Assembly (NCBI GenBank): GCA_965204375.1
Contig: OZ241986.1
Coordinates: 2,048,001-2,112,000 of the forward strand
DNA from: Candidatus Latescibacterota bacterium
Lineage (GTDB): Bacteria > Latescibacterota > UBA2968
Direction: 5' to 3'
Length of the DNA stretch: 64,000 bases
Made by a program: the position numbers and the translations under genes. Below the pieces are notes generated by a model. That model was not told where the DNA came from, did not search any database, and saw only the letters and a list, made by a program, of their open reading frames with translations. Of this stretch, positions 1 to 64,000 are shown in pieces. Numbering within the stretch: position 1 is the first letter of the stretch; the number at the start of each line of letters is the position of its first letter.

Positions 1-21
1 AACAGGAGTAAAAAAGAAAAC

Positions 22-1536
22 ATGAACCATCAAATCCAACAAAAAGACATCAACAACGCTGCCTGGGCTGCCTGCGACACCTTTCGCGGAGTGATGGATG
101 CCGCCGGATATAAGGACTACATTCTCGTAATGTTGTTCCTGAAATACATTTCCGATGTCTGGAAAGACCACTACGAGGAATATGAAAAAAGATACGGCGA
201 CAACGATGAACGCATCCGGCGCAGGCTGAGGAATGAGCGTTTTGTTTTGCCGGATGGCAGTAGCTTTTACAGCCTCTATGAACAACGCTCGGCTCCCAAT
301 ATCGGCGAACTCATCAACATTGCGCTGGAGGAGATTGAAACGGAAAACAAACAGAAATTGGAAGGCGTTTTTCGCAATATAGATTTCAATAGTGAGACAA
401 ATCTCGGCAGGACCAGAGACCGCAACCGCCGCCTGAAAACACTGCTGGAAGATTTCAACAAACCCGAATTGAATATGAGTCCCAGACGGGTTTCAGAGGA
501 TGTGATTGGCAACACGTACATCTACCTGATTGAACGTTTCGCATCTGACGCGGGCAAAAAAGCCGGCGAGTTCTACACGCCACACAAGGTATCCGAACTG
601 GTAGCAAAACTGTGCGCTCCCAAACCCGGCGCCCGCATCTGTGACCCCGCCTGCGGGTCTGCGGGTCTTCTCATTGAAGCCGCGCGTGTAGTAGGCGACA
701 AAAACTACGCCCTTTATGGAATGGAAGTGAACGGTAGCACCTGGGCGTTGGCGCGTATGAATATGTTTCTGCATGGAGCCGATGCAGCCCGCATTGAATG
801 GTGCAACACACTCACTGCCCCGGCACTCGTAGAATCCGACCGGCTGATGAAATTCGACAATGTGGTCGCCAATCCCCCGTTTTCGCTTAATAAGTGGGGC
901 GCGGAAGATGCCGAGGCAGACATATACAACCGCTTCTGGCGCAGTTTACCTCCCAAATCCAAGGGCGACTATGCGTTTATCAGCCACATGGTGGAAGCGG
1001 CTTTGGAAAAACAGGGACGGGTTTCTGTTGTGGTCCCACACGGCGTTTTGTTCCGGGGCGGTGCTGAAGGGCGCATTCGCCAGCAACTCATCGAAGAAAA
1101 CTTGCTCGACGCTGTCATTGGCTTGCCGGGCAATCTATTCCCCACGACCTCAATACCAGTCGCCATTCTGGTCTTTGACCGCTCGCGTGAATACGGGGGC
1201 GCGAATGAGAACCGCAAAGATGTCTTGTTCATTGATGCAAGCCGCGAATATCAGGCCAGCAAGAATCAAAATGCATTGCTGGACGAACACATCGAGAAAA
1301 TCACCAACACTTATACCAAACGCCAGGATATGGACAAATATGCCCACCTCGCCACCTTTGAAGAAATTGAGGAAAATGACTTCAATTTAAACATTCCGCG
1401 TTATGTAGATACCTTTGAAGAAGAAGAGGAGATTGATATTGATGCCGTGCAGCTTGAGATAAACCAACTGGAAGAGGAGTTGAGTGTGGTGCGGGGAGAG
1501 ATGGGAAGATTAATGGAGGGAATAAAACGAGCATGA
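22..1536 (+). CDS. hsdM: Type I restriction-modification methyltransferase subunit M
   Basis: 504 aa; GEFYTP, SAM motif DPACGSAG, N6-MTase motif NPPF, C-terminal NLNIPRY; RBS AGGAG at 4-8. Confidence 0.97.
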   Translation: MNHQIQQKDINNAAWAACDTFRGVMDAAGYKDYILVMLFLKYISDVWKDHYEEYEKRYGDNDERIRRRLRNERFVLPDGSSFYSLYEQRSAPNIGELINIALEEIETENKQKLEGVFRNIDFNSETNLGRTRDRNRRLKTLLEDFNKPELNMSPRRVSEDVIGNTYIYLIERFASDAGKKAGEFYTPHKVSELVAKLCAPKPGARICDPACGSAGLLIEAARVVGDKNYALYGMEVNGSTWALARMNMFLHGADAARIEWCNTLTAPALVESDRLMKFDNVVANPPFSLNKWGAEDAEADIYNRFWRSLPPKSKGDYAFISHMVEAALEKQGRVSVVVPHGVLFRGGAEGRIRQQLIEENLLDAVIGLPGNLFPTTSIPVAILVFDRSREYGGANENRKDVLFIDASREYQASKNQNALLDEHIEKITNTYTKRQDMDKYAHLATFEEIEENDFNLNIPRYVDTFEEEEEIDIDAVQLEINQLEEELSVVRGEMGRLMEGIKRA

Positions 1537-2003
1537 GCAAGAAATCCTCAAAAGATCTGACGATTCGCAGCAGCACAGCGAAATTTCTGATCTTTACCAA
1601 CCAAGCCGGTGAAGATAGTATCGAAGTGCGTTACCAGGATGAAACCATCTGGCTAACACAAAAACTCATGGCTGAGTTATTTTCCGTTGATCGCTCAGTT
1701 ATTACAAAGCACTTGCAAAATATCTTTAATGACAACGAGTTAGATCAGGATTCAGTATGTGCACGTTTTGCACATACTGCCGCTGACGGTAAAAATTACA
1801 ATACTCAGTTTTACAATCTGGACGCCATTATTTCCGTTGGTTATCGCGTAAACTCCAGGCGCGCCACGCAATTCCGCCAATGGGCAACCCGGGTTCTGCG
1901 GATAATATTGGACGAGCAAAAACCTATTTGCAAAATTACAAGGAGACCCAACGATGAGAAAAATGAGAAATTATCGCGACTACTTAATCGAAGGGCTTTC
2001 TGA
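1533..2003 (+). pseudogene. rhuM: RhuM-family protein, 3'-truncated (similarity ends near 1900)
   Basis: ETIWLTQKLMAELF and YNLDAIISVGYRVNSRRATQFRQWAT are RhuM-family motifs; after ATRVLR the ORF runs out of frame through a toxin remnant; about half the usual RhuM length. Confidence 0.8.
1901..1957 (+). pseudogene. 3' remnant of a RelE/HigB-type toxin gene
   Basis: Reads DNIGRAKTYLQNYKETQR*, which aligns with the C-terminus RDIARAKAYWLEYKEAQR* of the intact toxin at 2317-2652; same ATGA overlap with the following antitoxin. Confidence 0.85.
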
Positions 2004-2280
2004 CTTTGGGGAGGCCATCTCCTACCTGCAAGTCTCACTGGAAGAATACCAAAAAGACGGGTATGGCGATGTCCTGTATCTTGCTTATGAGACGGCGATT
2101 AAAGCGCAAGGCGGTACGCGAGAATTTGCGCGAAAGACGCATAGCAATCCTCAAGATGTGGAGAATGCCCTGTCAAACAAAGACGAGACGCTGATTGCGG
2201 ACATCATCGCCCAACTGCCCACGGCACAATGCGAGATTTCTGAAACAGAGACCGAAAAATCGCAGGCGGTCGAGACCTGA
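1954..2280 (+). CDS. Addiction-module antidote / HigA-like antitoxin, copy 1 (orphan)
   Basis: 108 aa; YL..LEE..DG...L.LA...A.KAQGG..E.ARKT pattern; paralog of 2649-2969. Confidence 0.8.
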   Translation: MRKMRNYRDYLIEGLSDFGEAISYLQVSLEEYQKDGYGDVLYLAYETAIKAQGGTREFARKTHSNPQDVENALSNKDETLIADIIAQLPTAQCEISETETEKSQAVET

Positions 2281-2316
2281 AATTGCACCCTGAACCAGGC
2301 AAAGGGCAGATAGAGA

Positions 2317-2652
2317 ATGCTTGCCACGCAACCGAGAAAACTGCAAATTTACCAGCGTTCAAATGGGCGAGAACCTTTCACCGAATGGCTGGAATCACGA
2401 AATCAAAAGACGCAGGAACGAATCCAGGCCCGACTTGACCGGCTTGTGGGCGGCAATTTTGGTGATTGTGAATCTATTGGTCAAGGTATCTTTGAAATTC
2501 GTCTCCATTTCGGTGCAGGCTATCGAATCTATTTTGGTGAAGTAGATAACACAATCGTCCTTCTGCTTTGTGGTGGCGACAAGTCCTCACAGAATCGAGA
2601 CATTGCACGCGCAAAAGCCTATTGGCTGGAATACAAGGAGGCCCAACGATGA
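2317..2652 (+). CDS. RelE/ParE-superfamily toxin (addiction-module killer, HigB-like)
   Basis: PFTEWL, RLDRL..GNFGD, EIRLHFGAGYRIYF, LLLCGGDKSSQ.RDI..AK motifs. Confidence 0.93.
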   Translation: MLATQPRKLQIYQRSNGREPFTEWLESRNQKTQERIQARLDRLVGGNFGDCESIGQGIFEIRLHFGAGYRIYFGEVDNTIVLLLCGGDKSSQNRDIARAKAYWLEYKEAQR

Positions 2653-2969
2653 GACAAATGAGAGATTATCGCGATTACTTGATCGAGAAACTTTCTGACT
2701 GCGATAGAGCCATCTCCTATCTTCAAACAGCACTGGAAGAATACGAAATAGATGGAGACAGTGCTGCACTCCACCTCGCATTCAATCAGGCTGTTGAAGC
2801 ACAAGGCGGTGCGCGAGAATTTGCCCGAAAGACGCATAGTAATCCTCAAGACGTGGCGAATGCCCTGTCAAACAAGGACGAGACCCTGATTGCGAACATC
2901 ATCGCTCAACTGCCCGCGACGCAATGCGAGACCTCTGAAACAAAGAAATTGCAGACGGTTAAGACATAA
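2649..2969 (+). CDS. Addiction-module antidote / HigA-like antitoxin, copy 2 (cognate)
   Basis: ATG at 2649 overlaps the toxin stop (ATGA) with RBS AAGGAG upstream; start moved from 2568. Confidence 0.85.
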   Translation: MRQMRDYRDYLIEKLSDCDRAISYLQTALEEYEIDGDSAALHLAFNQAVEAQGGAREFARKTHSNPQDVANALSNKDETLIANIIAQLPATQCETSETKKLQTVKT

Positions 2970-3017
2970 AGCAGGAGGGCAAAAGCGATAAGCAGAAAAG
3001 CGCAAGATGATGTGTTG

Positions 3018-3046
3018 CCTGTCTGTTCCCGCCTCTGGCAGACAGG
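3018..3046. repeat. Short palindrome CCTGTCTG-N13-CAGACAGG
   Basis: Perfect 8-bp inverted repeat in intergenic DNA, directly followed by an inverted copy of the CATCTGCGTC motif. Confidence 0.55.
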
Positions 3047-3071
3047 TGGACGCAGATGAAAAGATTGAAAT

Positions 3072-3293
3072 ATGGATAAAAGACTTTTAGAAAATCCTAC
3101 CGGGATTGTCATCGGAAGCAAAACTTCTGGTGATCGTGCAGCCGGTCTTGTTCAGTTAGTCCAGTCATGGATTGATGAGGGCGATACTGACGAACAGCGG
3201 GAAACACTCGAGTACCTCATTCACGCTTTGGATGAAGACCGACTCTCCAATCGCAAGCTCTTTCCGAAGAAACTGAAAGGAAAGAGTTGGTAA
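3072..3293 (+). CDS. Small hypothetical protein, possible orphan antitoxin
   Basis: 73 aa; W..E.D..EQRETLEYLI.ALDEDRLS.RKLF resembles small proteins I recall upstream of PIN toxins; no toxin follows. Confidence 0.55.
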   Translation: MDKRLLENPTGIVIGSKTSGDRAAGLVQLVQSWIDEGDTDEQRETLEYLIHALDEDRLSNRKLFPKKLKGKSW

Positions 3294-3330
3294 GCCAGAA
3301 GTACTGCACAGTTCTATAAGGGATAACAGA

Positions 3331-4557
3331 ATGACAGTGCAAAATGGACCGTTGCCGAAGGGATGGCGGGAAGTGCGGCTAAATAACGTCGCCTCTATTA
3401 AAACTGGGCCTTTTGGCACACAACTGCATCAGCGCGATTATGTTCAATCTAACGGGACGCCAATAGTCACGGTTGAGCATTTGAGCGAAAGGGGACTCAT
3501 ACATAAAAATTTGCCTTTAGTATCTCATCATGACAAACAAAGATTGAGTCAATATCTCATTCAGGAAGGCGATATTGTTTTTAGCCGCGTTGGATCAGTT
3601 GATCGAAGTGCTTTGGTTTCAAAAGGCGAAGATGGATGGCTTTTTTCAGGTCGTCTATTGCGGGTAAGACCCAAGAAATGTGATGTATATAGCTCATATT
3701 TAAATTACTTTTTTCATACACGAAAATTTAGACACCATATGAAAAGCATTGCGGTTGGTGGAACTATGCCTTCAATAAATACCAGCATATTGAGCAATGT
3801 CATTATTCATCTTCCTTCTCTGGATCAACAAAAAGCCATTGCGTCGTTGCTGGAAAAATGGGACACGGCCATTGAGAAAACCGAAGCACTGATAGAGGCG
3901 AAGGAGAAGCGGTTTAAGTGGTTGCTGAAAACACTCATCAGCGACCAGCAGGATAATCCTGAATGGCAGCAGGTGAAATTGACGGAGGTTGGTGTAATCC
4001 ACTCTGGTGGAACGCCATCAACCCGAGACAGTAGCTACTGGAATGGCGATATTCCCTGGCTCACGCCCTCAGAAGTCACCAGACTATCTGAAAAATACAT
4101 CAATTCTACTGAAAGACATATAACTCAAAAAGGACTTTCCCGTACAACATTACTTCCTGAAAACTGCCTTATTATATGCACCAGAGCCACTATAGGAAAC
4201 TGTTGCATTAACACGGTTCCTATGGCAATCAATCAGGGATTCAAATGTATTCAGCCTTGCAGACGCTATTCAGTCACATTCTTATACTATGCCTTCCTGT
4301 TATTGAAGACACGACTGATAAGATTGTCCTGTGGAAATACATTTGGCGAAGTTTCAAAGAAAGATTTTGCCAATATCCTCATATCCGTTCCGTCTCTATT
4401 TGAACAGAAAACTATTGCTGCACATCTGGACACAGCACAAGAGGAAATATATCTACTCAACCAACTCACCGAACAATACCGCACGCAAAAACGCGGATTG
4501 ATGCAGAAATTGCTGACGGGAGAATGGAGAATCACGCCAAATAAAAGAAAAAATTAA
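3331..4557 (+). CDS. hsdS: Type I R-M specificity subunit S (two TRDs)
   Basis: LPKGWREVRL start, TRD1 (TGPFG), central helical spacer (P..QQKAIA..L..WD..IE), TRD2 (GGTPST), C-terminal KRGLMQKLLTG. Confidence 0.96.
   Translation: MTVQNGPLPKGWREVRLNNVASIKTGPFGTQLHQRDYVQSNGTPIVTVEHLSERGLIHKNLPLVSHHDKQRLSQYLIQEGDIVFSRVGSVDRSALVSKGEDGWLFSGRLLRVRPKKCDVYSSYLNYFFHTRKFRHHMKSIAVGGTMPSINTSILSNVIIHLPSLDQQKAIASLLEKWDTAIEKTEALIEAKEKRFKWLLKTLISDQQDNPEWQQVKLTEVGVIHSGGTPSTRDSSYWNGDIPWLTPSEVTRLSEKYINSTERHITQKGLSRTTLLPENCLIICTRATIGNCCINTVPMAINQGFKCIQPCRRYSVTFLYYAFLLLKTRLIRLSCGNTFGEVSKKDFANILISVPSLFEQKTIAAHLDTAQEEIYLLNQLTEQYRTQKRGLMQKLLTGEWRITPNKRKN
4493..4511 (+). repeat. hsdS 3'-tail core, copy 1 (GCGGATTGATGCAGAAATT)
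   Basis: Identical 19-mer also at 4966-4984 and 5931-5949. Confidence 0.95.
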
Positions 4558-4568
4558 AATGGACTTTT

Positions 4569-4853
4569 ATGGCAGATCAGGAGGATATGATGAGAAATTT
4601 TAGAATTATCGTTGAAAGATATTCCGATGGCTATGTGGGATATCCGCTCGGATTGAAGGGGGTCGTCATTGGGCTAGGAGATACTTATGAAGAGGCATTG
4701 GCAGATGTAAAATCTGCTATTCGGTTTCATATTGAGACGTTTGGTAAAGAAGCGTTTGATGAAGAGATTGTTGACGGGAAAGTGGAGGGTAAAACCAAAT
4801 ACAAAGGCGAGGATGTGAATTTTATACAAAAAGGAGCGACCAGCCTCAAATGA
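4569..4853 (+). CDS. HicB-like antitoxin (no hicA partner)
   Basis: IIVE...DGYVGYP..L.G....GDTYEEALADVKSAI HicB-fold motif; start may be at 4587 or 4590. Confidence 0.8.
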   Translation: MADQEDMMRNFRIIVERYSDGYVGYPLGLKGVVIGLGDTYEEALADVKSAIRFHIETFGKEAFDEEIVDGKVEGKTKYKGEDVNFIQKGATSLK

Positions 4854-4955
4854 GGAGGATTACTGAAAAGGAGCAATCCTCACTGGTCACTAATATGATC
4901 ATGTGCCATTATGCTGCATTTGTCAACCAAGTAAATGCTTAAAACGAAAAAATTA

Positions 4956-5018
4956 ACTCAAAAATGCGGATTGATGCAGAAATTACTCACTGGACAATGG
5001 AGAGTGAGCAGGCAATAA
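4956..5018 (+). pseudogene. Detached hsdS 3'-tail, copy 2
   Basis: Reads TQKCGLMQKLLTGQWRVSRQ* versus HsdS TQKRGLMQKLLTGEWRITPNKRKN*. Confidence 0.92.
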
Positions 5019-5071
5019 AAAGGACATTGTATGAAAAAAATTCCAAAAATTGGATTTATAGGAGATACCAA

Positions 5072-5923
5072 ATGAATTGGAAAGACTACGAAAAAGAAGT
5101 GTATCAATATTTCGCACAGATGTACCCTGAAGCTGAAATTACTTACGATGCGAAAATTACAGGTCTCTATTCAAAAGAAGAACGCCAAGTAGATGTGTTA
5201 ATCGAAGATGAGGTTGCAGGAATGCCAATCAAGATTGCGGTGGATGCAAAGTATTTCTCGCGAAAAGTAGATATTAAATGCGTCGAATCGTTCATCTCAA
5301 TGATAGGAGATATAGGTGCAAATCAGGGGCTATTAATAACTCAAAAAGGATATTCGGACGCAGCAATCAAGCGCGCCCATTATGGACCTGATAAGATCGA
5401 GCTTGATGTGTTAAACTTCGAAGATTTACAAAATCATCAAGGCTTGGGAGCTATCCCTTATTCAGGCGAGAATGCCATATTATTATCTGCCCCTTTTGGT
5501 TGGGTAATCGATAACAAAAGACGACCGGGACTCCTCGCTTGTCTTTATCAACGAGGCTTGGATCTTAAAAAAGCGCAAGAAAATTTAGAATGGATGTATC
5601 TAAATTTTTGGCATAAAGACGAAAAAGCTTCATCTATCGTCAAACTTGTTAAAATGCAAAATAAAAACTTGGAAGCCCGGCATACAAATTTATGTATAAA
5701 CGAACGGCGTTCACCTAAAAGAACTGATAAAAGAAATACATATATTAAAGTAGTTAATTCGGATCAGCTACCTTGTCAAGAAATCACAGGATATATCGAC
5801 TGTGACGAATTTATAGTATTTTTTGTACTGTTTACAAAAAAAGAGTTGGAAAGCAGAAATTTGCGAAAACTCGCATACATTCTTAAATACGCAACCCCAA
5901 CAAAAATTGCTTTCAGAAATTAG
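5072..5923 (+). CDS. Mrr-like PD-(D/E)xK restriction endonuclease with an unknown C-terminal domain
   Basis: MNWKDYEKEV..RQVDVLI..IAVDAK..KVDIKCVESF..GLLITQKGYSDAA; RBS GGAG at 5061; start moved from 4964; AT-rich. Confidence 0.85.
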   Translation: MNWKDYEKEVYQYFAQMYPEAEITYDAKITGLYSKEERQVDVLIEDEVAGMPIKIAVDAKYFSRKVDIKCVESFISMIGDIGANQGLLITQKGYSDAAIKRAHYGPDKIELDVLNFEDLQNHQGLGAIPYSGENAILLSAPFGWVIDNKRRPGLLACLYQRGLDLKKAQENLEWMYLNFWHKDEKASSIVKLVKMQNKNLEARHTNLCINERRSPKRTDKRNTYIKVVNSDQLPCQEITGYIDCDEFIVFFVLFTKKELESRNLRKLAYILKYATPTKIAFRN

Positions 5924-5929
5924 AAGGCA

Positions 5930-6001
5930 AGCGGATTGATGCAGAAATTGCTGACCGGGAAATGGCGAGTTAAGGAGCAGAAAAGGTCATGCAGAACATA
6001 G
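5930..6001 (+). pseudogene. Detached hsdS 3'-tail, copy 3
   Basis: Reads SGLMQKLLTGKWRVKEQKRSCRT*; overlaps the start of the next gene. Confidence 0.92.
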
Positions 6002-7806
6002 ATTTTTCTCAAATTCAGAGCCATAACGGAAGTCAAAGCAAAGGATTTGAAGAACTGGTATGTCAGTTGGCACGTCTCTCGAAACCGGAAAATGCCAAAG
6101 AATTTATTCGCAAAGACGGAGCGGGAGGGGATGCAGGAGTAGAATGCTATTGGAAATTACAGGATGGCTCTGAACAGGCTTGGCAAGCTAAATACTTTCT
6201 AAAACCATTAGGCTCTTCGCAGTGGAATCAGATTTCTGGATCTGTTAAATCTGCGTTAAGTAAACATCCAGATTTAACCAAGTATTATATCTGTTTGCCT
6301 AAAGATAGAAATGATAGCCGTCGATCAAGCACACAAGGCAGGCAGATTACCTCTGAATTGGACAAATGGAACCAGTACGTAGAGAAATGGAAAGCGATAG
6401 CTGCTACGAAATCCATGCAGGTTGAGTTTGAATACTGGGGCGAACATGAAATACTCTTGATGTTGCAAAGGGATACCTGTGATTTTGCTGGCATAGCCAA
6501 GTACTGGTTTGGAACACCAACTCCTCGTCCAACAGATATTTTGCCTTATTGGTATTTACCTACGGACCTTGTTGACCAAAAAATTAAACATGAAACCAAC
6601 CTGACCTTTGTCAGACCTCAAGCCGCGGAGTTGGCGCGGCGGTTAAAAGAACCTCGGCGATTCATTCAAGTCGTATCGGGAGCGAGGCAGGTCGGCAAAA
6701 CAACCCTTGCATTGCAAGTGGCAGACCAGAGCACACTGCCATATCACTTTGCCAGCGCAGATGAACCGACACTTCGTGGCAACGAATGGATTGAATCTCA
6801 ATGGGAAGAGGCCCGATTGCTTGCCACGAGTTCAAAAAGCAAAGGAGCCTTACTCATCTTAGATGAAGTGCAAAAAATTCCACATTGGGCTGAAATGGTC
6901 AAGTACCTTTGGGATGAAGATACCCGAAAAAAAACATTGGTGAAAACAGTATTGCTCGGCTCTGCTCCGATTTTAATCGGGTATGGACTGACAGAAAGCC
7001 TTGCGGGACGTTTTGAAATCCTGCACATGCCACACTGGAGCTTTTCCGAAATACAGGAAGCCTTCGGATGGGATCTGAACCAATATCTCTTTTACGGTGC
7101 CTATCCAGGTGCCGCGCCATTGATAAAACAACCGCTCCGCTGGTCGCGCTACATCATAGACTCTCTCATAGAAACAACTGTCGCACGCGACGTACTTTTG
7201 CTTTCTCGCGTTGACAAACCGGCATTGCTTCGGCGGTTATTTGAACTGGGCTGTGCCTATTCAGGACAAATCCTTTCCTACACAAAAATGATAGGCCAAC
7301 TTCAGGATGCTGGGAACACAACCACACTTGCCCACTACCTCGACCTGCTTTCAGGCGCCGGCGTACTCACCGGATTGCACAAATACGCGGGCGACACAGC
7401 GCGGCGCCGGGGGTCCAGCCCCAAGTTTCAAGTCTTCAACACCGCGTTGATAACCGCACAATCTGACATGACGCAGGCAGAAGCCTTTGCAGACCGCGAA
7501 TTTTGGGGACGCTTAACAGAGTCCGCAGTGGGCGCACACCTGATCAACGCATCCGCTGGCGGTACTTGTGAAGTATTTTATTGGCGGGAGCGCAACCGAG
7601 AAGTGGATTTTGTCTTGCGAAAAGGAAAGAAACTCGTGGCAATAGAAGTAAAAAGCGGGCGCACAACCACTTCGTTCCCTGGCATGGAATCTTTCTCCAA
7701 ATTTTTCAAACCAGGTCGCAGGTTAATCGTCGGTTCCGGTGGCATTTCTCTCGAACGATTTCTCTCAACACCCGTGGAATATTGGATAAATCTATCAAAA
7801 CTATAA
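5989..7806 (+). CDS. Fusion: N-terminal Mrr-like nuclease-type domain + AAA_14 ATPase + DUF4143
   Basis: N-term FEELVCQL..GGDAGVE..WQAKYF; Walker A GARQVGKT; Walker B LILDEVQ; SLAGR; C-term EVDFV..AIEVKSG. Confidence 0.8.
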   Translation: MQNIDFSQIQSHNGSQSKGFEELVCQLARLSKPENAKEFIRKDGAGGDAGVECYWKLQDGSEQAWQAKYFLKPLGSSQWNQISGSVKSALSKHPDLTKYYICLPKDRNDSRRSSTQGRQITSELDKWNQYVEKWKAIAATKSMQVEFEYWGEHEILLMLQRDTCDFAGIAKYWFGTPTPRPTDILPYWYLPTDLVDQKIKHETNLTFVRPQAAELARRLKEPRRFIQVVSGARQVGKTTLALQVADQSTLPYHFASADEPTLRGNEWIESQWEEARLLATSSKSKGALLILDEVQKIPHWAEMVKYLWDEDTRKKTLVKTVLLGSAPILIGYGLTESLAGRFEILHMPHWSFSEIQEAFGWDLNQYLFYGAYPGAAPLIKQPLRWSRYIIDSLIETTVARDVLLLSRVDKPALLRRLFELGCAYSGQILSYTKMIGQLQDAGNTTTLAHYLDLLSGAGVLTGLHKYAGDTARRRGSSPKFQVFNTALITAQSDMTQAEAFADREFWGRLTESAVGAHLINASAGGTCEVFYWRERNREVDFVLRKGKKLVAIEVKSGRTTTSFPGMESFSKFFKPGRRLIVGSGGISLERFLSTPVEYWINLSKL

Positions 7807-7862
7807 TTCATCTGCATTCATCTGCGCCCATCTGCGTCCATCTGCGGATACATCTGCGGATA
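7807..7862 (+). repeat. Degenerate 10-bp tandem repeat (CATCTGCGTC-like, 5 units)
   Basis: CATCTGC at 7809, 7819, 7829, 7839 and 7851; same family at 27444-27487. Confidence 0.9.
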
Positions 7863-7878
7863 AAACAGGAACAAAGCA

Positions 7879-10800
7879 ATGCCTACCTTCCCCTTCAGTG
7901 AAAAACACCTCTCCCAGATCCCCGCCCTGCAACAGCTAATGAACCTGGGCTACCGGTATCTATCCCCTGACCAGGCGATGGTAGAACGCGGTGGTCGCGC
8001 CTCCAATGTGCTGCTGGAGAACATCTTGCGTGATCAGCTTAAAAAAATAAACCGCATTCATTACAAAGGCGACATGTATCTTTTCAGCGAAGAGAATATT
8101 CAATCCGCCATTCAGAAAATCAAAAATGTTCAATACGATGGCTTACAAAAAACAAACGAAGTGATATACGACCTGATAACACTTGGCACATCACTTGAAC
8201 AAACCATTGAGAGCGATTCCAAAAGTTATACCCTGAACTATATCGACTGGAAAAATCCCGCGAACAATGTATTTCACGCCACAGCAGAATTTTCCGTTGA
8301 ACGCTCCCGCAGCATGGAAACCGCAAGACCCGACATTGTACTGTTTGTGAATGGCATTCCCCTTGTCGTAATCGAATGCAAAGGCCCCGATGTAGATGTG
8401 GATCAGGCCATATCTCAAACAATCCGAAATCAAGGCGAAGAATATATCCCGAGACTCTTTATTTACGCGCAGTTATTATTGGCTATAAACAAAAATGAGG
8501 CGAAGTACGCAACGGTAGGAACTTCAAAGGCGTTCTGGAGCATTTGGGACGAAATGGAAGATTCTACTCACGAAGTAAATGCCAGCGTCAATAACCCCCT
8601 TTCTGCTGAAGACAAAGACGCCCTGTTTCGCGGCGATTTCGCCCTGGCACAACCACACTTTGCCGCACTTGAAAGCACAGGCGACCGACTGCTCACGGAA
8701 CAGGACAAATGTCTTTACAGTCTATGCCGTCCAGAGCGTCTATTGGAACTGATTTACGGCTTTATCGTCTTTGACCTTGGCATCAAAAAAATTGCCCGAT
8801 ACCAGCAGTTCTTTCTCGTCCGTTCCGCAGTAAAACGCATCAAACAGATAGATAATACGGGCCGTCGCCAGGGTGGCATTGTCTGGCACACACAGGGATC
8901 CGGAAAGTCCATCACAATGGTCATGCTCGCTCGTGCTCTGGCTCTGGACCTCGAGATGAACAACTCCCGAATGATTCTCGTTACAGACCGCAAAGACCTG
9001 GATAAACAACTCGGCAACACCTTTGCGGCATGTGGACTGATCATGGAACGAGCGACAACCGGACGAAATCTGGTTAAACACATCAAAAACAAAGTGGGCA
9101 TCATCACGACGCTGATCAATAAATTTGATACGGCACTTTCTGCCGAAAAATACGTTGATGATTCAGCGAATATTGTCGTCCTCGTAGATGAAAGCCACCG
9201 CACAAACTTCGGTTCTCTCGCAGCGCGCATGAGGCAGATGTTACCCAATGCTTGTTACATCGGCTTCACGGGCACGCCATTGATGAAAAAAGAGAAGAAC
9301 AGTTTTGTCAGATTTGGAGGTCTTATTGAACCGCATTACTCCGTGCGACAGGCGATAAAAGACAAGGCAGTGGTTCCCCTCCTTTACGAAGGTCGGCATG
9401 TAGAGATAGAGCAAAACGAAAACGCGGTTGATTTGTGGTTCGAACGCCATACGGTAAACCTGACAGACCAACAAAAAGCCGACTTGAAAAGAAAATATTC
9501 CCGTGCAGATGCACTCAACCAGGCAGACCAGGCCGTCTATATGCGCGCGTTTGACATAAGCACCCACTACCGCGTAAACTGGCAGGACACCCCATTTAAG
9601 GCGCAACTTGTAGCACCCAACAAAGCAACTGCCCTGAAGTATCGAGAATTTTTCAACGAGATAAATACTGTTTCATCGGAGGTCGTTATTTCTCCCCCGG
9701 ATACGCGAGAGGGACATGAGGAGGTAGGCGAAGAGACAGATGAGGTCAACGCATTCTGGAACACAATGATGGCCCGTTATGGTTCTGAGGATCAATACAA
9801 CAAGCAAATCATCGCACAGTTCAAACACGCGGACGAACCGGAAATTTTGATTGTAGTAGATAAACTCATCACCGGATTTGACGCACCTCGCAATACCGTG
9901 CTCTATCTGTGCCGCAAGTTGCGCGAACACACATTGCTCCAGGCCATTGCCCGGGTTAATCGCGTACACGAAAATAAGGAATTTGGCTATGTCGTCGATT
10001 ATGCCAATGTATTGGGTGAACTGGACAAAGCATTAGACGAATACGACGCGCTTGCGGATTTTGACGGAAAGGACCTCGCCGATGTCCTGGTCTCCATCCA
10101 GGAAGAAATACAAAAATTGCCGCAACGTTACTCAGACCTCTGGGACATATTCAAAGAAATTAAAAACTCTCGCGATGAAGAACGCTACGAAGTCCTGCTA
10201 TCCGATGACGCATTGCGGGAAGATTTTTATGAACGCCTCACGGAGTACGGCAAGACCCTTGCCATCGCGCTTTCATCTGAGCAGTTTATTATGCAGACCG
10301 ACGAGGCGCAACTCAAACGCTACAAAAGCGACCTCCTGCGTTTTGAGAAACTGAGAAAGGCTGTCAGACTGCGCTACGCCGAAGCCATTGATTACGGCGA
10401 CTATGACTCCAAAATTAAAAAGTTGCTAAACACGCATATTCAAGCAAACGAGGTCACCCAATTAAACGATCCCGTGGATATTTTTGATGACAATACCTTT
10501 CCTATGGTCAGAGAGGCGCAAGGCATTTATCGCACCCAAAACGCGGCGGCAAACGCCGATTATATCGCGCATGTCACCAAGCGCAAAATTATCGAAAATA
10601 TGGACAAAGACCCCGCTTTTTATGAGAAATTTTCAAAGCTCATTCAGGAGGCAATCGACGATTTCAGGCAGCAACGGATATTAGCCCTCGACTATCTGCA
10701 AAAGGTGAGAGATATTCGAGACAAGGTCGAAAACACACAACGCGACGATGTCCCCGATGAGATTCGCAATAACCGTGAAGCCTGTGCGTATTTTGGCGCA

Positions 10801-11073
10801 ATTAAACCTTGTTTGTCAAAAATTGATATAGATGAAAGCCAGACCGATGACATAGCAATAAAAACAACGCTTGCCATTCAATCTGCGATAGATAAAAATT
10901 GGAAGGTAGATTTTTGGAACGATAGCGACGCGCAAAATGACATAAAAAATGAGATGGATGACTTCTTCTACGATGTGGTGGAAGACGTATATGGCATTGA
11001 TTTATCGTCAGAGCAGATGGACGAAATGATCAGCCAAACAATGCAGATCGCCAAATTCTGGAGGCCCACTTAA
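7879..11073 (+). CDS. hsdR: Type I restriction endonuclease subunit R
   Basis: 1064 aa; PD..NGIPLVVIECK nuclease, WHTQGSGKS, DESH, GFTGTP, TGFDAP, QAIARVNR helicase motifs. Confidence 0.97.
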   Translation: MPTFPFSEKHLSQIPALQQLMNLGYRYLSPDQAMVERGGRASNVLLENILRDQLKKINRIHYKGDMYLFSEENIQSAIQKIKNVQYDGLQKTNEVIYDLITLGTSLEQTIESDSKSYTLNYIDWKNPANNVFHATAEFSVERSRSMETARPDIVLFVNGIPLVVIECKGPDVDVDQAISQTIRNQGEEYIPRLFIYAQLLLAINKNEAKYATVGTSKAFWSIWDEMEDSTHEVNASVNNPLSAEDKDALFRGDFALAQPHFAALESTGDRLLTEQDKCLYSLCRPERLLELIYGFIVFDLGIKKIARYQQFFLVRSAVKRIKQIDNTGRRQGGIVWHTQGSGKSITMVMLARALALDLEMNNSRMILVTDRKDLDKQLGNTFAACGLIMERATTGRNLVKHIKNKVGIITTLINKFDTALSAEKYVDDSANIVVLVDESHRTNFGSLAARMRQMLPNACYIGFTGTPLMKKEKNSFVRFGGLIEPHYSVRQAIKDKAVVPLLYEGRHVEIEQNENAVDLWFERHTVNLTDQQKADLKRKYSRADALNQADQAVYMRAFDISTHYRVNWQDTPFKAQLVAPNKATALKYREFFNEINTVSSEVVISPPDTREGHEEVGEETDEVNAFWNTMMARYGSEDQYNKQIIAQFKHADEPEILIVVDKLITGFDAPRNTVLYLCRKLREHTLLQAIARVNRVHENKEFGYVVDYANVLGELDKALDEYDALADFDGKDLADVLVSIQEEIQKLPQRYSDLWDIFKEIKNSRDEERYEVLLSDDALREDFYERLTEYGKTLAIALSSEQFIMQTDEAQLKRYKSDLLRFEKLRKAVRLRYAEAIDYGDYDSKIKKLLNTHIQANEVTQLNDPVDIFDDNTFPMVREAQGIYRTQNAAANADYIAHVTKRKIIENMDKDPAFYEKFSKLIQEAIDDFRQQRILALDYLQKVRDIRDKVENTQRDDVPDEIRNNREACAYFGAIKPCLSKIDIDESQTDDIAIKTTLAIQSAIDKNWKVDFWNDSDAQNDIKNEMDDFFYDVVEDVYGIDLSSEQMDEMISQTMQIAKFWRPT

Positions 11074-11783
11074 TGTCGGAAACTCAGTACGCCATCACAT
11101 ACGCGGGCGAATCCATTCCCTTTCATCTGAGTTATTCCAACAGGAAGTCTATCGAAATTGCCGTTCATCCAGATGGCTTAGTGACAGTAAAAGCACCACT
11201 GGAAACAGATAAAGATCTCATCGAGCGTCGCGTTTACAAGCGCGCGCGTTGGATAAGACGCCAGATCCGCTATTTCGCACAGTTTGACCCGCGGACTCCA
11301 GAGCGGCGGTTTGTCGGAGGTGAAAGCCACCTGTACCTGGGCAAAAAGTATCGGCTAAAGATAAGACAGGCCGAAACGGACAAGGTCTTGCTAAAACACG
11401 GTTTTTTTTACATCGCAACGGTTAATAACGAGCCAGAACATATCGCGATATTGCTTGAAGAATGGTACCGAAGCAAGGCGAATATTTATTTTTCAAAAGT
11501 GTTTGAAGAATGCTGGCGTCCCTTTCAAAAAAAAGAGGTGGATAAACCCACCCTCAAAATTCGCAATATGAAAACGCGCTGGGGCAGTTTGAGCAGCAGA
11601 GGCAGCCTGACATTGAATTTGGAACTCATCAAAGCACCCAGAGAATGTATTGAATACGTCGTTATCCACGAACTATGTCACCTGTTTCATCCCAATCACG
11701 GAGCAGAGTTTTATAACTTGCTTGAGCGCATGCTGCCCGATTGGATAAAACGAAAGCACAAATTGGAAATGGCACTGTCTTAG
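11073..11783 (+). CDS. M48/YgjP (DUF45) zinc metallopeptidase-like protein
   Basis: RWGS, YVVIHELCHL..NHG..F; 1-bp overlap (TAATG) with hsdR. Confidence 0.92.
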   Translation: MSETQYAITYAGESIPFHLSYSNRKSIEIAVHPDGLVTVKAPLETDKDLIERRVYKRARWIRRQIRYFAQFDPRTPERRFVGGESHLYLGKKYRLKIRQAETDKVLLKHGFFYIATVNNEPEHIAILLEEWYRSKANIYFSKVFEECWRPFQKKEVDKPTLKIRNMKTRWGSLSSRGSLTLNLELIKAPRECIEYVVIHELCHLFHPNHGAEFYNLLERMLPDWIKRKHKLEMALS

Positions 11784-11820
11784 AATCAGTTCTGAAGCCA
11801 CATCAAAAAGGACCCCTAAA

Positions 11821-12696
11821 ATGCTCACTCCAAATTGGAATATCCTCCCAAAAGAAACCATCCGGGAATTCGATGAAAAGGGCTGTCTAATTGTGCGCCG
11901 GGCACTCGATAAAAAAACGGTCGCACACCTTCTCGAAATATGCGACCGCCTCATCGATAGCGACAAAAAAACAAACCGACAAACGCGTGAGAATGGATAT
12001 TACGATGGCTTTCGCAACTGCATCGCCTTAGACGATGCCTTTTTGCCACTCCTCACACACCCCAAAATTTTCCCCATGGTCGTACAATTTCTCGGCGCGT
12101 ATCTTCACCTCACTACCTCACACCTGATATACAAACACCCCGACCCGCCCGGCACGCCTGATTTTGCTCGAGCACCAAACTGGCATCGCGATTACGGCCG
12201 CCTCAACAGCGACCTCCTGCACGCAGCCCCTCGGGGCATGCTCAAGTGCGCTTATTATCTCACGGATCTCACTGAACTCAATGCAGGCGCCACACTCGTC
12301 GTGCCCGGTAGCAATCTCTTGCGAGAACCTCTCGACATCCCCCCAAATGGCGACCCAGAAGGCGCATTAGAACCGCATCTCGAACCCGGAGACTGTCTCA
12401 TATTTGAAAACCGAACCTATCACGCTGGCGGTGTCAACCTATCCGACCAGACCCGCAAAGTCATCATGTTCGGTTATGGCTACCGATGGCTCGCCCCCAT
12501 AGATTACCGCGTACAATCCCAATCGCTATTGGCCAAACTCGATCCATTGGGCCAGTACCTCCTTGGCGAAACACTGGTCAAAACAGAAGAATATCAAACC
12601 AGCGGCGGAGAAACCCCGCTCAAACCCTGGTGCGAACAAAACAACCTGCCCCTCGTCAGACCACCAGTATGGCAAGAGGATCTCGCCCTTGCCTGA
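11821..12696 (+). CDS. Phytanoyl-CoA dioxygenase (PhyH) family 2OG-Fe(II) oxygenase
   Basis: WHRD, GAT.VVPGS, PGDCLIF..RTYHAGG.N.S..RK. Confidence 0.9.
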   Translation: MLTPNWNILPKETIREFDEKGCLIVRRALDKKTVAHLLEICDRLIDSDKKTNRQTRENGYYDGFRNCIALDDAFLPLLTHPKIFPMVVQFLGAYLHLTTSHLIYKHPDPPGTPDFARAPNWHRDYGRLNSDLLHAAPRGMLKCAYYLTDLTELNAGATLVVPGSNLLREPLDIPPNGDPEGALEPHLEPGDCLIFENRTYHAGGVNLSDQTRKVIMFGYGYRWLAPIDYRVQSQSLLAKLDPLGQYLLGETLVKTEEYQTSGGETPLKPWCEQNNLPLVRPPVWQEDLALA

Positions 12697-12703
12697 TTAC
12701 CAA

Positions 12704-14020
12704 TCACAACATGGTCAATTTTTGCGACAAATTTTCAACAGGTGTAAACACCCACTGTTTTCCAGCTTTTATCGCATTGAGCAATCCATGAGCCTGTAAA
12801 TTCAGCAAATCTGTACGTGCGGTCTGATAAACCACATTGTGGCTATTCTGGTGGCCATAGATTGTATATCGATGGCGGGGATGACGAAGTGCGTGACTCA
12901 AAAGTGCGCGTTGTCGATGATTGAACACGGCAGAATTTTTCAACACCTGATCAATACCTTCAAATAGTCGCGTTTTGCGTTTGATATATTGATGAAATAC
13001 ATCCACAGTTTGCTCAATAACGCGCAATTGATACAATATAAAATACGTCAAATCATTGTCATCCGTCTCAGTGTACAAAAAGGATCGGCTATATTTTGCG
13101 GGAGCCTTGCGCAAAATTTGGGAAATAGACAAAAACTTAAACAGCCCGTAGCCATTGTGTAGCATCGACCAGTAGAACAATGCGCGTGCGGTGCGTCCAT
13201 TGCCATCGACAAATGGGTGGTCATATCCCAACCAGAAATGCAACATAATCGCTCGAAGCGCCGGATGAATAAACCAATCTGGCGTTTTGCCATTGGCAAA
13301 ATCGCACATTGCCTGCAGGCGCTCGGGCAGTTCTTCGGCAGACGGCGGACGGTGCAAAACCTCACCAGTAACAAGATCGGCAACATGAACAGATTCTTTT
13401 GCATACCGAAAACGACCTATTCCCGAAGGATCGTCCAGAGTATCTTCCGTCACCAGGCGGTGCAGATGAAAAATCAGGTCTTGAGTTAAGGGCTGATCTT
13501 TCAACTCGCCAATTGCATTCATGGTGAGATAATTATTCAAAATCATCTGCTCACTGCGATTCTGTGGGACTCGTCCAGTGCGAAGCATTTCTCTGGCGAC
13601 CTGACGTGTGGTTGTGGCACCTTCGAGTTGGCTGGATGTAATGGCCTCTTCAATCAGTGAATCCACGAAGTAGATATTGGAGAACTCAGATGAGATAGCC
13701 TGTTCGAGCAGACCAGAAAAACCAGGCCTTCCCAGATCAATTTGATGCAAATACTTGAGAATAGGGTCTATAATCAAAACACGAAAAGGGATTCCCGAGC
13801 AATCGACAAGTGGGATTTCTTTCCACAATGCCCCACGGTATAGCTTAATGCCCAACCACCACTCGCGATGTGTCAGTCCTCCGGGGGGCGTTCGATATCG
13901 CAACTCATCCCAATGCAAGTAGTCAGACATATCTACTTCCGAAATCAAATGTGGAAGTCGTCCAACTTCCACATCGCGCATCAGATCATCAAAAGCTGGT
14001 GGTGTTTGAGGTCTTTTCAT
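12704..14020 (-). CDS. Fic family protein with a C-terminal HTH-like region
   Basis: Catalytic HPFVDGNGRTAR; inhibitory-type SSQLEG upstream; C-term VVYQTARTDLL.L; start 14020 (or 14050). Confidence 0.92.
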   Translation of the reverse strand: MKRPQTPPAFDDLMRDVEVGRLPHLISEVDMSDYLHWDELRYRTPPGGLTHREWWLGIKLYRGALWKEIPLVDCSGIPFRVLIIDPILKYLHQIDLGRPGFSGLLEQAISSEFSNIYFVDSLIEEAITSSQLEGATTTRQVAREMLRTGRVPQNRSEQMILNNYLTMNAIGELKDQPLTQDLIFHLHRLVTEDTLDDPSGIGRFRYAKESVHVADLVTGEVLHRPPSAEELPERLQAMCDFANGKTPDWFIHPALRAIMLHFWLGYDHPFVDGNGRTARALFYWSMLHNGYGLFKFLSISQILRKAPAKYSRSFLYTETDDNDLTYFILYQLRVIEQTVDVFHQYIKRKTRLFEGIDQVLKNSAVFNHRQRALLSHALRHPRHRYTIYGHQNSHNVVYQTARTDLLNLQAHGLLNAIKAGKQWVFTPVENLSQKLTML

Positions 14021-14021
14021 A

Positions 14022-14177
14022 ATCGCTGTCCATTCATATTGAATGCTCATACTAATCTCATACTAATATATGTAAATTTAGTATGAAAAGCTATCTATAC
14101 TTGTCCATATCGCTGTCCATTCATATTGAATGCTCATACTAATCTCATACTAATATATGTAAATTTAGTATGAAAAG
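14022..14177. repeat. Perfect 69-bp direct repeat (14022-14090, 14109-14177) containing TCATACTAA direct and inverted half-sites
   Basis: Read base by base; 87-bp period; lies between divergent fic and SDR genes. Confidence 0.95.
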
Positions 14178-14262
14178 TCACCCATACTTATTCATCAAAA
14201 TATGGGGTTTGGGCACAAAACGTCGTATATTGTGAAACATCAAAATAAAAAGGACTATATTA

Positions 14263-15108
14263 ATGAAATTACTCAAAGAAAAAGTAGCGATCATCACGGG
14301 TGGCGCAAGCGGCATTGGTCGTGCCACTGCTCGCCTCTTTGTCGAAGAAGGCGCGCAAGTCGTCATCGCAGACATCCAGGAAGATAAGGGTCAGACCGTC
14401 GCGAAAGAACTCGGCTCCAACGCCATCTTCCAGCACACCAATGTGAGCCGGGAACCCGATATCAGAGCGATGATTAACCTCGCGGTCTCGCACTTTGGAC
14501 GCCTGGATTGTCTCTTTAACAACGCCGGATACGGCGGTGTAGCGGGACCTGTTGAAGAAACATCCATGCGGGGTTTTGACAAAACCGTAAGCATTCTCCT
14601 GCGCGGCGTCTTCATGGGCATCAAACACGCGGCGCCCATAATGAAAAAACAGGGATCGGGCAGCATCATCAGCACGGGTTCCGTCGCCGGCCTTCGCACG
14701 GGCTATGCGCCGCATGTGTACAGCGCGTGTAAAGCCGCCGTCATACACCTCACCCGAACAACGGCAATGGAATTGGGACCTCACAACATCCGCGTCAACT
14801 GTATATGCCCTGGCGGCATTGCCACCCCCATATTTGCCCCGGCATTGGACCTCGCGCCCGAAGAATCTGACAAAGCATATCAACTCATGACCGAAAAACT
14901 CGCTGGTGGACAGCCCATTCACCGCGCGGGTCAACCCGAAGACATCGCACACGCAGCCCTCTATCTCGCCAGTGATCACGCCTCATTTGTCAACGGTCAC
15001 GCCCTCGTCGTCGATGGCGGCCTCATCGGCGGCCAAAAATGGGATAGATCCTGGATCGCCCGAGAAGGGCTTACGTCTGATGAGGACATACGTGAAGGAG
15101 GAGAATGA
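14263..15108 (+). CDS. Short-chain dehydrogenase/reductase
   Basis: TGGASGIG, NNAG, YSACK catalytic motif, IRVNCICPG. Confidence 0.95.
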   Translation: MKLLKEKVAIITGGASGIGRATARLFVEEGAQVVIADIQEDKGQTVAKELGSNAIFQHTNVSREPDIRAMINLAVSHFGRLDCLFNNAGYGGVAGPVEETSMRGFDKTVSILLRGVFMGIKHAAPIMKKQGSGSIISTGSVAGLRTGYAPHVYSACKAAVIHLTRTTAMELGPHNIRVNCICPGGIATPIFAPALDLAPEESDKAYQLMTEKLAGGQPIHRAGQPEDIAHAALYLASDHASFVNGHALVVDGGLIGGQKWDRSWIAREGLTSDEDIREGGE

Positions 15109-15109
15109 T

Positions 15110-16090
15110 ATGAACCGCATCTTAATCTCATTGGTCCTCATGCTCTTTATCGCTTGTGGCAGTGAACAAACCGGTCCGGAAGAGACAACCATTGCCGTCA
15201 TACCCAAAGGCACAACCCACGAGTTCTGGAAATCGATTCACGCAGGCGCAGTCAAAGCACAGCGCGAGTTAGACATAGAAATAATATGGAAGGGGCCACT
15301 CAAAGAAGACGACCGCGAAGACCAGATCGCACTCGTCGAAAATTTCATCTCTCGCGGCGTTTCGGGTATTGTGCTCGCGCCCCTTGACGACACCGCCCTT
15401 CGCGTACCCGTTGCCAATGCCGTAAGCAGCGGCATCCCGGTCGTCATTATCGACTCGGGCCTTCAAAGCGAAGACTTTGTATCCTTTGTCGCCACCGACA
15501 ATTATCGCGGAGGACACCTCGCAGGTGCCGACATGGCCCAACGCCTGAATCAAAAAGGCAAAGTCATCATGCTGCGTTATCAGGAAGGCTCTGCCAGCAC
15601 AATGAAACGCGAACAGGGATTCCTCGACGCAATAGGCGAGCATTCAGACATCGAGATCACCTCATCAAATCAACACGGCGGTGCCACCACAGAAAGCGCG
15701 TATCAAGCCAGCGAAAACTTGCTCGCCCCCTTGAAGGACGCAGATGGCAAACTCACCATCCAGGGCATCTTCTGTCCCAACGAATCCACCACATTTGGCA
15801 TGCTGCGCGCCCTGCAAGACGCGGGACTCGCCAGCAGTGTCATATTCATCGGCTTTGACAGCTCGGAAAAACTCGTCGAAGCCCTTGAAAACGACCAGAT
15901 CCACGGGCTTGTACTGCAAAATCCCTTTAGAATGGGCTACCTCGGTGTCAAAACCATGGTCGCACACCTCCAAAACCAACCCGTTGAAAAGCGCGTTGAC
16001 ACCGGCGTTGCCCTCGTCACCAAAGACAACATGAACAATCCAGATATCAAAGATGTATTGACGCCAGACCTGGATAAATGGCTTAAGTAA
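15110..16090 (+). CDS. Sugar ABC transporter substrate-binding lipoprotein (RbsB-like)
   Basis: Lipobox FIAC; IPKG..HEFW, VATDNY.GG, IGFD, QNP..MGY.GV; start moved from 14906, RBS AGGAGG. Confidence 0.92.
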   Translation: MNRILISLVLMLFIACGSEQTGPEETTIAVIPKGTTHEFWKSIHAGAVKAQRELDIEIIWKGPLKEDDREDQIALVENFISRGVSGIVLAPLDDTALRVPVANAVSSGIPVVIIDSGLQSEDFVSFVATDNYRGGHLAGADMAQRLNQKGKVIMLRYQEGSASTMKREQGFLDAIGEHSDIEITSSNQHGGATTESAYQASENLLAPLKDADGKLTIQGIFCPNESTTFGMLRALQDAGLASSVIFIGFDSSEKLVEALENDQIHGLVLQNPFRMGYLGVKTMVAHLQNQPVEKRVDTGVALVTKDNMNNPDIKDVLTPDLDKWLK

Positions 16091-16101
16091 ATGGAACAAA
16101 A

Positions 16102-17577
16102 ATGGTGAAAAAACTTTTCCGAATTGCAATAATTACCATCGCCATCCCTTCAATCGCCCTATCGCAGAACTTACCCGACCTGACCGCACTGAGCGAAACG
16201 ATTGAGCCACAGGTATCGTCAATTCGCTCGCTCAACTTTGTCCAGCCATATACAATACGCTATCAGACAAACGAGGAAATCACCGCATTCATAAACGATG
16301 AGTTCAATCAATCTGTACCGCTAATAATTCGTCAAAACTACGATCTATTAATCCGCGCCATTGGATTGCATCACGGTGGTGTTCCCTTCGACTTTGAAGC
16401 TATGAAAAGAACCTTGCAGGAACAGGTTGGAGCCTATTACGATCCCTCCACCCGTTCTGTCAACTTCCCGATAGGATCAATTTCCCCACAAGTGCTTCGA
16501 GTGATTATAGCACATGAACTCACGCATGTGCTACAGGACCAGCACTTTGGACTCGACCGCTTGCAAAACAGCGCGACAAACAGCGATCAATTATTAGCCC
16601 ATCAAGCTCTGGCCGAAGGGGACGCGACGCTGGTGGAATTCCTCTGGTCTTTTGATCGCGCAGGACAAGCGGTATCAGATGCAGAACTACAGCGAATCAT
16701 AAACAATATTATCAACACGGCCGTCAATGAAACGGACGAAATCCCTGATTTTCTATTTGAACAGCAAATTGGAATCTATTTCCGCGGAATGGCCTTTGTA
16801 TTTGAACTGAAAAAACGCGGAGGTTGGGCAACAGTGAATCGCGCGTACACCACTCCGCCAATGTCGATGGAACACATCCTCCATCCGGACAAATACTTCG
16901 CGGGGGAATCTATCGAGGAGATCGCACTTCCAGATTTGGCAAATGAATCCTTCGCAGGAAATTGGGAATTGCTGGATAGAGATACACTGGGCGAATTTGG
17001 TCTCAGAATCATCTTCAATACCTTTGATGTCAACACCCCATCACACGCAGCGGCCGCAGGCTGGCATGGCGACCAGTATGTCGTCCTCAAACACCGCCAG
17101 GATAATACACCCGCGCTCGTCCTGTTCACGACATGGGATACGGAACAGGACGCAACAGAGTTCAAAACTGCCTACGAAGACGTGCTCGCAATAAAACACC
17201 GTGGATCCACAGACTTCAAGATTGAGCAACAGGGGACAGATGTGTTAATCTCTGAGTCATCTCGGGATCTCGACCTGTTATTTGCGTACCTCGAAAAAGT
17301 TCGATTTACCCCCACGGTCGCACTCGAAATTTTCGATTTTGACGGCGATCACATAGTCGGCTTCTCGGACTTCCTCATGTTCGCCGCCCATTTTGGCAAG
17401 AATAGTTCTGACCCGGATTTTGACCAGCGATTCGACATCGATGCAGACGGTATGGTCGGCTTCACAGACTTCCTCGCATTCGCTTCTGCTTTTGGGAAAC
17501 AAATTACGCGCAACTCAAAACCCGCTGTAGTGATTGACCCACACATTATCCACCGCACGTTGGGATTTGTCCGATAA
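16102..17577 (+). CDS. Secreted zincin-like metallopeptidase with C-terminal dockerin-like EF-hand pair
   Basis: Signal peptide; HELTHVLQDQ..ALAEGDAT; DFDGDHIVGFSDF and DIDADGMVGFTDF. Confidence 0.8.
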   Translation: MVKKLFRIAIITIAIPSIALSQNLPDLTALSETIEPQVSSIRSLNFVQPYTIRYQTNEEITAFINDEFNQSVPLIIRQNYDLLIRAIGLHHGGVPFDFEAMKRTLQEQVGAYYDPSTRSVNFPIGSISPQVLRVIIAHELTHVLQDQHFGLDRLQNSATNSDQLLAHQALAEGDATLVEFLWSFDRAGQAVSDAELQRIINNIINTAVNETDEIPDFLFEQQIGIYFRGMAFVFELKKRGGWATVNRAYTTPPMSMEHILHPDKYFAGESIEEIALPDLANESFAGNWELLDRDTLGEFGLRIIFNTFDVNTPSHAAAAGWHGDQYVVLKHRQDNTPALVLFTTWDTEQDATEFKTAYEDVLAIKHRGSTDFKIEQQGTDVLISESSRDLDLLFAYLEKVRFTPTVALEIFDFDGDHIVGFSDFLMFAAHFGKNSSDPDFDQRFDIDADGMVGFTDFLAFASAFGKQITRNSKPAVVIDPHIIHRTLGFVR

Positions 17578-17597
17578 AGCGGTCAGGCACATCCTCT

Positions 17598-19091
17598 ATG
17601 TCCATGCCCAAACATCCGCGCTTTGCCATGCACGGCATTCGCAAAACCTTTGGCGCAACCATCGCCCTCGACAATGTCGATTTTGCCGTTTCACCCGGCG
17701 AAATCCACGCCCTCATCGGTGAAAATGGCGCGGGCAAAAGCACCTTGATGAAAGTGCTATCGGGAGCCTTGCAGCCCGATGCCGGGGAAATGAACATTGA
17801 CGGATCGCCCTTCGCACCTGCCAATCCCCTCCAGGCGCGACAGCAGGGCGTAGCCATGATCTATCAAGAACTCTCCCTCGCGCCCCATCTAACTGTTGCG
17901 GAAAACGTCCTCCTCGGAATGGAAATCACGAGACGCGGATTATTGCAAAAATCAGATATGTATGCTCTTGTTCTAAATGCACTGACAGAACTCGACCATG
18001 CCGATATCGACCCCCACGCACGCGTGGGCACCCTCACCATTGCCGAACGGCAAATCGTAGAAATTGCACGTGCACTATCTGTTCAATGCCGCGTCCTCGT
18101 CCTCGACGAACCCACCAGCAGCCTCACGCGTGCAGATGCCGACCGTTTATTTCGCGTGATGCAACGCCTGAAAGCGCGAAATTTGGCAATCGTCTATATC
18201 TCGCACTTCCTCGAAGAGATCAAAGAAATCGCCGATCAATACACAGTTCTGCGCGACGGCAAAAAAGCTGGCAGCGGCCTGGTCGCCCAAACCCCCATAT
18301 CCGACATCGTTCACCTCATGGTCGGTCGGCAAATCGACGACTTTTTTCCCCGCTCCAGCCGCACATCGGGCGAACCACTCCTCGACCTCACGAACCTCGC
18401 TGCCGACCCTCTCCCTAACAGCGCATCCCTCGTCCTGCACCGCGGAGAAGTACTCGGCATAGGTGGACTCATCGGTGCTGGTCGCACGGAACTTTTGCGC
18501 GCCATTTTTGGCCTTGCCCCCATACGCAAAGGCAATATCACCTTAGCGCACAACACTGCCCGCGCAACACCTGCACAGCGCCTCGCGCAGGGAATGGGAT
18601 TGCTCAGCGAAGACCGCAAAGACGAGGGACTCGCCCAATCGATGAGTCTGACCGATAACCTCACCCTATCGCGCTTGCCCAGAGGGATCATCTTTCCCAA
18701 AAAACTGCACGCCATTGCCCACCAGTGGATATCTCGCCTCGGCATTCGCACATTGGGACCTGCACAATCCATTGCAGACCTCTCTGGCGGCAACCAGCAA
18801 AAAGTCGCGCTCGCCCGCCTGCTCCACCACGACGTAGATTGCCTGCTTTTGGACGAACCCACGCGCGGTATTGACATTGCCAGCAAAGCCGACATCTACC
18901 ACCTGATTAACCAACTCGCAACACAGGGCAAAGCCATTCTCCTCGTAAGCAGTTACCTGCCCGAACTCCTCGGGATATGCGATCGTATCGCCGTCATGTA
19001 CCGCGGTCGCCTCGGCCCAGCGCATCCCGTTGACAAATGCAGCGAACACAGCCTCATGCTCGAAGCGACCGGACAGGAGGTTGCACAGTGA
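17598..19091 (+). CDS. Sugar ABC transporter ATP-binding protein (two NBDs, RbsA-like)
   Basis: GENGAGKST, LDEPT twice, LSGGNQQK. Confidence 0.96.
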   Translation: MSMPKHPRFAMHGIRKTFGATIALDNVDFAVSPGEIHALIGENGAGKSTLMKVLSGALQPDAGEMNIDGSPFAPANPLQARQQGVAMIYQELSLAPHLTVAENVLLGMEITRRGLLQKSDMYALVLNALTELDHADIDPHARVGTLTIAERQIVEIARALSVQCRVLVLDEPTSSLTRADADRLFRVMQRLKARNLAIVYISHFLEEIKEIADQYTVLRDGKKAGSGLVAQTPISDIVHLMVGRQIDDFFPRSSRTSGEPLLDLTNLAADPLPNSASLVLHRGEVLGIGGLIGAGRTELLRAIFGLAPIRKGNITLAHNTARATPAQRLAQGMGLLSEDRKDEGLAQSMSLTDNLTLSRLPRGIIFPKKLHAIAHQWISRLGIRTLGPAQSIADLSGGNQQKVALARLLHHDVDCLLLDEPTRGIDIASKADIYHLINQLATQGKAILLVSSYLPELLGICDRIAVMYRGRLGPAHPVDKCSEHSLMLEATGQEVAQ

Positions 19092-20020
19092 ATCATCTCT
19101 CGCGCTTTGCCCCCCTGCTCGGCCTCTTTATGGTTTACGGCCTATTCGCCATTCTCAGTCCCGACAGCTTTAGCAGCGGCCGCAACCTCGAAACCATCGC
19201 CCGTCAAACAGCCATTGTCGGCACAGCAGCACTCGGCATGACCCTCGTCATCATCGCCGGGGGCATTGACCTCTCTGTCGGCTCCATCATAGCCCTGACC
19301 ACCGTCACCATCGCCGCATCGCTTCAGGCGGACCTATCACCTCTTGTCGCCGCGCTCATCGGCATATTCACAGGCGCGCTGTGTGGCCTTGTCAACGGCC
19401 TGATCATCACCCGTTTTCGCGTCGTGCCTTTTATCGTCACACTCGGCACGCTCCTGCTCGTGCGCGGCATTGCCAAAGGCCTGGCTGGCGAACAGAAAAT
19501 CGACGCCCCCCTCACCTATCTCATCGACCTGCTCGCAGCACTTCCGCGAGGTGCGTGGTGGATATTCCCGCCCGGCGTATGGCTTCTCATCATCCTCGCC
19601 CTCCTCACCGGCGGATTCCTCGCCTATACCCGCCCGGGCAAACACATCGTCGCCATTGGCTCCAATGAAAACACGGCTCGCCTGTGCGGCATTCGCGTCG
19701 AATCCACCAAATTACTCGTCTATGCCCTCGCCGGAACATCCGCAGGCATAGCCGGGCTTCTCCAATTTTCTCGCCTCACCGTAGGCGATCCCACGGTCGC
19801 TGTTGGCCTCGAACTCGACGTCATCGCAGCCGTTGTCATCGGCGGGGGCAGCCTCTCGGGCGGCGAAGGCTCGGTACTCGGCAGCGTGGTCGGCGCACTG
19901 ATCATGACCGTCATCCGCTCTGGCTGTTCACAAATGGGCTTGCCAAATTGGGTGCAAGAAATCGTCACCGGTATTATCATAGTCACTGCCGTGGCAGTCG
20001 ATAGATTGAGACATAGATAA
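19088..20020 (+). CDS. Sugar ABC transporter permease (RbsC-like)
   Basis: GGIDLSVGS, PFIVTLG, ELDVIAAVVIGG.SL.GG.G; GTG start overlapping the ATPase stop. Confidence 0.95.
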   Translation: MNHLSRFAPLLGLFMVYGLFAILSPDSFSSGRNLETIARQTAIVGTAALGMTLVIIAGGIDLSVGSIIALTTVTIAASLQADLSPLVAALIGIFTGALCGLVNGLIITRFRVVPFIVTLGTLLLVRGIAKGLAGEQKIDAPLTYLIDLLAALPRGAWWIFPPGVWLLIILALLTGGFLAYTRPGKHIVAIGSNENTARLCGIRVESTKLLVYALAGTSAGIAGLLQFSRLTVGDPTVAVGLELDVIAAVVIGGGSLSGGEGSVLGSVVGALIMTVIRSGCSQMGLPNWVQEIVTGIIIVTAVAVDRLRHR

Positions 20021-20113
20021 AAAGAGATGAAATTTGAACAGCGTAGAATCGTTAAAACGCACAGGCAAATCTACGAAACAGTTGACAACGGGCCGTCACT
20101 CCGACCAGTTCAT

Positions 20114-20455
20114 CTACGACGCAATATCAGGCGTGTCATCCTTATCCAGAGCCGCAATGCCCGTCAGTGCGACGGGCGGACGATCAGGGAATTCCGCCAC
20201 CAAGCGCAATGTTCCGCCCATCGCTTCGACATAGCCACTGAGCGTGGATAACAGCAGGTCGCTACGCTTTTCAATACGGGATACGTTTTCCTGGTTAATC
20301 CCGAGTTCCTTTGCCACGCGCACCTGCGTCTTCTTCCGCGCCTTGCGCAGGTCTCGCAGGGACATTTCTTCGGCGATCAACGCCTTAGCCCGCTCTTCCA
20401 CTTTCTTCCGACGCGTCAGAGAGAGCCGGTCCAGCCTTTCTGCTAGAGTCGTCAT
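20114..20455 (-). CDS. XRE-HTH antitoxin (HigA-like)
   Basis: LRDLRKAR..TQ..VAKELGINQENVSRIEKRSDLLLSTL..YVEAMGG. Confidence 0.92.
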   Translation of the reverse strand: MTTLAERLDRLSLTRRKKVEERAKALIAEEMSLRDLRKARKKTQVRVAKELGINQENVSRIEKRSDLLLSTLSGYVEAMGGTLRLVAEFPDRPPVALTGIAALDKDDTPDIAS

Positions 20456-20820
20456 CTTGTCCTCCTCTTATCTTTCAGTCGTTCGAGATGCAAGTCGAAC
20501 CTGTCGTCCGCCTTTTTGATCAGCCCTCTGTAAAAGCGTCTTTCGCTGACGCCCGATTTGTCGCCAGCCACAAGCAAGATAGCTTTCCGCCTGGGATCAA
20601 AGGCAAAAGCAACTCGCCACACGCCGTCCGCAGCCTGAAAGCGCAGTTCCTTCATATTGGCGTGGCGCGATCCATTCAGAGTATCTACGCGCGGGCGGCC
20701 CAGTGCTGGTCCAAACGCCTCAAGAAGCGTGGCCTGCGCAAGCAGTTCATCCTGCACTGCGATGGGCAGAGCATCAAATTCTGAGTCGAAAGCCGGATCG
20801 AATCCGATTTCCCAGTTCAT
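20452..20820 (-). CDS. RelE/HigB-like toxin (Gp49/DUF891-like)
   Basis: GP.LGRP.VDTL.GS.HANMKELR..WRVAFAFDP.R.AILLVAGDK; start moved from 21030 to 20820. Confidence 0.92.
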   Translation of the reverse strand: MNWEIGFDPAFDSEFDALPIAVQDELLAQATLLEAFGPALGRPRVDTLNGSRHANMKELRFQAADGVWRVAFAFDPRRKAILLVAGDKSGVSERRFYRGLIKKADDRFDLHLERLKDKRRTR

Positions 20821-20826
20821 GGTCTG

Positions 20827-20855
20827 AATATGACTTGAAAAGCATATTTTGTCAA
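20827..20855 (-). promoter_or_regulatory. Sigma70-type promoter TTGACA-N17-CATATT with overlapping AATATG-N10-CATATT palindrome
   Basis: -35 at 20855-20850 and -10 at 20832-20827, 6 nt before the toxin ATG. Confidence 0.7.
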
Positions 20856-21054
20856 ACGGTATTCTGCCCGTCCCTTGCGAAGCACCGAGGCAGATAAATG
20901 CGAGGATTGCTCCGAACCAGAGCCGCAGGCGCGAGATCGGTTTTTCTTTTATATTTGTTTTTTGCAACTTATTTTTCTCAGGTGAGTTAGAGAAAACGAG
21001 TTGCAGACCTGAGCCAACGACATGGCTCATTCACCCATTCCAAGGAGTAAACCC

Positions 21055-21504
21055 ATGCAAGCCCGACGTACTCTCTCCCTCATCGCCCTTGCCTTTTTGT
21101 TGACCTCGGCCCCTGCCTTTGCAGCCTCCGTCGAAGTGGAAGGCGAAGGCACGCCAGCCCTGTACGTAGTTAAGGTACACGCCGACTGGTGCGGCTCCTG
21201 CAAAGCACTGGTGCCCATTCTCGACGAAGTTCGAGAAACCATGTCTGCCGAGCCTGTTCTCTTTCTCACGTTAGACGTGACCGACGAAGACCGCACCGGA
21301 CAGGCCCGCCTGCTGGCCGCAGCTCTCGGCATCGAGCAACACCTCAAAACCAATAACAAAACCGGGCTGGTCCTGATCATCAATCCCGCCGACAAGGCCC
21401 TGCTGGAAACTCTGACTAAAGAAAACACCGCCGATGAAATGGTCGGTAAAATTGAGGAGCATATTGCCGCAACTGAGGACGACGACGAGGACATGGACAT
21501 GTGA
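21055..21504 (+). CDS. Exported thioredoxin-like protein
   Basis: RBS AAGGAG at 21042; signal peptide ending AFA; HADWCGSC. Confidence 0.85.
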   Translation: MQARRTLSLIALAFLLTSAPAFAASVEVEGEGTPALYVVKVHADWCGSCKALVPILDEVRETMSAEPVLFLTLDVTDEDRTGQARLLAAALGIEQHLKTNNKTGLVLIINPADKALLETLTKENTADEMVGKIEEHIAATEDDDEDMDM

Positions 21505-21524
21505 GCCAAGAGGTCGAATTACGG

Positions 21525-21554
21525 TGCATCGCTTAGCGAACACTGGGCGATGCA
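21525..21554 (+). terminator. Possible terminator hairpin after the thioredoxin gene
   Basis: TGCATCGC...GCGATGCA stem; no clear U-tract. Confidence 0.35.
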
Positions 21555-21601
21555 TCTGAAAGAACAACTATATCAAAACTGCTACTTATCGGAATCGAAA
21601 C

Positions 21602-22879
21602 ATGAACAAAGACACCGCCTTTCAAATGGGAGCCTCAAACCTGCGTTTTGGGGTGGGAACAACGCGCGAAATCGGCATGGATCTGTCCGACATAGGCCTC
21701 AAGCGCGTCCTCGTCATCACCGATCCCAACCTCGTCGATCTGCCTCCTGTTCAAACTGCGAGAGAGAGCCTGGAATCCGAAGGCATAGAATACGACCTAT
21801 TCGATCGCGTACGCGTGGAACCCACAGATATCTCCTTCAAAGACGCCATTGCAGTCGCCACAGAAGGCACTTACGAAGGCTATGTCGCCATTGGGGGCGG
21901 TTCATCTATCGACACGGCAAAAGCAGCCAACTTATTTGCAACCTATCCCGATGACTTCTTCGCCTATATCAACGCCCCCATCGGCCAGGGCAAACCCGTT
22001 CCCGGCCCTGTCAAACCCCTCTTTGCCATTCCCACCACAGCCGGAACGGGAAGCGAAACCACGGGCGTAGCCATTATGGACCTCTCCGATCGCCACGTCA
22101 AAACCGGCATCGCACACCGCTATCTCAAACCCGACCTCGCCATTGTCGATCCCGAAAACACGCGCACCATGCCGCCTTCTATCGCGGCAGCAACCGGCCT
22201 CGACGTCCTTTGTCACGCCCTCGAATCCTTCACCGCCATCCCCTATACCGAACGCCCCAGACCCAATCGCCCAATAGAACGCCCCGCCTATCAGGGCGCC
22301 AACCCCATTTCCGACATGTGGGCGCTCAAAGCCATAGAAATGACCACGCAATACCTGCCCCGCGCAGTTCGGAACCCCGACGATGACGAAGCCCGCGCAC
22401 AAATGATCCTCGCCGCATCGCTCGCAGGCATCGGCTTTGGCAATGCAGGCGTTCACCTCTGTCACGGCATGTCGTATCCCGTCTCAGGTATGGTGCGAGA
22501 CTTCAAACCCAAAGGGATGATCACCGACCACGCCATCATCCCACACGGCATGTCCGTCGTCCTCAACGCCCCTCCCGTCTTTCGATTCACAGGACCCGCG
22601 CGACCAGACCGCCACCTTCGGGCAGCACAGATCATGGGCGCAGACATCTCCAACGCATCTCCCGACGAAGCGGGCCACATCCTCGCCGATCAAATCGTCG
22701 CCCTGATGAAACAGCTCGAAGTGCCCAATGGCCTGTCAGCAATCGGATTTACCGAAAGCGACATCCCCGCACTCGTCGAAGGAACCCTCCCCCAACACCG
22801 CGTCACCAAACTCTCACCGCGTCCCGCAGAAGCCGAAGACCTGGAGAGTCTGTTCAAAGATGCAATGGTCGCATGGTGA
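21602..22879 (+). CDS. Hydroxyacid-oxoacid transhydrogenase (Fe-containing ADH family)
   Basis: GGGSSID, PTTAGTGSETT, GLDVLCHALES, RPAYQGANPISD, GVHLCHGMSYP, PHG. Confidence 0.9.
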   Translation: MNKDTAFQMGASNLRFGVGTTREIGMDLSDIGLKRVLVITDPNLVDLPPVQTARESLESEGIEYDLFDRVRVEPTDISFKDAIAVATEGTYEGYVAIGGGSSIDTAKAANLFATYPDDFFAYINAPIGQGKPVPGPVKPLFAIPTTAGTGSETTGVAIMDLSDRHVKTGIAHRYLKPDLAIVDPENTRTMPPSIAAATGLDVLCHALESFTAIPYTERPRPNRPIERPAYQGANPISDMWALKAIEMTTQYLPRAVRNPDDDEARAQMILAASLAGIGFGNAGVHLCHGMSYPVSGMVRDFKPKGMITDHAIIPHGMSVVLNAPPVFRFTGPARPDRHLRAAQIMGADISNASPDEAGHILADQIVALMKQLEVPNGLSAIGFTESDIPALVEGTLPQHRVTKLSPRPAEAEDLESLFKDAMVAW

Positions 22880-22888
22880 AATCAAAGG

Positions 22889-22917
22889 TTGCCATTCTGT
22901 TGTCGAAATATTATGAT
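22889..22917 (+). promoter_or_regulatory. Sigma70-type promoter TTGCCA-N17-TATGAT
   Basis: Near-consensus hexamers with 17-bp spacer upstream of the SSS gene. Confidence 0.55.
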
Positions 22918-22964
22918 GTAAGCACCAACAGCATCGATATACAGGGATAACAGGAGGGCTTTTC

Positions 22965-24848
22965 GTGGACGCTAAACTAATCTGGCTTTTTGCTTTTGTG
23001 GGACTTTACTGGGCTTATTGCCTCTTCTGGGGTGTCAGAGGCGCCATTTCTTCGCGCACATCAACCGACTACTTCGTGGCCGGGCGCACCATTGGCTTAT
23101 GGGTATTTGTTCTCGCGGCCACCGCCACCAGCTTTTCCGGCTGGACCTTTGTGGGGCACCCCGGCAAAATCCTCATCGATGGCCTGCCCTACGCATTCGC
23201 CTCCTTCTATGCCCTCACAATTCCCTTTACTGGCGTACTCTTTTTGCGCCGCCAATGGGTCGTCGGGCGGGCCTTTGAACACATTACCCCCGGCGAAATG
23301 TACACCACCTACTACGGTGGTAATGCCATGCGCCTGCTCACGGTTCTCGTCGCCTTCCTCTTTTCAGTACCCTATCTCGGCGTACAACTCCGCGCCTCTG
23401 GCGACCTCTTCCACGTACTCACCGACGGCATGATCGGCATTGAAATAGGTATGTTCGCCCTCTCTGCCATTGTTATGATCTACGTCGCATCCGGCGGTCT
23501 TCGCTCCGTAGCCTATGTTGACTGCGCCCAGTGTATCTTGCTCGCCCTCGGCATTGTCATCCTGGGGGGTATCGCCATCAGCTTTGCAGGGGGTTGGGGC
23601 GGGTTTACCGACGGCCTTGCAAACTATGTCAAACAAGACCTCGCATCGGGTCAAAAACTCACCCCTGCCGGCCACTCAAATATCGTAGCTATGCCGGGAA
23701 CGATCCAAGCAGTATCTTCAGGGGCAGAAGCACAAGGTAGTGTGTGGACCGGCATGATGTGCCTCACCTACATGTTCGCGCTCATGGGCATCCAATCCTC
23801 ACCCGCTTTTTCCATGTGGTGTTTTTCCAACAAAACCAGCGAACCTTTCCGCTGGCAGCAAGTCGTGGCATCCTCGATTATCATCGGCATCATCCTCTTC
23901 TCCTTTACCATCTTTCAGGGCATTGGGGGCAACATCCTCATTGCAAACGGCATCTTTGAATCCGCCAATGACAAAAACCTCGTTCCCCAACTCATCAACC
24001 TGCTCACCGACTCGGCTCCCTGGCTCGTCGGCTTGCTCGCGGTCTGTGCCCTCGCCGCAATGCAATCCACGGGAGCGGCCTACATGTCCACCTTCTCGGG
24101 CATGGTCACCCGCGACCTCTACAAACAGTACGTCGCTCCCGACGCATCGGACAGCGTGCAAAAACTCTGTGGGCGCATCTTCGTCATCGTCGTCACAGTA
24201 GTCGCGCTCTTCGTCGCCGCGCAATTCACCGGCGCCATCGTCATGCTCGGTGGCCTGGCCGTTGCCTACGGCTTCCAGATGTACCCGGCTCTCATGGGTG
24301 TGTGTTACTTTCCCTGGCTCACCCGCAAAGGCGTGGTCTGGGGCCTTGTTGCCGGCCTTATTGCCGTCACCCTGACCGACCGCACAGTGGCCGTATTTGG
24401 ACTTCCCTGGGGCGCATTCCCCCTCACCATTCACAGCGCGGGCTGGGGCATCTTCGCCAACTTGATCATTGCCCTGCTCGTCTCGAAATTCGGCTCAGAA
24501 AATAGAGAAGAACGCGAAAAACGCGAAAAACACCACGTCTTTATCCAGGCCGTCTCCGGCCTCACCGAAGACCAGAAGAAATGGGTGACACCAGCGTGGA
24601 TCCTCACAGTTTTATGGTTTCTCATTGGATTCGGGCCTTTTGCCACGGTTGGCAACACCCTATTTTCCGACCCCAACACCCCGGCCACCTGGGCGCCTTT
24701 TGGCTTGCCCTCACTCTGGATCTGGCAACTCCTCATGCTTATCTTCGGCATCTTCGTCATGTGGATGCTCGCCTTCAAAGTCGGCCTCTCCAAACCCGTT
24801 CCGATTGAAGATGTGACCTCGCAGCGTGAAGCGTTTTACAAAAAATAA
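22965..24848 (+). CDS. Sodium:solute symporter family transporter
   Basis: DYFVAGR, ATSFSGWTFVGHPG, GGLRSVAY.D, AAMQST; many TM helices; RBS AGGAGG. Confidence 0.93.
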   Translation: MDAKLIWLFAFVGLYWAYCLFWGVRGAISSRTSTDYFVAGRTIGLWVFVLAATATSFSGWTFVGHPGKILIDGLPYAFASFYALTIPFTGVLFLRRQWVVGRAFEHITPGEMYTTYYGGNAMRLLTVLVAFLFSVPYLGVQLRASGDLFHVLTDGMIGIEIGMFALSAIVMIYVASGGLRSVAYVDCAQCILLALGIVILGGIAISFAGGWGGFTDGLANYVKQDLASGQKLTPAGHSNIVAMPGTIQAVSSGAEAQGSVWTGMMCLTYMFALMGIQSSPAFSMWCFSNKTSEPFRWQQVVASSIIIGIILFSFTIFQGIGGNILIANGIFESANDKNLVPQLINLLTDSAPWLVGLLAVCALAAMQSTGAAYMSTFSGMVTRDLYKQYVAPDASDSVQKLCGRIFVIVVTVVALFVAAQFTGAIVMLGGLAVAYGFQMYPALMGVCYFPWLTRKGVVWGLVAGLIAVTLTDRTVAVFGLPWGAFPLTIHSAGWGIFANLIIALLVSKFGSENREEREKREKHHVFIQAVSGLTEDQKKWVTPAWILTVLWFLIGFGPFATVGNTLFSDPNTPATWAPFGLPSLWIWQLLMLIFGIFVMWMLAFKVGLSKPVPIEDVTSQREAFYKK

Positions 24849-24851
24849 AAA

Positions 24852-24880
24852 GAGCATCGGTGGATAATACACCGATGCTC
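24852..24880. terminator. Intrinsic terminator hairpin (11-bp stem) with A-tract on its left
   Basis: GAGCATCGGTG-N7-CACCGATGCTC preceded by AAAAATAAAAA. Confidence 0.75.
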
Positions 24881-24898
24881 CTATATGGAGATAGACGA

Positions 24899-25111
24899 AT
24901 GGCAAAGCATCACATCCCTCTAAAGCTGGATAAAACAGCACTTTCTATAGGATCACTCTCCGATACTTCGGAAGAACGTACATATTGGCTTACTCAAACA
25001 CCTCGCGAACGCCTGAAGCAAATCGAAATTCTTCGCCGGATCAATTATGGAAATCGAGCTACCAGACGACTTCAAAGAGTTCTTGAAGTTGCTCAACGAA
25101 CATGGCGTTGA
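24899..25111 (+). CDS. Small hypothetical partner of a nucleotidyltransferase (TA-like pair)
   Basis: RBS GGAG at 24887; YW...TP.ERL...E.LRR.NYG....RLQRVLEV; overlaps the next gene. Confidence 0.65.
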   Translation: MAKHHIPLKLDKTALSIGSLSDTSEERTYWLTQTPRERLKQIEILRRINYGNRATRRLQRVLEVAQRTWR

Positions 25112-25493
25112 ATATCTCTTGATTGGTGGCTATGCTGTCGGTTATTACGGTTATCCACGAGCCACTAACGATCTGGATATTTGGATTGCAGTCCATCCCC
25201 AAAATGCCGAACGCCTGATCACTGTCCTGCAAGCCTTTGGATTCCCCACATCCGATCTCTTTGCAAATATATTTCTCAATGAAGAAGACATCATTCGCAT
25301 GGGCGTTCCTCCAATGCGTATTGAAATTATTCCATCTATTTCTGGTGTTGATTTTGATACCTGCTATGCAGAACGCATCGTCGATATCATAGATGAAATT
25401 CAAGTTAATCTAATCAGTCTTGAACACTTAAAGGCGAACAAAAAAGCGAGCGGAAGATTCAAAGACCTCGACGATTTAGAACACCTTCCTTGA
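25047..25493 (+). CDS. Minimal nucleotidyltransferase (Pol-beta superfamily)
   Basis: YLLIGGYAV..YGYPRAT.DLD, NKKASGR.KDL.D. Confidence 0.85.
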   Translation: MEIELPDDFKEFLKLLNEHGVEYLLIGGYAVGYYGYPRATNDLDIWIAVHPQNAERLITVLQAFGFPTSDLFANIFLNEEDIIRMGVPPMRIEIIPSISGVDFDTCYAERIVDIIDEIQVNLISLEHLKANKKASGRFKDLDDLEHLP

Positions 25494-25502
25494 AAGTTTT
25501 CA

Positions 25503-26534
25503 CTATTCCCACAAGTCATCATCAAACCACACCCCAAAACCCGGTCCCTCACCTAGTGCCATTTTGCCATCCATCACTTGCGGTTGATCGCGCACCCACG
25601 TCATCCAGGGGCGTCCACTTTCAGCCAGTGGATCGGGATCGAGTGCGACAATCGCGTGCAGCGCCCACACCTCCCCCCCGCGATGTGGACACACCTCGAC
25701 ATCGTAATTCTTTGCCAACGCGTAAATTTTCACCAACTCTGTCAACCCACCACACCAGCAAACATCGGGTTGATAAATAGCGTGTAACCCCCTTTGCATC
25801 AGCACCTCAAATCCACCCGCCGTATATTCGTGCTCACCACTCGCAATGGGAATGGGGCTCTCGCGCATCAACCGCTCATAGCCATCAAAATCCTCCGGTA
25901 AAAGCGGCTCTTCCAACCAGTCCAAATTGAACTCAGCCAACCGATCCGCAGCGCGCAACGTACCTTCCACATCCCACGACATTGACGCATCGCACATCAA
26001 CTGAATATCGGCACCTACGGCTGCTCGCACATCCGCAAAAAAATCGGCTATGGCATCCAATTCACTGTGGGGATTCATGCCGCCAATGCCAAATTTTAAA
26101 GCCTTATAGCCCAGAGCGAGTGCGCCCTCAAGATCATCCCGCGACCACCCCGTGCGATACGACGGCACTGCCATTCGCGTTCCCCCCAGCACCTCGACAA
26201 GTGGTTTATTCGCCCGCTTGCCCCGCAAATCCCACAATGCCAAATCTGCGCCACTAATCGCCATCATCGCAATGCCCTTGCGCCCATAAGCTGCAGTATG
26301 GCGATACATCGCATCCCACAATCCCTCGACATCCCCGGCATTCGCGCCGATCAAAACCTCGCGCAACACCGTCTGAACCACGTGAATACCCGCCGCACCA
26401 CCCCCGCCAACGCCGTATCCCGACAACCCATCATCCGTATCAATCCGCACCAGAATCTGTCCAATCGTTCCGCGCCAACCAGCAGGTGCGCGATCTGCAT
26501 CGGGCTGTACTGCGCGAACATGTGTAATGATCAT
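25503..26534 (-). CDS. Mandelate racemase/enolase superfamily acid-sugar dehydratase
   Basis: AISGADLALWDL.GK, LMCD, WLEEP, IASGEH, QPD..WCGG, PGFG. Confidence 0.92.
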   Translation of the reverse strand: MIITHVRAVQPDADRAPAGWRGTIGQILVRIDTDDGLSGYGVGGGGAAGIHVVQTVLREVLIGANAGDVEGLWDAMYRHTAAYGRKGIAMMAISGADLALWDLRGKRANKPLVEVLGGTRMAVPSYRTGWSRDDLEGALALGYKALKFGIGGMNPHSELDAIADFFADVRAAVGADIQLMCDASMSWDVEGTLRAADRLAEFNLDWLEEPLLPEDFDGYERLMRESPIPIASGEHEYTAGGFEVLMQRGLHAIYQPDVCWCGGLTELVKIYALAKNYDVEVCPHRGGEVWALHAIVALDPDPLAESGRPWMTWVRDQPQVMDGKMALGEGPGFGVWFDDDLWE

Positions 26535-26573
26535 ATGCGATCTCCTATTGTAAAAAATTTATTACCCTGCTTC

Positions 26574-26602
26574 TTGATATGAAACCCGGTTCAGGGTATA
26601 TT
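26574..26602 (+). promoter_or_regulatory. Sigma70-type promoter TTGATA-N17-TATATT
   Basis: Near-consensus, upstream of 26644. Confidence 0.5.
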
Positions 26603-26643
26603 TACTGCAAAAAACTTACCTGCAAAATTTCCGGAGAAATATA

Positions 26644-27384
26644 ATGGACAAAACAATCAGACGCACGCCTGATGGAAAGCCCGAAAGGCGTACGCCCGAT
26701 GAAATGCTACGCGATGCCGTGTCAGATGATACCGATATTCCCGGCAAAGGCAAGCCACTCGACTTAAAAGCGTATTTCCGCCCCGATGCGGAACATCGCA
26801 TGGCGGGCAAAATCCTGCGCGACAACAACGTGCTACCCGCACACCTCCAGGAACGCAAAGACGCAGAAGAATACCTTAAAAATGCCGAAGAGCATCTGCA
26901 ACGCGCAACCGAAAAAATCGCGCCATTGCAAAAAGCAATACGCCCCCTCGCGCAAACACTCATCCGCACATTTTCCGACGACAAAGAAATGTGCAAAGCA
27001 CTCGGTCTGAATGCACTACCAGAAAAATTTCATCCCAATTCGGAAACACCACTCGCGTCTGATCTCCTTGAGACCATCAGCACCTTTGACCAATTGTGCA
27101 AACAATACAATGCACAGGTGCGCGATCTGACATACCGATACCTCGAAAACCTGCGCCTCGCGCACGAAAATATCGAAGCCAGCAAAAAACGGCAACTCGT
27201 CAACCGCTCGCTTTTGCCAGCTTATGCACCCATTGCCAAAGTCGATATCGAAGCGCAGAGAGAATACATACAAAAGCGATTCCCCCTCCTGCCCGAACGC
27301 CCACGCGACTGGCAATCGCGTCTCAAAACCTGGCAGCGGTCTCAACGACCATCCCTCTGGCAGCGCATGTTTAAATCCGCTTAA
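26644..27384 (+). CDS. DUF1992-like protein with coiled-coil extension
   Basis: IPGKGKPLDL..RMA.KIL.DNNVLP motif. Confidence 0.7.
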   Translation: MDKTIRRTPDGKPERRTPDEMLRDAVSDDTDIPGKGKPLDLKAYFRPDAEHRMAGKILRDNNVLPAHLQERKDAEEYLKNAEEHLQRATEKIAPLQKAIRPLAQTLIRTFSDDKEMCKALGLNALPEKFHPNSETPLASDLLETISTFDQLCKQYNAQVRDLTYRYLENLRLAHENIEASKKRQLVNRSLLPAYAPIAKVDIEAQREYIQKRFPLLPERPRDWQSRLKTWQRSQRPSLWQRMFKSA

Positions 27385-27414
27385 CCATCTCTTCTCCAGT
27401 TGTAATCATCTGAC

Positions 27415-27444
27415 GGGCAGACACCGACGCACTGCCCTCCTTTT
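27415..27444 (+). terminator. Probable terminator (GGGCAG-N11-CTGCCC then TCCTTTT)
   Basis: 6-bp GC stem with T-rich tail downstream of 27384. Confidence 0.45.
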
Positions 27445-27487
27445 CATCTGCATCTATCTGCGTCTATCTGCGTCCATCTGCGGATAC
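27444..27487 (+). repeat. Degenerate 10-bp tandem repeat (ATCTGCGTC(C/T)-like, 4 units)
   Basis: ATCTGC at 27446, 27456, 27466 and 27476; 22 bp (27466-27487) identical to 7830-7851. Confidence 0.9.
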
Positions 27488-27502
27488 CACTTCTGTCTTG
27501 TC

Positions 27503-27531
27503 TTGACGCATTTGCCAAATTTCAGTAACTT
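27503..27531 (+). promoter_or_regulatory. Sigma70-type promoter TTGACG-N17-TAACTT
   Basis: Near-consensus, upstream of the ABC gene. Confidence 0.5.
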
Positions 27532-27574
27532 ATAAGTAAGTAAGCACTTTCTTTCTTTTATCAGGAGTCGATCT

Positions 27575-29872
27575 GTGGCAAACGCTTCCGAGATAAATCT
27601 TCTGGAAATCCCTCCGCAGCACATTTTAGATGGCCTTATCCCATCGCACGAAACGGTTCAAGTATCGGCCAGTACCGACATCCGTCTCGATGGCACGTAT
27701 GGAATCGCTTATCTCCTCGCCACAGACAAACACCTGTTTGCAATTAGCCCCAACGGCGATTCGACGCCACACACAGAGCGTATCCCACTTTCAGAAATTA
27801 CCAATCTCGAAGTCAAAGACCTGTTTGGCAACAGCTTACTCAAAGTCCGCACCGCAACCACAGGTGCCACACTCGCGCGATTTACCAAAGGCCAGAACCA
27901 AAAATTCAATCGGATAACGCACCGACTTGAAGCCCTTGTAAAAGACGCGCGCAAAACCGAAGAAAAAATCGCAAAAGGCCAACTTGGGCGTGCGATTTCG
28001 GGCAGACGGTGTGACGTCTGCGGCACAATCATTTCCCGCAGAGTAGGGGTCTGCACCAACTGTCTCGACACCCGCAGACTGCTGTATCGCTTGCTCGCCT
28101 ATGCGCGTCCCTTCTGGAAACTCGGAACCCTGAGCCTTGCCCTGCTCCTCACCTCGACCTTTATTAGCCTTACCCCACCGCTTTTGATGCGCGACCTCAT
28201 CGACGGCGTACTCGCACCTTCTGCAAATTATGAAACGACCTTCTTCCGCGACATCACAAACAGTATATTTGGGATACCAACCGGATACCAAATTCTCTAT
28301 TTCCTCGTGGGCCTGCTCCTGCTGATCAACCTCTCGCAATCGGGCCTTCGCGCCATACGCTCGTATATCCTATCCGTTCTTGGACAGAAAATCACCTATA
28401 ACCTCAGAAATGAGGTCTATCAGCACCTCCACCGCCATTCTCTCAGCTTCTACAACGAACGCGAAACCGGCACCATTATGGCCAGCATCACCCAGGATGT
28501 GGGGCGCCTGCAAGATTTTATCAGCGATGGCCTGCAAGAAATCATCCGCGACATCGTTACCATCGCCTTTATATGCATCATCCTCTTTACGATGAATATC
28601 AAACTCGCCACCCTCGTTTTAATCCCCACGCCCCTTCTGATTATTGCAACCCTCAAATTTGGTCACCGCCTGCATCGAACCTATCGCGGCCTGTTTCGGC
28701 GTTGGGCTGCCATCAGCGCACTCCTTGCCGACACCATTCCCGGTGTGCGCGTGGTCAAAGCCTTTGCACAGGAAAACCGCGAAGTGGGTAAATTTCAGAC
28801 GCGCAGCGAAGACCTCCTAAAGGGCGAAATCAAAATTGCGGGCATTCGCAGCATCTTCAGTCCCGTCATGGCTTTTATTACATCTATCGGAACGCTGATT
28901 ATATGGCTCGTGGGAGGCACCTCGGTTCTCGACGGCGCATTGACCCTGGGCAACTTTGTGGCATTTACGCAGTACATGTGGCGTTTTTACGGCCCGGTTG
29001 AAAGCCTCTGCCGCCTCAACCATCGCTTCCAGCGAGCCGCATCTTCTGCCGAACGCGTCTTTGAAGTGCTCGACACGCAACCCGACGTAACCGACAGGCG
29101 CTCTGCATACGCCATGCCCGCCATTGAAGGGCGCATCCAATTTGACGACGTGACATTTTCTTACGAAATTGGCAAACCCGTTCTCAAAAATCTCAATTTT
29201 ACCGTTGAACCCGGCGAAATGATCGGCCTTGCCGGGCATTCTGGCGCGGGTAAAAGCACCCTGATCAACCTGATTTGCAGATTTTACGATATCGAAGAAG
29301 GCGCGATTTTAATCGACGGACGCGATATCCGCGATGTCTCCCTCAAATCCCTGCGCGATCAGATCGGCGTCGTTCTGCAAGACCCCTTTCTCTTCAATGG
29401 ACCCATAGCCGAAAACATCGCCTATGGCAAACCCGATGCATCACTCGATGAAATCGTCGCAGCCGCCAAAACAGCCAATGCTCACGAATTTATCCTCCGC
29501 CTGCCCGATAGCTACGACACACCCGTAGGCGAACGCGGCGTTCGGCTCTCAGGCGGCGAAAGGCAGCGCATCTCCATTGCGCGTGCGATCCTGCGAAACC
29601 CGCGCATTCTAATTCTCGATGAAGCCACCTCCAGCATGGATACCGAGACAGAATCACAGATCCAGGAAGCCCTTTACAGACTCGTGCAAGGACGCACGAC
29701 CTTTGCCATTGCCCATCGCCTCTCCACGCTCAAACACGCAGACCGCCTCTTTATCATCGAAAATGGCGAACTCGCCGAGATGGGATCACACGCCGAACTC
29801 ATCGCCTACGATGGCATTTACGCACGCCTTTGCCGCATGCAAACCGAACTGTCCAAACTCCGCGCGTGGTAG
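27575..29872 (+). CDS. ABC exporter (TMD+NBD) with N-terminal soluble domain and Zn-ribbon
   Basis: GHSGAGKST, LSGGERQR, LDEATS; CDVC...CTNC before the TMD. Confidence 0.92.
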   Translation: MANASEINLLEIPPQHILDGLIPSHETVQVSASTDIRLDGTYGIAYLLATDKHLFAISPNGDSTPHTERIPLSEITNLEVKDLFGNSLLKVRTATTGATLARFTKGQNQKFNRITHRLEALVKDARKTEEKIAKGQLGRAISGRRCDVCGTIISRRVGVCTNCLDTRRLLYRLLAYARPFWKLGTLSLALLLTSTFISLTPPLLMRDLIDGVLAPSANYETTFFRDITNSIFGIPTGYQILYFLVGLLLLINLSQSGLRAIRSYILSVLGQKITYNLRNEVYQHLHRHSLSFYNERETGTIMASITQDVGRLQDFISDGLQEIIRDIVTIAFICIILFTMNIKLATLVLIPTPLLIIATLKFGHRLHRTYRGLFRRWAAISALLADTIPGVRVVKAFAQENREVGKFQTRSEDLLKGEIKIAGIRSIFSPVMAFITSIGTLIIWLVGGTSVLDGALTLGNFVAFTQYMWRFYGPVESLCRLNHRFQRAASSAERVFEVLDTQPDVTDRRSAYAMPAIEGRIQFDDVTFSYEIGKPVLKNLNFTVEPGEMIGLAGHSGAGKSTLINLICRFYDIEEGAILIDGRDIRDVSLKSLRDQIGVVLQDPFLFNGPIAENIAYGKPDASLDEIVAAAKTANAHEFILRLPDSYDTPVGERGVRLSGGERQRISIARAILRNPRILILDEATSSMDTETESQIQEALYRLVQGRTTFAIAHRLSTLKHADRLFIIENGELAEMGSHAELIAYDGIYARLCRMQTELSKLRAW

Positions 29873-29889
29873 CGAATAAAGGTATATAA

Positions 29890-30399
29890 ATGTCTTCACT
29901 CCCCAATCTAACCGGCGACCTCTCTTTACTCTCGCCCCGCGACATTCGCCTGTATCTCGACGACTTTGACGATCTCACACTCGACCTGCGCGGTGAAATC
30001 CACAAGAGAATTGGTGTCCAGCGCGCTTTCCCGCTCAATGCGTCCACTAAATTCATCGTGCTCCACGATTCAGACGGCGACGAAATTGGCATTGTACGCG
30101 ACATGGCCGATCTCGACCCAGACAGCCGAGATGCATTGGAAATAGCACTCGAACAGGCATATTTTATGCCTCGCATTCTCAAAATAAATAGCATTGTTTC
30201 CAATTTTCATGTACCCACATGGGATGTGGAAACGGATCGCGGGCACCGCGTATTTGAAGTCCCCAGCAGCAAGCGCGACGTGCGCGTAATTGACGACGTG
30301 CGCGTGATCCTGCGAGACGCCGATGGCAACCGCTACGAGATCGTCGATTACCGCCGCCTCGACCCCGACAGCATTACATTTGTGGAAACCATTGTTTGA
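29890..30399 (+). CDS. DUF1854 family protein
   Basis: RAFPL, YFMPRI..I, WDVETDRG, D.DGNRY; typical position after this ABC subtype. Confidence 0.8.
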   Translation: MSSLPNLTGDLSLLSPRDIRLYLDDFDDLTLDLRGEIHKRIGVQRAFPLNASTKFIVLHDSDGDEIGIVRDMADLDPDSRDALEIALEQAYFMPRILKINSIVSNFHVPTWDVETDRGHRVFEVPSSKRDVRVIDDVRVILRDADGNRYEIVDYRRLDPDSITFVETIV

Positions 30400-30483
30400 A
30401 ACCTGTATCTGGGGAACAATCTCTCCCCTATTTTCGTCAAAACCGAAATGAATTGACGCGTTTATTCGCAGAAAGGAGGAGGC

Positions 30484-33400
30484 ATGAAACTCAGTGAATT
30501 TGCCATTAATAAACCCATCAGCACCATTATGATTGTGCTCAGTATTATGATGATGGGTTTTATTTCCCTATTCAGGCTGCCGCTCGAATACCTGCCCAGC
30601 CTGACATTTCCGCGCATCTTTGTTTCCGTCAATTACCCCTCCTCTTCTCCGGAAGAAATTGAGCGGTTCATCACGCGTCCCATCGAAGAAATCCTCGGCA
30701 CGCTATCTGGCGTTGAAAGCATCAGTTCCTCATCGAGTGGATCCAGTGCGCGCGTCGGCATGGAATTTGCGATGGATGCCGATATGGACATCATCAGTGT
30801 TCACATCCGCGACCGCCTCGATCAAGTTCGCGCCGACCTGCCCGCCGATGTCGATCGCATCGATATTCGCAGCTTCGACACCGAAGACTTTCCCGTTCTC
30901 GAATACTCCCTCACCTGGCTTGGCGAAAACAACCAGGAACTCGTCAATGTGTACAATCAGCTAATCCTGCCCAGAGTCCAGCGTCTCGAGGGCGTTGCCA
31001 ATGTCGTGCTCGAAGGTTTGCGGGAAAAAGACCTCCTCATCGAAGTCGATCAAAAAGCCATGGCAGCCTATAAACTGGACTTCCGCACCATCAATCGCGC
31101 CCTGAATAGCAACAATATTAATGTCTCCGCAGGGTATGTCACTGAAGGCAGCAAACGCCTCGCCGTTCGCAGCATAGGCGAGTTTGAAACAGTTGATCAA
31201 ATTCGCGATCTGCCCATTCGCCCCAATCTCACTCTTGACGACATTGCCAATGTCACATACGATTATCCCGAATCCCGCAGCTTTGAACGCCTCGATGGAC
31301 GCCCTTCGCTGAACCTTGAGGTCCAGAAAGCCTCAACGGCCAACATGGTCGATGTATGCAAACTCGTGCGTGACGAACTCGCCCTCATCCATGAAGAAGT
31401 CGGCAAAGACAAGCTCCGAATGCACATGGTGCGAGATCGATCCATCGACGTGACAAATAGTATCACGAGCCTCAGCCAATCTGCTATTCTGGGTGGTCTG
31501 CTGGCAGTCATCGCCATCTTTATTTTTCTTCGCAACTTCCGCAGCACGCTCATCATCGGATCTGCTATTCCCATCAGTGTACTCACCGTATTCCTGATCA
31601 TGTATTTCATGCGCCAATCCGGATCGAACATCACCCTCAATCTCATTTCCATGATGGGTCTGATGGTTGCCATAGGTATGCTCGTCGATCCCGCAGTCGT
31701 AGCCCTTGAAAATATCTTTCGCAAACGGTTTGAAGAAGGACAAGATGCCAGACATGCCGCGCTCGAGGGCAGCGATGAAATCGGGCTTCCAGTCCTCGCC
31801 GCATCACTCACGACCATTTGCGTATTCATCCCTGTCATTTTTGTCACCGATTCGCGCACCTCGCTCTTCATGCGCGACTTTGCCGTTACCGTGATCATAG
31901 CTGTTATTGCCTCCTTTTGTATCGCGCTCTCACTTATCCCACTGGCAGCCTCTCGCGCATTCAAGCACGATGGGCAACTCCTCGATCGCATTCTCAAGAG
32001 CATCGTCGGCCTTGTAGCCGCGCTCGGTCTGGGCACCCTTATTTATTACACAGACTTTGGCAAAATTGATTATGCGGGTATCTGGACAAATGCCAATAGG
32101 ACCATCAGTGCGCTGCCAGTCTTTGCCAAAATCGGTTTTCCCGGCGTCATTGCCCTGGCAGTCTTTCTCTATTTTCGCTACCGCGCAATCGGTCCCAAAG
32201 CCCTCTATGCCAAATTGGTCTCTTCTACGCTTCACTACCGATGGGCAACCCTGTCGGCTGCATGTGTCCTGCTCTTTATGGGCAACTATATCTACGGCAA
32301 AGTGGAACAACAACCCTTCCGCTATCAACCCAGTCGCGCTGTAAGACTCACCATTGAAATGCCCCGGAGTTACGATGTAGATAAAGCGCGTGAAATCTTC
32401 AAAATTGCCGAAGACATGCTCATCCCATTAAAAGACGAACTCGACATAGAAGCCATTGGCAGCCGATACAGCGGTCGGCGCGGCACACGCCTGACCCTTT
32501 ATCTCACGCCGGCAGACGAAGGCACACTCACCACTGATGAAGTTCAGCGCAAAGTTATGGCCCTCCTGCCCAAAGACATTCCGGGCGTGCGTTTCAAATC
32601 TGGCGGTGGTCGAGGGAGTTCCGCTGTAGGGGCCGGCGTTCAACTCAAAGGACGCAGCCAGGAAACGCTGGCCATTTTGGCCGAAGACATTGAAACCAGC
32701 ATGCAGGACATGCCCGGCGTTCACGAAATACAGACCAGCCTCGAAAGTGGAACCGAGGAGATTCGCGTCACAGTCAATCGCGAGCGCGCACAGCGCTACG
32801 GTCTCTCGCCGCGCGATATTGCAACCACCATCGCCTCTGCGCTCGGTTCGCGCGGTGGCTCCAACTTCAAAACTCCCGACGGTGAAATCGACATCACAGT
32901 ACTGCTGCGCGAAGAAGACCGCGCCACCCTCGAACAGCTCAAAACAACGGAATTTGAAAGCGACAATGGCGGCATGGTCACCTTCTCCAGCCTGGCGAAT
33001 TTCGACCTGACAACGGGCACCAACACCATTCGACGCGAAGACCGCATGTCAACCGTAACGGTTTTTGCCAACACAGACCAGCAAGCGGTATTTCGCGTGG
33101 GCCAGATTATGAAAATGCGCATGGAAGGCGTGCCCTTGCCCAAGGGATACACCTATGAAATGGACCGCCGCTTCAGATCTATGAATGCAGAACAGAATCA
33201 GGACTACGAGACCTTGATTTTAGCACTCATTCTCATTTACATCATCATGGCCTCGCTCTTTGAATCCTATGTCCATCCGCTTACCATTATGTTCTGCATC
33301 TTCTTCGCATTCATAGGCGTCGCGCTCGGTCTCTACACCTTCAAAATCGCCATGGACAGCAATGCCAAATACGGCCTTCTCGTGCTCTTTGGCATCGTGG

Positions 33401-33735
33401 TCAACAACGGCATTGTCCTGGTCGATCACATCAACAGATACCGAAAGCAGGGCCTTACTCGCCGCGATGCCATTATTCGCGGTGGGCAAGACCGCTTGCG
33501 TCCGATTATGATGACTGCCACCACCACTATCATCGGTCTGATGCCGCTGGTATTGCCGATGCTCTTTGGCAATGCAGAAGGCACCTCAAGACGCTGGGGA
33601 CCAATCGGCCTGGTGGTTATTTCCGGGCTGTCCATCTCAACAATTTTAACCCTCGTGCTCCTGCCCACGGTCTATTCCCTCATGGATGACCTCTCCCAAT
33701 TTGCCAAGCGCGTCACAGCCGTAGCACGCGCGTAA
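30484..33735 (+). CDS. RND efflux transporter permease (AcrB family)
   Basis: 1083 aa; GMLVD.A.V.LENI, LTT..VF.P, GIVVNNGIVLVD, RLRPIMMT. Confidence 0.93.
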   Translation: MKLSEFAINKPISTIMIVLSIMMMGFISLFRLPLEYLPSLTFPRIFVSVNYPSSSPEEIERFITRPIEEILGTLSGVESISSSSSGSSARVGMEFAMDADMDIISVHIRDRLDQVRADLPADVDRIDIRSFDTEDFPVLEYSLTWLGENNQELVNVYNQLILPRVQRLEGVANVVLEGLREKDLLIEVDQKAMAAYKLDFRTINRALNSNNINVSAGYVTEGSKRLAVRSIGEFETVDQIRDLPIRPNLTLDDIANVTYDYPESRSFERLDGRPSLNLEVQKASTANMVDVCKLVRDELALIHEEVGKDKLRMHMVRDRSIDVTNSITSLSQSAILGGLLAVIAIFIFLRNFRSTLIIGSAIPISVLTVFLIMYFMRQSGSNITLNLISMMGLMVAIGMLVDPAVVALENIFRKRFEEGQDARHAALEGSDEIGLPVLAASLTTICVFIPVIFVTDSRTSLFMRDFAVTVIIAVIASFCIALSLIPLAASRAFKHDGQLLDRILKSIVGLVAALGLGTLIYYTDFGKIDYAGIWTNANRTISALPVFAKIGFPGVIALAVFLYFRYRAIGPKALYAKLVSSTLHYRWATLSAACVLLFMGNYIYGKVEQQPFRYQPSRAVRLTIEMPRSYDVDKAREIFKIAEDMLIPLKDELDIEAIGSRYSGRRGTRLTLYLTPADEGTLTTDEVQRKVMALLPKDIPGVRFKSGGGRGSSAVGAGVQLKGRSQETLAILAEDIETSMQDMPGVHEIQTSLESGTEEIRVTVNRERAQRYGLSPRDIATTIASALGSRGGSNFKTPDGEIDITVLLREEDRATLEQLKTTEFESDNGGMVTFSSLANFDLTTGTNTIRREDRMSTVTVFANTDQQAVFRVGQIMKMRMEGVPLPKGYTYEMDRRFRSMNAEQNQDYETLILALILIYIIMASLFESYVHPLTIMFCIFFAFIGVALGLYTFKIAMDSNAKYGLLVLFGIVVNNGIVLVDHINRYRKQGLTRRDAIIRGGQDRLRPIMMTATTTIIGLMPLVLPMLFGNAEGTSRRWGPIGLVVISGLSISTILTLVLLPTVYSLMDDLSQFAKRVTAVARA

Positions 33736-33739
33736 TAAA

Positions 33740-33784
33740 AAAGCCCCAGGCAATCGGTATGGCTTGCCGATTGCCTGAGGCTTT
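33740..33784. terminator. Bidirectional terminator hairpin between convergent genes
   Basis: AAAGCC-C-CAGGCAATCGG / CCGATTGCCTG-A-GGCTTT long stem flanked by A and T runs. Confidence 0.8.
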
Positions 33785-33804
33785 GCGTCTTTCCAGGAAA
33801 TGCA

Positions 33805-34206
33805 CTAAGCTTCCTCGCGTTGCACCTCCTCCGTTTCATCTGATAATCGATCAACCCCTTGTATCTCACTACCCGCATCGCAGTCAGCTTTAAAAACAGC
33901 GCCATCTTCAACGATCAAGACGCCCGTTTGAATTTTCCCAATAAAAGTGGCTTGCGACTGCAAATGCACTTTCTCTTCAGCCACCAGATTCCCCACAATG
34001 CGCCCGCTGATCAATGCGTCGCGCACCTTCACATTGGCCTCAATAACACCCGACTTCCCCACAATCAGCGTTCCGGATGACTCGAGTTCCCCCTTCAAGA
34101 TCCCATCCACACGCACGCCAGCCGCAATTTGAAAATGACCTTCAGAGACTGCCCCACGCCCAATAATGGTATTCATGGTCTTGTCAAAATTTGTGTTGCG
34201 CTCCAT
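33805..34206 (-). CDS. Bactofilin (polymer-forming cytoskeletal protein)
   Basis: TIIG.G..EG, VRVDG...G, LIVG.SG.I, G.I....LIVEDGA.F beta-helix pattern. Confidence 0.9.
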   Translation of the reverse strand: MERNTNFDKTMNTIIGRGAVSEGHFQIAAGVRVDGILKGELESSGTLIVGKSGVIEANVKVRDALISGRIVGNLVAEEKVHLQSQATFIGKIQTGVLIVEDGAVFKADCDAGSEIQGVDRLSDETEEVQREEA

Positions 34207-34241
34207 AAGTCACTCCTCCAGAAGATTACTCGGCATTCAAC

Positions 34242-34321
34242 ATAATATAAATCACATTCGTTCGAGTCAATTTCTTTCTTCGAACTTTCCGCTTGACAAG
34301 CATTTTTTACGGGCGTACTTT
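34242..34321. promoter_or_regulatory. Back-to-back sigma70 promoters: (-) TTGACT-N17-TATTAT and (+) TTGACA-N17-TACTTT
   Basis: Minus: 34270-34265 / 34247-34242; plus: 34293-34298 / 34316-34321. Confidence 0.7.
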
Positions 34322-34356
34322 GCGAGCCGTTTTACACCCCAAACCGAGGAGAAACT

Positions 34357-34731
34357 GTGGCATTCACAATTACCAAAACCGTTCGTCCAAACGCCGTGTG
34401 GCAAGAAATGTATCTCCAGATACAAAAAGATCAGCGCGTAATTATCACTGCAGAGGGCCTCTGGTCTCCCGAAATGCGTCCGCTTACCATTGTCTGGTGT
34501 GGTCCCGATGGCATTGAAGGGCGTCCCGCCAATGATCAATATCTCTTGCCCGGCACAAATGTGGGAGCGCTCGTTGGACGCATTGGCGACAGCCCTATTC
34601 TTTCAGTGGGCAATTATTTCGATTTTTATTCGCCCTACGAAGGCCCGCTATTTCTCGCCATGAATGAAAATCCCGAATACCACAGCCAGGCCGGTTCTCT
34701 CCACGCGCAAATCATCTTGTTTGACCTGTGA
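34357..34731 (+). CDS. LecA/PA-IL-like lectin-fold protein
   Basis: 124 aa; VIITAEGLWS, WCGPDG, GALVGRIG, G.LFLAMNE..GS aligns by eye with PA-IL; RBS GAGGAG. Confidence 0.6.
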   Translation: MAFTITKTVRPNAVWQEMYLQIQKDQRVIITAEGLWSPEMRPLTIVWCGPDGIEGRPANDQYLLPGTNVGALVGRIGDSPILSVGNYFDFYSPYEGPLFLAMNENPEYHSQAGSLHAQIILFDL

Positions 34732-35510
34732 AACTAATCCGCTTTTTTGCCCGAGAATACGCCCTTTCAGGGCTATTTATCATCCTGCTACTCGGCTTGT
34801 GGGAAGTGATCGTGCGAAGTCTTGATGTCGCCGCATTTATACTCCCTCCTCCCTCTCAAATCCTGTCCAAATTTGCCACATCTCATCGCCTCCTGCTCTC
34901 TCATGGTCTCGTTACACTCACCGAAGCCCTCGGCGGCTTTCTCACAGGCGCATCATCGGGGCTACTTTGCGCCATTGCAATGGCCCGTTCCCGCCTGATC
35001 GAACGGATGCTCTATCCTCTGGTCATCTCCACGCAGACCTTTCCCAAAGAGGCACTGGCTCCTGTCTTTGTCATCTGGTTTGGATTTGGCCTTTTGCCCA
35101 AAGTGATTATTGCGGGCCTCATTTCCTTTTTTCCCGTTGTGATCAACACCACGCGCGGTCTCTTATCCGTTGACAAATCCATCCTCGACTTGATGCGGTC
35201 GCTCTCGGCCAGCCAACGACAAATTTTTTTTAAAGTGCGCTTGCCCAATGCCATTCCCTATCTTTTTGCCGCACTCAAAATGTGCATCACGCTCAGTGTG
35301 ATTGGCGCTGTAGTCGGCGAATTTGTCGGCTCCAGTGCGGGTCTGGGCCACCTCATTCGGCTCGCCAATTCAGAACTCGCCACCGATTTGATGTTTGCCG
35401 CCCTGCTCGCACTCGGGTGTATGGGCACGGGCCTGTTTTTGCTCGTTGACGGCCTCGAAAAAACAGCCCTGCGCCGTTGGGGCGGCGCCGTTGAAACCAT
35501 AGGTCGCTAA
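34728..35510 (+). CDS. ABC permease (SsuC/TauC/ThiX type)
   Basis: ILPPPS, P..ALAP...IWFGFG, FFPVVIN, V.GAVVGEF.GS..GLG. Confidence 0.92.
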   Translation: MKLIRFFAREYALSGLFIILLLGLWEVIVRSLDVAAFILPPPSQILSKFATSHRLLLSHGLVTLTEALGGFLTGASSGLLCAIAMARSRLIERMLYPLVISTQTFPKEALAPVFVIWFGFGLLPKVIIAGLISFFPVVINTTRGLLSVDKSILDLMRSLSASQRQIFFKVRLPNAIPYLFAALKMCITLSVIGAVVGEFVGSSAGLGHLIRLANSELATDLMFAALLALGCMGTGLFLLVDGLEKTALRRWGGAVETIGR

Positions 35511-35523
35511 AAGGAGTATTCCC

Positions 35524-36489
35524 ATGCAAAAAATATTCATTGCTATTGCCCTCGCACTCATCACCCTATCCTGTACAGATACAGAAAAAACAAAAGTGCA
35601 ATTCATTCTCGACTGGAAAGCACAGATGGAACACGCGGGCTTTTTTGTCGCCAAACAAAAGGGGTTTTACGAACAAGAGGGACTTGAGGTCGAAATCCTC
35701 GAAGGCAGTGGTGCCCCCACTTCAGCTCGCGTCGTGGGCAACGGCACCTACAAACTCGGCGTGGCCAGCGGATCGGCAACTGTTATGGCGAGGGTGCGCA
35801 ACATTCCCATTGTATCGCTCGCAGTAATCAATCAGCAAACCCCGGTGGTCGTTTATTCACTCGTAGAAAAAAATATCACAACACCTGCAGATCTAATCGG
35901 CAAAAGCATTGGCGTCAATATCGGCGGCACGAAACACCGCGAATTTCAAGCCTTTTTACGCCACCAGAATATCCCCGAAGAAGACATACAACTCATGGGT
36001 ATGAGCGAAGCCAGCCCGGCGCCGCTCCTCGCAGGTCAAGTCGATGCCATGCTTGGATATACCGAAGATCAACCCGTCACAGTCGAACTCCAGGGTCACG
36101 CAGTCAATCGCCTTGCCCTATCGGATTACGGCATCGATGTATATAGCACCAACATCATTGCCAATGAGTCTTTTCTCAAAGAAAATCCCGAACTGGTCAA
36201 ACGCTTTTTGCGGGCGAGCCTGCGCGGATGGCAACACGCCGTCGATCATCCCGAAGATGCGGTAGCAGCCTACATGGCCGCGCGTCCCGAAAGCGATGAG
36301 GCCTTCAATCGCGCCAATTTCAAATATCTGATTCCTCTATTGCAAAGCGCCGACACACAACAACAGGGCCTGGGCGCCCAGACAAAAGCAAAGTGGCAAC
36401 AAACACAGGACATCCTCCACAGCCTGGACATGATCGACCAAAAAGTCGATCTCAACCTGCTCTACACCACGGCATTTATGCCTGAGTAA
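35524..36489 (+). CDS. NMT1/THI5-like ABC substrate-binding lipoprotein
   Basis: Lipobox TLSC; LDW....HAGFFVA..KGFY..EGL.V, DL.GK.IG, FLRA..RGW. Confidence 0.9.
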   Translation: MQKIFIAIALALITLSCTDTEKTKVQFILDWKAQMEHAGFFVAKQKGFYEQEGLEVEILEGSGAPTSARVVGNGTYKLGVASGSATVMARVRNIPIVSLAVINQQTPVVVYSLVEKNITTPADLIGKSIGVNIGGTKHREFQAFLRHQNIPEEDIQLMGMSEASPAPLLAGQVDAMLGYTEDQPVTVELQGHAVNRLALSDYGIDVYSTNIIANESFLKENPELVKRFLRASLRGWQHAVDHPEDAVAAYMAARPESDEAFNRANFKYLIPLLQSADTQQQGLGAQTKAKWQQTQDILHSLDMIDQKVDLNLLYTTAFMPE

Positions 36490-37867
36490 AGTCGGGAGTC
36501 AACCGCAAACCAACCGCCTGCTCATAAGCATACGCCAGGCGCAAAATCCGAGCCTCGTCATAAGGCTTGCCAATAATCTGCAAACCAATGGGCAAATTTT
36601 CATCAGACCATCCACACGGAACCGACACCGCGCATAAACCCAAAAAATTGACCAGCCGCGTCGTCAACCTGACGGGCGCAACATCGACATCTGCAACACG
36701 CGGTGCAACCGTCAACATCGTCGGACAAATCACGGCATCCACATCTCGCAGGGTCTCGCGGGCAGAGATTCGCAACTGCTCGCGCCGTTGTAAAACTGCC
36801 GCATAATCTGGCGCAGAAAAAGACGCGCCATGTGCAATCCGCGCGCGAATGCGCGGATCCATCATCTCGCCATACTCTGCTATAAAATTACCGTGGCACG
36901 CATACCCCTCCACGCACATAATCATCGCACTGCCGCGCCCATCAAGCTCTTCGTCTAACTCCTCTCTCGCCTCGGGAAATTGGAATTCCTCCACATTGAC
37001 CCCCAATTCACACAAAACCTCCGCCGCGGCTTCTACTGAAGCGATAACCTCAGCATCTGCCCCATCGCAAAACGGATCGCGCACAAATCCGACGCGCAAC
37101 CCCTCCACATCTCGCTTCAGCCAGCGAACCACATCCACCAGCGGTTGATTTAACGTCACTGGATCAGCCGCATCAGGCCCCGCAATCGCTTCAAACACCA
37201 GCGCGACATCTTCCACACATCGCGTCAAAGGTCCCATGCTATCCAGCGTCCACGAAAGCGGCATCGCGCCAGCGCGGCTCACCCGCTCCAGCGTGGGCTT
37301 GAGACCCACGACACCGCAAAACGACGCCGGGATCCGAATAGAACCACCCGTATCTGTACCCATCGCAACAGGCACCAACCCCGCCGCCACAGCCACCCCC
37401 GACCCACTGCTCGACCCACCCGGTACGCGTTCTGATCCCCAGGGATTCGGCGGCGTGCCGTAATGGGGATTCAAACCATAAGGCCCAAACGCGAGTTCCA
37501 CCATATTGGTCTTACCCATCAACACGGCACCGGCCTGTGAAAGACGCTTTGCGACGGTTGCCGAATCCTCCGGTACAAATGTATCCCATACTTTTGTCCC
37601 TGAAGTCGTGCGAATACCCGCCGTGTGAAATAGATCTTTAAGCGCGATTGGAATGCCGTGCAAAGGCCCCAAATCCGATCCCGACCGCAACATCGCCTCC
37701 GCCGCCTGTGCCTCGGCGCGAGCGCGTTCTGCCGTAACTGTAATAAACGCCTTTGTCTGATCGCCGTATTCGTCAATGCGATTGAGCAACGCATCTACCA
37801 CCTCAACCGGCGATACATCACCCCCCCGATAGCGCGCGCCCAATTCCGATAGGGTTGCAAAATGCAT
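36476..37867 (-). CDS. Amidase (GatA/amidase signature family)
   Basis: GPLHGIPIALKD, GKTN, PGGSSSGS, GTDTGGSIRIPA; start moved from 38098 (GTG 37873 also possible). Confidence 0.93.
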   Translation of the reverse strand: MHFATLSELGARYRGGDVSPVEVVDALLNRIDEYGDQTKAFITVTAERARAEAQAAEAMLRSGSDLGPLHGIPIALKDLFHTAGIRTTSGTKVWDTFVPEDSATVAKRLSQAGAVLMGKTNMVELAFGPYGLNPHYGTPPNPWGSERVPGGSSSGSGVAVAAGLVPVAMGTDTGGSIRIPASFCGVVGLKPTLERVSRAGAMPLSWTLDSMGPLTRCVEDVALVFEAIAGPDAADPVTLNQPLVDVVRWLKRDVEGLRVGFVRDPFCDGADAEVIASVEAAAEVLCELGVNVEEFQFPEAREELDEELDGRGSAMIMCVEGYACHGNFIAEYGEMMDPRIRARIAHGASFSAPDYAAVLQRREQLRISARETLRDVDAVICPTMLTVAPRVADVDVAPVRLTTRLVNFLGLCAVSVPCGWSDENLPIGLQIIGKPYDEARILRLAYAYEQAVGLRLTPDFTQA

Positions 37868-37875
37868 ATCCACAG

Positions 37876-38916
37876 TCAGATATCCTCTCCAGGCGACCAC
37901 GTCACCCGCCCGGCAATCATGTCCTCTAACAACACAAGCTCCCCACCGCGTTCGGCAGATGCATTGGCTCCCAGTACAGCCGCCAGACTGTTCAGCGCAT
38001 CGCCATACGAACTCCGCATCGCAGTGCGATCTCCCTTCCGTATCGCACCGACAAATGCCTCTGTCTGAAACGCAAATGCATTGGGACGGCCATCCCACGC
38101 CGCGACTTCTTCACCATTCAACACGACATTTTGCGCCGACCACTCGAAAAGCGCGTCGTCGGCAACAACTGTCACCTCGCGCCGCGCATAATTCACATTG
38201 GTTAACACCCGCGATGTAGTTGCATTGGCAACCACACCGCTCTTAAATCGATAATTCACATCATAAACATAAGGCATATTGATCGGCTCTGGTCCCTCAC
38301 CTTCTGCACGATAAAAATAAAACGCCGACACCGCTTCGATATCGCCCAGGAAAAAACGCAACAGATCGATCAGGTGAATCGTATTTTCCACGTACGATCC
38401 CCCACATAGAGCCATGCGGCTCGTCCAGTATCGGATATGCCGTCCGCTGTAAAACAACTGCACCTGTGCGTGCCTCGGAATCCGCGCTTCAAGCATCGCC
38501 TTCAGATATTCAGATGAAGGATAATATCGACTCATGAACCCCACCTGGGAAACAATACCCGCGCGGTCAATAGCCTCGTTAAATGCCACAGCCTGAGCCA
38601 TATCCAAACTTTGCGGTTTCTCCACAAAAAGAGCGATCCCCTTCTCCGCAGCGATCAACTCCGCATCCGTATGCAAAGCCGGGGGCAAACACACATAAAC
38701 CCCGTCCAATTCCTCTTTGTCGAACATCTCGCGGTGATCTGTGTAAACAGATTTCGCGCCCCACACCTTTGCCTGCTCAGACGCAACGCCCTGATCCACA
38801 TCGCAAAATGCCTGCAACACCACCTCGCCCTTTTCGACCAATTGGGAGAGGGCTGGCAAATGTGCATTCTGCGGAATATGACCCAATCCGATCATACCCA
38901 CTCGAACGGGTTTCAT
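37876..38916 (-). CDS. Gfo/Idh/MocA oxidoreductase
   Basis: VGMIGLG, FVEKP, VGF..R, IHLIDLLR. Confidence 0.92.
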   Translation of the reverse strand: MKPVRVGMIGLGHIPQNAHLPALSQLVEKGEVVLQAFCDVDQGVASEQAKVWGAKSVYTDHREMFDKEELDGVYVCLPPALHTDAELIAAEKGIALFVEKPQSLDMAQAVAFNEAIDRAGIVSQVGFMSRYYPSSEYLKAMLEARIPRHAQVQLFYSGRHIRYWTSRMALCGGSYVENTIHLIDLLRFFLGDIEAVSAFYFYRAEGEGPEPINMPYVYDVNYRFKSGVVANATTSRVLTNVNYARREVTVVADDALFEWSAQNVVLNGEEVAAWDGRPNAFAFQTEAFVGAIRKGDRTAMRSSYGDALNSLAAVLGANASAERGGELVLLEDMIAGRVTWSPGEDI

Positions 38917-38919
38917 ATA

Positions 38920-39816
38920 CTATCTCCCTTCTATCTCTGCAATCAATTCTCGGGATAATTTCCCACCATCCGACACACGCACACAATCCTCTAACTCATC
39001 AATATCCGATACCCCGCACAACAACATCGACACCCGATTGTCCGACAACAAATAGCGCAAAGCCGTGCGCGTCATGGGTTCATCCACACCTTCAACAATT
39101 TTCTCCACCCGCATTAAATTGTCATACAAATCGGCAAATCGCCCCTGCGCCATCCACTGCTCCCGTTTTGAACCCAACAACCCCGCGTGCAATGGCGAAG
39201 CACAAATCACGGCAACGTCTTCTGATGCTGCCGTGGGAACCAATTCCTCAGTTGCTTCTCGCGTCAGCAAATCGTACTTGCAAAACGTAATCACCGAAAC
39301 AAAAACATCGGTCTCTTTGAGCACCCGAGACATCAAATCCAGATCAGAACCCGTCAGCCCAATATAATCGCAAATTCCCTGAGACTGTATCTCCAACAAT
39401 GTCTCCACAGTTCGCCCCACATCAAACAACCCGGTCCATCCGGCTTTTTCGGCTTCGTGCACCTGCAAAAGATGCACGTGATCGCGCTTTAACCGCTTCA
39501 AACTCGCATCGAGACCGCGCCATACCGCATCGCGTGTATAGTCAAATGGCTCGGGATAATACCCCACCTTTGTCGCCAGATAATACGGCTCTCGCACACC
39601 CGACAGCGCGACGCCCAGCACCTCTTCGCTGCGCCCGCGTCCGTAAAGCGGTGCGGTATCGAAATAATTCACACCCAATTCCAGCGCCCGCTCCACCACC
39701 GCCACGCCATGCGACACCGGTTTTAGCCCCATCTCCGGACGCCCGTAGAACCACGACCCACCAAGCCCTATCTCGCTGACCTCCCATCCCGTCTTGCCAA
39801 ATATCCTGTATTCCAT
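38920..39816 (-). CDS. Aldo/keto reductase
   Basis: MEYR.FGKTG..VS.IGLG, FDTAPLYG, ATKVG, SLKRL, LLQVH; start moved from 39996. Confidence 0.93.
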   Translation of the reverse strand: MEYRIFGKTGWEVSEIGLGGSWFYGRPEMGLKPVSHGVAVVERALELGVNYFDTAPLYGRGRSEEVLGVALSGVREPYYLATKVGYYPEPFDYTRDAVWRGLDASLKRLKRDHVHLLQVHEAEKAGWTGLFDVGRTVETLLEIQSQGICDYIGLTGSDLDLMSRVLKETDVFVSVITFCKYDLLTREATEELVPTAASEDVAVICASPLHAGLLGSKREQWMAQGRFADLYDNLMRVEKIVEGVDEPMTRTALRYLLSDNRVSMLLCGVSDIDELEDCVRVSDGGKLSRELIAEIEGR

Positions 39817-39821
39817 TTCAT

Positions 39822-40496
39822 TCACCGATACCATCGACACAACGTGACATCCGACACAGAAAACGTATAGAGAATACGCAATGCCCACATCTCTACCACA
39901 GTGCGAACAAAGCCCCACTTGCGCCACCGCCGTGTGGAACTGCATACCCGTGCATTGAGCATCACAAATTTGCCCACACGCGCCACACGCGAGCAAAACT
40001 CGGAATCCTCAAACAACTGCAAGGGTGGAAATCCCCCCACAGCGTAAAAAGTCTCTCGCCGGACATAAATCCCCTGATCGCCATAAGTAATCCCCAAATA
40101 TCGGGAGCGCAATGTGCTCAAAAGCGCAACCAACCGAAAACCAATCGTCTTCTCCGACAACCCGAGCCGAAATCGCCCGCCCACCACACCGGATACGCGC
40201 AACGAGTCGCGTATCAACATCAACCCATCAGAGGGCAAAAATGTATCGGCGTGTAAAAACAAAAACACATCGCCCGTCGCCCTTTCCACACCGGCATTCA
40301 TCTGCAGCGCCCGCCCTGCTTTCCCTACCTGAACCCATTGTGCCCTACCAAGTGCCTCAACCACTTCCTGCGTGTCATCCGTACTCCCACCATCTACCAC
40401 AATCAGTTCCACATCCTCAACACCGCAAAACTGTGCCAGACACGCGCCGATAACAGCTTCTTCATTTAGAACGGGAATAATCACACTGATCTGCAC
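39822..40496 (-). CDS. Glycosyltransferase family 2 (TIGR04283-like)
   Basis: SVIIPVLNE, VVDGGS.D, RA.QMNAG, FLHADT, YGDQG, FED. Confidence 0.9.
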   Translation of the reverse strand: MQISVIIPVLNEEAVIGACLAQFCGVEDVELIVVDGGSTDDTQEVVEALGRAQWVQVGKAGRALQMNAGVERATGDVFLFLHADTFLPSDGLMLIRDSLRVSGVVGGRFRLGLSEKTIGFRLVALLSTLRSRYLGITYGDQGIYVRRETFYAVGGFPPLQLFEDSEFCSRVARVGKFVMLNARVCSSTRRWRKWGFVRTVVEMWALRILYTFSVSDVTLCRWYR

Positions 40497-40506
40497 ACCG
40501 ACTCCG

Positions 40507-41061
40507 TTATTTTTTTAGTACATCAAAAAACTGCCGACCATAACTAATCAGTGAAACAATGAGAAACACAACACTCAGACCAATCAGCGCGGGCTTGAGC
40601 ACATCGGCATCCCACAAATAGGCCAAAAGCAACCCACTCAGCACCAGCGTTGTAACCTTGCCCCAAAAATTGGAGGACAACAACACATCGTGTCGCTTGA
40701 CCAGATACATCCCCGCAAAAAAAATCACCACATCGCGCACCAAAACAACCACAACCAGCCATACGGGTAAATCTTTGAACACAACCATGGCAATTGTAAT
40801 CGCCCCAACAGCTACCTTATCGGCCAGAGGATCGAGAATCTTCCCCCACTGTGAAATTTCACCCCACCTGCGCGCGAGCCACCCATCTATCCAATCGCTG
40901 ACAATCATCACCACCACCACGCCGAATGCTTCCCATACGCGATCCGCCCCCAATGAGATAAGCCACACAGCGGGCAGAATCAGCACCGCGCGCAACAAAC
41001 TAACGGCATTTGACAGCGTCCAGAAACGACCGCGTTCAGAACTTTCCATACAACACCTCAT
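40507..41061 (-). CDS. CDP-alcohol phosphatidyltransferase (PgsA-like)
   Basis: SDWIDGWLARR..S.WGKILDPLADK. Confidence 0.92.
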   Translation of the reverse strand: MRCCMESSERGRFWTLSNAVSLLRAVLILPAVWLISLGADRVWEAFGVVVVMIVSDWIDGWLARRWGEISQWGKILDPLADKVAVGAITIAMVVFKDLPVWLVVVVLVRDVVIFFAGMYLVKRHDVLLSSNFWGKVTTLVLSGLLLAYLWDADVLKPALIGLSVVFLIVSLISYGRQFFDVLKK

Positions 41062-41804
41062 GACAACATCAATTTCAGCCCAATTCCCAGAACCAGAACC
41101 AGCACACTGCGGTTAAACCACACAGGGGACAACCGCCGATTCAAAAACAAACCGACCGCAGCCCCCAGGAACAAAGCCGGTAACATCCACACATCCATCA
41201 CCAAACTCTGGAAATTGATCAATCCCAAAAAAACATAAGGCGTCAACTTCAAAAGATTCAAAGCAATGCCAAAAATCCACGCAGTACCCACAAACGTGCG
41301 CCCAATCAGACCCTGTGGCAACAAATACAACATCAAAATCACGCCCCCCGCAGAAACCAATGTGGAAACCGCCCCCAAAGTCACGCCAACGCCAAAACGC
41401 ATCCACGGTCCCGGCGGTTTCACATTCACCAGCACCCGGTCCCTCATGGTCTGTAGCACTGCAAAAATACATGCCAGAGCGCCCAACATGCGCCGAAACC
41501 AGACCTCTGGCACAATATCCAGAATACCCGCACCAATCAAAATACCCAGCACCATGCCGGGCATCAATGCCTTGACATGGTCCCCAACCCAGTGCCCCCA
41601 GTAGTACCGCGCACTGATCACATCGGTCGCCAGAGAAAGTGGCAAAACAAGCCCCAGCGCGGACTTCGCGGGCACTGCGAGCGCGAGAACCGGCACAGCT
41701 ACCACACCAATGCCACCGCCAAATCCCGCACGCATCACGCCAATCAAAAAACCACCAACCCCCAACACGACAAAATCAATTATATCCAAACAATCCACCT
41801 TCAC
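41058..41804 (-). CDS. TauE/SafE family membrane exporter
   Basis: GFGGG.G...VP.L, LPL....D, N..KL.PY..LG; about 8 TM helices. Confidence 0.85.
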   Translation of the reverse strand: MKVDCLDIIDFVVLGVGGFLIGVMRAGFGGGIGVVAVPVLALAVPAKSALGLVLPLSLATDVISARYYWGHWVGDHVKALMPGMVLGILIGAGILDIVPEVWFRRMLGALACIFAVLQTMRDRVLVNVKPPGPWMRFGVGVTLGAVSTLVSAGGVILMLYLLPQGLIGRTFVGTAWIFGIALNLLKLTPYVFLGLINFQSLVMDVWMLPALFLGAAVGLFLNRRLSPVWFNRSVLVLVLGIGLKLMLS

Positions 41805-42610
41805 ACTTCATCCTTCACACTTCCTCTCCATATCTCAAACGCATTTGCCGCAGGTCCCACCAGAAACAGCGCGTAAAACGGCGCGTAAATCGCTTCATTC
41901 AAGCGCAAAACCATCTCGACAAAAGCCACCAGAAACGCGACAAAGCACTGTCCTTTTCGCGTCAACACAGTCGTTCTGGGATCTGTAATCATAAAAAAAA
42001 TGAACAACTGATACATCGGTCCTGTAATCGGTGCAATACTCGTCAAATACGCCTGCCCGGTAAATGCGCAGCGAATAAGAGCAAAGGCCAAAAACGAAAT
42101 AACATATACCGCGCAAATATGAAACCGCCTCAATCGCCAGAGCGCAGCACTCCCCAGAATCCAGATAATTACCATTGTCCATAGGGTATTGCCCCACTGA
42201 ATGCTCAACCCCGCCACCACTTCAGGGGCGAGAAACAGCATAATACTCACCCCAAAATTGGACGGATTCCACAAATGCCTGCCGCGCCATCGCAACACAT
42301 ACTTAGATGCAATAGACAACACACTGCACAACACATAAGGCCAAAACAGAGGCGAGCGGATCAAAATGCCCACACTGATCCCGGTAATATACGCACTGAC
42401 CAGCCCCGGCCACACACCCCACGTCAACCGGCCCAATGCAAATTCCGTCAGCACGCTACTCAGGATAGCTGTCAGCGTCTGCCCCAGGCTCTCCAAAAAG
42501 CCAAAAGTAACCTGTCCCCCAATCAGAATGCACGTAATCAATGCCGGCGACAAATAGCGGCTTTGCAACCCCGCCCAGACCGACTGCCAGAACCCGCTCG
42601 CTCGATCCAT
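41801..42610 (-). CDS. UnbU/RnfD-NqrB-like membrane protein
   Basis: SAYITG.S, SKYVLR..GRH.WNPSNFG, LF.FFMITDP.T; short and directly after an UnbV-like gene. Confidence 0.75.
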   Translation of the reverse strand: MDRASGFWQSVWAGLQSRYLSPALITCILIGGQVTFGFLESLGQTLTAILSSVLTEFALGRLTWGVWPGLVSAYITGISVGILIRSPLFWPYVLCSVLSIASKYVLRWRGRHLWNPSNFGVSIMLFLAPEVVAGLSIQWGNTLWTMVIIWILGSAALWRLRRFHICAVYVISFLAFALIRCAFTGQAYLTSIAPITGPMYQLFIFFMITDPRTTVLTRKGQCFVAFLVAFVEMVLRLNEAIYAPFYALFLVGPAANAFEIWRGSVKDEV

Positions 42611-42611
42611 T

Positions 42612-44408
42612 TCAATTCTCTAAAATCCGATGCATCCGCCGCACATCGGGCGCGTAAAACATCTGTACCTGTCCCGACGGCCAGCGTATTGAAACGCTAT
42701 CAACCGCCACGCCCTCGCCTAAACCAAAATGCAGCGGGCGTTGATTCTGTGCGGCATAGCCGCTACCGCCCAACACCTCCTGCACCTGCACCTCGTCATT
42801 CCAAAACACCTGCACCCGCGCCCCAATCGCACTGCGATTGCTCTGCTGCCCAACCAGCTCGAATCCAATCCAGTTTGCCTCTGCCCGCACTGTGTTGCGG
42901 TACAACAAAAGCGGTCCCCGCTGATTGGCCACCACCACATCCAGTACCCCCCGGTTCCACAGATCGGCCAGAGCCACAGCTCGCCCATCGAATCGATCCC
43001 GAACACCCACTGCCTGTGCCACCTCGACAAATTGTCCCGCCCCGTCGTTCACCCAAACGCGCTTGGTCTGATGACCTGCCAAACTTCTGCCTCGCATCGG
43101 AGGCCAGTTTTTCGCATCAGAAATAATCGCGCTATGCCCGCCCGCCACCTGAGAAAAATCGTACCAATAATTCCCATTTCCATCTGCCGAAACATACCCA
43201 TTGGTCAAAACGAGATCCAGCGCCCCATCGTTGTTCAAATCCCCAAACTGCGCGCCAAAACTCCACCCACCCAGATCCACGCCCATCGCCCCGGCCAGAT
43301 TTTCAAACCGCAAGGTCTCGTCTCCCATGGGCACCCACAAATTATTCCCCTGAATGAGAACACCCGCCTGAGATATATTGGTCTCGTAAATTGCCAGATC
43401 TCCTCGATTCAGCACATCGCCAAATGCGGCATTCATACCGCTCTTAGGCTGGCGCCCTACCCCAGCTTGCTCTCCCATCTCGACAAACTGCTTCCCCCCC
43501 TCGTTCACATACAACTCGGAAATCCCGTAATCATTGGACAAAAACAAATCGGGAAACCCGGAGCCGTTCAAATCCGCTGCCGCCACCGCCAGAGTCCATC
43601 TTCTGCTCCTGATCCCGACCCTCATCGTCACATCTTCAAATGTCCCATCGCCCGAGTTCCTCAGCAAATACTTTCGCCCTCCATTATTCGCATATTCAAA
43701 ACTCTCCGGCATCATCCGCGTAGTCTCCAAATCCCACAAATTCAGGGACTCGGGCCAGTAACCCGCCACAAAAATATCCAGATACCCATCGCAATCGTAA
43801 TCTACCCAAATCGCACTCCCGGCATTGATCCACCCGGGCAAACTCGCTGTTTCCGTCACGCGCTCAAACGCCTTCCCCTCCAGATTGCGAAACAACTCGG
43901 GACGGCCCCATTTATACAAAAACAAATCTTCGAACCCATCGTTGTCATAATCCCCCCACACGGACCCCATACTCACACCCGCCCGATTCACATCTGCCAC
44001 GCCCAAATCGGTCGCTACATCGCGGAAACCCGTTCCCTCTATATTGCGATACAACCGATTCAAACTACCCCTGCGACTACTGGCCACATACAAATCCTGC
44101 CAACCATCCCGGTCGTAATCCACAACCGATACCGCCGCGCCCATTGAAGCAATAATCGGCATAATATGATCCAGCTTTGCATCCAACACAGGAACTTCAT
44201 GTACAAAATCAATCCCCACCTGTTTTCCAACTTCTTTCAGGTAAAATCCATATCGCTCAGAGCCTGTGCCACTCACTTTCTCCTCTTGCTCACCACCCCA
44301 CTTCATCGCGCCCAATGCCACCAGCAACAGCCCAAAAAACACCACCACCAGAATCCGTACGACGCGATTGGGACGCCTCCCATCTGTACTGCTATCTTCC
44401 CGATTCAT
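42612..44408 (-). CDS. CRTAC1/ASPIC-UnbV family protein (UnbV-like), N-terminal membrane anchor
   Basis: Multiple DYD.DG..D FG-GAP loops; NRSAIGARV..G.GY.AQ....HFGLG...IRWPSG. Confidence 0.9.
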   Translation of the reverse strand: MNREDSSTDGRRPNRVVRILVVVFFGLLLVALGAMKWGGEQEEKVSGTGSERYGFYLKEVGKQVGIDFVHEVPVLDAKLDHIMPIIASMGAAVSVVDYDRDGWQDLYVASSRRGSLNRLYRNIEGTGFRDVATDLGVADVNRAGVSMGSVWGDYDNDGFEDLFLYKWGRPELFRNLEGKAFERVTETASLPGWINAGSAIWVDYDCDGYLDIFVAGYWPESLNLWDLETTRMMPESFEYANNGGRKYLLRNSGDGTFEDVTMRVGIRSRRWTLAVAAADLNGSGFPDLFLSNDYGISELYVNEGGKQFVEMGEQAGVGRQPKSGMNAAFGDVLNRGDLAIYETNISQAGVLIQGNNLWVPMGDETLRFENLAGAMGVDLGGWSFGAQFGDLNNDGALDLVLTNGYVSADGNGNYWYDFSQVAGGHSAIISDAKNWPPMRGRSLAGHQTKRVWVNDGAGQFVEVAQAVGVRDRFDGRAVALADLWNRGVLDVVVANQRGPLLLYRNTVRAEANWIGFELVGQQSNRSAIGARVQVFWNDEVQVQEVLGGSGYAAQNQRPLHFGLGEGVAVDSVSIRWPSGQVQMFYAPDVRRMHRILEN

Positions 44409-47400
44409 GGCCTGTCATTCCTCAGTGCCCGATCAAACCAATCGGGCGTCACATACCGCGTGTGAAACCGCTGCCAGTCCTCTGCATTGCGCTTAAACAC
44501 CGGATCATCTTCAAGTGTTTCAGGCGCGCGATCATAAGACAAAACCCCATGTGCCGGCAAGGGCAACACCGTCGTTGAAAAAGCCGTATTATAATCGCCA
44601 TCCTTAACCCATCCGTCGCCTTTCAAAACAAAATTCCGCACCTGCTCTCCAGGATTGGGCAAAGCAGCAAACAGCAACTGGATTTCATCTCCCGCATTCA
44701 CAATCGCATATCGGTCATCAACCTGTGCCAGCAATGGCTCTACATCTCCATATCGCGTGTAATACCCCACGAGATCTCGCCACATTTGAGAAGTCCCACT
44801 AAGCACGTCATAATCCGGCACCTCGGGCGAACTCACATCTGCCGTCACATGAGAAAACCCGCGATAACGCAACTGCGCGCGCGCCAAAGGCACAGATTGA
44901 ATCGTCATCACACTGTCTTCAAGCGGCACGGCCCACGCCAAACGATCCCAATAAATTTCCAAATTGGTCTGCAATCTAAATTTTCGGGGAATATCTCGCG
45001 GAAAAACACCACTCAGATCGATCAACACCGTCTTGCGCTTTCCGGCAGGAAAACCCAGATCGGGATACACGACGCGCCAATCAGTCCCATCAAATACATG
45101 CAGTGAAAGTCCCTGGGGCGGCGGATGGCTACCCTGTCCCAGCGCCACATTGATCGAACTATCCGTCGGGTGAATCCATCCTTGACCGACCAGCCACAGA
45201 GAACCTTCTCTGGGCACCTCGTCTCCCACCACCACCTCCACATAGTGCTCTCGCGTCACCCCTTGATACATACCCCGCCCAAAAGTATCCACATACTGTC
45301 CATCCCGAACCCGCACCCTATCGGTCATATCGCGCCCTCGATCATCTTTCACAATGACAAAAGGGCGGGGCTGCGTAGTCGCGTAAATCTCAAGTGATGG
45401 CGCAACCTGGGCAAAACGCTCATCCACAAAAATCGACGTTCCCTCGGGATGATCAACCGCAACGAGAGACACCCAATCGACAAAATGCGTCTCCCACAAC
45501 TCGCCCGTAATCCGGATATCGTACACCCCATTTTGAGCAGCCAATTGATCACCTCTGATCTTCACCCAATCTTCCGTCTGAGCAATACCCGCAACCACCT
45601 GGGCATTGATCCGCATGCCCAGAGGTGACCGCCACAAAAAATCCGTTACAAACCCCATCTCCGACCCATTGTGCGCAAAAACCCAGGGACACGACCCCTT
45701 CAACCGCTGTACAGCACGCACCACCTGATCCACCTCCAGATCAAACTCCACCTGAGGCATCCCATTGGGCCACACAATCCGCACGAGATCTGCCCCCGTA
45801 TAAGTCCCCAACCCAAAATGCACCACTGGATCCGTCACCACTTGCTTCTGGTAAAACACACCAGAACGCAACTCCATTTCTGAACCCAAACCCAGTGCAT
45901 TGATCCGCCCATCGCCCAGTGCCTTTCCGCCCTGGGGACGAATCGCCTGCCAGTGATACGCCAAATTGCCTCGATTCACCAGTTGCAACGCCTCGCCTGC
46001 ATTCGAAACACCCAGCAAATCGAGCCGACCATCGCCCGTCAAATCCGCCACACCAGTCACTCGTGCTTGCAGGTCCAGAGCATGATAAGTCGCCTCCGAC
46101 GCCAGATAGGCGCGTTTGCCAAACACCAGATCCAGCGCGCCATTATTATCCAGATCCGCTATGAGAAGAGGAACAGGACCAGTGGTTGAATTCCCTTGAA
46201 TCAGCGTGCGTATCTCCCCTTGCGACACAGCGATCACAGCGCCATCTCGATCTACAACCACGCGCTCTAAGCGCCCATCTCGATCCAGATCTCCCGCGCT
46301 TAACGCAATCCCATTTACCGCCTTTTTTGACCCCGGTGTAAATACACCCGCTCTCTCGTTGATCGCCTCGATCAACTGCCCTTCCCGATCCAGCATCGCC
46401 GCATCGGGATCGCCATCTCCATCGCAATCTACCCACACAAAACCCCTCAGTCCATCTACATTACCGAAGAGTTCTCGCGCTACAAACGAACCATCCCCAT
46501 TATTCTGCAACACGAGAGGCGGCCCTGTAGAACGCCCCAACACGAAATCGACATCGCCATCCATCTCTACATCCGCTCCCCAAACACCAGCCATCTCTCT
46601 TTCGTCCAACCCGATGGAATCTGTCACATCCTCAATCCCACCATCCCCAGTACGCCGAAACAATCGAAAACCCTCTGACCCCACCAGCGCCAGATCTAAC
46701 GCAAAATCGTTATTCCAATCAACCGTCAGCATCCCATCCATCCCCGACACATCGGAAAAATCGAGCGCAATCCCCTCCGTTCCCCGCACTTGAGAAACAC
46801 TTGCAGCAACCACCTCTACCTCTTCTTTCGACCAGAAAGGCTTGAGCACCTGCCAATCACTTCCCTCCAAACCCGCAACGAGTTCGGGTTCAAAGTACAT
46901 GTCCAAATCCGCAGGCGACGGCATAGCCTGGGGCGCCCTGAGCTTCAAAAATTCAACCACGGGATCTCCCAGGCGTTCAGCCGGGACAATCAGCGCATCC
47001 AGAGCGCGTCGATACATCGGATCGCGCAACAACACATTGTGCAAAAACATCGCCTGCAAAGTGCTCTCCCCTTCCGCCTCACCCTGCAACCGTTGCAACT
47101 GCACCTGCGCCGCATCTGGCCAGCCTTCTGCCCACGCGCCCAACTTCTCCACCGATGCGCGCAGAGCCTCTTCATCGCCCCGTTTGCCCGCCTGCCTCGC
47201 CCGCTCCAGCCACAACGCAGGATTGTCCGGCACCTGTTTAATCAGGGCTTCCAATTGCACCCAAACCTCCTGATCGCTACCTGCTCCTCCTCGCCGTTCA
47301 ACCTCCTTTATCAGCGCGTACTGCGCCTTCACAAGCCCCTGTTGCGCCGCTTCCTCAAAAAACGCGATAGCAGCATCGGATTGTCCTCTACTGCGCTCAA

Positions 47401-47719
47401 CCAATCCCTGTAACATCGAGATCGCACCGCTCTCGGGCATCTGTGAACGCGCTGTCTCCAGGTCTTTTGCAGCCCCGTCGTAATCCCCGCGCCGCAACCG
47501 CAACACCCCGCGATTTGCCCACGCAGCCGGCTCATCGGGTTCCATTGTAAGGGCACGGCTCAAACTGGCATCCGCCCGGTCAAAAGCACCCACCTCCAGC
47601 GCGAACACACCCGTATAGAATGCAGAGACATAATCCGCGGATGGCGTAGCCATCTCCTCCTCTCCGCATCCAAGCCCCAACACCACCAACAACCCGATCA
47701 TGCGACGAATATCAAGCAT
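44405..47719 (-). CDS. Lipoprotein: TPR + FG-GAP + ASPIC/UnbV + extra C-terminal domain
   Basis: Lipobox GLGC; TPRs; D.D.DG loops; VHFGLG..RIVWPNG; KGSCP followed by about 420 aa; RBS GAAGGAG; start moved from 47770. Confidence 0.85.
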   Translation of the reverse strand: MLDIRRMIGLLVVLGLGCGEEEMATPSADYVSAFYTGVFALEVGAFDRADASLSRALTMEPDEPAAWANRGVLRLRRGDYDGAAKDLETARSQMPESGAISMLQGLVERSRGQSDAAIAFFEEAAQQGLVKAQYALIKEVERRGGAGSDQEVWVQLEALIKQVPDNPALWLERARQAGKRGDEEALRASVEKLGAWAEGWPDAAQVQLQRLQGEAEGESTLQAMFLHNVLLRDPMYRRALDALIVPAERLGDPVVEFLKLRAPQAMPSPADLDMYFEPELVAGLEGSDWQVLKPFWSKEEVEVVAASVSQVRGTEGIALDFSDVSGMDGMLTVDWNNDFALDLALVGSEGFRLFRRTGDGGIEDVTDSIGLDEREMAGVWGADVEMDGDVDFVLGRSTGPPLVLQNNGDGSFVARELFGNVDGLRGFVWVDCDGDGDPDAAMLDREGQLIEAINERAGVFTPGSKKAVNGIALSAGDLDRDGRLERVVVDRDGAVIAVSQGEIRTLIQGNSTTGPVPLLIADLDNNGALDLVFGKRAYLASEATYHALDLQARVTGVADLTGDGRLDLLGVSNAGEALQLVNRGNLAYHWQAIRPQGGKALGDGRINALGLGSEMELRSGVFYQKQVVTDPVVHFGLGTYTGADLVRIVWPNGMPQVEFDLEVDQVVRAVQRLKGSCPWVFAHNGSEMGFVTDFLWRSPLGMRINAQVVAGIAQTEDWVKIRGDQLAAQNGVYDIRITGELWETHFVDWVSLVAVDHPEGTSIFVDERFAQVAPSLEIYATTQPRPFVIVKDDRGRDMTDRVRVRDGQYVDTFGRGMYQGVTREHYVEVVVGDEVPREGSLWLVGQGWIHPTDSSINVALGQGSHPPPQGLSLHVFDGTDWRVVYPDLGFPAGKRKTVLIDLSGVFPRDIPRKFRLQTNLEIYWDRLAWAVPLEDSVMTIQSVPLARAQLRYRGFSHVTADVSSPEVPDYDVLSGTSQMWRDLVGYYTRYGDVEPLLAQVDDRYAIVNAGDEIQLLFAALPNPGEQVRNFVLKGDGWVKDGDYNTAFSTTVLPLPAHGVLSYDRAPETLEDDPVFKRNAEDWQRFHTRYVTPDWFDRALRNDRP

Positions 47720-49700
47720 CGTGCTCCTTCCATCCCGGTATCGAAATATCCATCCGCCGCTCAGGCGCATAGATCCTATCGCCCTTATAAGGCGTATCCT
47801 GCGTCAAAATATAAATTGCGCCCTCGTACACATACGTAATCTCATCCCTCGGATCTCCCACCACATCTTCTATAACCCCACCCGACCAATCGAATGGCAC
47901 TCCCTCGCACACGGGTTTGATCACCTTGCGACACGCCGCGTCGTAAAACCCGAATGCTTCCGCGCTGGTACTGAGAAACAACAACTCGTGTCCATCGCCT
48001 ACCCAGTTCACAGCCGGTCCACCCTGGCTCGTGTTATCCGGCTCCATCCGGGATAGCGGATCCCCCTGCCCATTCACCAGATTCATAATCCCATAAGTTC
48101 CCCACCGATCGCCCATCCACATCTCCAACCCCGGCAAATCGGGTCTAAAATTCCCCGCGTAAATCCCCTGCACATGCCCATAGCGGTGGTGCCGCAACAA
48201 AGTGCCATCCCGCGCATCCACCAGGAAAAATCCCGGATCGCTCCCCGCAATTCCGACCTCTGGCCCATTGCTCTCATCCCCATCCAATTCCCCAAAAGAA
48301 GCGTGGTCAATATGTCCTGCACCGCCAGAATCCTCGATGTACTCCGCCCCCTCCATTGTCCAGAGATGATTGCCATCCCCATCGTACAGATCGTAACCGG
48401 GCAAAATTTCGTCTCGACCATCTCCATCCACATCGTAAAACCAGATATACATCCCATACCACGCATTGTGCGCATCCTGCCGCCAGCGCAAGTTCAAATT
48501 TTCGTCAAATGCCCAGATCGAATACCCGGTGCCCGCACCGTCACCATCCCGCAAAATCAAATCCTGCGCCTTCTCTGTCTTTCTAATTTTACAGGGCCAG
48601 ATCACCCTGAGCGAATGCAAAACATCTCCCATGCTCGCATTCCTGTATCCCCGATACGGTCCCGTCCTCGGCAATTCTGTTTCCGCTGTCACTTCACCCG
48701 ACTTTCCACTCACCAGCTTTAACCGATCATCCTCAATACCGATAAAATCTTCCACCCCATCCCCATCCAGATCGTGTACCACAGATCTTTGCAGCCCTTT
48801 TGCAGCGGAAAAAGTCCGATCGTATTGCACTTCCCCGTCAAAATTCAAGCACGCGACGCGCACGCCTTCATCCGTCTCCTTCTGCAACACAATTTCCTTT
48901 TGCCCCGCCCCTCTAAAATCGCCGTATCGGACCTCACACGGCCAGAACTCGCCGATATCAATCCGCTTCCACAGCACGGGCTTCGGATACTTCTCCGCCT
49001 CCTCTGCCACCTCTTTTTCATAGGCGTCTAATCGACTCACATACGCGGCATTGGCAGATGCACTCGTTGTAGCGCGCACCGCGCGCATGCGACTTCGCGT
49101 ATTTGTACGCACGCCCACCTTCCCCGTCGGAAAACGATCGTCATAAGCCACAAATGCCTGCTCGCCATTCACATAACACGCAAACCGCTCGCCCTCACAC
49201 ACCACTTTTAGCGCGTAATACTGTCCCCTATCAAATCCATTGGGCAGATCCGCAAGCATCGTCCACGCCTCGTCTTCTCTCCGATAGAGCACAAACCGAT
49301 CAAATCCCTCCATACAAAAATAATAATACTGCCTCAAATCCTGATACCGCACCATAACCCCCGACCGGGCGACAATCGCGTGGGGATCGTCATTCCCCGG
49401 CTGGGTATATGCGTTCAACTGTCGCACCTGCGCTTCCACCGTGTAATCCCCCCACAGCGGCTCACCCGCCACCAGGCACCGATCCGATTTGGCAGTGTGC
49501 TCCAACACCTCTGTGTCGCCATCTTTCACCACCCGATAGTTGCTCAGCATATTCCACTTGGGGGGCGCGACCAGCGCATTCCCCCAGCCCTTGAAATATT
49601 GCTCCTCTATACTCTGATCCGGTTCTGTCTTATCCAGCACCGTCCCCAGCGGACATCCCGTTAGGTCAATCTCCGCCAGCAATTGTTCATTGTTTGCCAT
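47712..49700 (-). CDS. DUF1080-like beta-sandwich + rhamnogalacturonan-lyase(PL11)-like propeller
   Basis: WGDYTVEA..SGVMVRYQD..GKVGVR N-domain; DVDGDGRDEI, GHIDH, HGHVQ-like motif, GNFRPDLPGLE; no signal peptide. Confidence 0.6.
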   Translation of the reverse strand: MANNEQLLAEIDLTGCPLGTVLDKTEPDQSIEEQYFKGWGNALVAPPKWNMLSNYRVVKDGDTEVLEHTAKSDRCLVAGEPLWGDYTVEAQVRQLNAYTQPGNDDPHAIVARSGVMVRYQDLRQYYYFCMEGFDRFVLYRREDEAWTMLADLPNGFDRGQYYALKVVCEGERFACYVNGEQAFVAYDDRFPTGKVGVRTNTRSRMRAVRATTSASANAAYVSRLDAYEKEVAEEAEKYPKPVLWKRIDIGEFWPCEVRYGDFRGAGQKEIVLQKETDEGVRVACLNFDGEVQYDRTFSAAKGLQRSVVHDLDGDGVEDFIGIEDDRLKLVSGKSGEVTAETELPRTGPYRGYRNASMGDVLHSLRVIWPCKIRKTEKAQDLILRDGDGAGTGYSIWAFDENLNLRWRQDAHNAWYGMYIWFYDVDGDGRDEILPGYDLYDGDGNHLWTMEGAEYIEDSGGAGHIDHASFGELDGDESNGPEVGIAGSDPGFFLVDARDGTLLRHHRYGHVQGIYAGNFRPDLPGLEMWMGDRWGTYGIMNLVNGQGDPLSRMEPDNTSQGGPAVNWVGDGHELLFLSTSAEAFGFYDAACRKVIKPVCEGVPFDWSGGVIEDVVGDPRDEITYVYEGAIYILTQDTPYKGDRIYAPERRMDISIPGWKEHDA

Positions 49701-49774
49701 GACTCCCTCCGAGTTGAAAAAATGGAAACTACATCGACGCGATATCTCTTATCCTGCCATCGATAAACCTGAAC

Positions 49775-51721
49775 TCAAAATACATGCACCACATGTCCCT
49801 GCCCCGGAAACCAGACCAGGTCCACCACAAAAGACAGCGTTACTGCCAGGGCATATCCAACCAACAGACCAATAAAAAAAGGCTGCCACTGGCGGTACAA
49901 CACCATCCCCCCTCCCTTCAGCAACAACCCCTTGACCGCCCAAACCAGAAAGGCCGAAAACGCCAGTTCCCGTGTAAAATTGGTGCCGGGAATGGTCAGC
50001 CCGATCGGGTGAAGCGGCCACCTCGGAAACCGATAACGCAAAAAACTCAGCAGTCCCATCAGCGCGGCACCCATACCGAACAGCATCAGTCGGGTACTGT
50101 CCGTACCCTGTGGCGTCTTCATCTTGGCAACCGCCGCATTAAAGGCCGCTTTGTTCCCACTTCTATAGGGCCACACATCAAAATGATAGGCTCCGTGGAC
50201 ATAGGCCAGGTGAAGTGTAAATGCAAGCGATACCACTACACTCAGCGCCAGGCCAAATACCACAGCCCAGAGCAGAAGGCGTCGATTGCCACGCACAAAA
50301 TCTGCCAGCCGTGCCCCGTGTACCACCCCGGGCATAAACAGTCCCCGGTAGGAAATCAACGCATAGGAAAATGCCAATGCCGTCATCGTCGCCCCCGACA
50401 GGGTACGCGTACCCAGAGCAGCCATCGTAAATGCCTGACCGCTCAGCGGGGTGCGCACATAAATCAACCCGGTCTCCGCCACGATCTTGGCTACTCCCAC
50501 ATACGTCACCAGCGTTGCTAAAATACACAGAATGGCGGCACCATAGGCCATCCCCGCCGCGTGTAACCACAACACCAGGTACCCCAGTCCGATAAACAAC
50601 CCCCATACCGCCGCCCGGTAGCCCATCATCTCATCTGAATCTCCGGCGTTCCGATCCCCTCTAAAAGCACTGCGGAACGCGGTGTAAAAGTGCCTCCGGG
50701 CCATCCACAACCCCCAGCCCACAAATACGGTCAACGCCCCGAACCCCTCCCAGCCCGCCACCTCGTATGACGAGCCCCAACTATCGGAGTTCTTCAAACC
50801 AAATCCCAGACGCCTTAAGATACCCACCTGAAATACATTCAGTACATAAAAAAACCAGACGCTAAACAACACTTCCAGGTTGGCAAAATACACAAACCCG
50901 ATCGTAAACAAATTGAGCTTGATCCGGATCCCGGGGAAATTGCGACCCAGTGGTAGCGATGTTCCAGACCGGTAACTGCCCGTGGGAAATTTAGGTGCCC
51001 CAGGAGAAAAATACGACAGGATGTTCCAGGCAATCATCCCAAATCCCGTCACAGCGCCCGACCAGAACAACCTTCCCCCAATCATCCGTATCCCGTGTTT
51101 TGGCGCCGAGACCAGATCCACCGCCACATTTGCCAGCGGATAGACCAATCGCTCGTGATCCACCCACTGCCGCCGCAACAAAACCGCCAGACAGATCGAC
51201 ACACACGCCGCTGCACCGATAAAACTCAGCCACCAGAACAGTGGCAAAACCCACTCTCCCCACGGCACGGCCTGTCCGGGCGGTAATCCCTCAAAAAACC
51301 ATGTCATCGCCCGCCCGTCTTCCGAGGGCGCCATCCACGGTCTGATGTGATTGTGCAGGTAGGGTGCCCACCCATTCTCCGGTGTAGCAAAATAAAATGG
51401 CGCCGCAAGAATCCCCAACAAATACCCCGGCAGTCCGTCTGCCGCCGGGACCACCGCACTGACCAACCCCATCGTCAACGCCACCAGCAAATCCGAACGT
51501 CCGAACGCCCACTCGGGTTTTTTCGCTTTGAGCACCGGATTCACAATCAGAGCACACAGCACAAAGGGCACAAATAGTGCCAGCGCAAAATTGCTCATGT
51601 TCAACCGGGAGGCCCGCACAATAAACTCAGAATAGGTAGCCCAAACGCTCACCAGCACCACAAAAAACGCCCCCAGAACCACCGCGCGAATCTTAAACCG
51701 ATCGTCTCGCACCTGCGCCAT
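49775..51721 (-). CDS. DUF6785/DUF6784-like (OPT-related) polytopic membrane protein
   Basis: YFATPEN.W, W..P..WW, LRRQW...ERL.YPL, WPLHPIG. Confidence 0.75.
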   Translation of the reverse strand: MAQVRDDRFKIRAVVLGAFFVVLVSVWATYSEFIVRASRLNMSNFALALFVPFVLCALIVNPVLKAKKPEWAFGRSDLLVALTMGLVSAVVPAADGLPGYLLGILAAPFYFATPENGWAPYLHNHIRPWMAPSEDGRAMTWFFEGLPPGQAVPWGEWVLPLFWWLSFIGAAACVSICLAVLLRRQWVDHERLVYPLANVAVDLVSAPKHGIRMIGGRLFWSGAVTGFGMIAWNILSYFSPGAPKFPTGSYRSGTSLPLGRNFPGIRIKLNLFTIGFVYFANLEVLFSVWFFYVLNVFQVGILRRLGFGLKNSDSWGSSYEVAGWEGFGALTVFVGWGLWMARRHFYTAFRSAFRGDRNAGDSDEMMGYRAAVWGLFIGLGYLVLWLHAAGMAYGAAILCILATLVTYVGVAKIVAETGLIYVRTPLSGQAFTMAALGTRTLSGATMTALAFSYALISYRGLFMPGVVHGARLADFVRGNRRLLLWAVVFGLALSVVVSLAFTLHLAYVHGAYHFDVWPYRSGNKAAFNAAVAKMKTPQGTDSTRLMLFGMGAALMGLLSFLRYRFPRWPLHPIGLTIPGTNFTRELAFSAFLVWAVKGLLLKGGGMVLYRQWQPFFIGLLVGYALAVTLSFVVDLVWFPGQGHVVHVF

Positions 51722-53857
51722 TTATTTCACCTCAACGCCCCTCAACGCCTCAATCCGCCAGCCAAATTCCTCCTCCAATTCTTTTGTCCATCCCAGCTTC
51801 AGAAAAGCGATCTGCCCCTCCCGGTTGAGAAACCAGGTTGTGGGAAAGCCCTGAATCCCTGCTTTATTCACATATCCGTCATCGAGCAGAACCGGGAAAG
51901 TATAACCCTTTTCCTCCATCCACGGCGGAACCGACTCGGGATCGCGATCATTATTAATCGTCAAAATCGCCACATCTGGATCATCCTTGTAATGCTCGTA
52001 CAAATTCTGAAACTCCGGCATCTCTTTCACACACCACCCACACCATATCCCCCAAAAATTGATCGCCACGACCTTTCCCTTCAAAGAAGTCAGTGATACT
52101 TGCTTACCCTTTAATGTCTTTAAATTGAACGCAAGAGCGGATTCTGGAGACTCAATCCGAGAAGACAGGACCTCTTGTTTGCGCGTCTCTCGATCCGAAG
52201 CTCTCAAAGGTTTTAAGTAATCTTCGTACCCATCTAAACTCCCGTGTCGCTTCAAATAAAGTGACTTCAGAGCCTGATCATTGGGATTTTTACCCGATGA
52301 TGGGATTACTATACCCATTTTGTAAAATATTTCCGCCTGATCGAAATTGTCCATCGCCTCGTAAACCTGCCCCAAATGGTAAAGTATGTCCTCATCTTTG
52401 GAATTCAACTCATGGGCACGCATCAATTCTCGTTCGGCATCTTCCAAACGCCCTTCCTGAAAAAACACCCATCCGAGAGCATCCGCCATCGTCCCGGTCA
52501 TCCCATTTATGGCCTGTTGATACTCTTCCTCTGAATCGAAGTACTCCCTCTGGCTTTTTAGTTTTTCCCGTCCTGCCGCAACACCATCCCGGGCAATCTG
52601 CTCGGCCTCTCGATAATACGATGTGCGTTCCGCCAGTCTAATCGCACCCCTTGGAAATGTGATATGCGGGTTGAGGTTCTCATATTTAACCATACCCTGC
52701 ACCACATCCAGAGTTTCTTCCGCCGATACAGTAGAATCTCCTCCCATAGAAAAGAAAAGGTTCAGATACGCATCTCCCAACAACCCTTCATTATGGTGTC
52801 GGGGTCGTGCGATAAACGCCCGCAACAGGTCCTGATACGCCTCCTCTTGCTCGGGATCCTGGAAACCCTCTTCACCAGCGGCATCTTCCACCGCGCGATA
52901 GCGCTGCACCAGCACCCACTCCGCCTCCTCACTTTCACCATAGGAACTGAGAATGCGATCCCCAAACATTTTTGCCTTTTCCACATCTTCCAGTCGCAAA
53001 TAGAAATCGTGCAATGTCTTTAGAGAAACCACATCTTCTCCTCGCGCGTTCACAAACGCACCGGCATCAGCCTCAATCTCTGCGAATTTCTCTGCTTCAG
53101 ACTTATTTTTAAGTCGCTCAATCGCCCGCCAGAACCGCAGATGTACCTTTGCATCTGTGGGTGCCAGTTGCGCCGCTTTCTGGTATAGCGGATAGGCTTC
53201 ATCATAACGACGCATCACAGCCAGATAATAGGCCGGTCGAAAATAGCCATTTGCATTGCCGGGATCGGCTTTGCGCGCTTCTGCAAACGCCTTCAGGCAA
53301 TCCTCAAACCTTTCGCTATCGCCTCCCCTATTAGAAGTATAGTACAGCGCATTTCCCTTAACGACCAGAAGCCTGGCTGGATTCTCAACTCGCGTTTTAT
53401 ACTCATCCACAAAAGTAATCGCATTCTCTTTATTGCTTCCATACAGCACATCTGCTCTTGTATTGATGACATCCGCATGGTCAGGTAACATCTCCAGAGC
53501 TTTTTCACTGGCTAAAAGAGCCTCATCCCTACGCTCTTTACCAAGTCGATCAAGTGCGCTCGCAAGCGCGACCCAACCCCACACGCTACTTTCAGGAGAC
53601 GTGACCATCTCTTCAGCGGCGGCAACTGCTTCCTCTTTATTCTCCGCAGCCATGTGATGGATAAACCATGCGCGCAGATGCAAATTATCCGGAAACCGTT
53701 CCACCAGCTTTTTTCCTTCAGCATATCCATCTTTATGATTCCGTATTATTTGCAGAGATCTCAACCTCGCAATCGCCTCTTCTGCTATATCTTGCCCTTG
53801 AATGGGAATAGGACACAAACAACAAAGCAGAACATACAAGACCCATCGATTCATCAT
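51722..53857 (-). CDS. Exported TPR protein with C-terminal TlpA/redoxin domain
   Basis: Signal peptide; TPRs; KGKVVAINFWGIWCGWCVKEMP, FPTT. Confidence 0.9.
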   Translation of the reverse strand: MMNRWVLYVLLCCLCPIPIQGQDIAEEAIARLRSLQIIRNHKDGYAEGKKLVERFPDNLHLRAWFIHHMAAENKEEAVAAAEEMVTSPESSVWGWVALASALDRLGKERRDEALLASEKALEMLPDHADVINTRADVLYGSNKENAITFVDEYKTRVENPARLLVVKGNALYYTSNRGGDSERFEDCLKAFAEARKADPGNANGYFRPAYYLAVMRRYDEAYPLYQKAAQLAPTDAKVHLRFWRAIERLKNKSEAEKFAEIEADAGAFVNARGEDVVSLKTLHDFYLRLEDVEKAKMFGDRILSSYGESEEAEWVLVQRYRAVEDAAGEEGFQDPEQEEAYQDLLRAFIARPRHHNEGLLGDAYLNLFFSMGGDSTVSAEETLDVVQGMVKYENLNPHITFPRGAIRLAERTSYYREAEQIARDGVAAGREKLKSQREYFDSEEEYQQAINGMTGTMADALGWVFFQEGRLEDAERELMRAHELNSKDEDILYHLGQVYEAMDNFDQAEIFYKMGIVIPSSGKNPNDQALKSLYLKRHGSLDGYEDYLKPLRASDRETRKQEVLSSRIESPESALAFNLKTLKGKQVSLTSLKGKVVAINFWGIWCGWCVKEMPEFQNLYEHYKDDPDVAILTINNDRDPESVPPWMEEKGYTFPVLLDDGYVNKAGIQGFPTTWFLNREGQIAFLKLGWTKELEEEFGWRIEALRGVEVK

Positions 53858-53872
53858 AACACACCTCCTGCG

Positions 53873-55177
53873 CTATGCTGGCGCGCCATAGACCAGAATC
53901 TTCCGCCGGTCGTAAATCAGCACCTCATCTCTTCCATCCCCATCCAGATCCAACACCATCGCGCCATATCCGATCCCGTAATCATAAGCCCGAAATCCCC
54001 GGATGCGCTGTCTGGGCTGTTTGAAATCCTCTCGAAAGGGAAATTCCATCACCCGGTTGCCGTCGCCATCCATCAGAAACGGCCAGTAAAGATGTGTATC
54101 TTCTGGCTCGCTATCATAGGGCACATCCTCTTGTTGCTTCTTTAAAGCCGGGGCATAAATCACCAGATCCAGCCCGTCATCCCGCCAGCCGCGCACAGCG
54201 TGTTGCGCGTATCCCACACCGGCTTTTTGCCACAGAGCCTGTCCATCGGGTGTATAACACGTCATCCCAATCCACTTTTCATTCAAAATCATCGTCTGCC
54301 CATCTATATCACTGCGAAAACGCCCCACCGTCGTATTCTGCGAATGCTCATGAGGGCGTCTCCAGATCACCTCGCCCTGCGTATTCGCCACAAAAAAATC
54401 TCTGCTACCCGAATACGCAATTTCAATCTCTCCATCCCCATTGAGATCCACCGGATTGATATTATCCGCATGCTCTGCCGTGGCATTTTCCACTGGAATC
54501 GACCACAACAAAGTCCCATCGCTATCCACCAGATTATACCCGATCAACATCTCGTCGCACCCATCGCCATCCACATCGATCAAAACCGGCGCATGCCCTG
54601 CCCCGTGATAATGCGGCGTCATCCACAACTCTGACAAATCGCTATCCAAAACATAAGTCGGATTGCCGTATTCATAAGGCGGATAAGCACCATCATTGAC
54701 CTTCACCACGAGTTGCTGCCGCGTCGGATCGCCCCTCAAACTCCCTGCCTTCACCTGGGAAAAATTATCTGCTGGCAACTTCTTCTTTGCCTGCACCTCG
54801 CCCGTTTCCCCGTCAAAAATCGTCAGCACATCCCACACAATCGCAACCACCTCCGCCTTCCCATCGCCATCTACATCAGCCGTAAGAAAATCATTGCCCC
54901 CATGCGCGCAGTACGGATCTGACCCCCGATGAGGCTCGCCCATCTGCCATAGCTGATTGCCCTCCAGGTCAATCGCCGTAATGCAGAACAAATGCCGTTC
55001 CTCGTCCGTATTCCATCCCCGCTCAATATAGAGATCCGACTTCAACTGCCCTGGACTCTGCCGCAACAAAAACTCCAGCTTTCCATCGCCATTCACATCC
55101 GCCACAATCATCTGCCCACCGACACCTTCCACATCCAGTTCCCACAGCAACCGCGCATCGCTCCGTGCTTCACCCAT
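53873..55177 (-). CDS. FG-GAP / PL11 rhamnogalacturonan-lyase-like beta-propeller protein
   Basis: DVNGDGKLE, DVDGDGKAEV, GAGH...DVDGDG.DE, EH.D, HSQ..VGRFR.D; no signal peptide. Confidence 0.6.
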   Translation of the reverse strand: MGEARSDARLLWELDVEGVGGQMIVADVNGDGKLEFLLRQSPGQLKSDLYIERGWNTDEERHLFCITAIDLEGNQLWQMGEPHRGSDPYCAHGGNDFLTADVDGDGKAEVVAIVWDVLTIFDGETGEVQAKKKLPADNFSQVKAGSLRGDPTRQQLVVKVNDGAYPPYEYGNPTYVLDSDLSELWMTPHYHGAGHAPVLIDVDGDGCDEMLIGYNLVDSDGTLLWSIPVENATAEHADNINPVDLNGDGEIEIAYSGSRDFFVANTQGEVIWRRPHEHSQNTTVGRFRSDIDGQTMILNEKWIGMTCYTPDGQALWQKAGVGYAQHAVRGWRDDGLDLVIYAPALKKQQEDVPYDSEPEDTHLYWPFLMDGDGNRVMEFPFREDFKQPRQRIRGFRAYDYGIGYGAMVLDLDGDGRDEVLIYDRRKILVYGAPA

Positions 55178-55198
55178 AACGGCCTCCTTTTAAATGCA

Positions 55199-56797
55199 TC
55201 AATCCTCTTCCACAACCACAACGCGATCTATCCCAACATCTTCCAACACCTGCACGCGCCCACTCACCCAGCGCACCTCAATGCGATCCACGCGACGCGC
55301 ATTGCCCAGCCCAAAATGCAGACGCAAATCGCTCGCTGACAAATAGCTCGACTGACTTCGAACCTCGCGCACCTGGATCTTTCCCCCCGCACTCACATGC
55401 ACCACTGCCCCAATCCCATCCCTATTTGAAAACCCCTGTCTCGTCTCCTGCATACCCCCCACCAGCTTTACAACGATCCAGTGTCCCGCGTCCCCTACTT
55501 CGTTGCGAAACACCCGCGCACGCTGTCCCGAATGCAACACCACCAGATCCTGATCGCCATCCCCATCCAGATCGCCAACCGCTGACCCGCGACTCACCCC
55601 AGGCGTTTCAACGCCTGCATTGACCACCTCAAATCGCCCGTCCGCATTGCGAAATATTTGATCCGCCTGTAAATAGGACTCAGCCCTGGAAAACGCCTGT
55701 ACATTCGGAAAAATATGCCCATTTGCCACAAACAGATCCAGATCGCCATCGTTGTCATAATCAAAAAAATGAGTGCCAAATCCCAGAGGCAGCAGAGATG
55801 CGCCAGCAATACCGGTTAGCGCGCTGACCTCTGTAAAAAACCCGCCCGTCCTGCACAGATAAATCGCATTGGTCTCGTAGGAAAAATTCGTCACAAAAAT
55901 ATCTGATCGCCCGTCCCCATCAACATCCCCCACATCAACCCCCATCCCCGCCTGCGTCCGGCCCTGCGCATTAAACGCCACACCCGCCTCTATACCCACA
56001 TTCTCAAACCGCCCGCCCGCATTGCGGTACAAAAAATTTGGCGTCGTATCATTCGCCACATAGAGATCGGTATCCCCATCCCCATCGTAATCCAGACTCA
56101 CCACCCCAAGCCCTTTGCCCGAAGAATCCGCCACACCCGCCTCAAAGGACACATCTGTAAATAGTCCATTCCCCTCATTCCGATAAAGCAAATCCGGTGC
56201 CCCCTCAAAATAGCCCGGATCGCAATACGTGCGAATGCCCACCCGCTCACAATGCGGCTCGGTTTTCACATCATACGTCAAATAGCGCACCACATACAAA
56301 TCCAGATCGCCATCCCCATCTGCATCAAAAAAGGTGGCACCAGCAGACCATCCACCGCCATCCACCCCCGCGTTCTTTTCCACAAAACCGCCACGACCAT
56401 CATTTTGATACAGCACATTGGCATCATAACCCGTCGTATAAAGATCGAGATCGCCATCATTGTCATAATCCCCAACCGTACACCCCATGCCATACCCAAC
56501 ACCAGGCGCACCCGGCACAGCAGAAAATCGAAACCCGCCATCGTTTCGATAAAGCGCGTTCTCGCCGCCCGCCTGCCCGTGTTCTCCATTGACAAAATAC
56601 AGATCCAGATCCCCATCCCCATCCGCATCAAACACCGCACACCCCGATCCCATGGTTTCCAAATAATGCCAATTTCCCCGCGCGCCAGTCCGATGCACAA
56701 ACGATATGCCAGACGCTTCTGCGACCTCCACAAATTGCTCTGCGGCAACAGAACTCGCGTACAAAAAAACAAACAAAAAAACAGCTTTCTTCATCAT
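55199..56797 (-). CDS. Secreted CRTAC1/ASPIC-UnbV family protein
   Basis: ETMGSG..FD.DGDGD.D, GKGLG, AGMGVD, SRG..GDLD, NRDGIGA, HFGLG. Confidence 0.92.
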   Translation of the reverse strand: MMKKAVFLFVFLYASSVAAEQFVEVAEASGISFVHRTGARGNWHYLETMGSGCAVFDADGDGDLDLYFVNGEHGQAGGENALYRNDGGFRFSAVPGAPGVGYGMGCTVGDYDNDGDLDLYTTGYDANVLYQNDGRGGFVEKNAGVDGGGWSAGATFFDADGDGDLDLYVVRYLTYDVKTEPHCERVGIRTYCDPGYFEGAPDLLYRNEGNGLFTDVSFEAGVADSSGKGLGVVSLDYDGDGDTDLYVANDTTPNFLYRNAGGRFENVGIEAGVAFNAQGRTQAGMGVDVGDVDGDGRSDIFVTNFSYETNAIYLCRTGGFFTEVSALTGIAGASLLPLGFGTHFFDYDNDGDLDLFVANGHIFPNVQAFSRAESYLQADQIFRNADGRFEVVNAGVETPGVSRGSAVGDLDGDGDQDLVVLHSGQRARVFRNEVGDAGHWIVVKLVGGMQETRQGFSNRDGIGAVVHVSAGGKIQVREVRSQSSYLSASDLRLHFGLGNARRVDRIEVRWVSGRVQVLEDVGIDRVVVVEED

Positions 56798-58272
56798 TCT
56801 CGTGCCTTTGCCGCCATTGCCTCGGCCTCTGCTTTCCGCCCTGCCCGACCGTAGAGAACCGACAACTGGAGATACAACTCGCTCGGATCTTCCACTCCCT
56901 CAATCACCTGATCATACAACGCCCTTGCCGCGTCCATATCTCCCGCCACTGCATGTGCCACACCCAATCGCACCAGCAACCCCGCAGAATACGCAACCTG
57001 ATCTGCCCTGGCCTGATATGTCGAGATACACTTATTCAAATGTCCCGTCTTCGCCTGTGACTGGCTAATCTGATCGTAAATATAGAACGCAGCATAGGCA
57101 ATTGGATCCATCGCCACAATCCGCTCATACCCCTCCACCACATCATGCGACAACCCATCAGCACACAAAAACATATTTGCTCTATGTCTCAATGCCTCGT
57201 CAGATACCATGCCTCCTTCACCCAGCGCAAAAGCCGCATCATAAGACCGCCGCGCCCGCTCTACATCTCCCAACGCCTGATAGGACTGTCCCAGAGCGAG
57301 ATACACCACGGGGACCTCCGGACTAAACCGCCACGGCAAATTCGGATCTTCCACCAGATCAACCGCTTCCCGATAAACCCCTATTGCCTTATCGTGATGC
57401 CCCAATCTCACAAATCTGTCTCCGAAATCCAGCAAATCGGCTATCTTATCAAATCGCACGGACAACACATACTGATCTCGAACTGTGTGCCGATGGCGCT
57501 CGTCAAAAAACTTAAACGTCTCCCAGACCTGTCGCGCCGATAGCGAATCGCCCGATACCTGATAAGCCTGTGCCAGTCCATAGTGACCTTTGGGATCTTC
57601 AAAATCAATTTTTGTCGCCCGTTTGTACGCAGATATAGCAGACGCATACTTGCCGTGCATCATCATGAGTTGTCCGATCTCTAAATGCGCCTCTTTGCGA
57701 TCCGAAAACATGTGGACGGCCTTTTGAAATGCCTCCAGCGCCTCGTCGTAACGCGCTTGCCTGACCAGCGCAAGCCCATATCCGTAAACCGCCAGATCGT
57801 CCGTCGGATCTCGCTCCAAAACAGCCTTAAACGCCTCTTCCGCATCGGAATACGCCCCTGCCAATTCAGTTACAAATCCCAGATTTCGGTAAAACATTGT
57901 CTCATCGGGTTTTAGCGCAACCGCCTGCTCAAATGCTTCAATCGCCGAGCTGTAATTGCGCTGAAAAAAATACACCACCCCAAGATCGTTATGCGCTCCT
58001 GCATCCTCTATTTTCAGATGAATAGCCCGCCGCAAATTCTCCCCGGCCTCTTGCAAATCGCCCTGCCGCGTCACAATTTGAAGCCATCCCAAAAATCGGT
58101 ACGCATCCGCCGCTGTCGAATCGGCTGCGATCACATCCTCGCACCGCACCATTGCACCGTAATAATTGCCCTTGATAATATCGACCAGCACCGAGTCCAT
58201 CTGTGACGGCTCAACATGTGAGACAAACAGCATCCACACCATTAGCCCGTAACCAAATCTTTTCAAAATCAC
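56794..58272 (-). CDS. TPR repeat protein (probably exported)
   Basis: Repeated A...LG..Y...Y..A...F..A TPR units. Confidence 0.88.
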   Translation of the reverse strand: MILKRFGYGLMVWMLFVSHVEPSQMDSVLVDIIKGNYYGAMVRCEDVIAADSTAADAYRFLGWLQIVTRQGDLQEAGENLRRAIHLKIEDAGAHNDLGVVYFFQRNYSSAIEAFEQAVALKPDETMFYRNLGFVTELAGAYSDAEEAFKAVLERDPTDDLAVYGYGLALVRQARYDEALEAFQKAVHMFSDRKEAHLEIGQLMMMHGKYASAISAYKRATKIDFEDPKGHYGLAQAYQVSGDSLSARQVWETFKFFDERHRHTVRDQYVLSVRFDKIADLLDFGDRFVRLGHHDKAIGVYREAVDLVEDPNLPWRFSPEVPVVYLALGQSYQALGDVERARRSYDAAFALGEGGMVSDEALRHRANMFLCADGLSHDVVEGYERIVAMDPIAYAAFYIYDQISQSQAKTGHLNKCISTYQARADQVAYSAGLLVRLGVAHAVAGDMDAARALYDQVIEGVEDPSELYLQLSVLYGRAGRKAEAEAMAAKARE

Positions 58273-58278
58273 TCCTCC

Positions 58279-60234
58279 TCAATACAAATGAATCCAATGC
58301 CCCCGGCCCATAAACCACACCACATCCACCGCAAACGACACGCCAACCCCCAGCGAATATCCCGATAGCAATCCCGTAAACAACGGACGATACCGCCGAT
58401 AAAGCGTCACACCGCCGATTTTCACAATCAAAAACTTACACGCCCAGGCAATAAAAATAGACCACGTCGCTTTCGTAGCGCGACCACTTCCACCCACTGC
58501 AAACCCAATCGGATGCAACGGCCACCAGGGCAAACGGTAGCGCAACACCGTCAACAGCGTCATGCCCACCACACCAACCCCGAAAAATATCAGACGAGAA
58601 GACGCTGGTCCCTGAGGACTTTGCATCATACTTACTGCCCGCGCAAACACGCTATCGCGGCCATAGCGAAATGGAAACCCCCCAAAATTGTACGCCCCCT
58701 GTTCATAGCCCCATCCCAGACTCAAATAAATACACAGGGGAATGCCCACGAGCAGCGCCAGCCCCATGCTCTTGCCCAGTCGCCTCTGATCGGTACCGGC
58801 CAGATCACCCATCTTCGCACTATTGGCCAGAGACGACATAAACAGGCCCTTGCCGTGAAAAAACAGCCCCTCTGTAAATGCCAGCGTTGTAATCGTCCCT
58901 CCCGCCATAGATACCGAACCCAAACAATTGGTCACCAATGTCTGCGGACTCACCCCCCATGCCAGATAGAGCAATCCACTCTCACACACCACCTTTGCCA
59001 GTCCCAAACACACCCCGTAAAGCGCGAGCAAAAACAAAACGCCGATATACCACTCGATCCCGGCCATACACAACCACAACAGACAAAATCCCGATCCCAG
59101 AAACACGCCCAATACGGCTGTGCGGTAAGACACCATTTCACCCGAATCATCCACCCCGTACTTCGTATTGATCGCTTTTCTCACCACATCTCGCAGATGA
59201 TGCCGCGCCGTCCACAACGCCCACCAGACCAGCGCGAACAACGCCCCCAGATTTTCCCATGCACTCGCCGCACCCGTTCCCGGCCCCAAATCCAGACCAA
59301 TGCGGTTGAAAATCCCGTTCTGCGCCCAGTAAACCAAATAAAAAAACCACAGACTAAACAACACGTCCAGATTGGCAAAATAACCAAACCCGATAATGTA
59401 CAAATTGACCCGGTTGGTCATCGCGGGAAACCCGTCGATAAATACCAGATCTTTGCGCCCAAAAAAGTTGATACGGGGCCAGGCATCCCAGAAATACCAC
59501 ACAAAATTCCACGCCAAAAGCCCAAAACCCAAAACAAATCCGAACCAGAACAGCTTATTCCGCATCAGACCAGACAATATCCCTCCAATGCCGTCGTCTT
59601 CAATTAGATCGGACACCGGAGAAATCAGAGGATATACCAGACGCTCGTTTTCCACCCATTGCTTTCTCAGCATCACCGCCATACACAGCAGCACAAAAGT
59701 CAGCACCCCGATCAGACACATCCACCAGAATAACGGCATAATCCAGGCCGACCACGGCACTGAGCCTGAGGGCAGCCCCTCAAAAAATCCCTGCATTGCG
59801 CCGCGCTCATTCAAAGGCGCCAACCACGAAGGGATAGTCGGATGCAACAGGGCTTCCCATTGATTCTCTGGGGAAGCAAAATAATAAGGCGCAGCCAGCA
59901 CACCGAGGAAAAATCCCAAAAGACCGCTACCGGGTATATGCGCCCCGATCAATCCCATCGCGGCAACAGTCAAAAGCTCTGAACGCGAGAGCATATACCC
60001 CGGATAAATCCATTTCAAAAGTGGGTTCAAACCCAAAATCACAACCACAAACCACATGAAAAAACCCACGGGGAAATGACTCACGTTCATAGACGACGAC
60101 CGCGCCACCGGCTCCGAAAACGTAATCACCGCGACCTCTGCACAGACCAGCACCAGGCCCAGCAACACAGCGCGGGCGGTCACGCCCCGGTCGGCTGACT
60201 GAATCGCAACAGATGTATCAAAAGCCAGACTCAT
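58279..60234 (-). CDS. DUF6785/DUF6784-like (OPT-related) membrane protein, paralog 2
   Basis: YYFASPENQW, LRKQW.ENERL.YPL, YFANL.VLFS.WFFY, WWPLHPIG shared with 49775-51721. Confidence 0.75.
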   Translation of the reverse strand: MSLAFDTSVAIQSADRGVTARAVLLGLVLVCAEVAVITFSEPVARSSSMNVSHFPVGFFMWFVVVILGLNPLLKWIYPGYMLSRSELLTVAAMGLIGAHIPGSGLLGFFLGVLAAPYYFASPENQWEALLHPTIPSWLAPLNERGAMQGFFEGLPSGSVPWSAWIMPLFWWMCLIGVLTFVLLCMAVMLRKQWVENERLVYPLISPVSDLIEDDGIGGILSGLMRNKLFWFGFVLGFGLLAWNFVWYFWDAWPRINFFGRKDLVFIDGFPAMTNRVNLYIIGFGYFANLDVLFSLWFFYLVYWAQNGIFNRIGLDLGPGTGAASAWENLGALFALVWWALWTARHHLRDVVRKAINTKYGVDDSGEMVSYRTAVLGVFLGSGFCLLWLCMAGIEWYIGVLFLLALYGVCLGLAKVVCESGLLYLAWGVSPQTLVTNCLGSVSMAGGTITTLAFTEGLFFHGKGLFMSSLANSAKMGDLAGTDQRRLGKSMGLALLVGIPLCIYLSLGWGYEQGAYNFGGFPFRYGRDSVFARAVSMMQSPQGPASSRLIFFGVGVVGMTLLTVLRYRLPWWPLHPIGFAVGGSGRATKATWSIFIAWACKFLIVKIGGVTLYRRYRPLFTGLLSGYSLGVGVSFAVDVVWFMGRGHWIHLY

Positions 60235-61139
60235 TACTCTTTCTCCAGCTTATCCAGCTTCCGGCTAAAAACCAATTCGATCTCCGCTTTAATATCATCA
60301 ATAGGCTTTGAATCGCCTGCCATACGCACCTGCGGCAATCCCAGACCGATCTTCATATTGTGGGAAAGCACAAGCCCGCGGTCGATATCTATCTCCCACT
60401 CCGCATTCCCCGATCCCTTGCCATCAATCACCAGCGACAACACCTCAATGTGAAACCAAATTCGGTAATGTACCTCGCGCTCCTCCTCAATCTCCACCAC
60501 CCGGTATCCCTTTTGCTCTTTGACCTTCTTCAGCTTATACGCACTGGTAAACTGCACAAGTGAAGGCTCTAACCCGGCATCGAAATCGTAAAACGGCACC
60601 TCAATGCGCTGCTCACCCTCCCAGGCATCCCCGACCGACACCGCTCGATCGGGCAGCACGGGCGCGAGACCGGGCATCCAGACCTGCCGCAAATCCGTAA
60701 TCATATCCTTGCGTTTTGTCTTGAAAGCTGGAAAATCGGGATCAAACGCATCCACCTGTCCCCCGGGCGCAATCTCCCAGGCAAACGAAAGGTCATTCAA
60801 CAAATCCAGGGTATAGGGGAATTGCTCATAGGTCAACCGCTCACCTGTCAATATGGCCTGGCTCCCGGCCTTATCTACTTTGGCAGTCACTTTCACGCTA
60901 TCGCCCCCTTCAACTACTTCACGGCTCCGCCATTCCCCGTATCCCTGCATAGTAAACGAGCCTTCTCTCAAAATCATCTCTGCCTTATCGCTAAAATAGT
61001 CCAAGCGATACTTGTTCTTATAGCGCGCGATTCGCCCTTCGGGATACTGCAACTTCAACATCACCTGATCCGTAGCACAAACCTCTTCTCCCACCACCAT
61101 AATCCCTATCGCACACAGAATCCATCTCAAAACTTTCAC
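60234..61139 (-). CDS. Exported hypothetical beta-rich protein (DUF6263-like?)
   Basis: Hydrophobic N-terminus; LP...V.VGD.W motif; RBS AGGAGG. Confidence 0.6.
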   Translation of the reverse strand: MKVLRWILCAIGIMVVGEEVCATDQVMLKLQYPEGRIARYKNKYRLDYFSDKAEMILREGSFTMQGYGEWRSREVVEGGDSVKVTAKVDKAGSQAILTGERLTYEQFPYTLDLLNDLSFAWEIAPGGQVDAFDPDFPAFKTKRKDMITDLRQVWMPGLAPVLPDRAVSVGDAWEGEQRIEVPFYDFDAGLEPSLVQFTSAYKLKKVKEQKGYRVVEIEEEREVHYRIWFHIEVLSLVIDGKGSGNAEWEIDIDRGLVLSHNMKIGLGLPQVRMAGDSKPIDDIKAEIELVFSRKLDKLEKE

Positions 61140-61167
61140 GGCGTCCTCCTTCCTGATACCTCCCCTA

Positions 61168-63381
61168 TCAATCCAGCCTCTGCCTTCTTTCCCGGATCAA
61201 CACTTCCAACTCGCGCACAGCATTCGCATCTCTCGTGATTTGCCTGTACCCATCCAATGCTGCTGCCGCGTCCTCCACCCGCCCGGCCTCTGCATAGACC
61301 AGTGCCAGATTGTGGTAAGGTACAGCATAATTAGGATCCGATTCAATGGCTTTTTGGTACCAGTATATTGCCACATCCAGAGAATCCCGAAGCGTATATG
61401 TATCCCCCAGATCGGTATAATCCCGGGCTGTACCGGGTTGTGTTCTGAGCCGATTCCGAATATCTGTCTCCCACAACTCGCAAGCGTGATGCAGAGGTGC
61501 TACCAGGGTCGAATCCCTTGCCGCTGCTTCCCGCCACATTTTTACCGCCTCCGAGAATTGCCTGTTCCTGACAAACACAGTACCAAGCCCCGCATAAGCA
61601 TCTGCCATTCCGGGCCAGACCTTCAGAGCCTGCCGAAACGCAATCTCCCCGGCCCGGTCATCACCCTGTTGCAATGCATCAATGCCCACCTGCACCTGCG
61701 CCTCTGGATCGTCGGCAAGAAGATCTGTCACCATGGTTCGATATTCCATCAGAGCTTCCGATAGCTTATCCCTATCGCGCGGCAGATTCACACCCTCCAG
61801 CATCGAAGCCGCTCTTATGCGCACCAATCGCGAAGGATCATCCAACCGCTCAATCACAGCCTCAATACCCGCATTGCTTTCTTGAACCATCAATCCCTCT
61901 ACAGCCCGGGTGCGTACCATCGGATGTGGATCGCCCAGAGCATCTATCAAAGCCTTTTCAGCCCTCTCATCAGCCTGTCTGCCCAGTAACACGGCTGCCG
62001 AAGCCCGCAATACCATACTCTGGTCTTTCAAAAGCGCGATCAAACCATCCAGAGCCTTTGGATCTCCCATCCGTCCCAGAACAATTGCTTCGGCCTGAGC
62101 CTCTTCATCTGCCTGTGAACCCCACCACGTTTTTACCCAGCCCGCCGCCCAGTCGGGAGTCTGATCGCTGTGGCACCCATTACACGCATTTGGAATGCCA
62201 AACCGAACCGTATTTTCCGGTACCGGCGACAGAATGCGATGATCGTATATCCCAATGCGCTTCACCTCTTCTACAGGAGGCATATGGCAATCCACGCACC
62301 CCACCGTCTCGTGATTGCTATGCCTTTCAACAGGCTCTCCCACATCTATTCTGTGACAGTTCAAGCACACCCGATCATAGGTTGCGGCGCGGGTCTCGCC
62401 TTCCGCTCTCACAGGACCCAGGTGGTGAGAATCGTGACAACCAGCGCACGTCAGATGCCCCACCGTATAACACGAACTCATCAAAAAAGCCAGCGTGTTG
62501 TAGTTCAATTCGCGGTAGCGTCCATCTGCCCAGAACTTTTCGCTATCCAGCACTTCCAATTCGTAAAAGTCGTAAAATGGATCGCCCGGCTGATATCCCT
62601 CCCCAATAATCCGCTTGTGTGCGTGACACTGCGCGCAGACCTCCACTGACTGCTCCGAACTCAAAAATCTCAAATTTACCAGTGTCGTATCCCGCGCAGG
62701 TACCTGGTCCGGTAGCACTTTCCAGAATGCCACATGTTGGCCTCCAGACCCATGACATGTTTCGCAATTAATACTCAAGTCCGTCCAGCGCGTCGCGTAA
62801 GCACCTGTCTCTGGATCGTAATTTTTTTCGATCTGGCTGGCGTGACAGTCATGACATTGAAAATTCCAGTTCCGACCAAAATTCGTCCAGTAATTGACAT
62901 CGCCCGGCGCAAAGCCCTGCGGATGGTCGAACAACCCTTCTACTGGATCGAACCACGTCTGTTCCCGAACATCCCAATAGGCCGGCAGCACCTGAATGCG
63001 CCCACCCTCGAGCGTGGTCAAATACCACTGCGTATCCCTGTCTCCGATTGCGTATTCGATGGGATAGACTTCCCGTTTCCCATTCGCGCCATCCGTCTCC
63101 ATAAAATAGGTTCCGTCCTGCACAAACATTCGAGAAGTCATTCCCGTATAAGTATATGTATTGTTCCGCGTAAAATCCCCCCGCATAGTTTCGACCGAAG
63201 GCACTTGCATTGACCGCTGATGCAACGACCCCTGCCATTCTTTATAAGCATCCGGATGACACGTTGCACACGCCTCTGCACCCGTATATATCGCTTTGGA
63301 AGTTACTGGCTGTGGAGGATCTTCCGCGCATCCACATATCATTATCACAAAGAGAAAAGACCCCGGGATCACTGCACGCAT
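61168..63381 (-). CDS. Multiheme (8 CxxCH) cytochrome c + HEAT + TPR lipoprotein
   Basis: CATCH, CHDCH, CETCH, CAQCH, CAGCH, CLNCH, CVDCH, CNGCH; HEAT units L.D....VR; TPRs; lipobox-like ICGC. Confidence 0.9.
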   Translation of the reverse strand: MRAVIPGSFLFVIMICGCAEDPPQPVTSKAIYTGAEACATCHPDAYKEWQGSLHQRSMQVPSVETMRGDFTRNNTYTYTGMTSRMFVQDGTYFMETDGANGKREVYPIEYAIGDRDTQWYLTTLEGGRIQVLPAYWDVREQTWFDPVEGLFDHPQGFAPGDVNYWTNFGRNWNFQCHDCHASQIEKNYDPETGAYATRWTDLSINCETCHGSGGQHVAFWKVLPDQVPARDTTLVNLRFLSSEQSVEVCAQCHAHKRIIGEGYQPGDPFYDFYELEVLDSEKFWADGRYRELNYNTLAFLMSSCYTVGHLTCAGCHDSHHLGPVRAEGETRAATYDRVCLNCHRIDVGEPVERHSNHETVGCVDCHMPPVEEVKRIGIYDHRILSPVPENTVRFGIPNACNGCHSDQTPDWAAGWVKTWWGSQADEEAQAEAIVLGRMGDPKALDGLIALLKDQSMVLRASAAVLLGRQADERAEKALIDALGDPHPMVRTRAVEGLMVQESNAGIEAVIERLDDPSRLVRIRAASMLEGVNLPRDRDKLSEALMEYRTMVTDLLADDPEAQVQVGIDALQQGDDRAGEIAFRQALKVWPGMADAYAGLGTVFVRNRQFSEAVKMWREAAARDSTLVAPLHHACELWETDIRNRLRTQPGTARDYTDLGDTYTLRDSLDVAIYWYQKAIESDPNYAVPYHNLALVYAEAGRVEDAAAALDGYRQITRDANAVRELEVLIRERRQRLD

Positions 63382-63396
63382 TGATCTTCCTCTATT

Positions 63397-64000
63397 CTAA
63401 ATGGCTTCCAAAAAAGTCTCAGGCCATTTCGGCTCGTAATCGCTCTCAAATAGCCAGTCGAAATTCTCGGGCACAATATGCGCACGCTCGGGACGCAACT
63501 TCTCTCGCAGCCTCGGGAAAAACGACATCACGCCATCACGCTGACTCTTCGGCAACCCGCAGGACACGCCCGTAGCGACCCATGCCGTTAGCATTGCCTT
63601 GCGGGGCACCGTATCCTCGTTCTGCCATGCGGAATGCAATCCCCCGCTGCACAAAATCAAAATCTGACCTCGACGCGCAACGGCCGGAACCGGCTCTTGT
63701 TCCAGCCACGGCGCATCGACCAACTCGGGTACATGCTCGGGATAAGCTGGCGCAGTATCCGATGGCTCTGGACGCAACCCGTGGACGCGGGGCAACATCG
63801 CCTTGTGCTCTGGCGTCAAAACCCGGCTCCAGTGTTCCATAATCGGGCGATGGCTACCCGGCAAAATGCGCATAGCTCCCCGATGCTCGGGCACATCATT
63901 GACCCAGAACCACAACTCAGCTCGCATCCGGCGTGGCGTCGCCTGAAAATCCTCCCATGTCGCCTGGATATCGACATGGCATCCACGGGACCATTGCTCG
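63397..64000 (-). CDS. PhyH-family dioxygenase, 5'-partial (runs off the window)
   Basis: GAMRILPGSH, G..LHSAW.N....RK; the frame stays open to the window edge (GCHVD). Confidence 0.8.
   Translation of the reverse strand, partial: EQWSRGCHVDIQATWEDFQATPRRMRAELWFWVNDVPEHRGAMRILPGSHRPIMEHWSRVLTPEHKAMLPRVHGLRPEPSDTAPAYPEHVPELVDAPWLEQEPVPAVARRGQILILCSGGLHSAWQNEDTVPRKAMLTAWVATGVSCGLPKSQRDGVMSFFPRLREKLRPERAHIVPENFDWLFESDYEPKWPETFLEAI

Follow-up and report, generated by a model that had tools for sequence, protein, structure and literature searches.

The window, by which we mean the whole stretch of 64,000 nucleotides analysed, contains an intact type I restriction-modification (R-M) operon. Its hsdM, hsdS and hsdR genes lie in one orientation, with Pfam matches over full-length frames of 504, 408 and 1064 aa, and between hsdS and hsdR copies of the hsdS 3' end, called tails here, alternate with other genes. 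The full order is hsdS[tail1]-hicB'-[tail2]-spacer-[tail3]-Mrr-[tail4]-ATPase-hsdR. Tails that stand apart from an hsdS gene are referred to as orphans, the genes behind tails as cargo, and G numbers designate the other genomes compared. The features are as follows.

22..1536, + strand: hsdM, methylase subunit, 504 aa (Pfam N6_Mtase 2.8e-102, HsdM_N 4.1e-28)
1533..2003, + strand: truncated rhuM-like gene (PADLOC PDC-S05), then a relE 3' remnant
1907..2969, + strand: toxin-antitoxin unit in two copies, relE 3' end and antitoxin, then full relE and antitoxin
3331..4557, + strand: hsdS, 408 aa, two target-recognition domains (Pfam Methylase_S 4.9e-45, two stretches)
4493-4557, + strand: tail 1, hsdS's own, reading RGLMQKLLTGEWRITPNKRKN up to the stop
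4559..4569, + strand: start codon and first bases of a former G012-type cargo gene, kept behind tail 1
4570..4765, + strand: hicB-like antitoxin unit, 5' part alone (gene start at 4587; sequence native over 58-59 codons)
4751-4818, + strand: tail 2, degenerate, the fourth tail found (hicB joint from 4756; 71% identity to tail 1 over 55 nt)
4819..4955, + strand: spacer with a 30-codon ORF (4850-4942), common to G018
4956..5018, + strand: tail 3, orphan, reading CGLMQKLLTGQWRVSRQ up to the stop
5019..5042, + strand: intergenic bases and first 12 nt of a former G006/G020-type cargo gene, by homology
5041..5930, + strand: Mrr unit, with its own ribosome-binding site, a complete Mrr_cat nuclease gene (5072-5923; Pfam 2.7e-9) and 7 nt
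5931..6001, + strand: tail 4, orphan; homology to the G009 hsdS tail and cargo begins exactly at 5931
5989..7806, + strand: 605-aa defence candidate, Avs2-like N-terminal nuclease domain and AAA_14 + DUF4143 ATPase (Pfam, PADLOC)
7807..7860, no strand assigned: array of CATCTGCG-type units before hsdR
7879..11073, + strand: hsdR, restriction subunit, 1064 aa (Pfam SWI2_SNF2 2.2e-75, HSDR_N 1.1e-43)

Unrelated genes lying among the hsd genes match, by sequence, families of defence or candidate defence genes; the PADLOC candidate families matched in the window are PDC-S05, PDC-S01 and, weakly, PDC-S02. The rhuM-like gene behind hsdM matches PDC-S05 (5e-53 over residues 11-123) and covers only positions 1-53 of the 252 of the RhuM Pfam profile. 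Its native sequence ends at about residue 124-130 and continues as the relE 3' remnant, with a repeat boundary at 1907. The toxin-antitoxin copies (relE 3' end and antitoxin, 1907-2280; full relE, 2317-2652; second antitoxin, 2649-2969) contain a direct repeat of 300 nt (1907-2206 / 2602-2901, 79% identity); the relE-type toxin matches TIGR02683 (2.5e-33), and the loci of relatives hold 1 to 3 copies of the antitoxin gene. The CATCTGCG-type units recur at other gene borders of the locus. We also noted a half-size hsdS-like frame directly upstream of hsdM.

A preliminary description of this DNA had reported a 19-mer, GCGGATTGATGCAGAAATT, repeated three times in the array. We find it exact at 4493, 4966 and 5931, all on the + strand, with no further site at up to three mismatches, and 100 dinucleotide shuffles never gave as many as three matches. 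Read in the HsdS frame, they end in QKRGLMQKLLTGEWRITPNKRKN, QKCGLMQKLLTGQWRVSRQ and KASGLMQKLLTGKWRVKEQKRSCRT, each before its own stop as had been claimed, and the left edge of the third copy is indeed sharp, the Mrr stop (TAG, 5921-5923) standing 7 nt ahead of its core. Tail 2 ends in KKRLMKRLLTGKWRVKPNTKARM before a stop and lies, in a different frame, across the end of the hicB ORF, and the frame of tail 4 (mini-frame 5939-6001) overlaps the start of the next gene (ATG 5989) by 13 nt. All copies are direct, and the orphans, which lack a Methylase_S domain, have 19-25 perfectly identical nt, and about 50 nt overall, in common. Since all orphan tails except tail 2 read as intact HsdS ends, they are either young or constrained. 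Over the ten codons L-M-Q-K-L-L-T-G-x-W the differences among copies are nearly all synonymous, and in four pairs of an orphan and the cargo-matched hsdS tail we counted 14 synonymous codon differences and 1 non-synonymous. The earlier suggestion of different hsdS alleles, as opposed to a simple duplication, is supported. The identity of the 19-mer is nothing special to this array; its first 16 nt are identical in most hsdS tails of the genus, and GGATTGATGCAGAA is present in unrelated metagenomic hsdS genes.

The gene that follows hsdS starts from 13 nt before to 37 nt after the hsdS stop, which links the final hsdS codons with that gene in a single block, and the units of tail and cargo are compact, same-strand and mostly promoterless. 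Behind tail 1, homology to G012 spans 4456 to 4562 and takes in the first 4 nt of the G012 cargo ORF; in both genomes a single nucleotide separates the hsdS stop from that ORF start. The following hicB unit is 98.5% identical to G018 16376-16571 and 97.4% identical to G004; in both of these hicB-hicA adjoins hsdR, and the partner in G018 matches HicA_toxin (5.8e-9). A hicB-like gene had been proposed as cargo and is present here, but only as a 5' fragment with a weak HicB Pfam match (0.023), and a tblastn search of the window with HicA found no hicA (best E 0.63). Window 4956-5042, tail 3 with the bases behind it, aligns with G006 8245-8331 (88.5%) and with G020 (87.4%); a frame of 14 codons begins at the ATG at 5031 of this former cargo gene and meets the Mrr start in an ATGA. 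Six of eight related loci align with Mrr to residue 271-280 of its 283, and the Mrr unit also turns up in a different context in G003 (full length, 87% aa) and in G015 (as a 3' fragment; homology stops at 5930). The 605-aa protein matches PDC-S01 (2e-174 over residues 207-599) and Avs2 (4.7e-62 over residues 2-177), and its gene is 91% identical at the DNA level to that of G009.

An hsdR orthologue was found in 12 of the 21 genomes of the genus (that of the window and 11 of the 20 others, 79-97% aa identity), and hsdM is present in 10 of the orthologous loci compared. Full-length HsdM matches reach 95-96% aa identity in eight same-genus loci (G018, G002, G020, G004, G009, G012, G006 and G015), 86% in G001 and 88% in G057. 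While hsdM, hsdR, ygjP and phyH are conserved flanks, the content between them varies by genome, and the gap between hsdS and hsdR differs in almost every locus compared; it holds the PDC-S01 ATPase, a PIN-TPR-GreABC pair, HNH genes, an MBL-fold gene, a ThsB-TIR fragment, hicBA or IS elements. In this genus, the operon is a hypervariable slot for defence-type genes. The IS elements, in G018 and G020, lie away from tail borders.

Four segments could be followed from one genome to another. Window 5931-7898 (tail 4 and ATPase) corresponds to G009 8632-10593 (91%), and window 4756-5001 to G018 7443-7688 (94.3%), which comprises the G018 hsdS tail, a 215-nt step and an orphan tail; likewise, the orphan and cargo at G002 8987-13398 correspond to G004 8309-12712 (88%), and those at G018 7643-13737 to G057 8304-14446 (75%). 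Because each orphan with its cargo is collinear with an hsdS 3' end and the same cargo elsewhere, tail and cargo constitute a real unit. The collinearity with G009, G018, G004 and G057 thus bears out the unit postulated in the preliminary description, and the tail-delimited cargo variation that it had expected among relatives does occur. New units appear to adjoin hsdS, with older ones nearer hsdR. The tail and ATPase come first after hsdS in G009 and form the last stacked unit in the window, the tail and PIN-TPR pair are first in G057 and second in G018, and the tail and G004 cargo are first in G004 and second in G002; the sole change each time is a new unit beside hsdS. Tail 3 and the G018 orphan have in common the upstream spacer and the first 36 nt of the tail, followed by different cargo, and the G002 orphan is hybrid-like, its first 28 nt being as in window tail 3 and G004-type sequence coming after.

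Arrays comparable to that of the window are found in G002 and G011. Same-strand tail pairs less than 2 kb apart occur in 4 of the 168 genomes of the phylum, all in this genus; no stacked tails were seen in the 31 genomes of a sister genus, 17 of them with a matching tail, and no orphan among 17 metagenomic core matches, 2 of which are cut by a contig end. Some loci have kept only parts of the operon. G003 has lost hsdM, hsdS, hsdR and ygjP with the cargo kept, and 26 hsdS codons are left in G015. The hsdS remnant of G011, in another hsd family, consists of 44 nt of the second recognition domain and 105 nt of the conserved end, and that of G017, of about 110 nt, stands ahead of a patatin and SMODS pair outside any hsd operon. 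Metagenome contigs also cover the array. One contig of run X19, possibly the source sample, spans 3300-8000 with zero differences, and one contig of a second sample, X21, spans 4575-7848 (tails 2-4), again with zero differences; X19 alone bridges the hsdS-to-hicB join (4529-4575). Contigs of metagenome X1 join 4522 to 5961 and 4896 to 5931, and represent forms without the Mrr unit, with borders at tails.

At three joins in these loci we found 8-11 nt of near-identity and genes cut short. The join of hicB and tail 2 lies inside the core at TTGATGAAGA (4756-4765), where the two homology blocks overlap; the short homology, TTGATG[A/C]AGA, matches hicB at 10/10 and the tail at 9/10 positions. In G018 an ATPase fragment is joined to a hicB leader at TGGCAGA[C/T]CAG (10/11), the same two blocks adjoining in G004, and in G015 Mrr is joined to a TIR fragment at GAAGGCAA (8 nt). 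At the left Mrr join AATT alone is in common. Other edges look different. Tail 4, the G002 orphan and the G013 orphan begin within 0-4 nt of GCGG, with no microhomology seen at their edges, whereas the homology of tail 3 and the G018 orphan to intact hsdS genes begins 10 nt before it; DNA-level conservation among the intact hsdS alleles of the genus reaches 35-45 nt upstream of the core, yet the first three orphans start only near GCGG. No common motif was visible at the right ends of units on sequence inspection. In two unlike contexts the borders of the Mrr unit are tight. In G003 as in G009, rhuM is broken after TACAAT but joined to a different partner in each; precise breakpoints that recur in this way could be signs of a directed process.

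The preliminary description had taken the tail for an att-like site at which units integrate in integron-like fashion, and had proposed looking for a tyrosine recombinase upstream of hsdM. No recombinase gene was found in the 12 kb upstream (ORF reading only, without a family scan), and no mobility genes were seen at the locus by Pfam or by ORF reading of the same 12 kb. The 6.34-Mb genome has two PF00589 matches, both Xer-sized (297-308 aa frames), at 3.37 and 4.26 Mb, and one PF00239 match at 0.67 Mb; the locus lies at 2.05 Mb and all three recombinase genes are more than 1.3 Mb distant. An attC-like structure was not detected either, as the folding of the tails was no more stable than that of shuffled sequences (z from -0.86 to +0.38 in six folds, namely tails 1, 3 and 4, which have the exact core, on both strands, with 200 shuffles each). 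With no linked recombinase, no structure, joins at short homology and hsdS remnants longer than the tail, the proposal of such a site is not supported.

We consider it fairly probable that the tails are scars of serial replacement of hsdS together with its cargo, through homologous and illegitimate recombination, and that they later served as repeats for deletion and exchange. An incoming hsdS allele, along with the donor DNA behind it, would repeatedly have replaced the resident hsdS. The left crossover would have fallen in conserved upstream DNA and the right join would have been illegitimate, made where a few bases happened to be identical in or close to the resident hsdS tail, so that the resident tail and cargo were left downstream as an orphan. 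Repeated rounds would have built the array in this presumed order of events, the newest unit beside hsdS, and the orphan tails may afterwards have provided direct repeats through which cargo was deleted or exchanged, tail by tail; a dedicated recombinase would play no part. Selection for cargo expression and against long repeats might have trimmed the orphans to the core.

Module collinearity, short-homology joins, truncated genes and Mrr-less variants were seen directly, and neither a linked recombinase nor tail structure was found; we infer one-sided homologous plus illegitimate recombination. The replacement account is favoured because orphans and cargo are collinear with the hsdS 3' end and cargo of other genomes, because the gap content differs across almost all loci and because three joins show short homology. 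Moreover, gene wrecks are common (hicB without its 3' end and hicA; G015; G003), the G011 and G017 remnants keep about 110-150 nt of hsdS, past the core, and no recombinase lies nearby while the tails are unstructured. Finally, the X1 forms without the Mrr unit border at tails, and stacked tails are rare outside the genus. However, random illegitimate joins should scatter more, so the edges at GCGG count against this account, and the three orphan edges within 4 nt of the core's GCGG remain outside it. The tight Mrr borders, the recurrent rhuM breakpoint and the intact reading of the orphan tails other than tail 2 also weigh against it.

It is less likely that, instead of being a set of scars, the array works as a reversible store of cassettes, with the tail as portable homology and no recombinase. 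Tail-by-tail homologous recombination would excise circles of tail and cargo, and a single crossover of the Campbell type would re-insert them at any hsdS tail. The direct tails with their perfect identity, the tail-bordered X1 forms, the change of cargo behind 36 shared nt of tail in G018, the hybrid-like G002 orphan and the position of new units beside hsdS are all consistent with such exchange. However, every first junction of cargo and tail would still require an illegitimate event, and the X1 variants could be ancestral forms. Perfect identity of 19-25 nt, as in these tails, is near the lower limit for efficient RecA recombination. Crossovers would also be expected in the conserved 35-45 nt upstream of the core, which are absent from the orphans, and no circle or excision junction was seen in assembled contigs, which cannot show rare forms.

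We regard as improbable the view that the locus once held several complete hsdS genes whose bodies were deleted, leaving 3' ends among accessory genes. The two separate hsdS pieces of the G011 orphan resemble stepwise decay, the half-size frame upstream of hsdM would fit, and loci with duplicated hsdS are common according to the accessible part of a REBASE survey (PMC7394358). However, none of the orthologous loci compared has a second complete hsdS between hsdS and hsdR, the copies are all direct and none inverted, and the orphans are collinear with hsdS and cargo of other genomes, which argues for stacking of foreign blocks and not for local duplication.

There is a slim chance that the tail start GCGG ATTGATGCAG is itself a capture point, with sequence-directed joining that needs neither long homology nor a linked integrase. 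Its footprints would be the three GCGG-edge orphans, the tight Mrr borders and the recurrent rhuM breakpoint, and type I operons with such a tail would be integron-like platforms that stack defence genes with hsdS intact. That a recombinase or nuclease recognises the core GCGGATTGATGCAG, inserts tail and cargo there and restores hsdS we hold to be very unlikely. The sharp left edges in three independent orphans, in spite of allele homology extending further, the compact, same-strand, mostly promoterless units and the several cargo genes for nucleases (HNH, Mrr, Avs2-like) speak for it; against it stand the lack of a linked integrase in a genome with only two Xer-sized tyrosine recombinases and one serine recombinase, the lack of a structured site or of a common motif visible at right unit ends, tail 2 as a short-homology join that destroys hicB, the G011 and G017 remnants beginning far upstream of the core, and the absence of stacking in the 31 sister-genus genomes, 17 with a matching tail. 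Should a directed process prove to underlie the GCGG edges, it would represent a new route by which gene-cassette arrays are assembled.

A misassembly of strain chimeras fused at the common 19-mer, which the preliminary description had named as a risk, is extremely unlikely: the genome does resemble a metagenome-derived single contig, related strains co-occur in such samples and only X19, perhaps the source, bridges the hsdS-to-hicB join, but the X19 contig spans the array unchanged and the X21 contig, from a second sample, spans tails 2-4 unchanged, the succession of tail 2, spacer and tail 3 is also found in the single-contig genome G018 (94% identity), and comparable arrays exist in G002 and G011.

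The array has partial parallels in known systems. As in prrC of EcoprrI, the Campylobacter rlo genes, tgvAB of Vibrio cholerae and PADLOC PDC candidates, defence-type genes sit here inside an intact hsd operon. Such embedded genes have been described (PMC11411939; PMC12707154), and the accessible portions of both descriptions contain neither repeated hsdS 3' ends nor several stacked units, whereas in our array successive units are set off by as many as four tails. Cassette-like variation between conserved anchor genes is known, from the excerpts available, for the E. coli immigration control region (PMC12707154) and the Neisseria minimal mobile elements (PMC3787668). Conserved flanks, variable content and no mobility genes are common to these and to our locus, and recombination in the flanks would best explain the pattern. 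However, anchor-flank exchange replaces content, while here older content is kept and a copy of the anchor 3' end is left each time; an illegitimate join is therefore needed.

Integron cassettes can encode defence systems, as the accessible part of a recent preprint reports (bioRxiv 10.1101/2024.07.02.601686). Same-strand compact units, the newest beside the anchor, and defence cargo recall integrons, but the window has no IntI and no attC-like structured site, genes are truncated at unit borders and the joins show short homology. In tandem accretion at a gene 3' end (ICE/CIME arrays), the repeats are att sites made by an element-encoded integrase. There, too, direct repeats of a gene 3' end part the inserts and the gene stays intact, but our array contains no integrase and its units are single genes. 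Phase-variable multi-hsdS loci such as pneumococcal ivr/tvr (REBASE survey PMC7394358) likewise use repeats in conserved hsdS segments as recombination substrates. In those loci the repeats are inverted, silent hsdS copies carry recognition domains and a recombinase is often linked, whereas the window copies are direct, lack recognition domains and flank unrelated genes.

Our literature search found no description of how embedded defence genes enter type I R-M operons and pile up there. The orphan hsdS tails can be read as growth rings, blocks of hsdS end and next gene having apparently been added successively at the hsdS side, and they allow the source of each block to be traced to another genome. 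A stray hsdS 3' end with the gene behind it may also serve as a search key, since the cargo it marked was of defence type in all the cases we saw: G017 has a CBASS-like pair, G011 a Kiwa-like pair together with a Schlafen/AlbA_2 ATPase, G018 the PIN-TPR-GreABC pair, and the window its Mrr and PDC-S01 genes.

The genome studied here (G000) is a 6.34-Mb single contig, of which the window covers positions 2048001-2112000. The window opens with a type I operon arranged as follows.

Features of the operon and its right border (window coordinates)
22-1536, hsdM
1533-2003, truncated rhuM-like gene (PADLOC candidate defence family PDC-S05)
1907-2969, relE-type toxin-antitoxin unit in one and a half copies (300-nt repeat, 79%)
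3072-3293, small frame
3331-4557, hsdS
4570-7806, tail/cargo array, whose cargo includes a hicB-like 5' fragment
5072-5923, complete Mrr_cat nuclease gene (cargo)
5989-7806, cargo gene for a 605-aa protein that combines an Avs2-like nuclease head with a PDC-S01 ATPase (AAA_14 and DUF4143)
7879-11073, hsdR
11073-12696, ygjP-like and phyH-like genes
12704-14050, minus strand, Fic gene just past the operon (448-aa Fic-domain protein; PADLOC SoFic, 4.2e-41)

By ORF reading, the 12 kb upstream of hsdM hold sulfatase-like and other housekeeping-looking frames together with a half-size hsdS-like frame. The latter, directly before hsdM (G000 2047416-2047886, 194 aa), has one Methylase_S domain (PF01420 match), and a similar hsdS-like match lies ahead of hsdM in G057, a genome from another family of the same class. 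We also noted that the 605-aa protein is a fusion: in G057 and in the related genome G003 its ATPase part exists as a gene of its own, the join falls about 7 codons past the ATPase's own start, and in G013 the nuclease head occurs alone, fused to a different protein. A promoter and terminator scan of 3000-8000 returned 7 promoter-like sites (8.7 expected), none of them within tails; its sole feature at a tail, at 4479-4496, was a stem of 4-6 bp (CCGC..GCGG), considered too weak to be relevant.

We call the hsdS 3' end a tail, and a tail without an hsdS body an orphan. The exact 19-mer core GCGGATTGATGCAGAAATT occurs on the plus strand at 4493, 4966 and 5931, confirming the three direct copies claimed in the preliminary description: all translate as HsdS ends, each with its own stop, and three matches were reached in 0 of 100 shuffles. 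No further copy of the core was found at up to 3 mismatches, and a repeat finder added a degenerate tail at 4751-4805 (71% identity to the first copy over 55 nt), which overlaps the end of the hicB frame and in its own frame ends in KKRLMKRLLTGKWRVKPNTKARM and a stop. In order, the tails are tail 1 (4493-4557, that of hsdS itself), tail 2 (4756-4818, degenerate), tail 3 (4956-5018) and tail 4 (5931-6001). The sharp left edge described for the last of these also held, the Mrr stop lying 7 nt ahead of its core. The exact 19-mer is not the mark of a special site, since its first 16 nt are identical in most hsdS tails of the genus and GGATTGATGCAGAA also turns up in unrelated metagenomic bacteria, within ordinary hsdS genes. 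A scan of JGI metagenome contigs for the core pattern matched 17 loci. These belong to other bacteria and are without exception ordinary hsdS ends or central conserved regions; no orphan was among the 17, of which 2 run into a contig end. Between orphans and cargo-matched hsdS tails (four pairs), 14 codon differences are synonymous and 1 is non-synonymous. Apart from tail 2, the orphans still encode an intact HsdS end and are either young or constrained.

The preliminary description had considered that the array might be a misassembly. For tails 2-4 this is unlikely, because difference-free contigs from two metagenome runs cover them: one contig of X19 spans 3300-8000 and one of X21, a second sample, spans 4575-7848, each with zero differences to the window. 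The hsdS-hicB join (4529-4575) is bridged in X19 alone, which may be the source sample. Runs were compared as assembled contigs only, a comparison blind to rare excision products, starts and ends; no evidence was drawn from uncovered parts of X1 and X22 or from small-share runs.

An hsdR orthologue (79-97% amino acid identity) is present in 12 of the 21 genomes of the genus, G000 counted. The loci of these genomes were compared with each other and with that of G057; the G015 locus (L022) came from a scan for Mrr. Across the fetched loci hsdM, hsdR, ygjP and phyH are conserved, and the content of the hsdM-hsdS and hsdS-hsdR gaps differs in almost every genome. The proposed tally of hsdS-hsdR intervals did reveal tail-delimited cargo variation, with orphans in G002, G018 and G013.

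Content of the hsdS-hsdR gap, or state of the locus, in related genomes
G009: nuclease-ATPase only
G057: HNH/PIN-TPR-GreABC pair, 148-aa frame, stand-alone PDC-S01 ATPase
G018: orphan tail, G057-type PIN-TPR pair, Mutator-family transposase, ThsB-TIR fragment, ATPase fragment fused to hicB leader, hicB-hicA
G004: 1409-aa frame, then G018-type ATPase fragment and hicBA
G002: HNH_5 gene, orphan tail, then G004-type cargo
G006: 152-aa frame and MBL-fold gene
G020: G006 content and an IS3-type insertion
G012: HNH_3-like gene
G001: 494-aa frame
G013: orphan tail before nuclease head; no hsdS body found on the 6.5-kb contig
G015 (L022): 26 hsdS codons, then Mrr 3' fragment joined to TIR fragment; hsdM and hsdR kept
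G003 (L051): hsdM, hsdS, hsdR and ygjP lost; rhuM fragment, full Mrr (87% amino acid identity), TIR fragment and ATPase kept at the same chromosomal site

The G003 and G015 loci are decayed versions of the operon locus. In G018, hsdS is split by an opposite-strand 326-aa frame, and the tail directly continues the 3' conserved region of hsdS without being part of a working gene. IS elements of this locus (L006) are the 326-aa frame (5279-7505), a putative one, and the Mutator-family transposase (13808-15148); in the G020 locus (L008) the IS3-type element in the cargo (8244-9456) is frameshifted. Mrr relatives of other phyla (L019, L021 and L024) have no HsdM, HsdS or HsdR match in their 6-kb flanks, and so do not reveal a native flank of the Mrr unit (5041-5930).

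Each orphan, together with the DNA behind it, is collinear with the hsdS 3' end and cargo of another genome.

Collinear blocks (identity, start of homology)
Window 5931-7898 and G009 8632-10593: 91%, from GCGG exactly
Window 4756-5001 and G018 7443-7688 (hsdS tail, 215-nt step, orphan tail): 94%
G002 8987-13398 and G004 8309-12712: 88%, from GCGG exactly
G018 7643-13737 and G057 8304-14446: 75%, from 10 nt before GCGG
G013 3827-4492 and window 5934-6599: 92%, from 3 nt after GCGG

Remnants of former cargo genes, each a start codon plus a few bases, follow tail 1 (G012 type) and tail 3 (G006/G020 type); in both places the present unit begins after them. Collinearity and these remnants indicate that a tail and its next gene form a real unit, as had been proposed. 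Relative to the stop of the tail, the cargo starts anywhere from 13 nt upstream to 37 nt downstream, so that the hsdS end and the next gene stay linked, and in every case it is the newer unit that adjoins hsdS.

How the units were joined bears on the earlier proposal that the array is integron-like, with the tail as an att-like site. The hicB fragment is native for 58-59 codons and then passes into G018-type tail sequence, the switch falling in TTGATGAAGA (10/10 for hicB, 9/10 for the tail); hicA is absent from the window. The ATPase fragment of G018 meets the hicB leader in TGGCAGA[C/T]CAG (10/11), and G004 has the same two adjoining homology blocks. The G015 Mrr flank is joined to the TIR gene in GAAGGCAA, and the left Mrr join has AATT alone in common. 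No shared motif was seen by eye at the right ends of units or at the other breakpoints. As judged from their sequence, these joins are illegitimate, short-homology events that leave broken genes, and not products of a site-specific system. Over the whole genome, PF00589 matched two frames (297 and 308 aa, at 3.37 and 4.26 Mb) and PF00239 one (0.67 Mb), none of them near 2.05 Mb, and DNA folds of the three exact-core tail regions, on both strands, were no better than those of shuffles (z -0.86 to +0.38). The reported absence of a recombinase therefore holds for the surroundings of the locus, and the integron-like inference made alongside it is not supported. XerCD/dif-type integration and an insertion of the IS200/IS605 type beside TTGAT were considered and dropped as candidates: edges lie 5' of GCGG and not 3' of TTGAT, and the core seems unlike a dif site.

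Assembled contigs of X1 contain forms without the Mrr unit and with borders at tails, one joining 4522 to 5961 and another 4896 to 5931; these may have arisen by tail-by-tail deletion or may be ancestral. Tail 3 and the G018 orphan have a common spacer and 36 nt of tail before running into different cargo, and the G002 orphan reads as tail 3 for its first 28 nt and then as G004-type sequence. The Mrr-less forms, this sharing and the hybrid-like G002 tail suggest that the tails probably provide short direct repeats at which exchange and deletion take place.

The left edges of the orphans are a separate matter. Intact hsdS alleles are conserved over the 35-45 nt upstream of the core; tail 4 and the G002 and G013 orphans start within 0-4 nt of GCGG, with no microhomology seen at these three edges. 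Possible origins of such sharp edges are shortening of the orphan at a later stage, with a limit set where the cargo would lose its translation start; selection against long repeats that would delete new cargo; and a directed process. These edges merit a wider survey. A mini-frame can start at the M codon of the tail, with a stop that adjoins or overlaps the cargo start; in the window such mini-frames lie at 4974-5018 (followed by 5031-5075) ahead of Mrr and at 5939-6001 at the ATPase gene. The TGA of GATTGATG is the stop of the upstream frame in G002 and G013; on these grounds it is conceivable that the tail serves as a translational coupling relay.

With a degenerate tail pattern at ≤1 mismatch, 41 of 168 genomes of the phylum gave a match, and same-strand pairs less than 2 kb apart were confined to G000, G018, G002 and G011, all of one genus. 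Matching tails, one or more, occur in 17 of the 31 genomes of the sister genus, none of which has stacked tails. Two further remnants in the genus, in G011 and G017, retain more of hsdS, which likewise speaks against the integron-like reading. The G011 orphan (L016 15138-19635, minus strand) belongs to another hsd family, retains 44 + 105 nt of hsdS and lies between a Kiwa-like pair (KwaB 0.0015, below cut-off) and a Schlafen/AlbA_2 ATPase. This second type I family has the same layout, with hsdS, a 178-aa membrane-like frame and a KwaB-like frame, the hsdS remnant and the ATPase; the remnant is internally deleted and fused to the start of another gene. In G017 (L015 8315-10643), a remnant of about 110 nt of the window's hsdS family stands directly before a CBASS-like pair of patatin phospholipase (1.1e-27) and SMODS nucleotidyltransferase (5.9e-34), and neither hsdM nor hsdR lies within 9 kb of it.

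Cassette-like variation between conserved anchors is already known. In our classification the locus is a type I operon that carries embedded defence genes and shows variation of this kind; it is neither an integron nor a phase-variable hsdS locus, and the integron-like idea is mostly set aside. What is new is the stacking with orphan tails, as a variant of such operons. Type I operons with embedded defence genes have been described for prrC, rloF, tgvAB and the immigration control region (PMC11411939, PMC12707154). Repeated hsdS 3' ends between embedded genes were not found in the titles and abstract openings of a non-exhaustive set of the literature. Orphan tails let the history of the locus be read and can be used to search for embedded defence genes.

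The hsdM-hsdS gap also varies. In the window (1907-2206 and 2602-2901) and in loci L006-L012 and L022 it holds tandem diverged copies of a relE-type toxin and its antitoxin (70-80% identity), with one to three antitoxin-gene copies per genome and often just the last 47 nt of relE before an antitoxin; this stacking is of the same kind as that of the hsdS tails. The window's rhuM is truncated at about residue 124-130, and in G003 (L051) and G009 (L010) rhuM breaks after the same TACAAT, into the Mrr unit and the relE unit, respectively, which makes this a recurrent breakpoint. Finally, arrays of CATCTGCG-type units lie before hsdR (7807-7860), inverted at 3043-3060, and in all relatives they also mark further gene borders within the locus. 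The octamer occurs 705 times in the genome (about 200 expected), with about 155 arrays, and over 7696-7852 the summed depth of contigs exceeds that of neighbouring bins 20- to 100-fold. These arrays look like a dispersed repeat, possibly a regulatory one.
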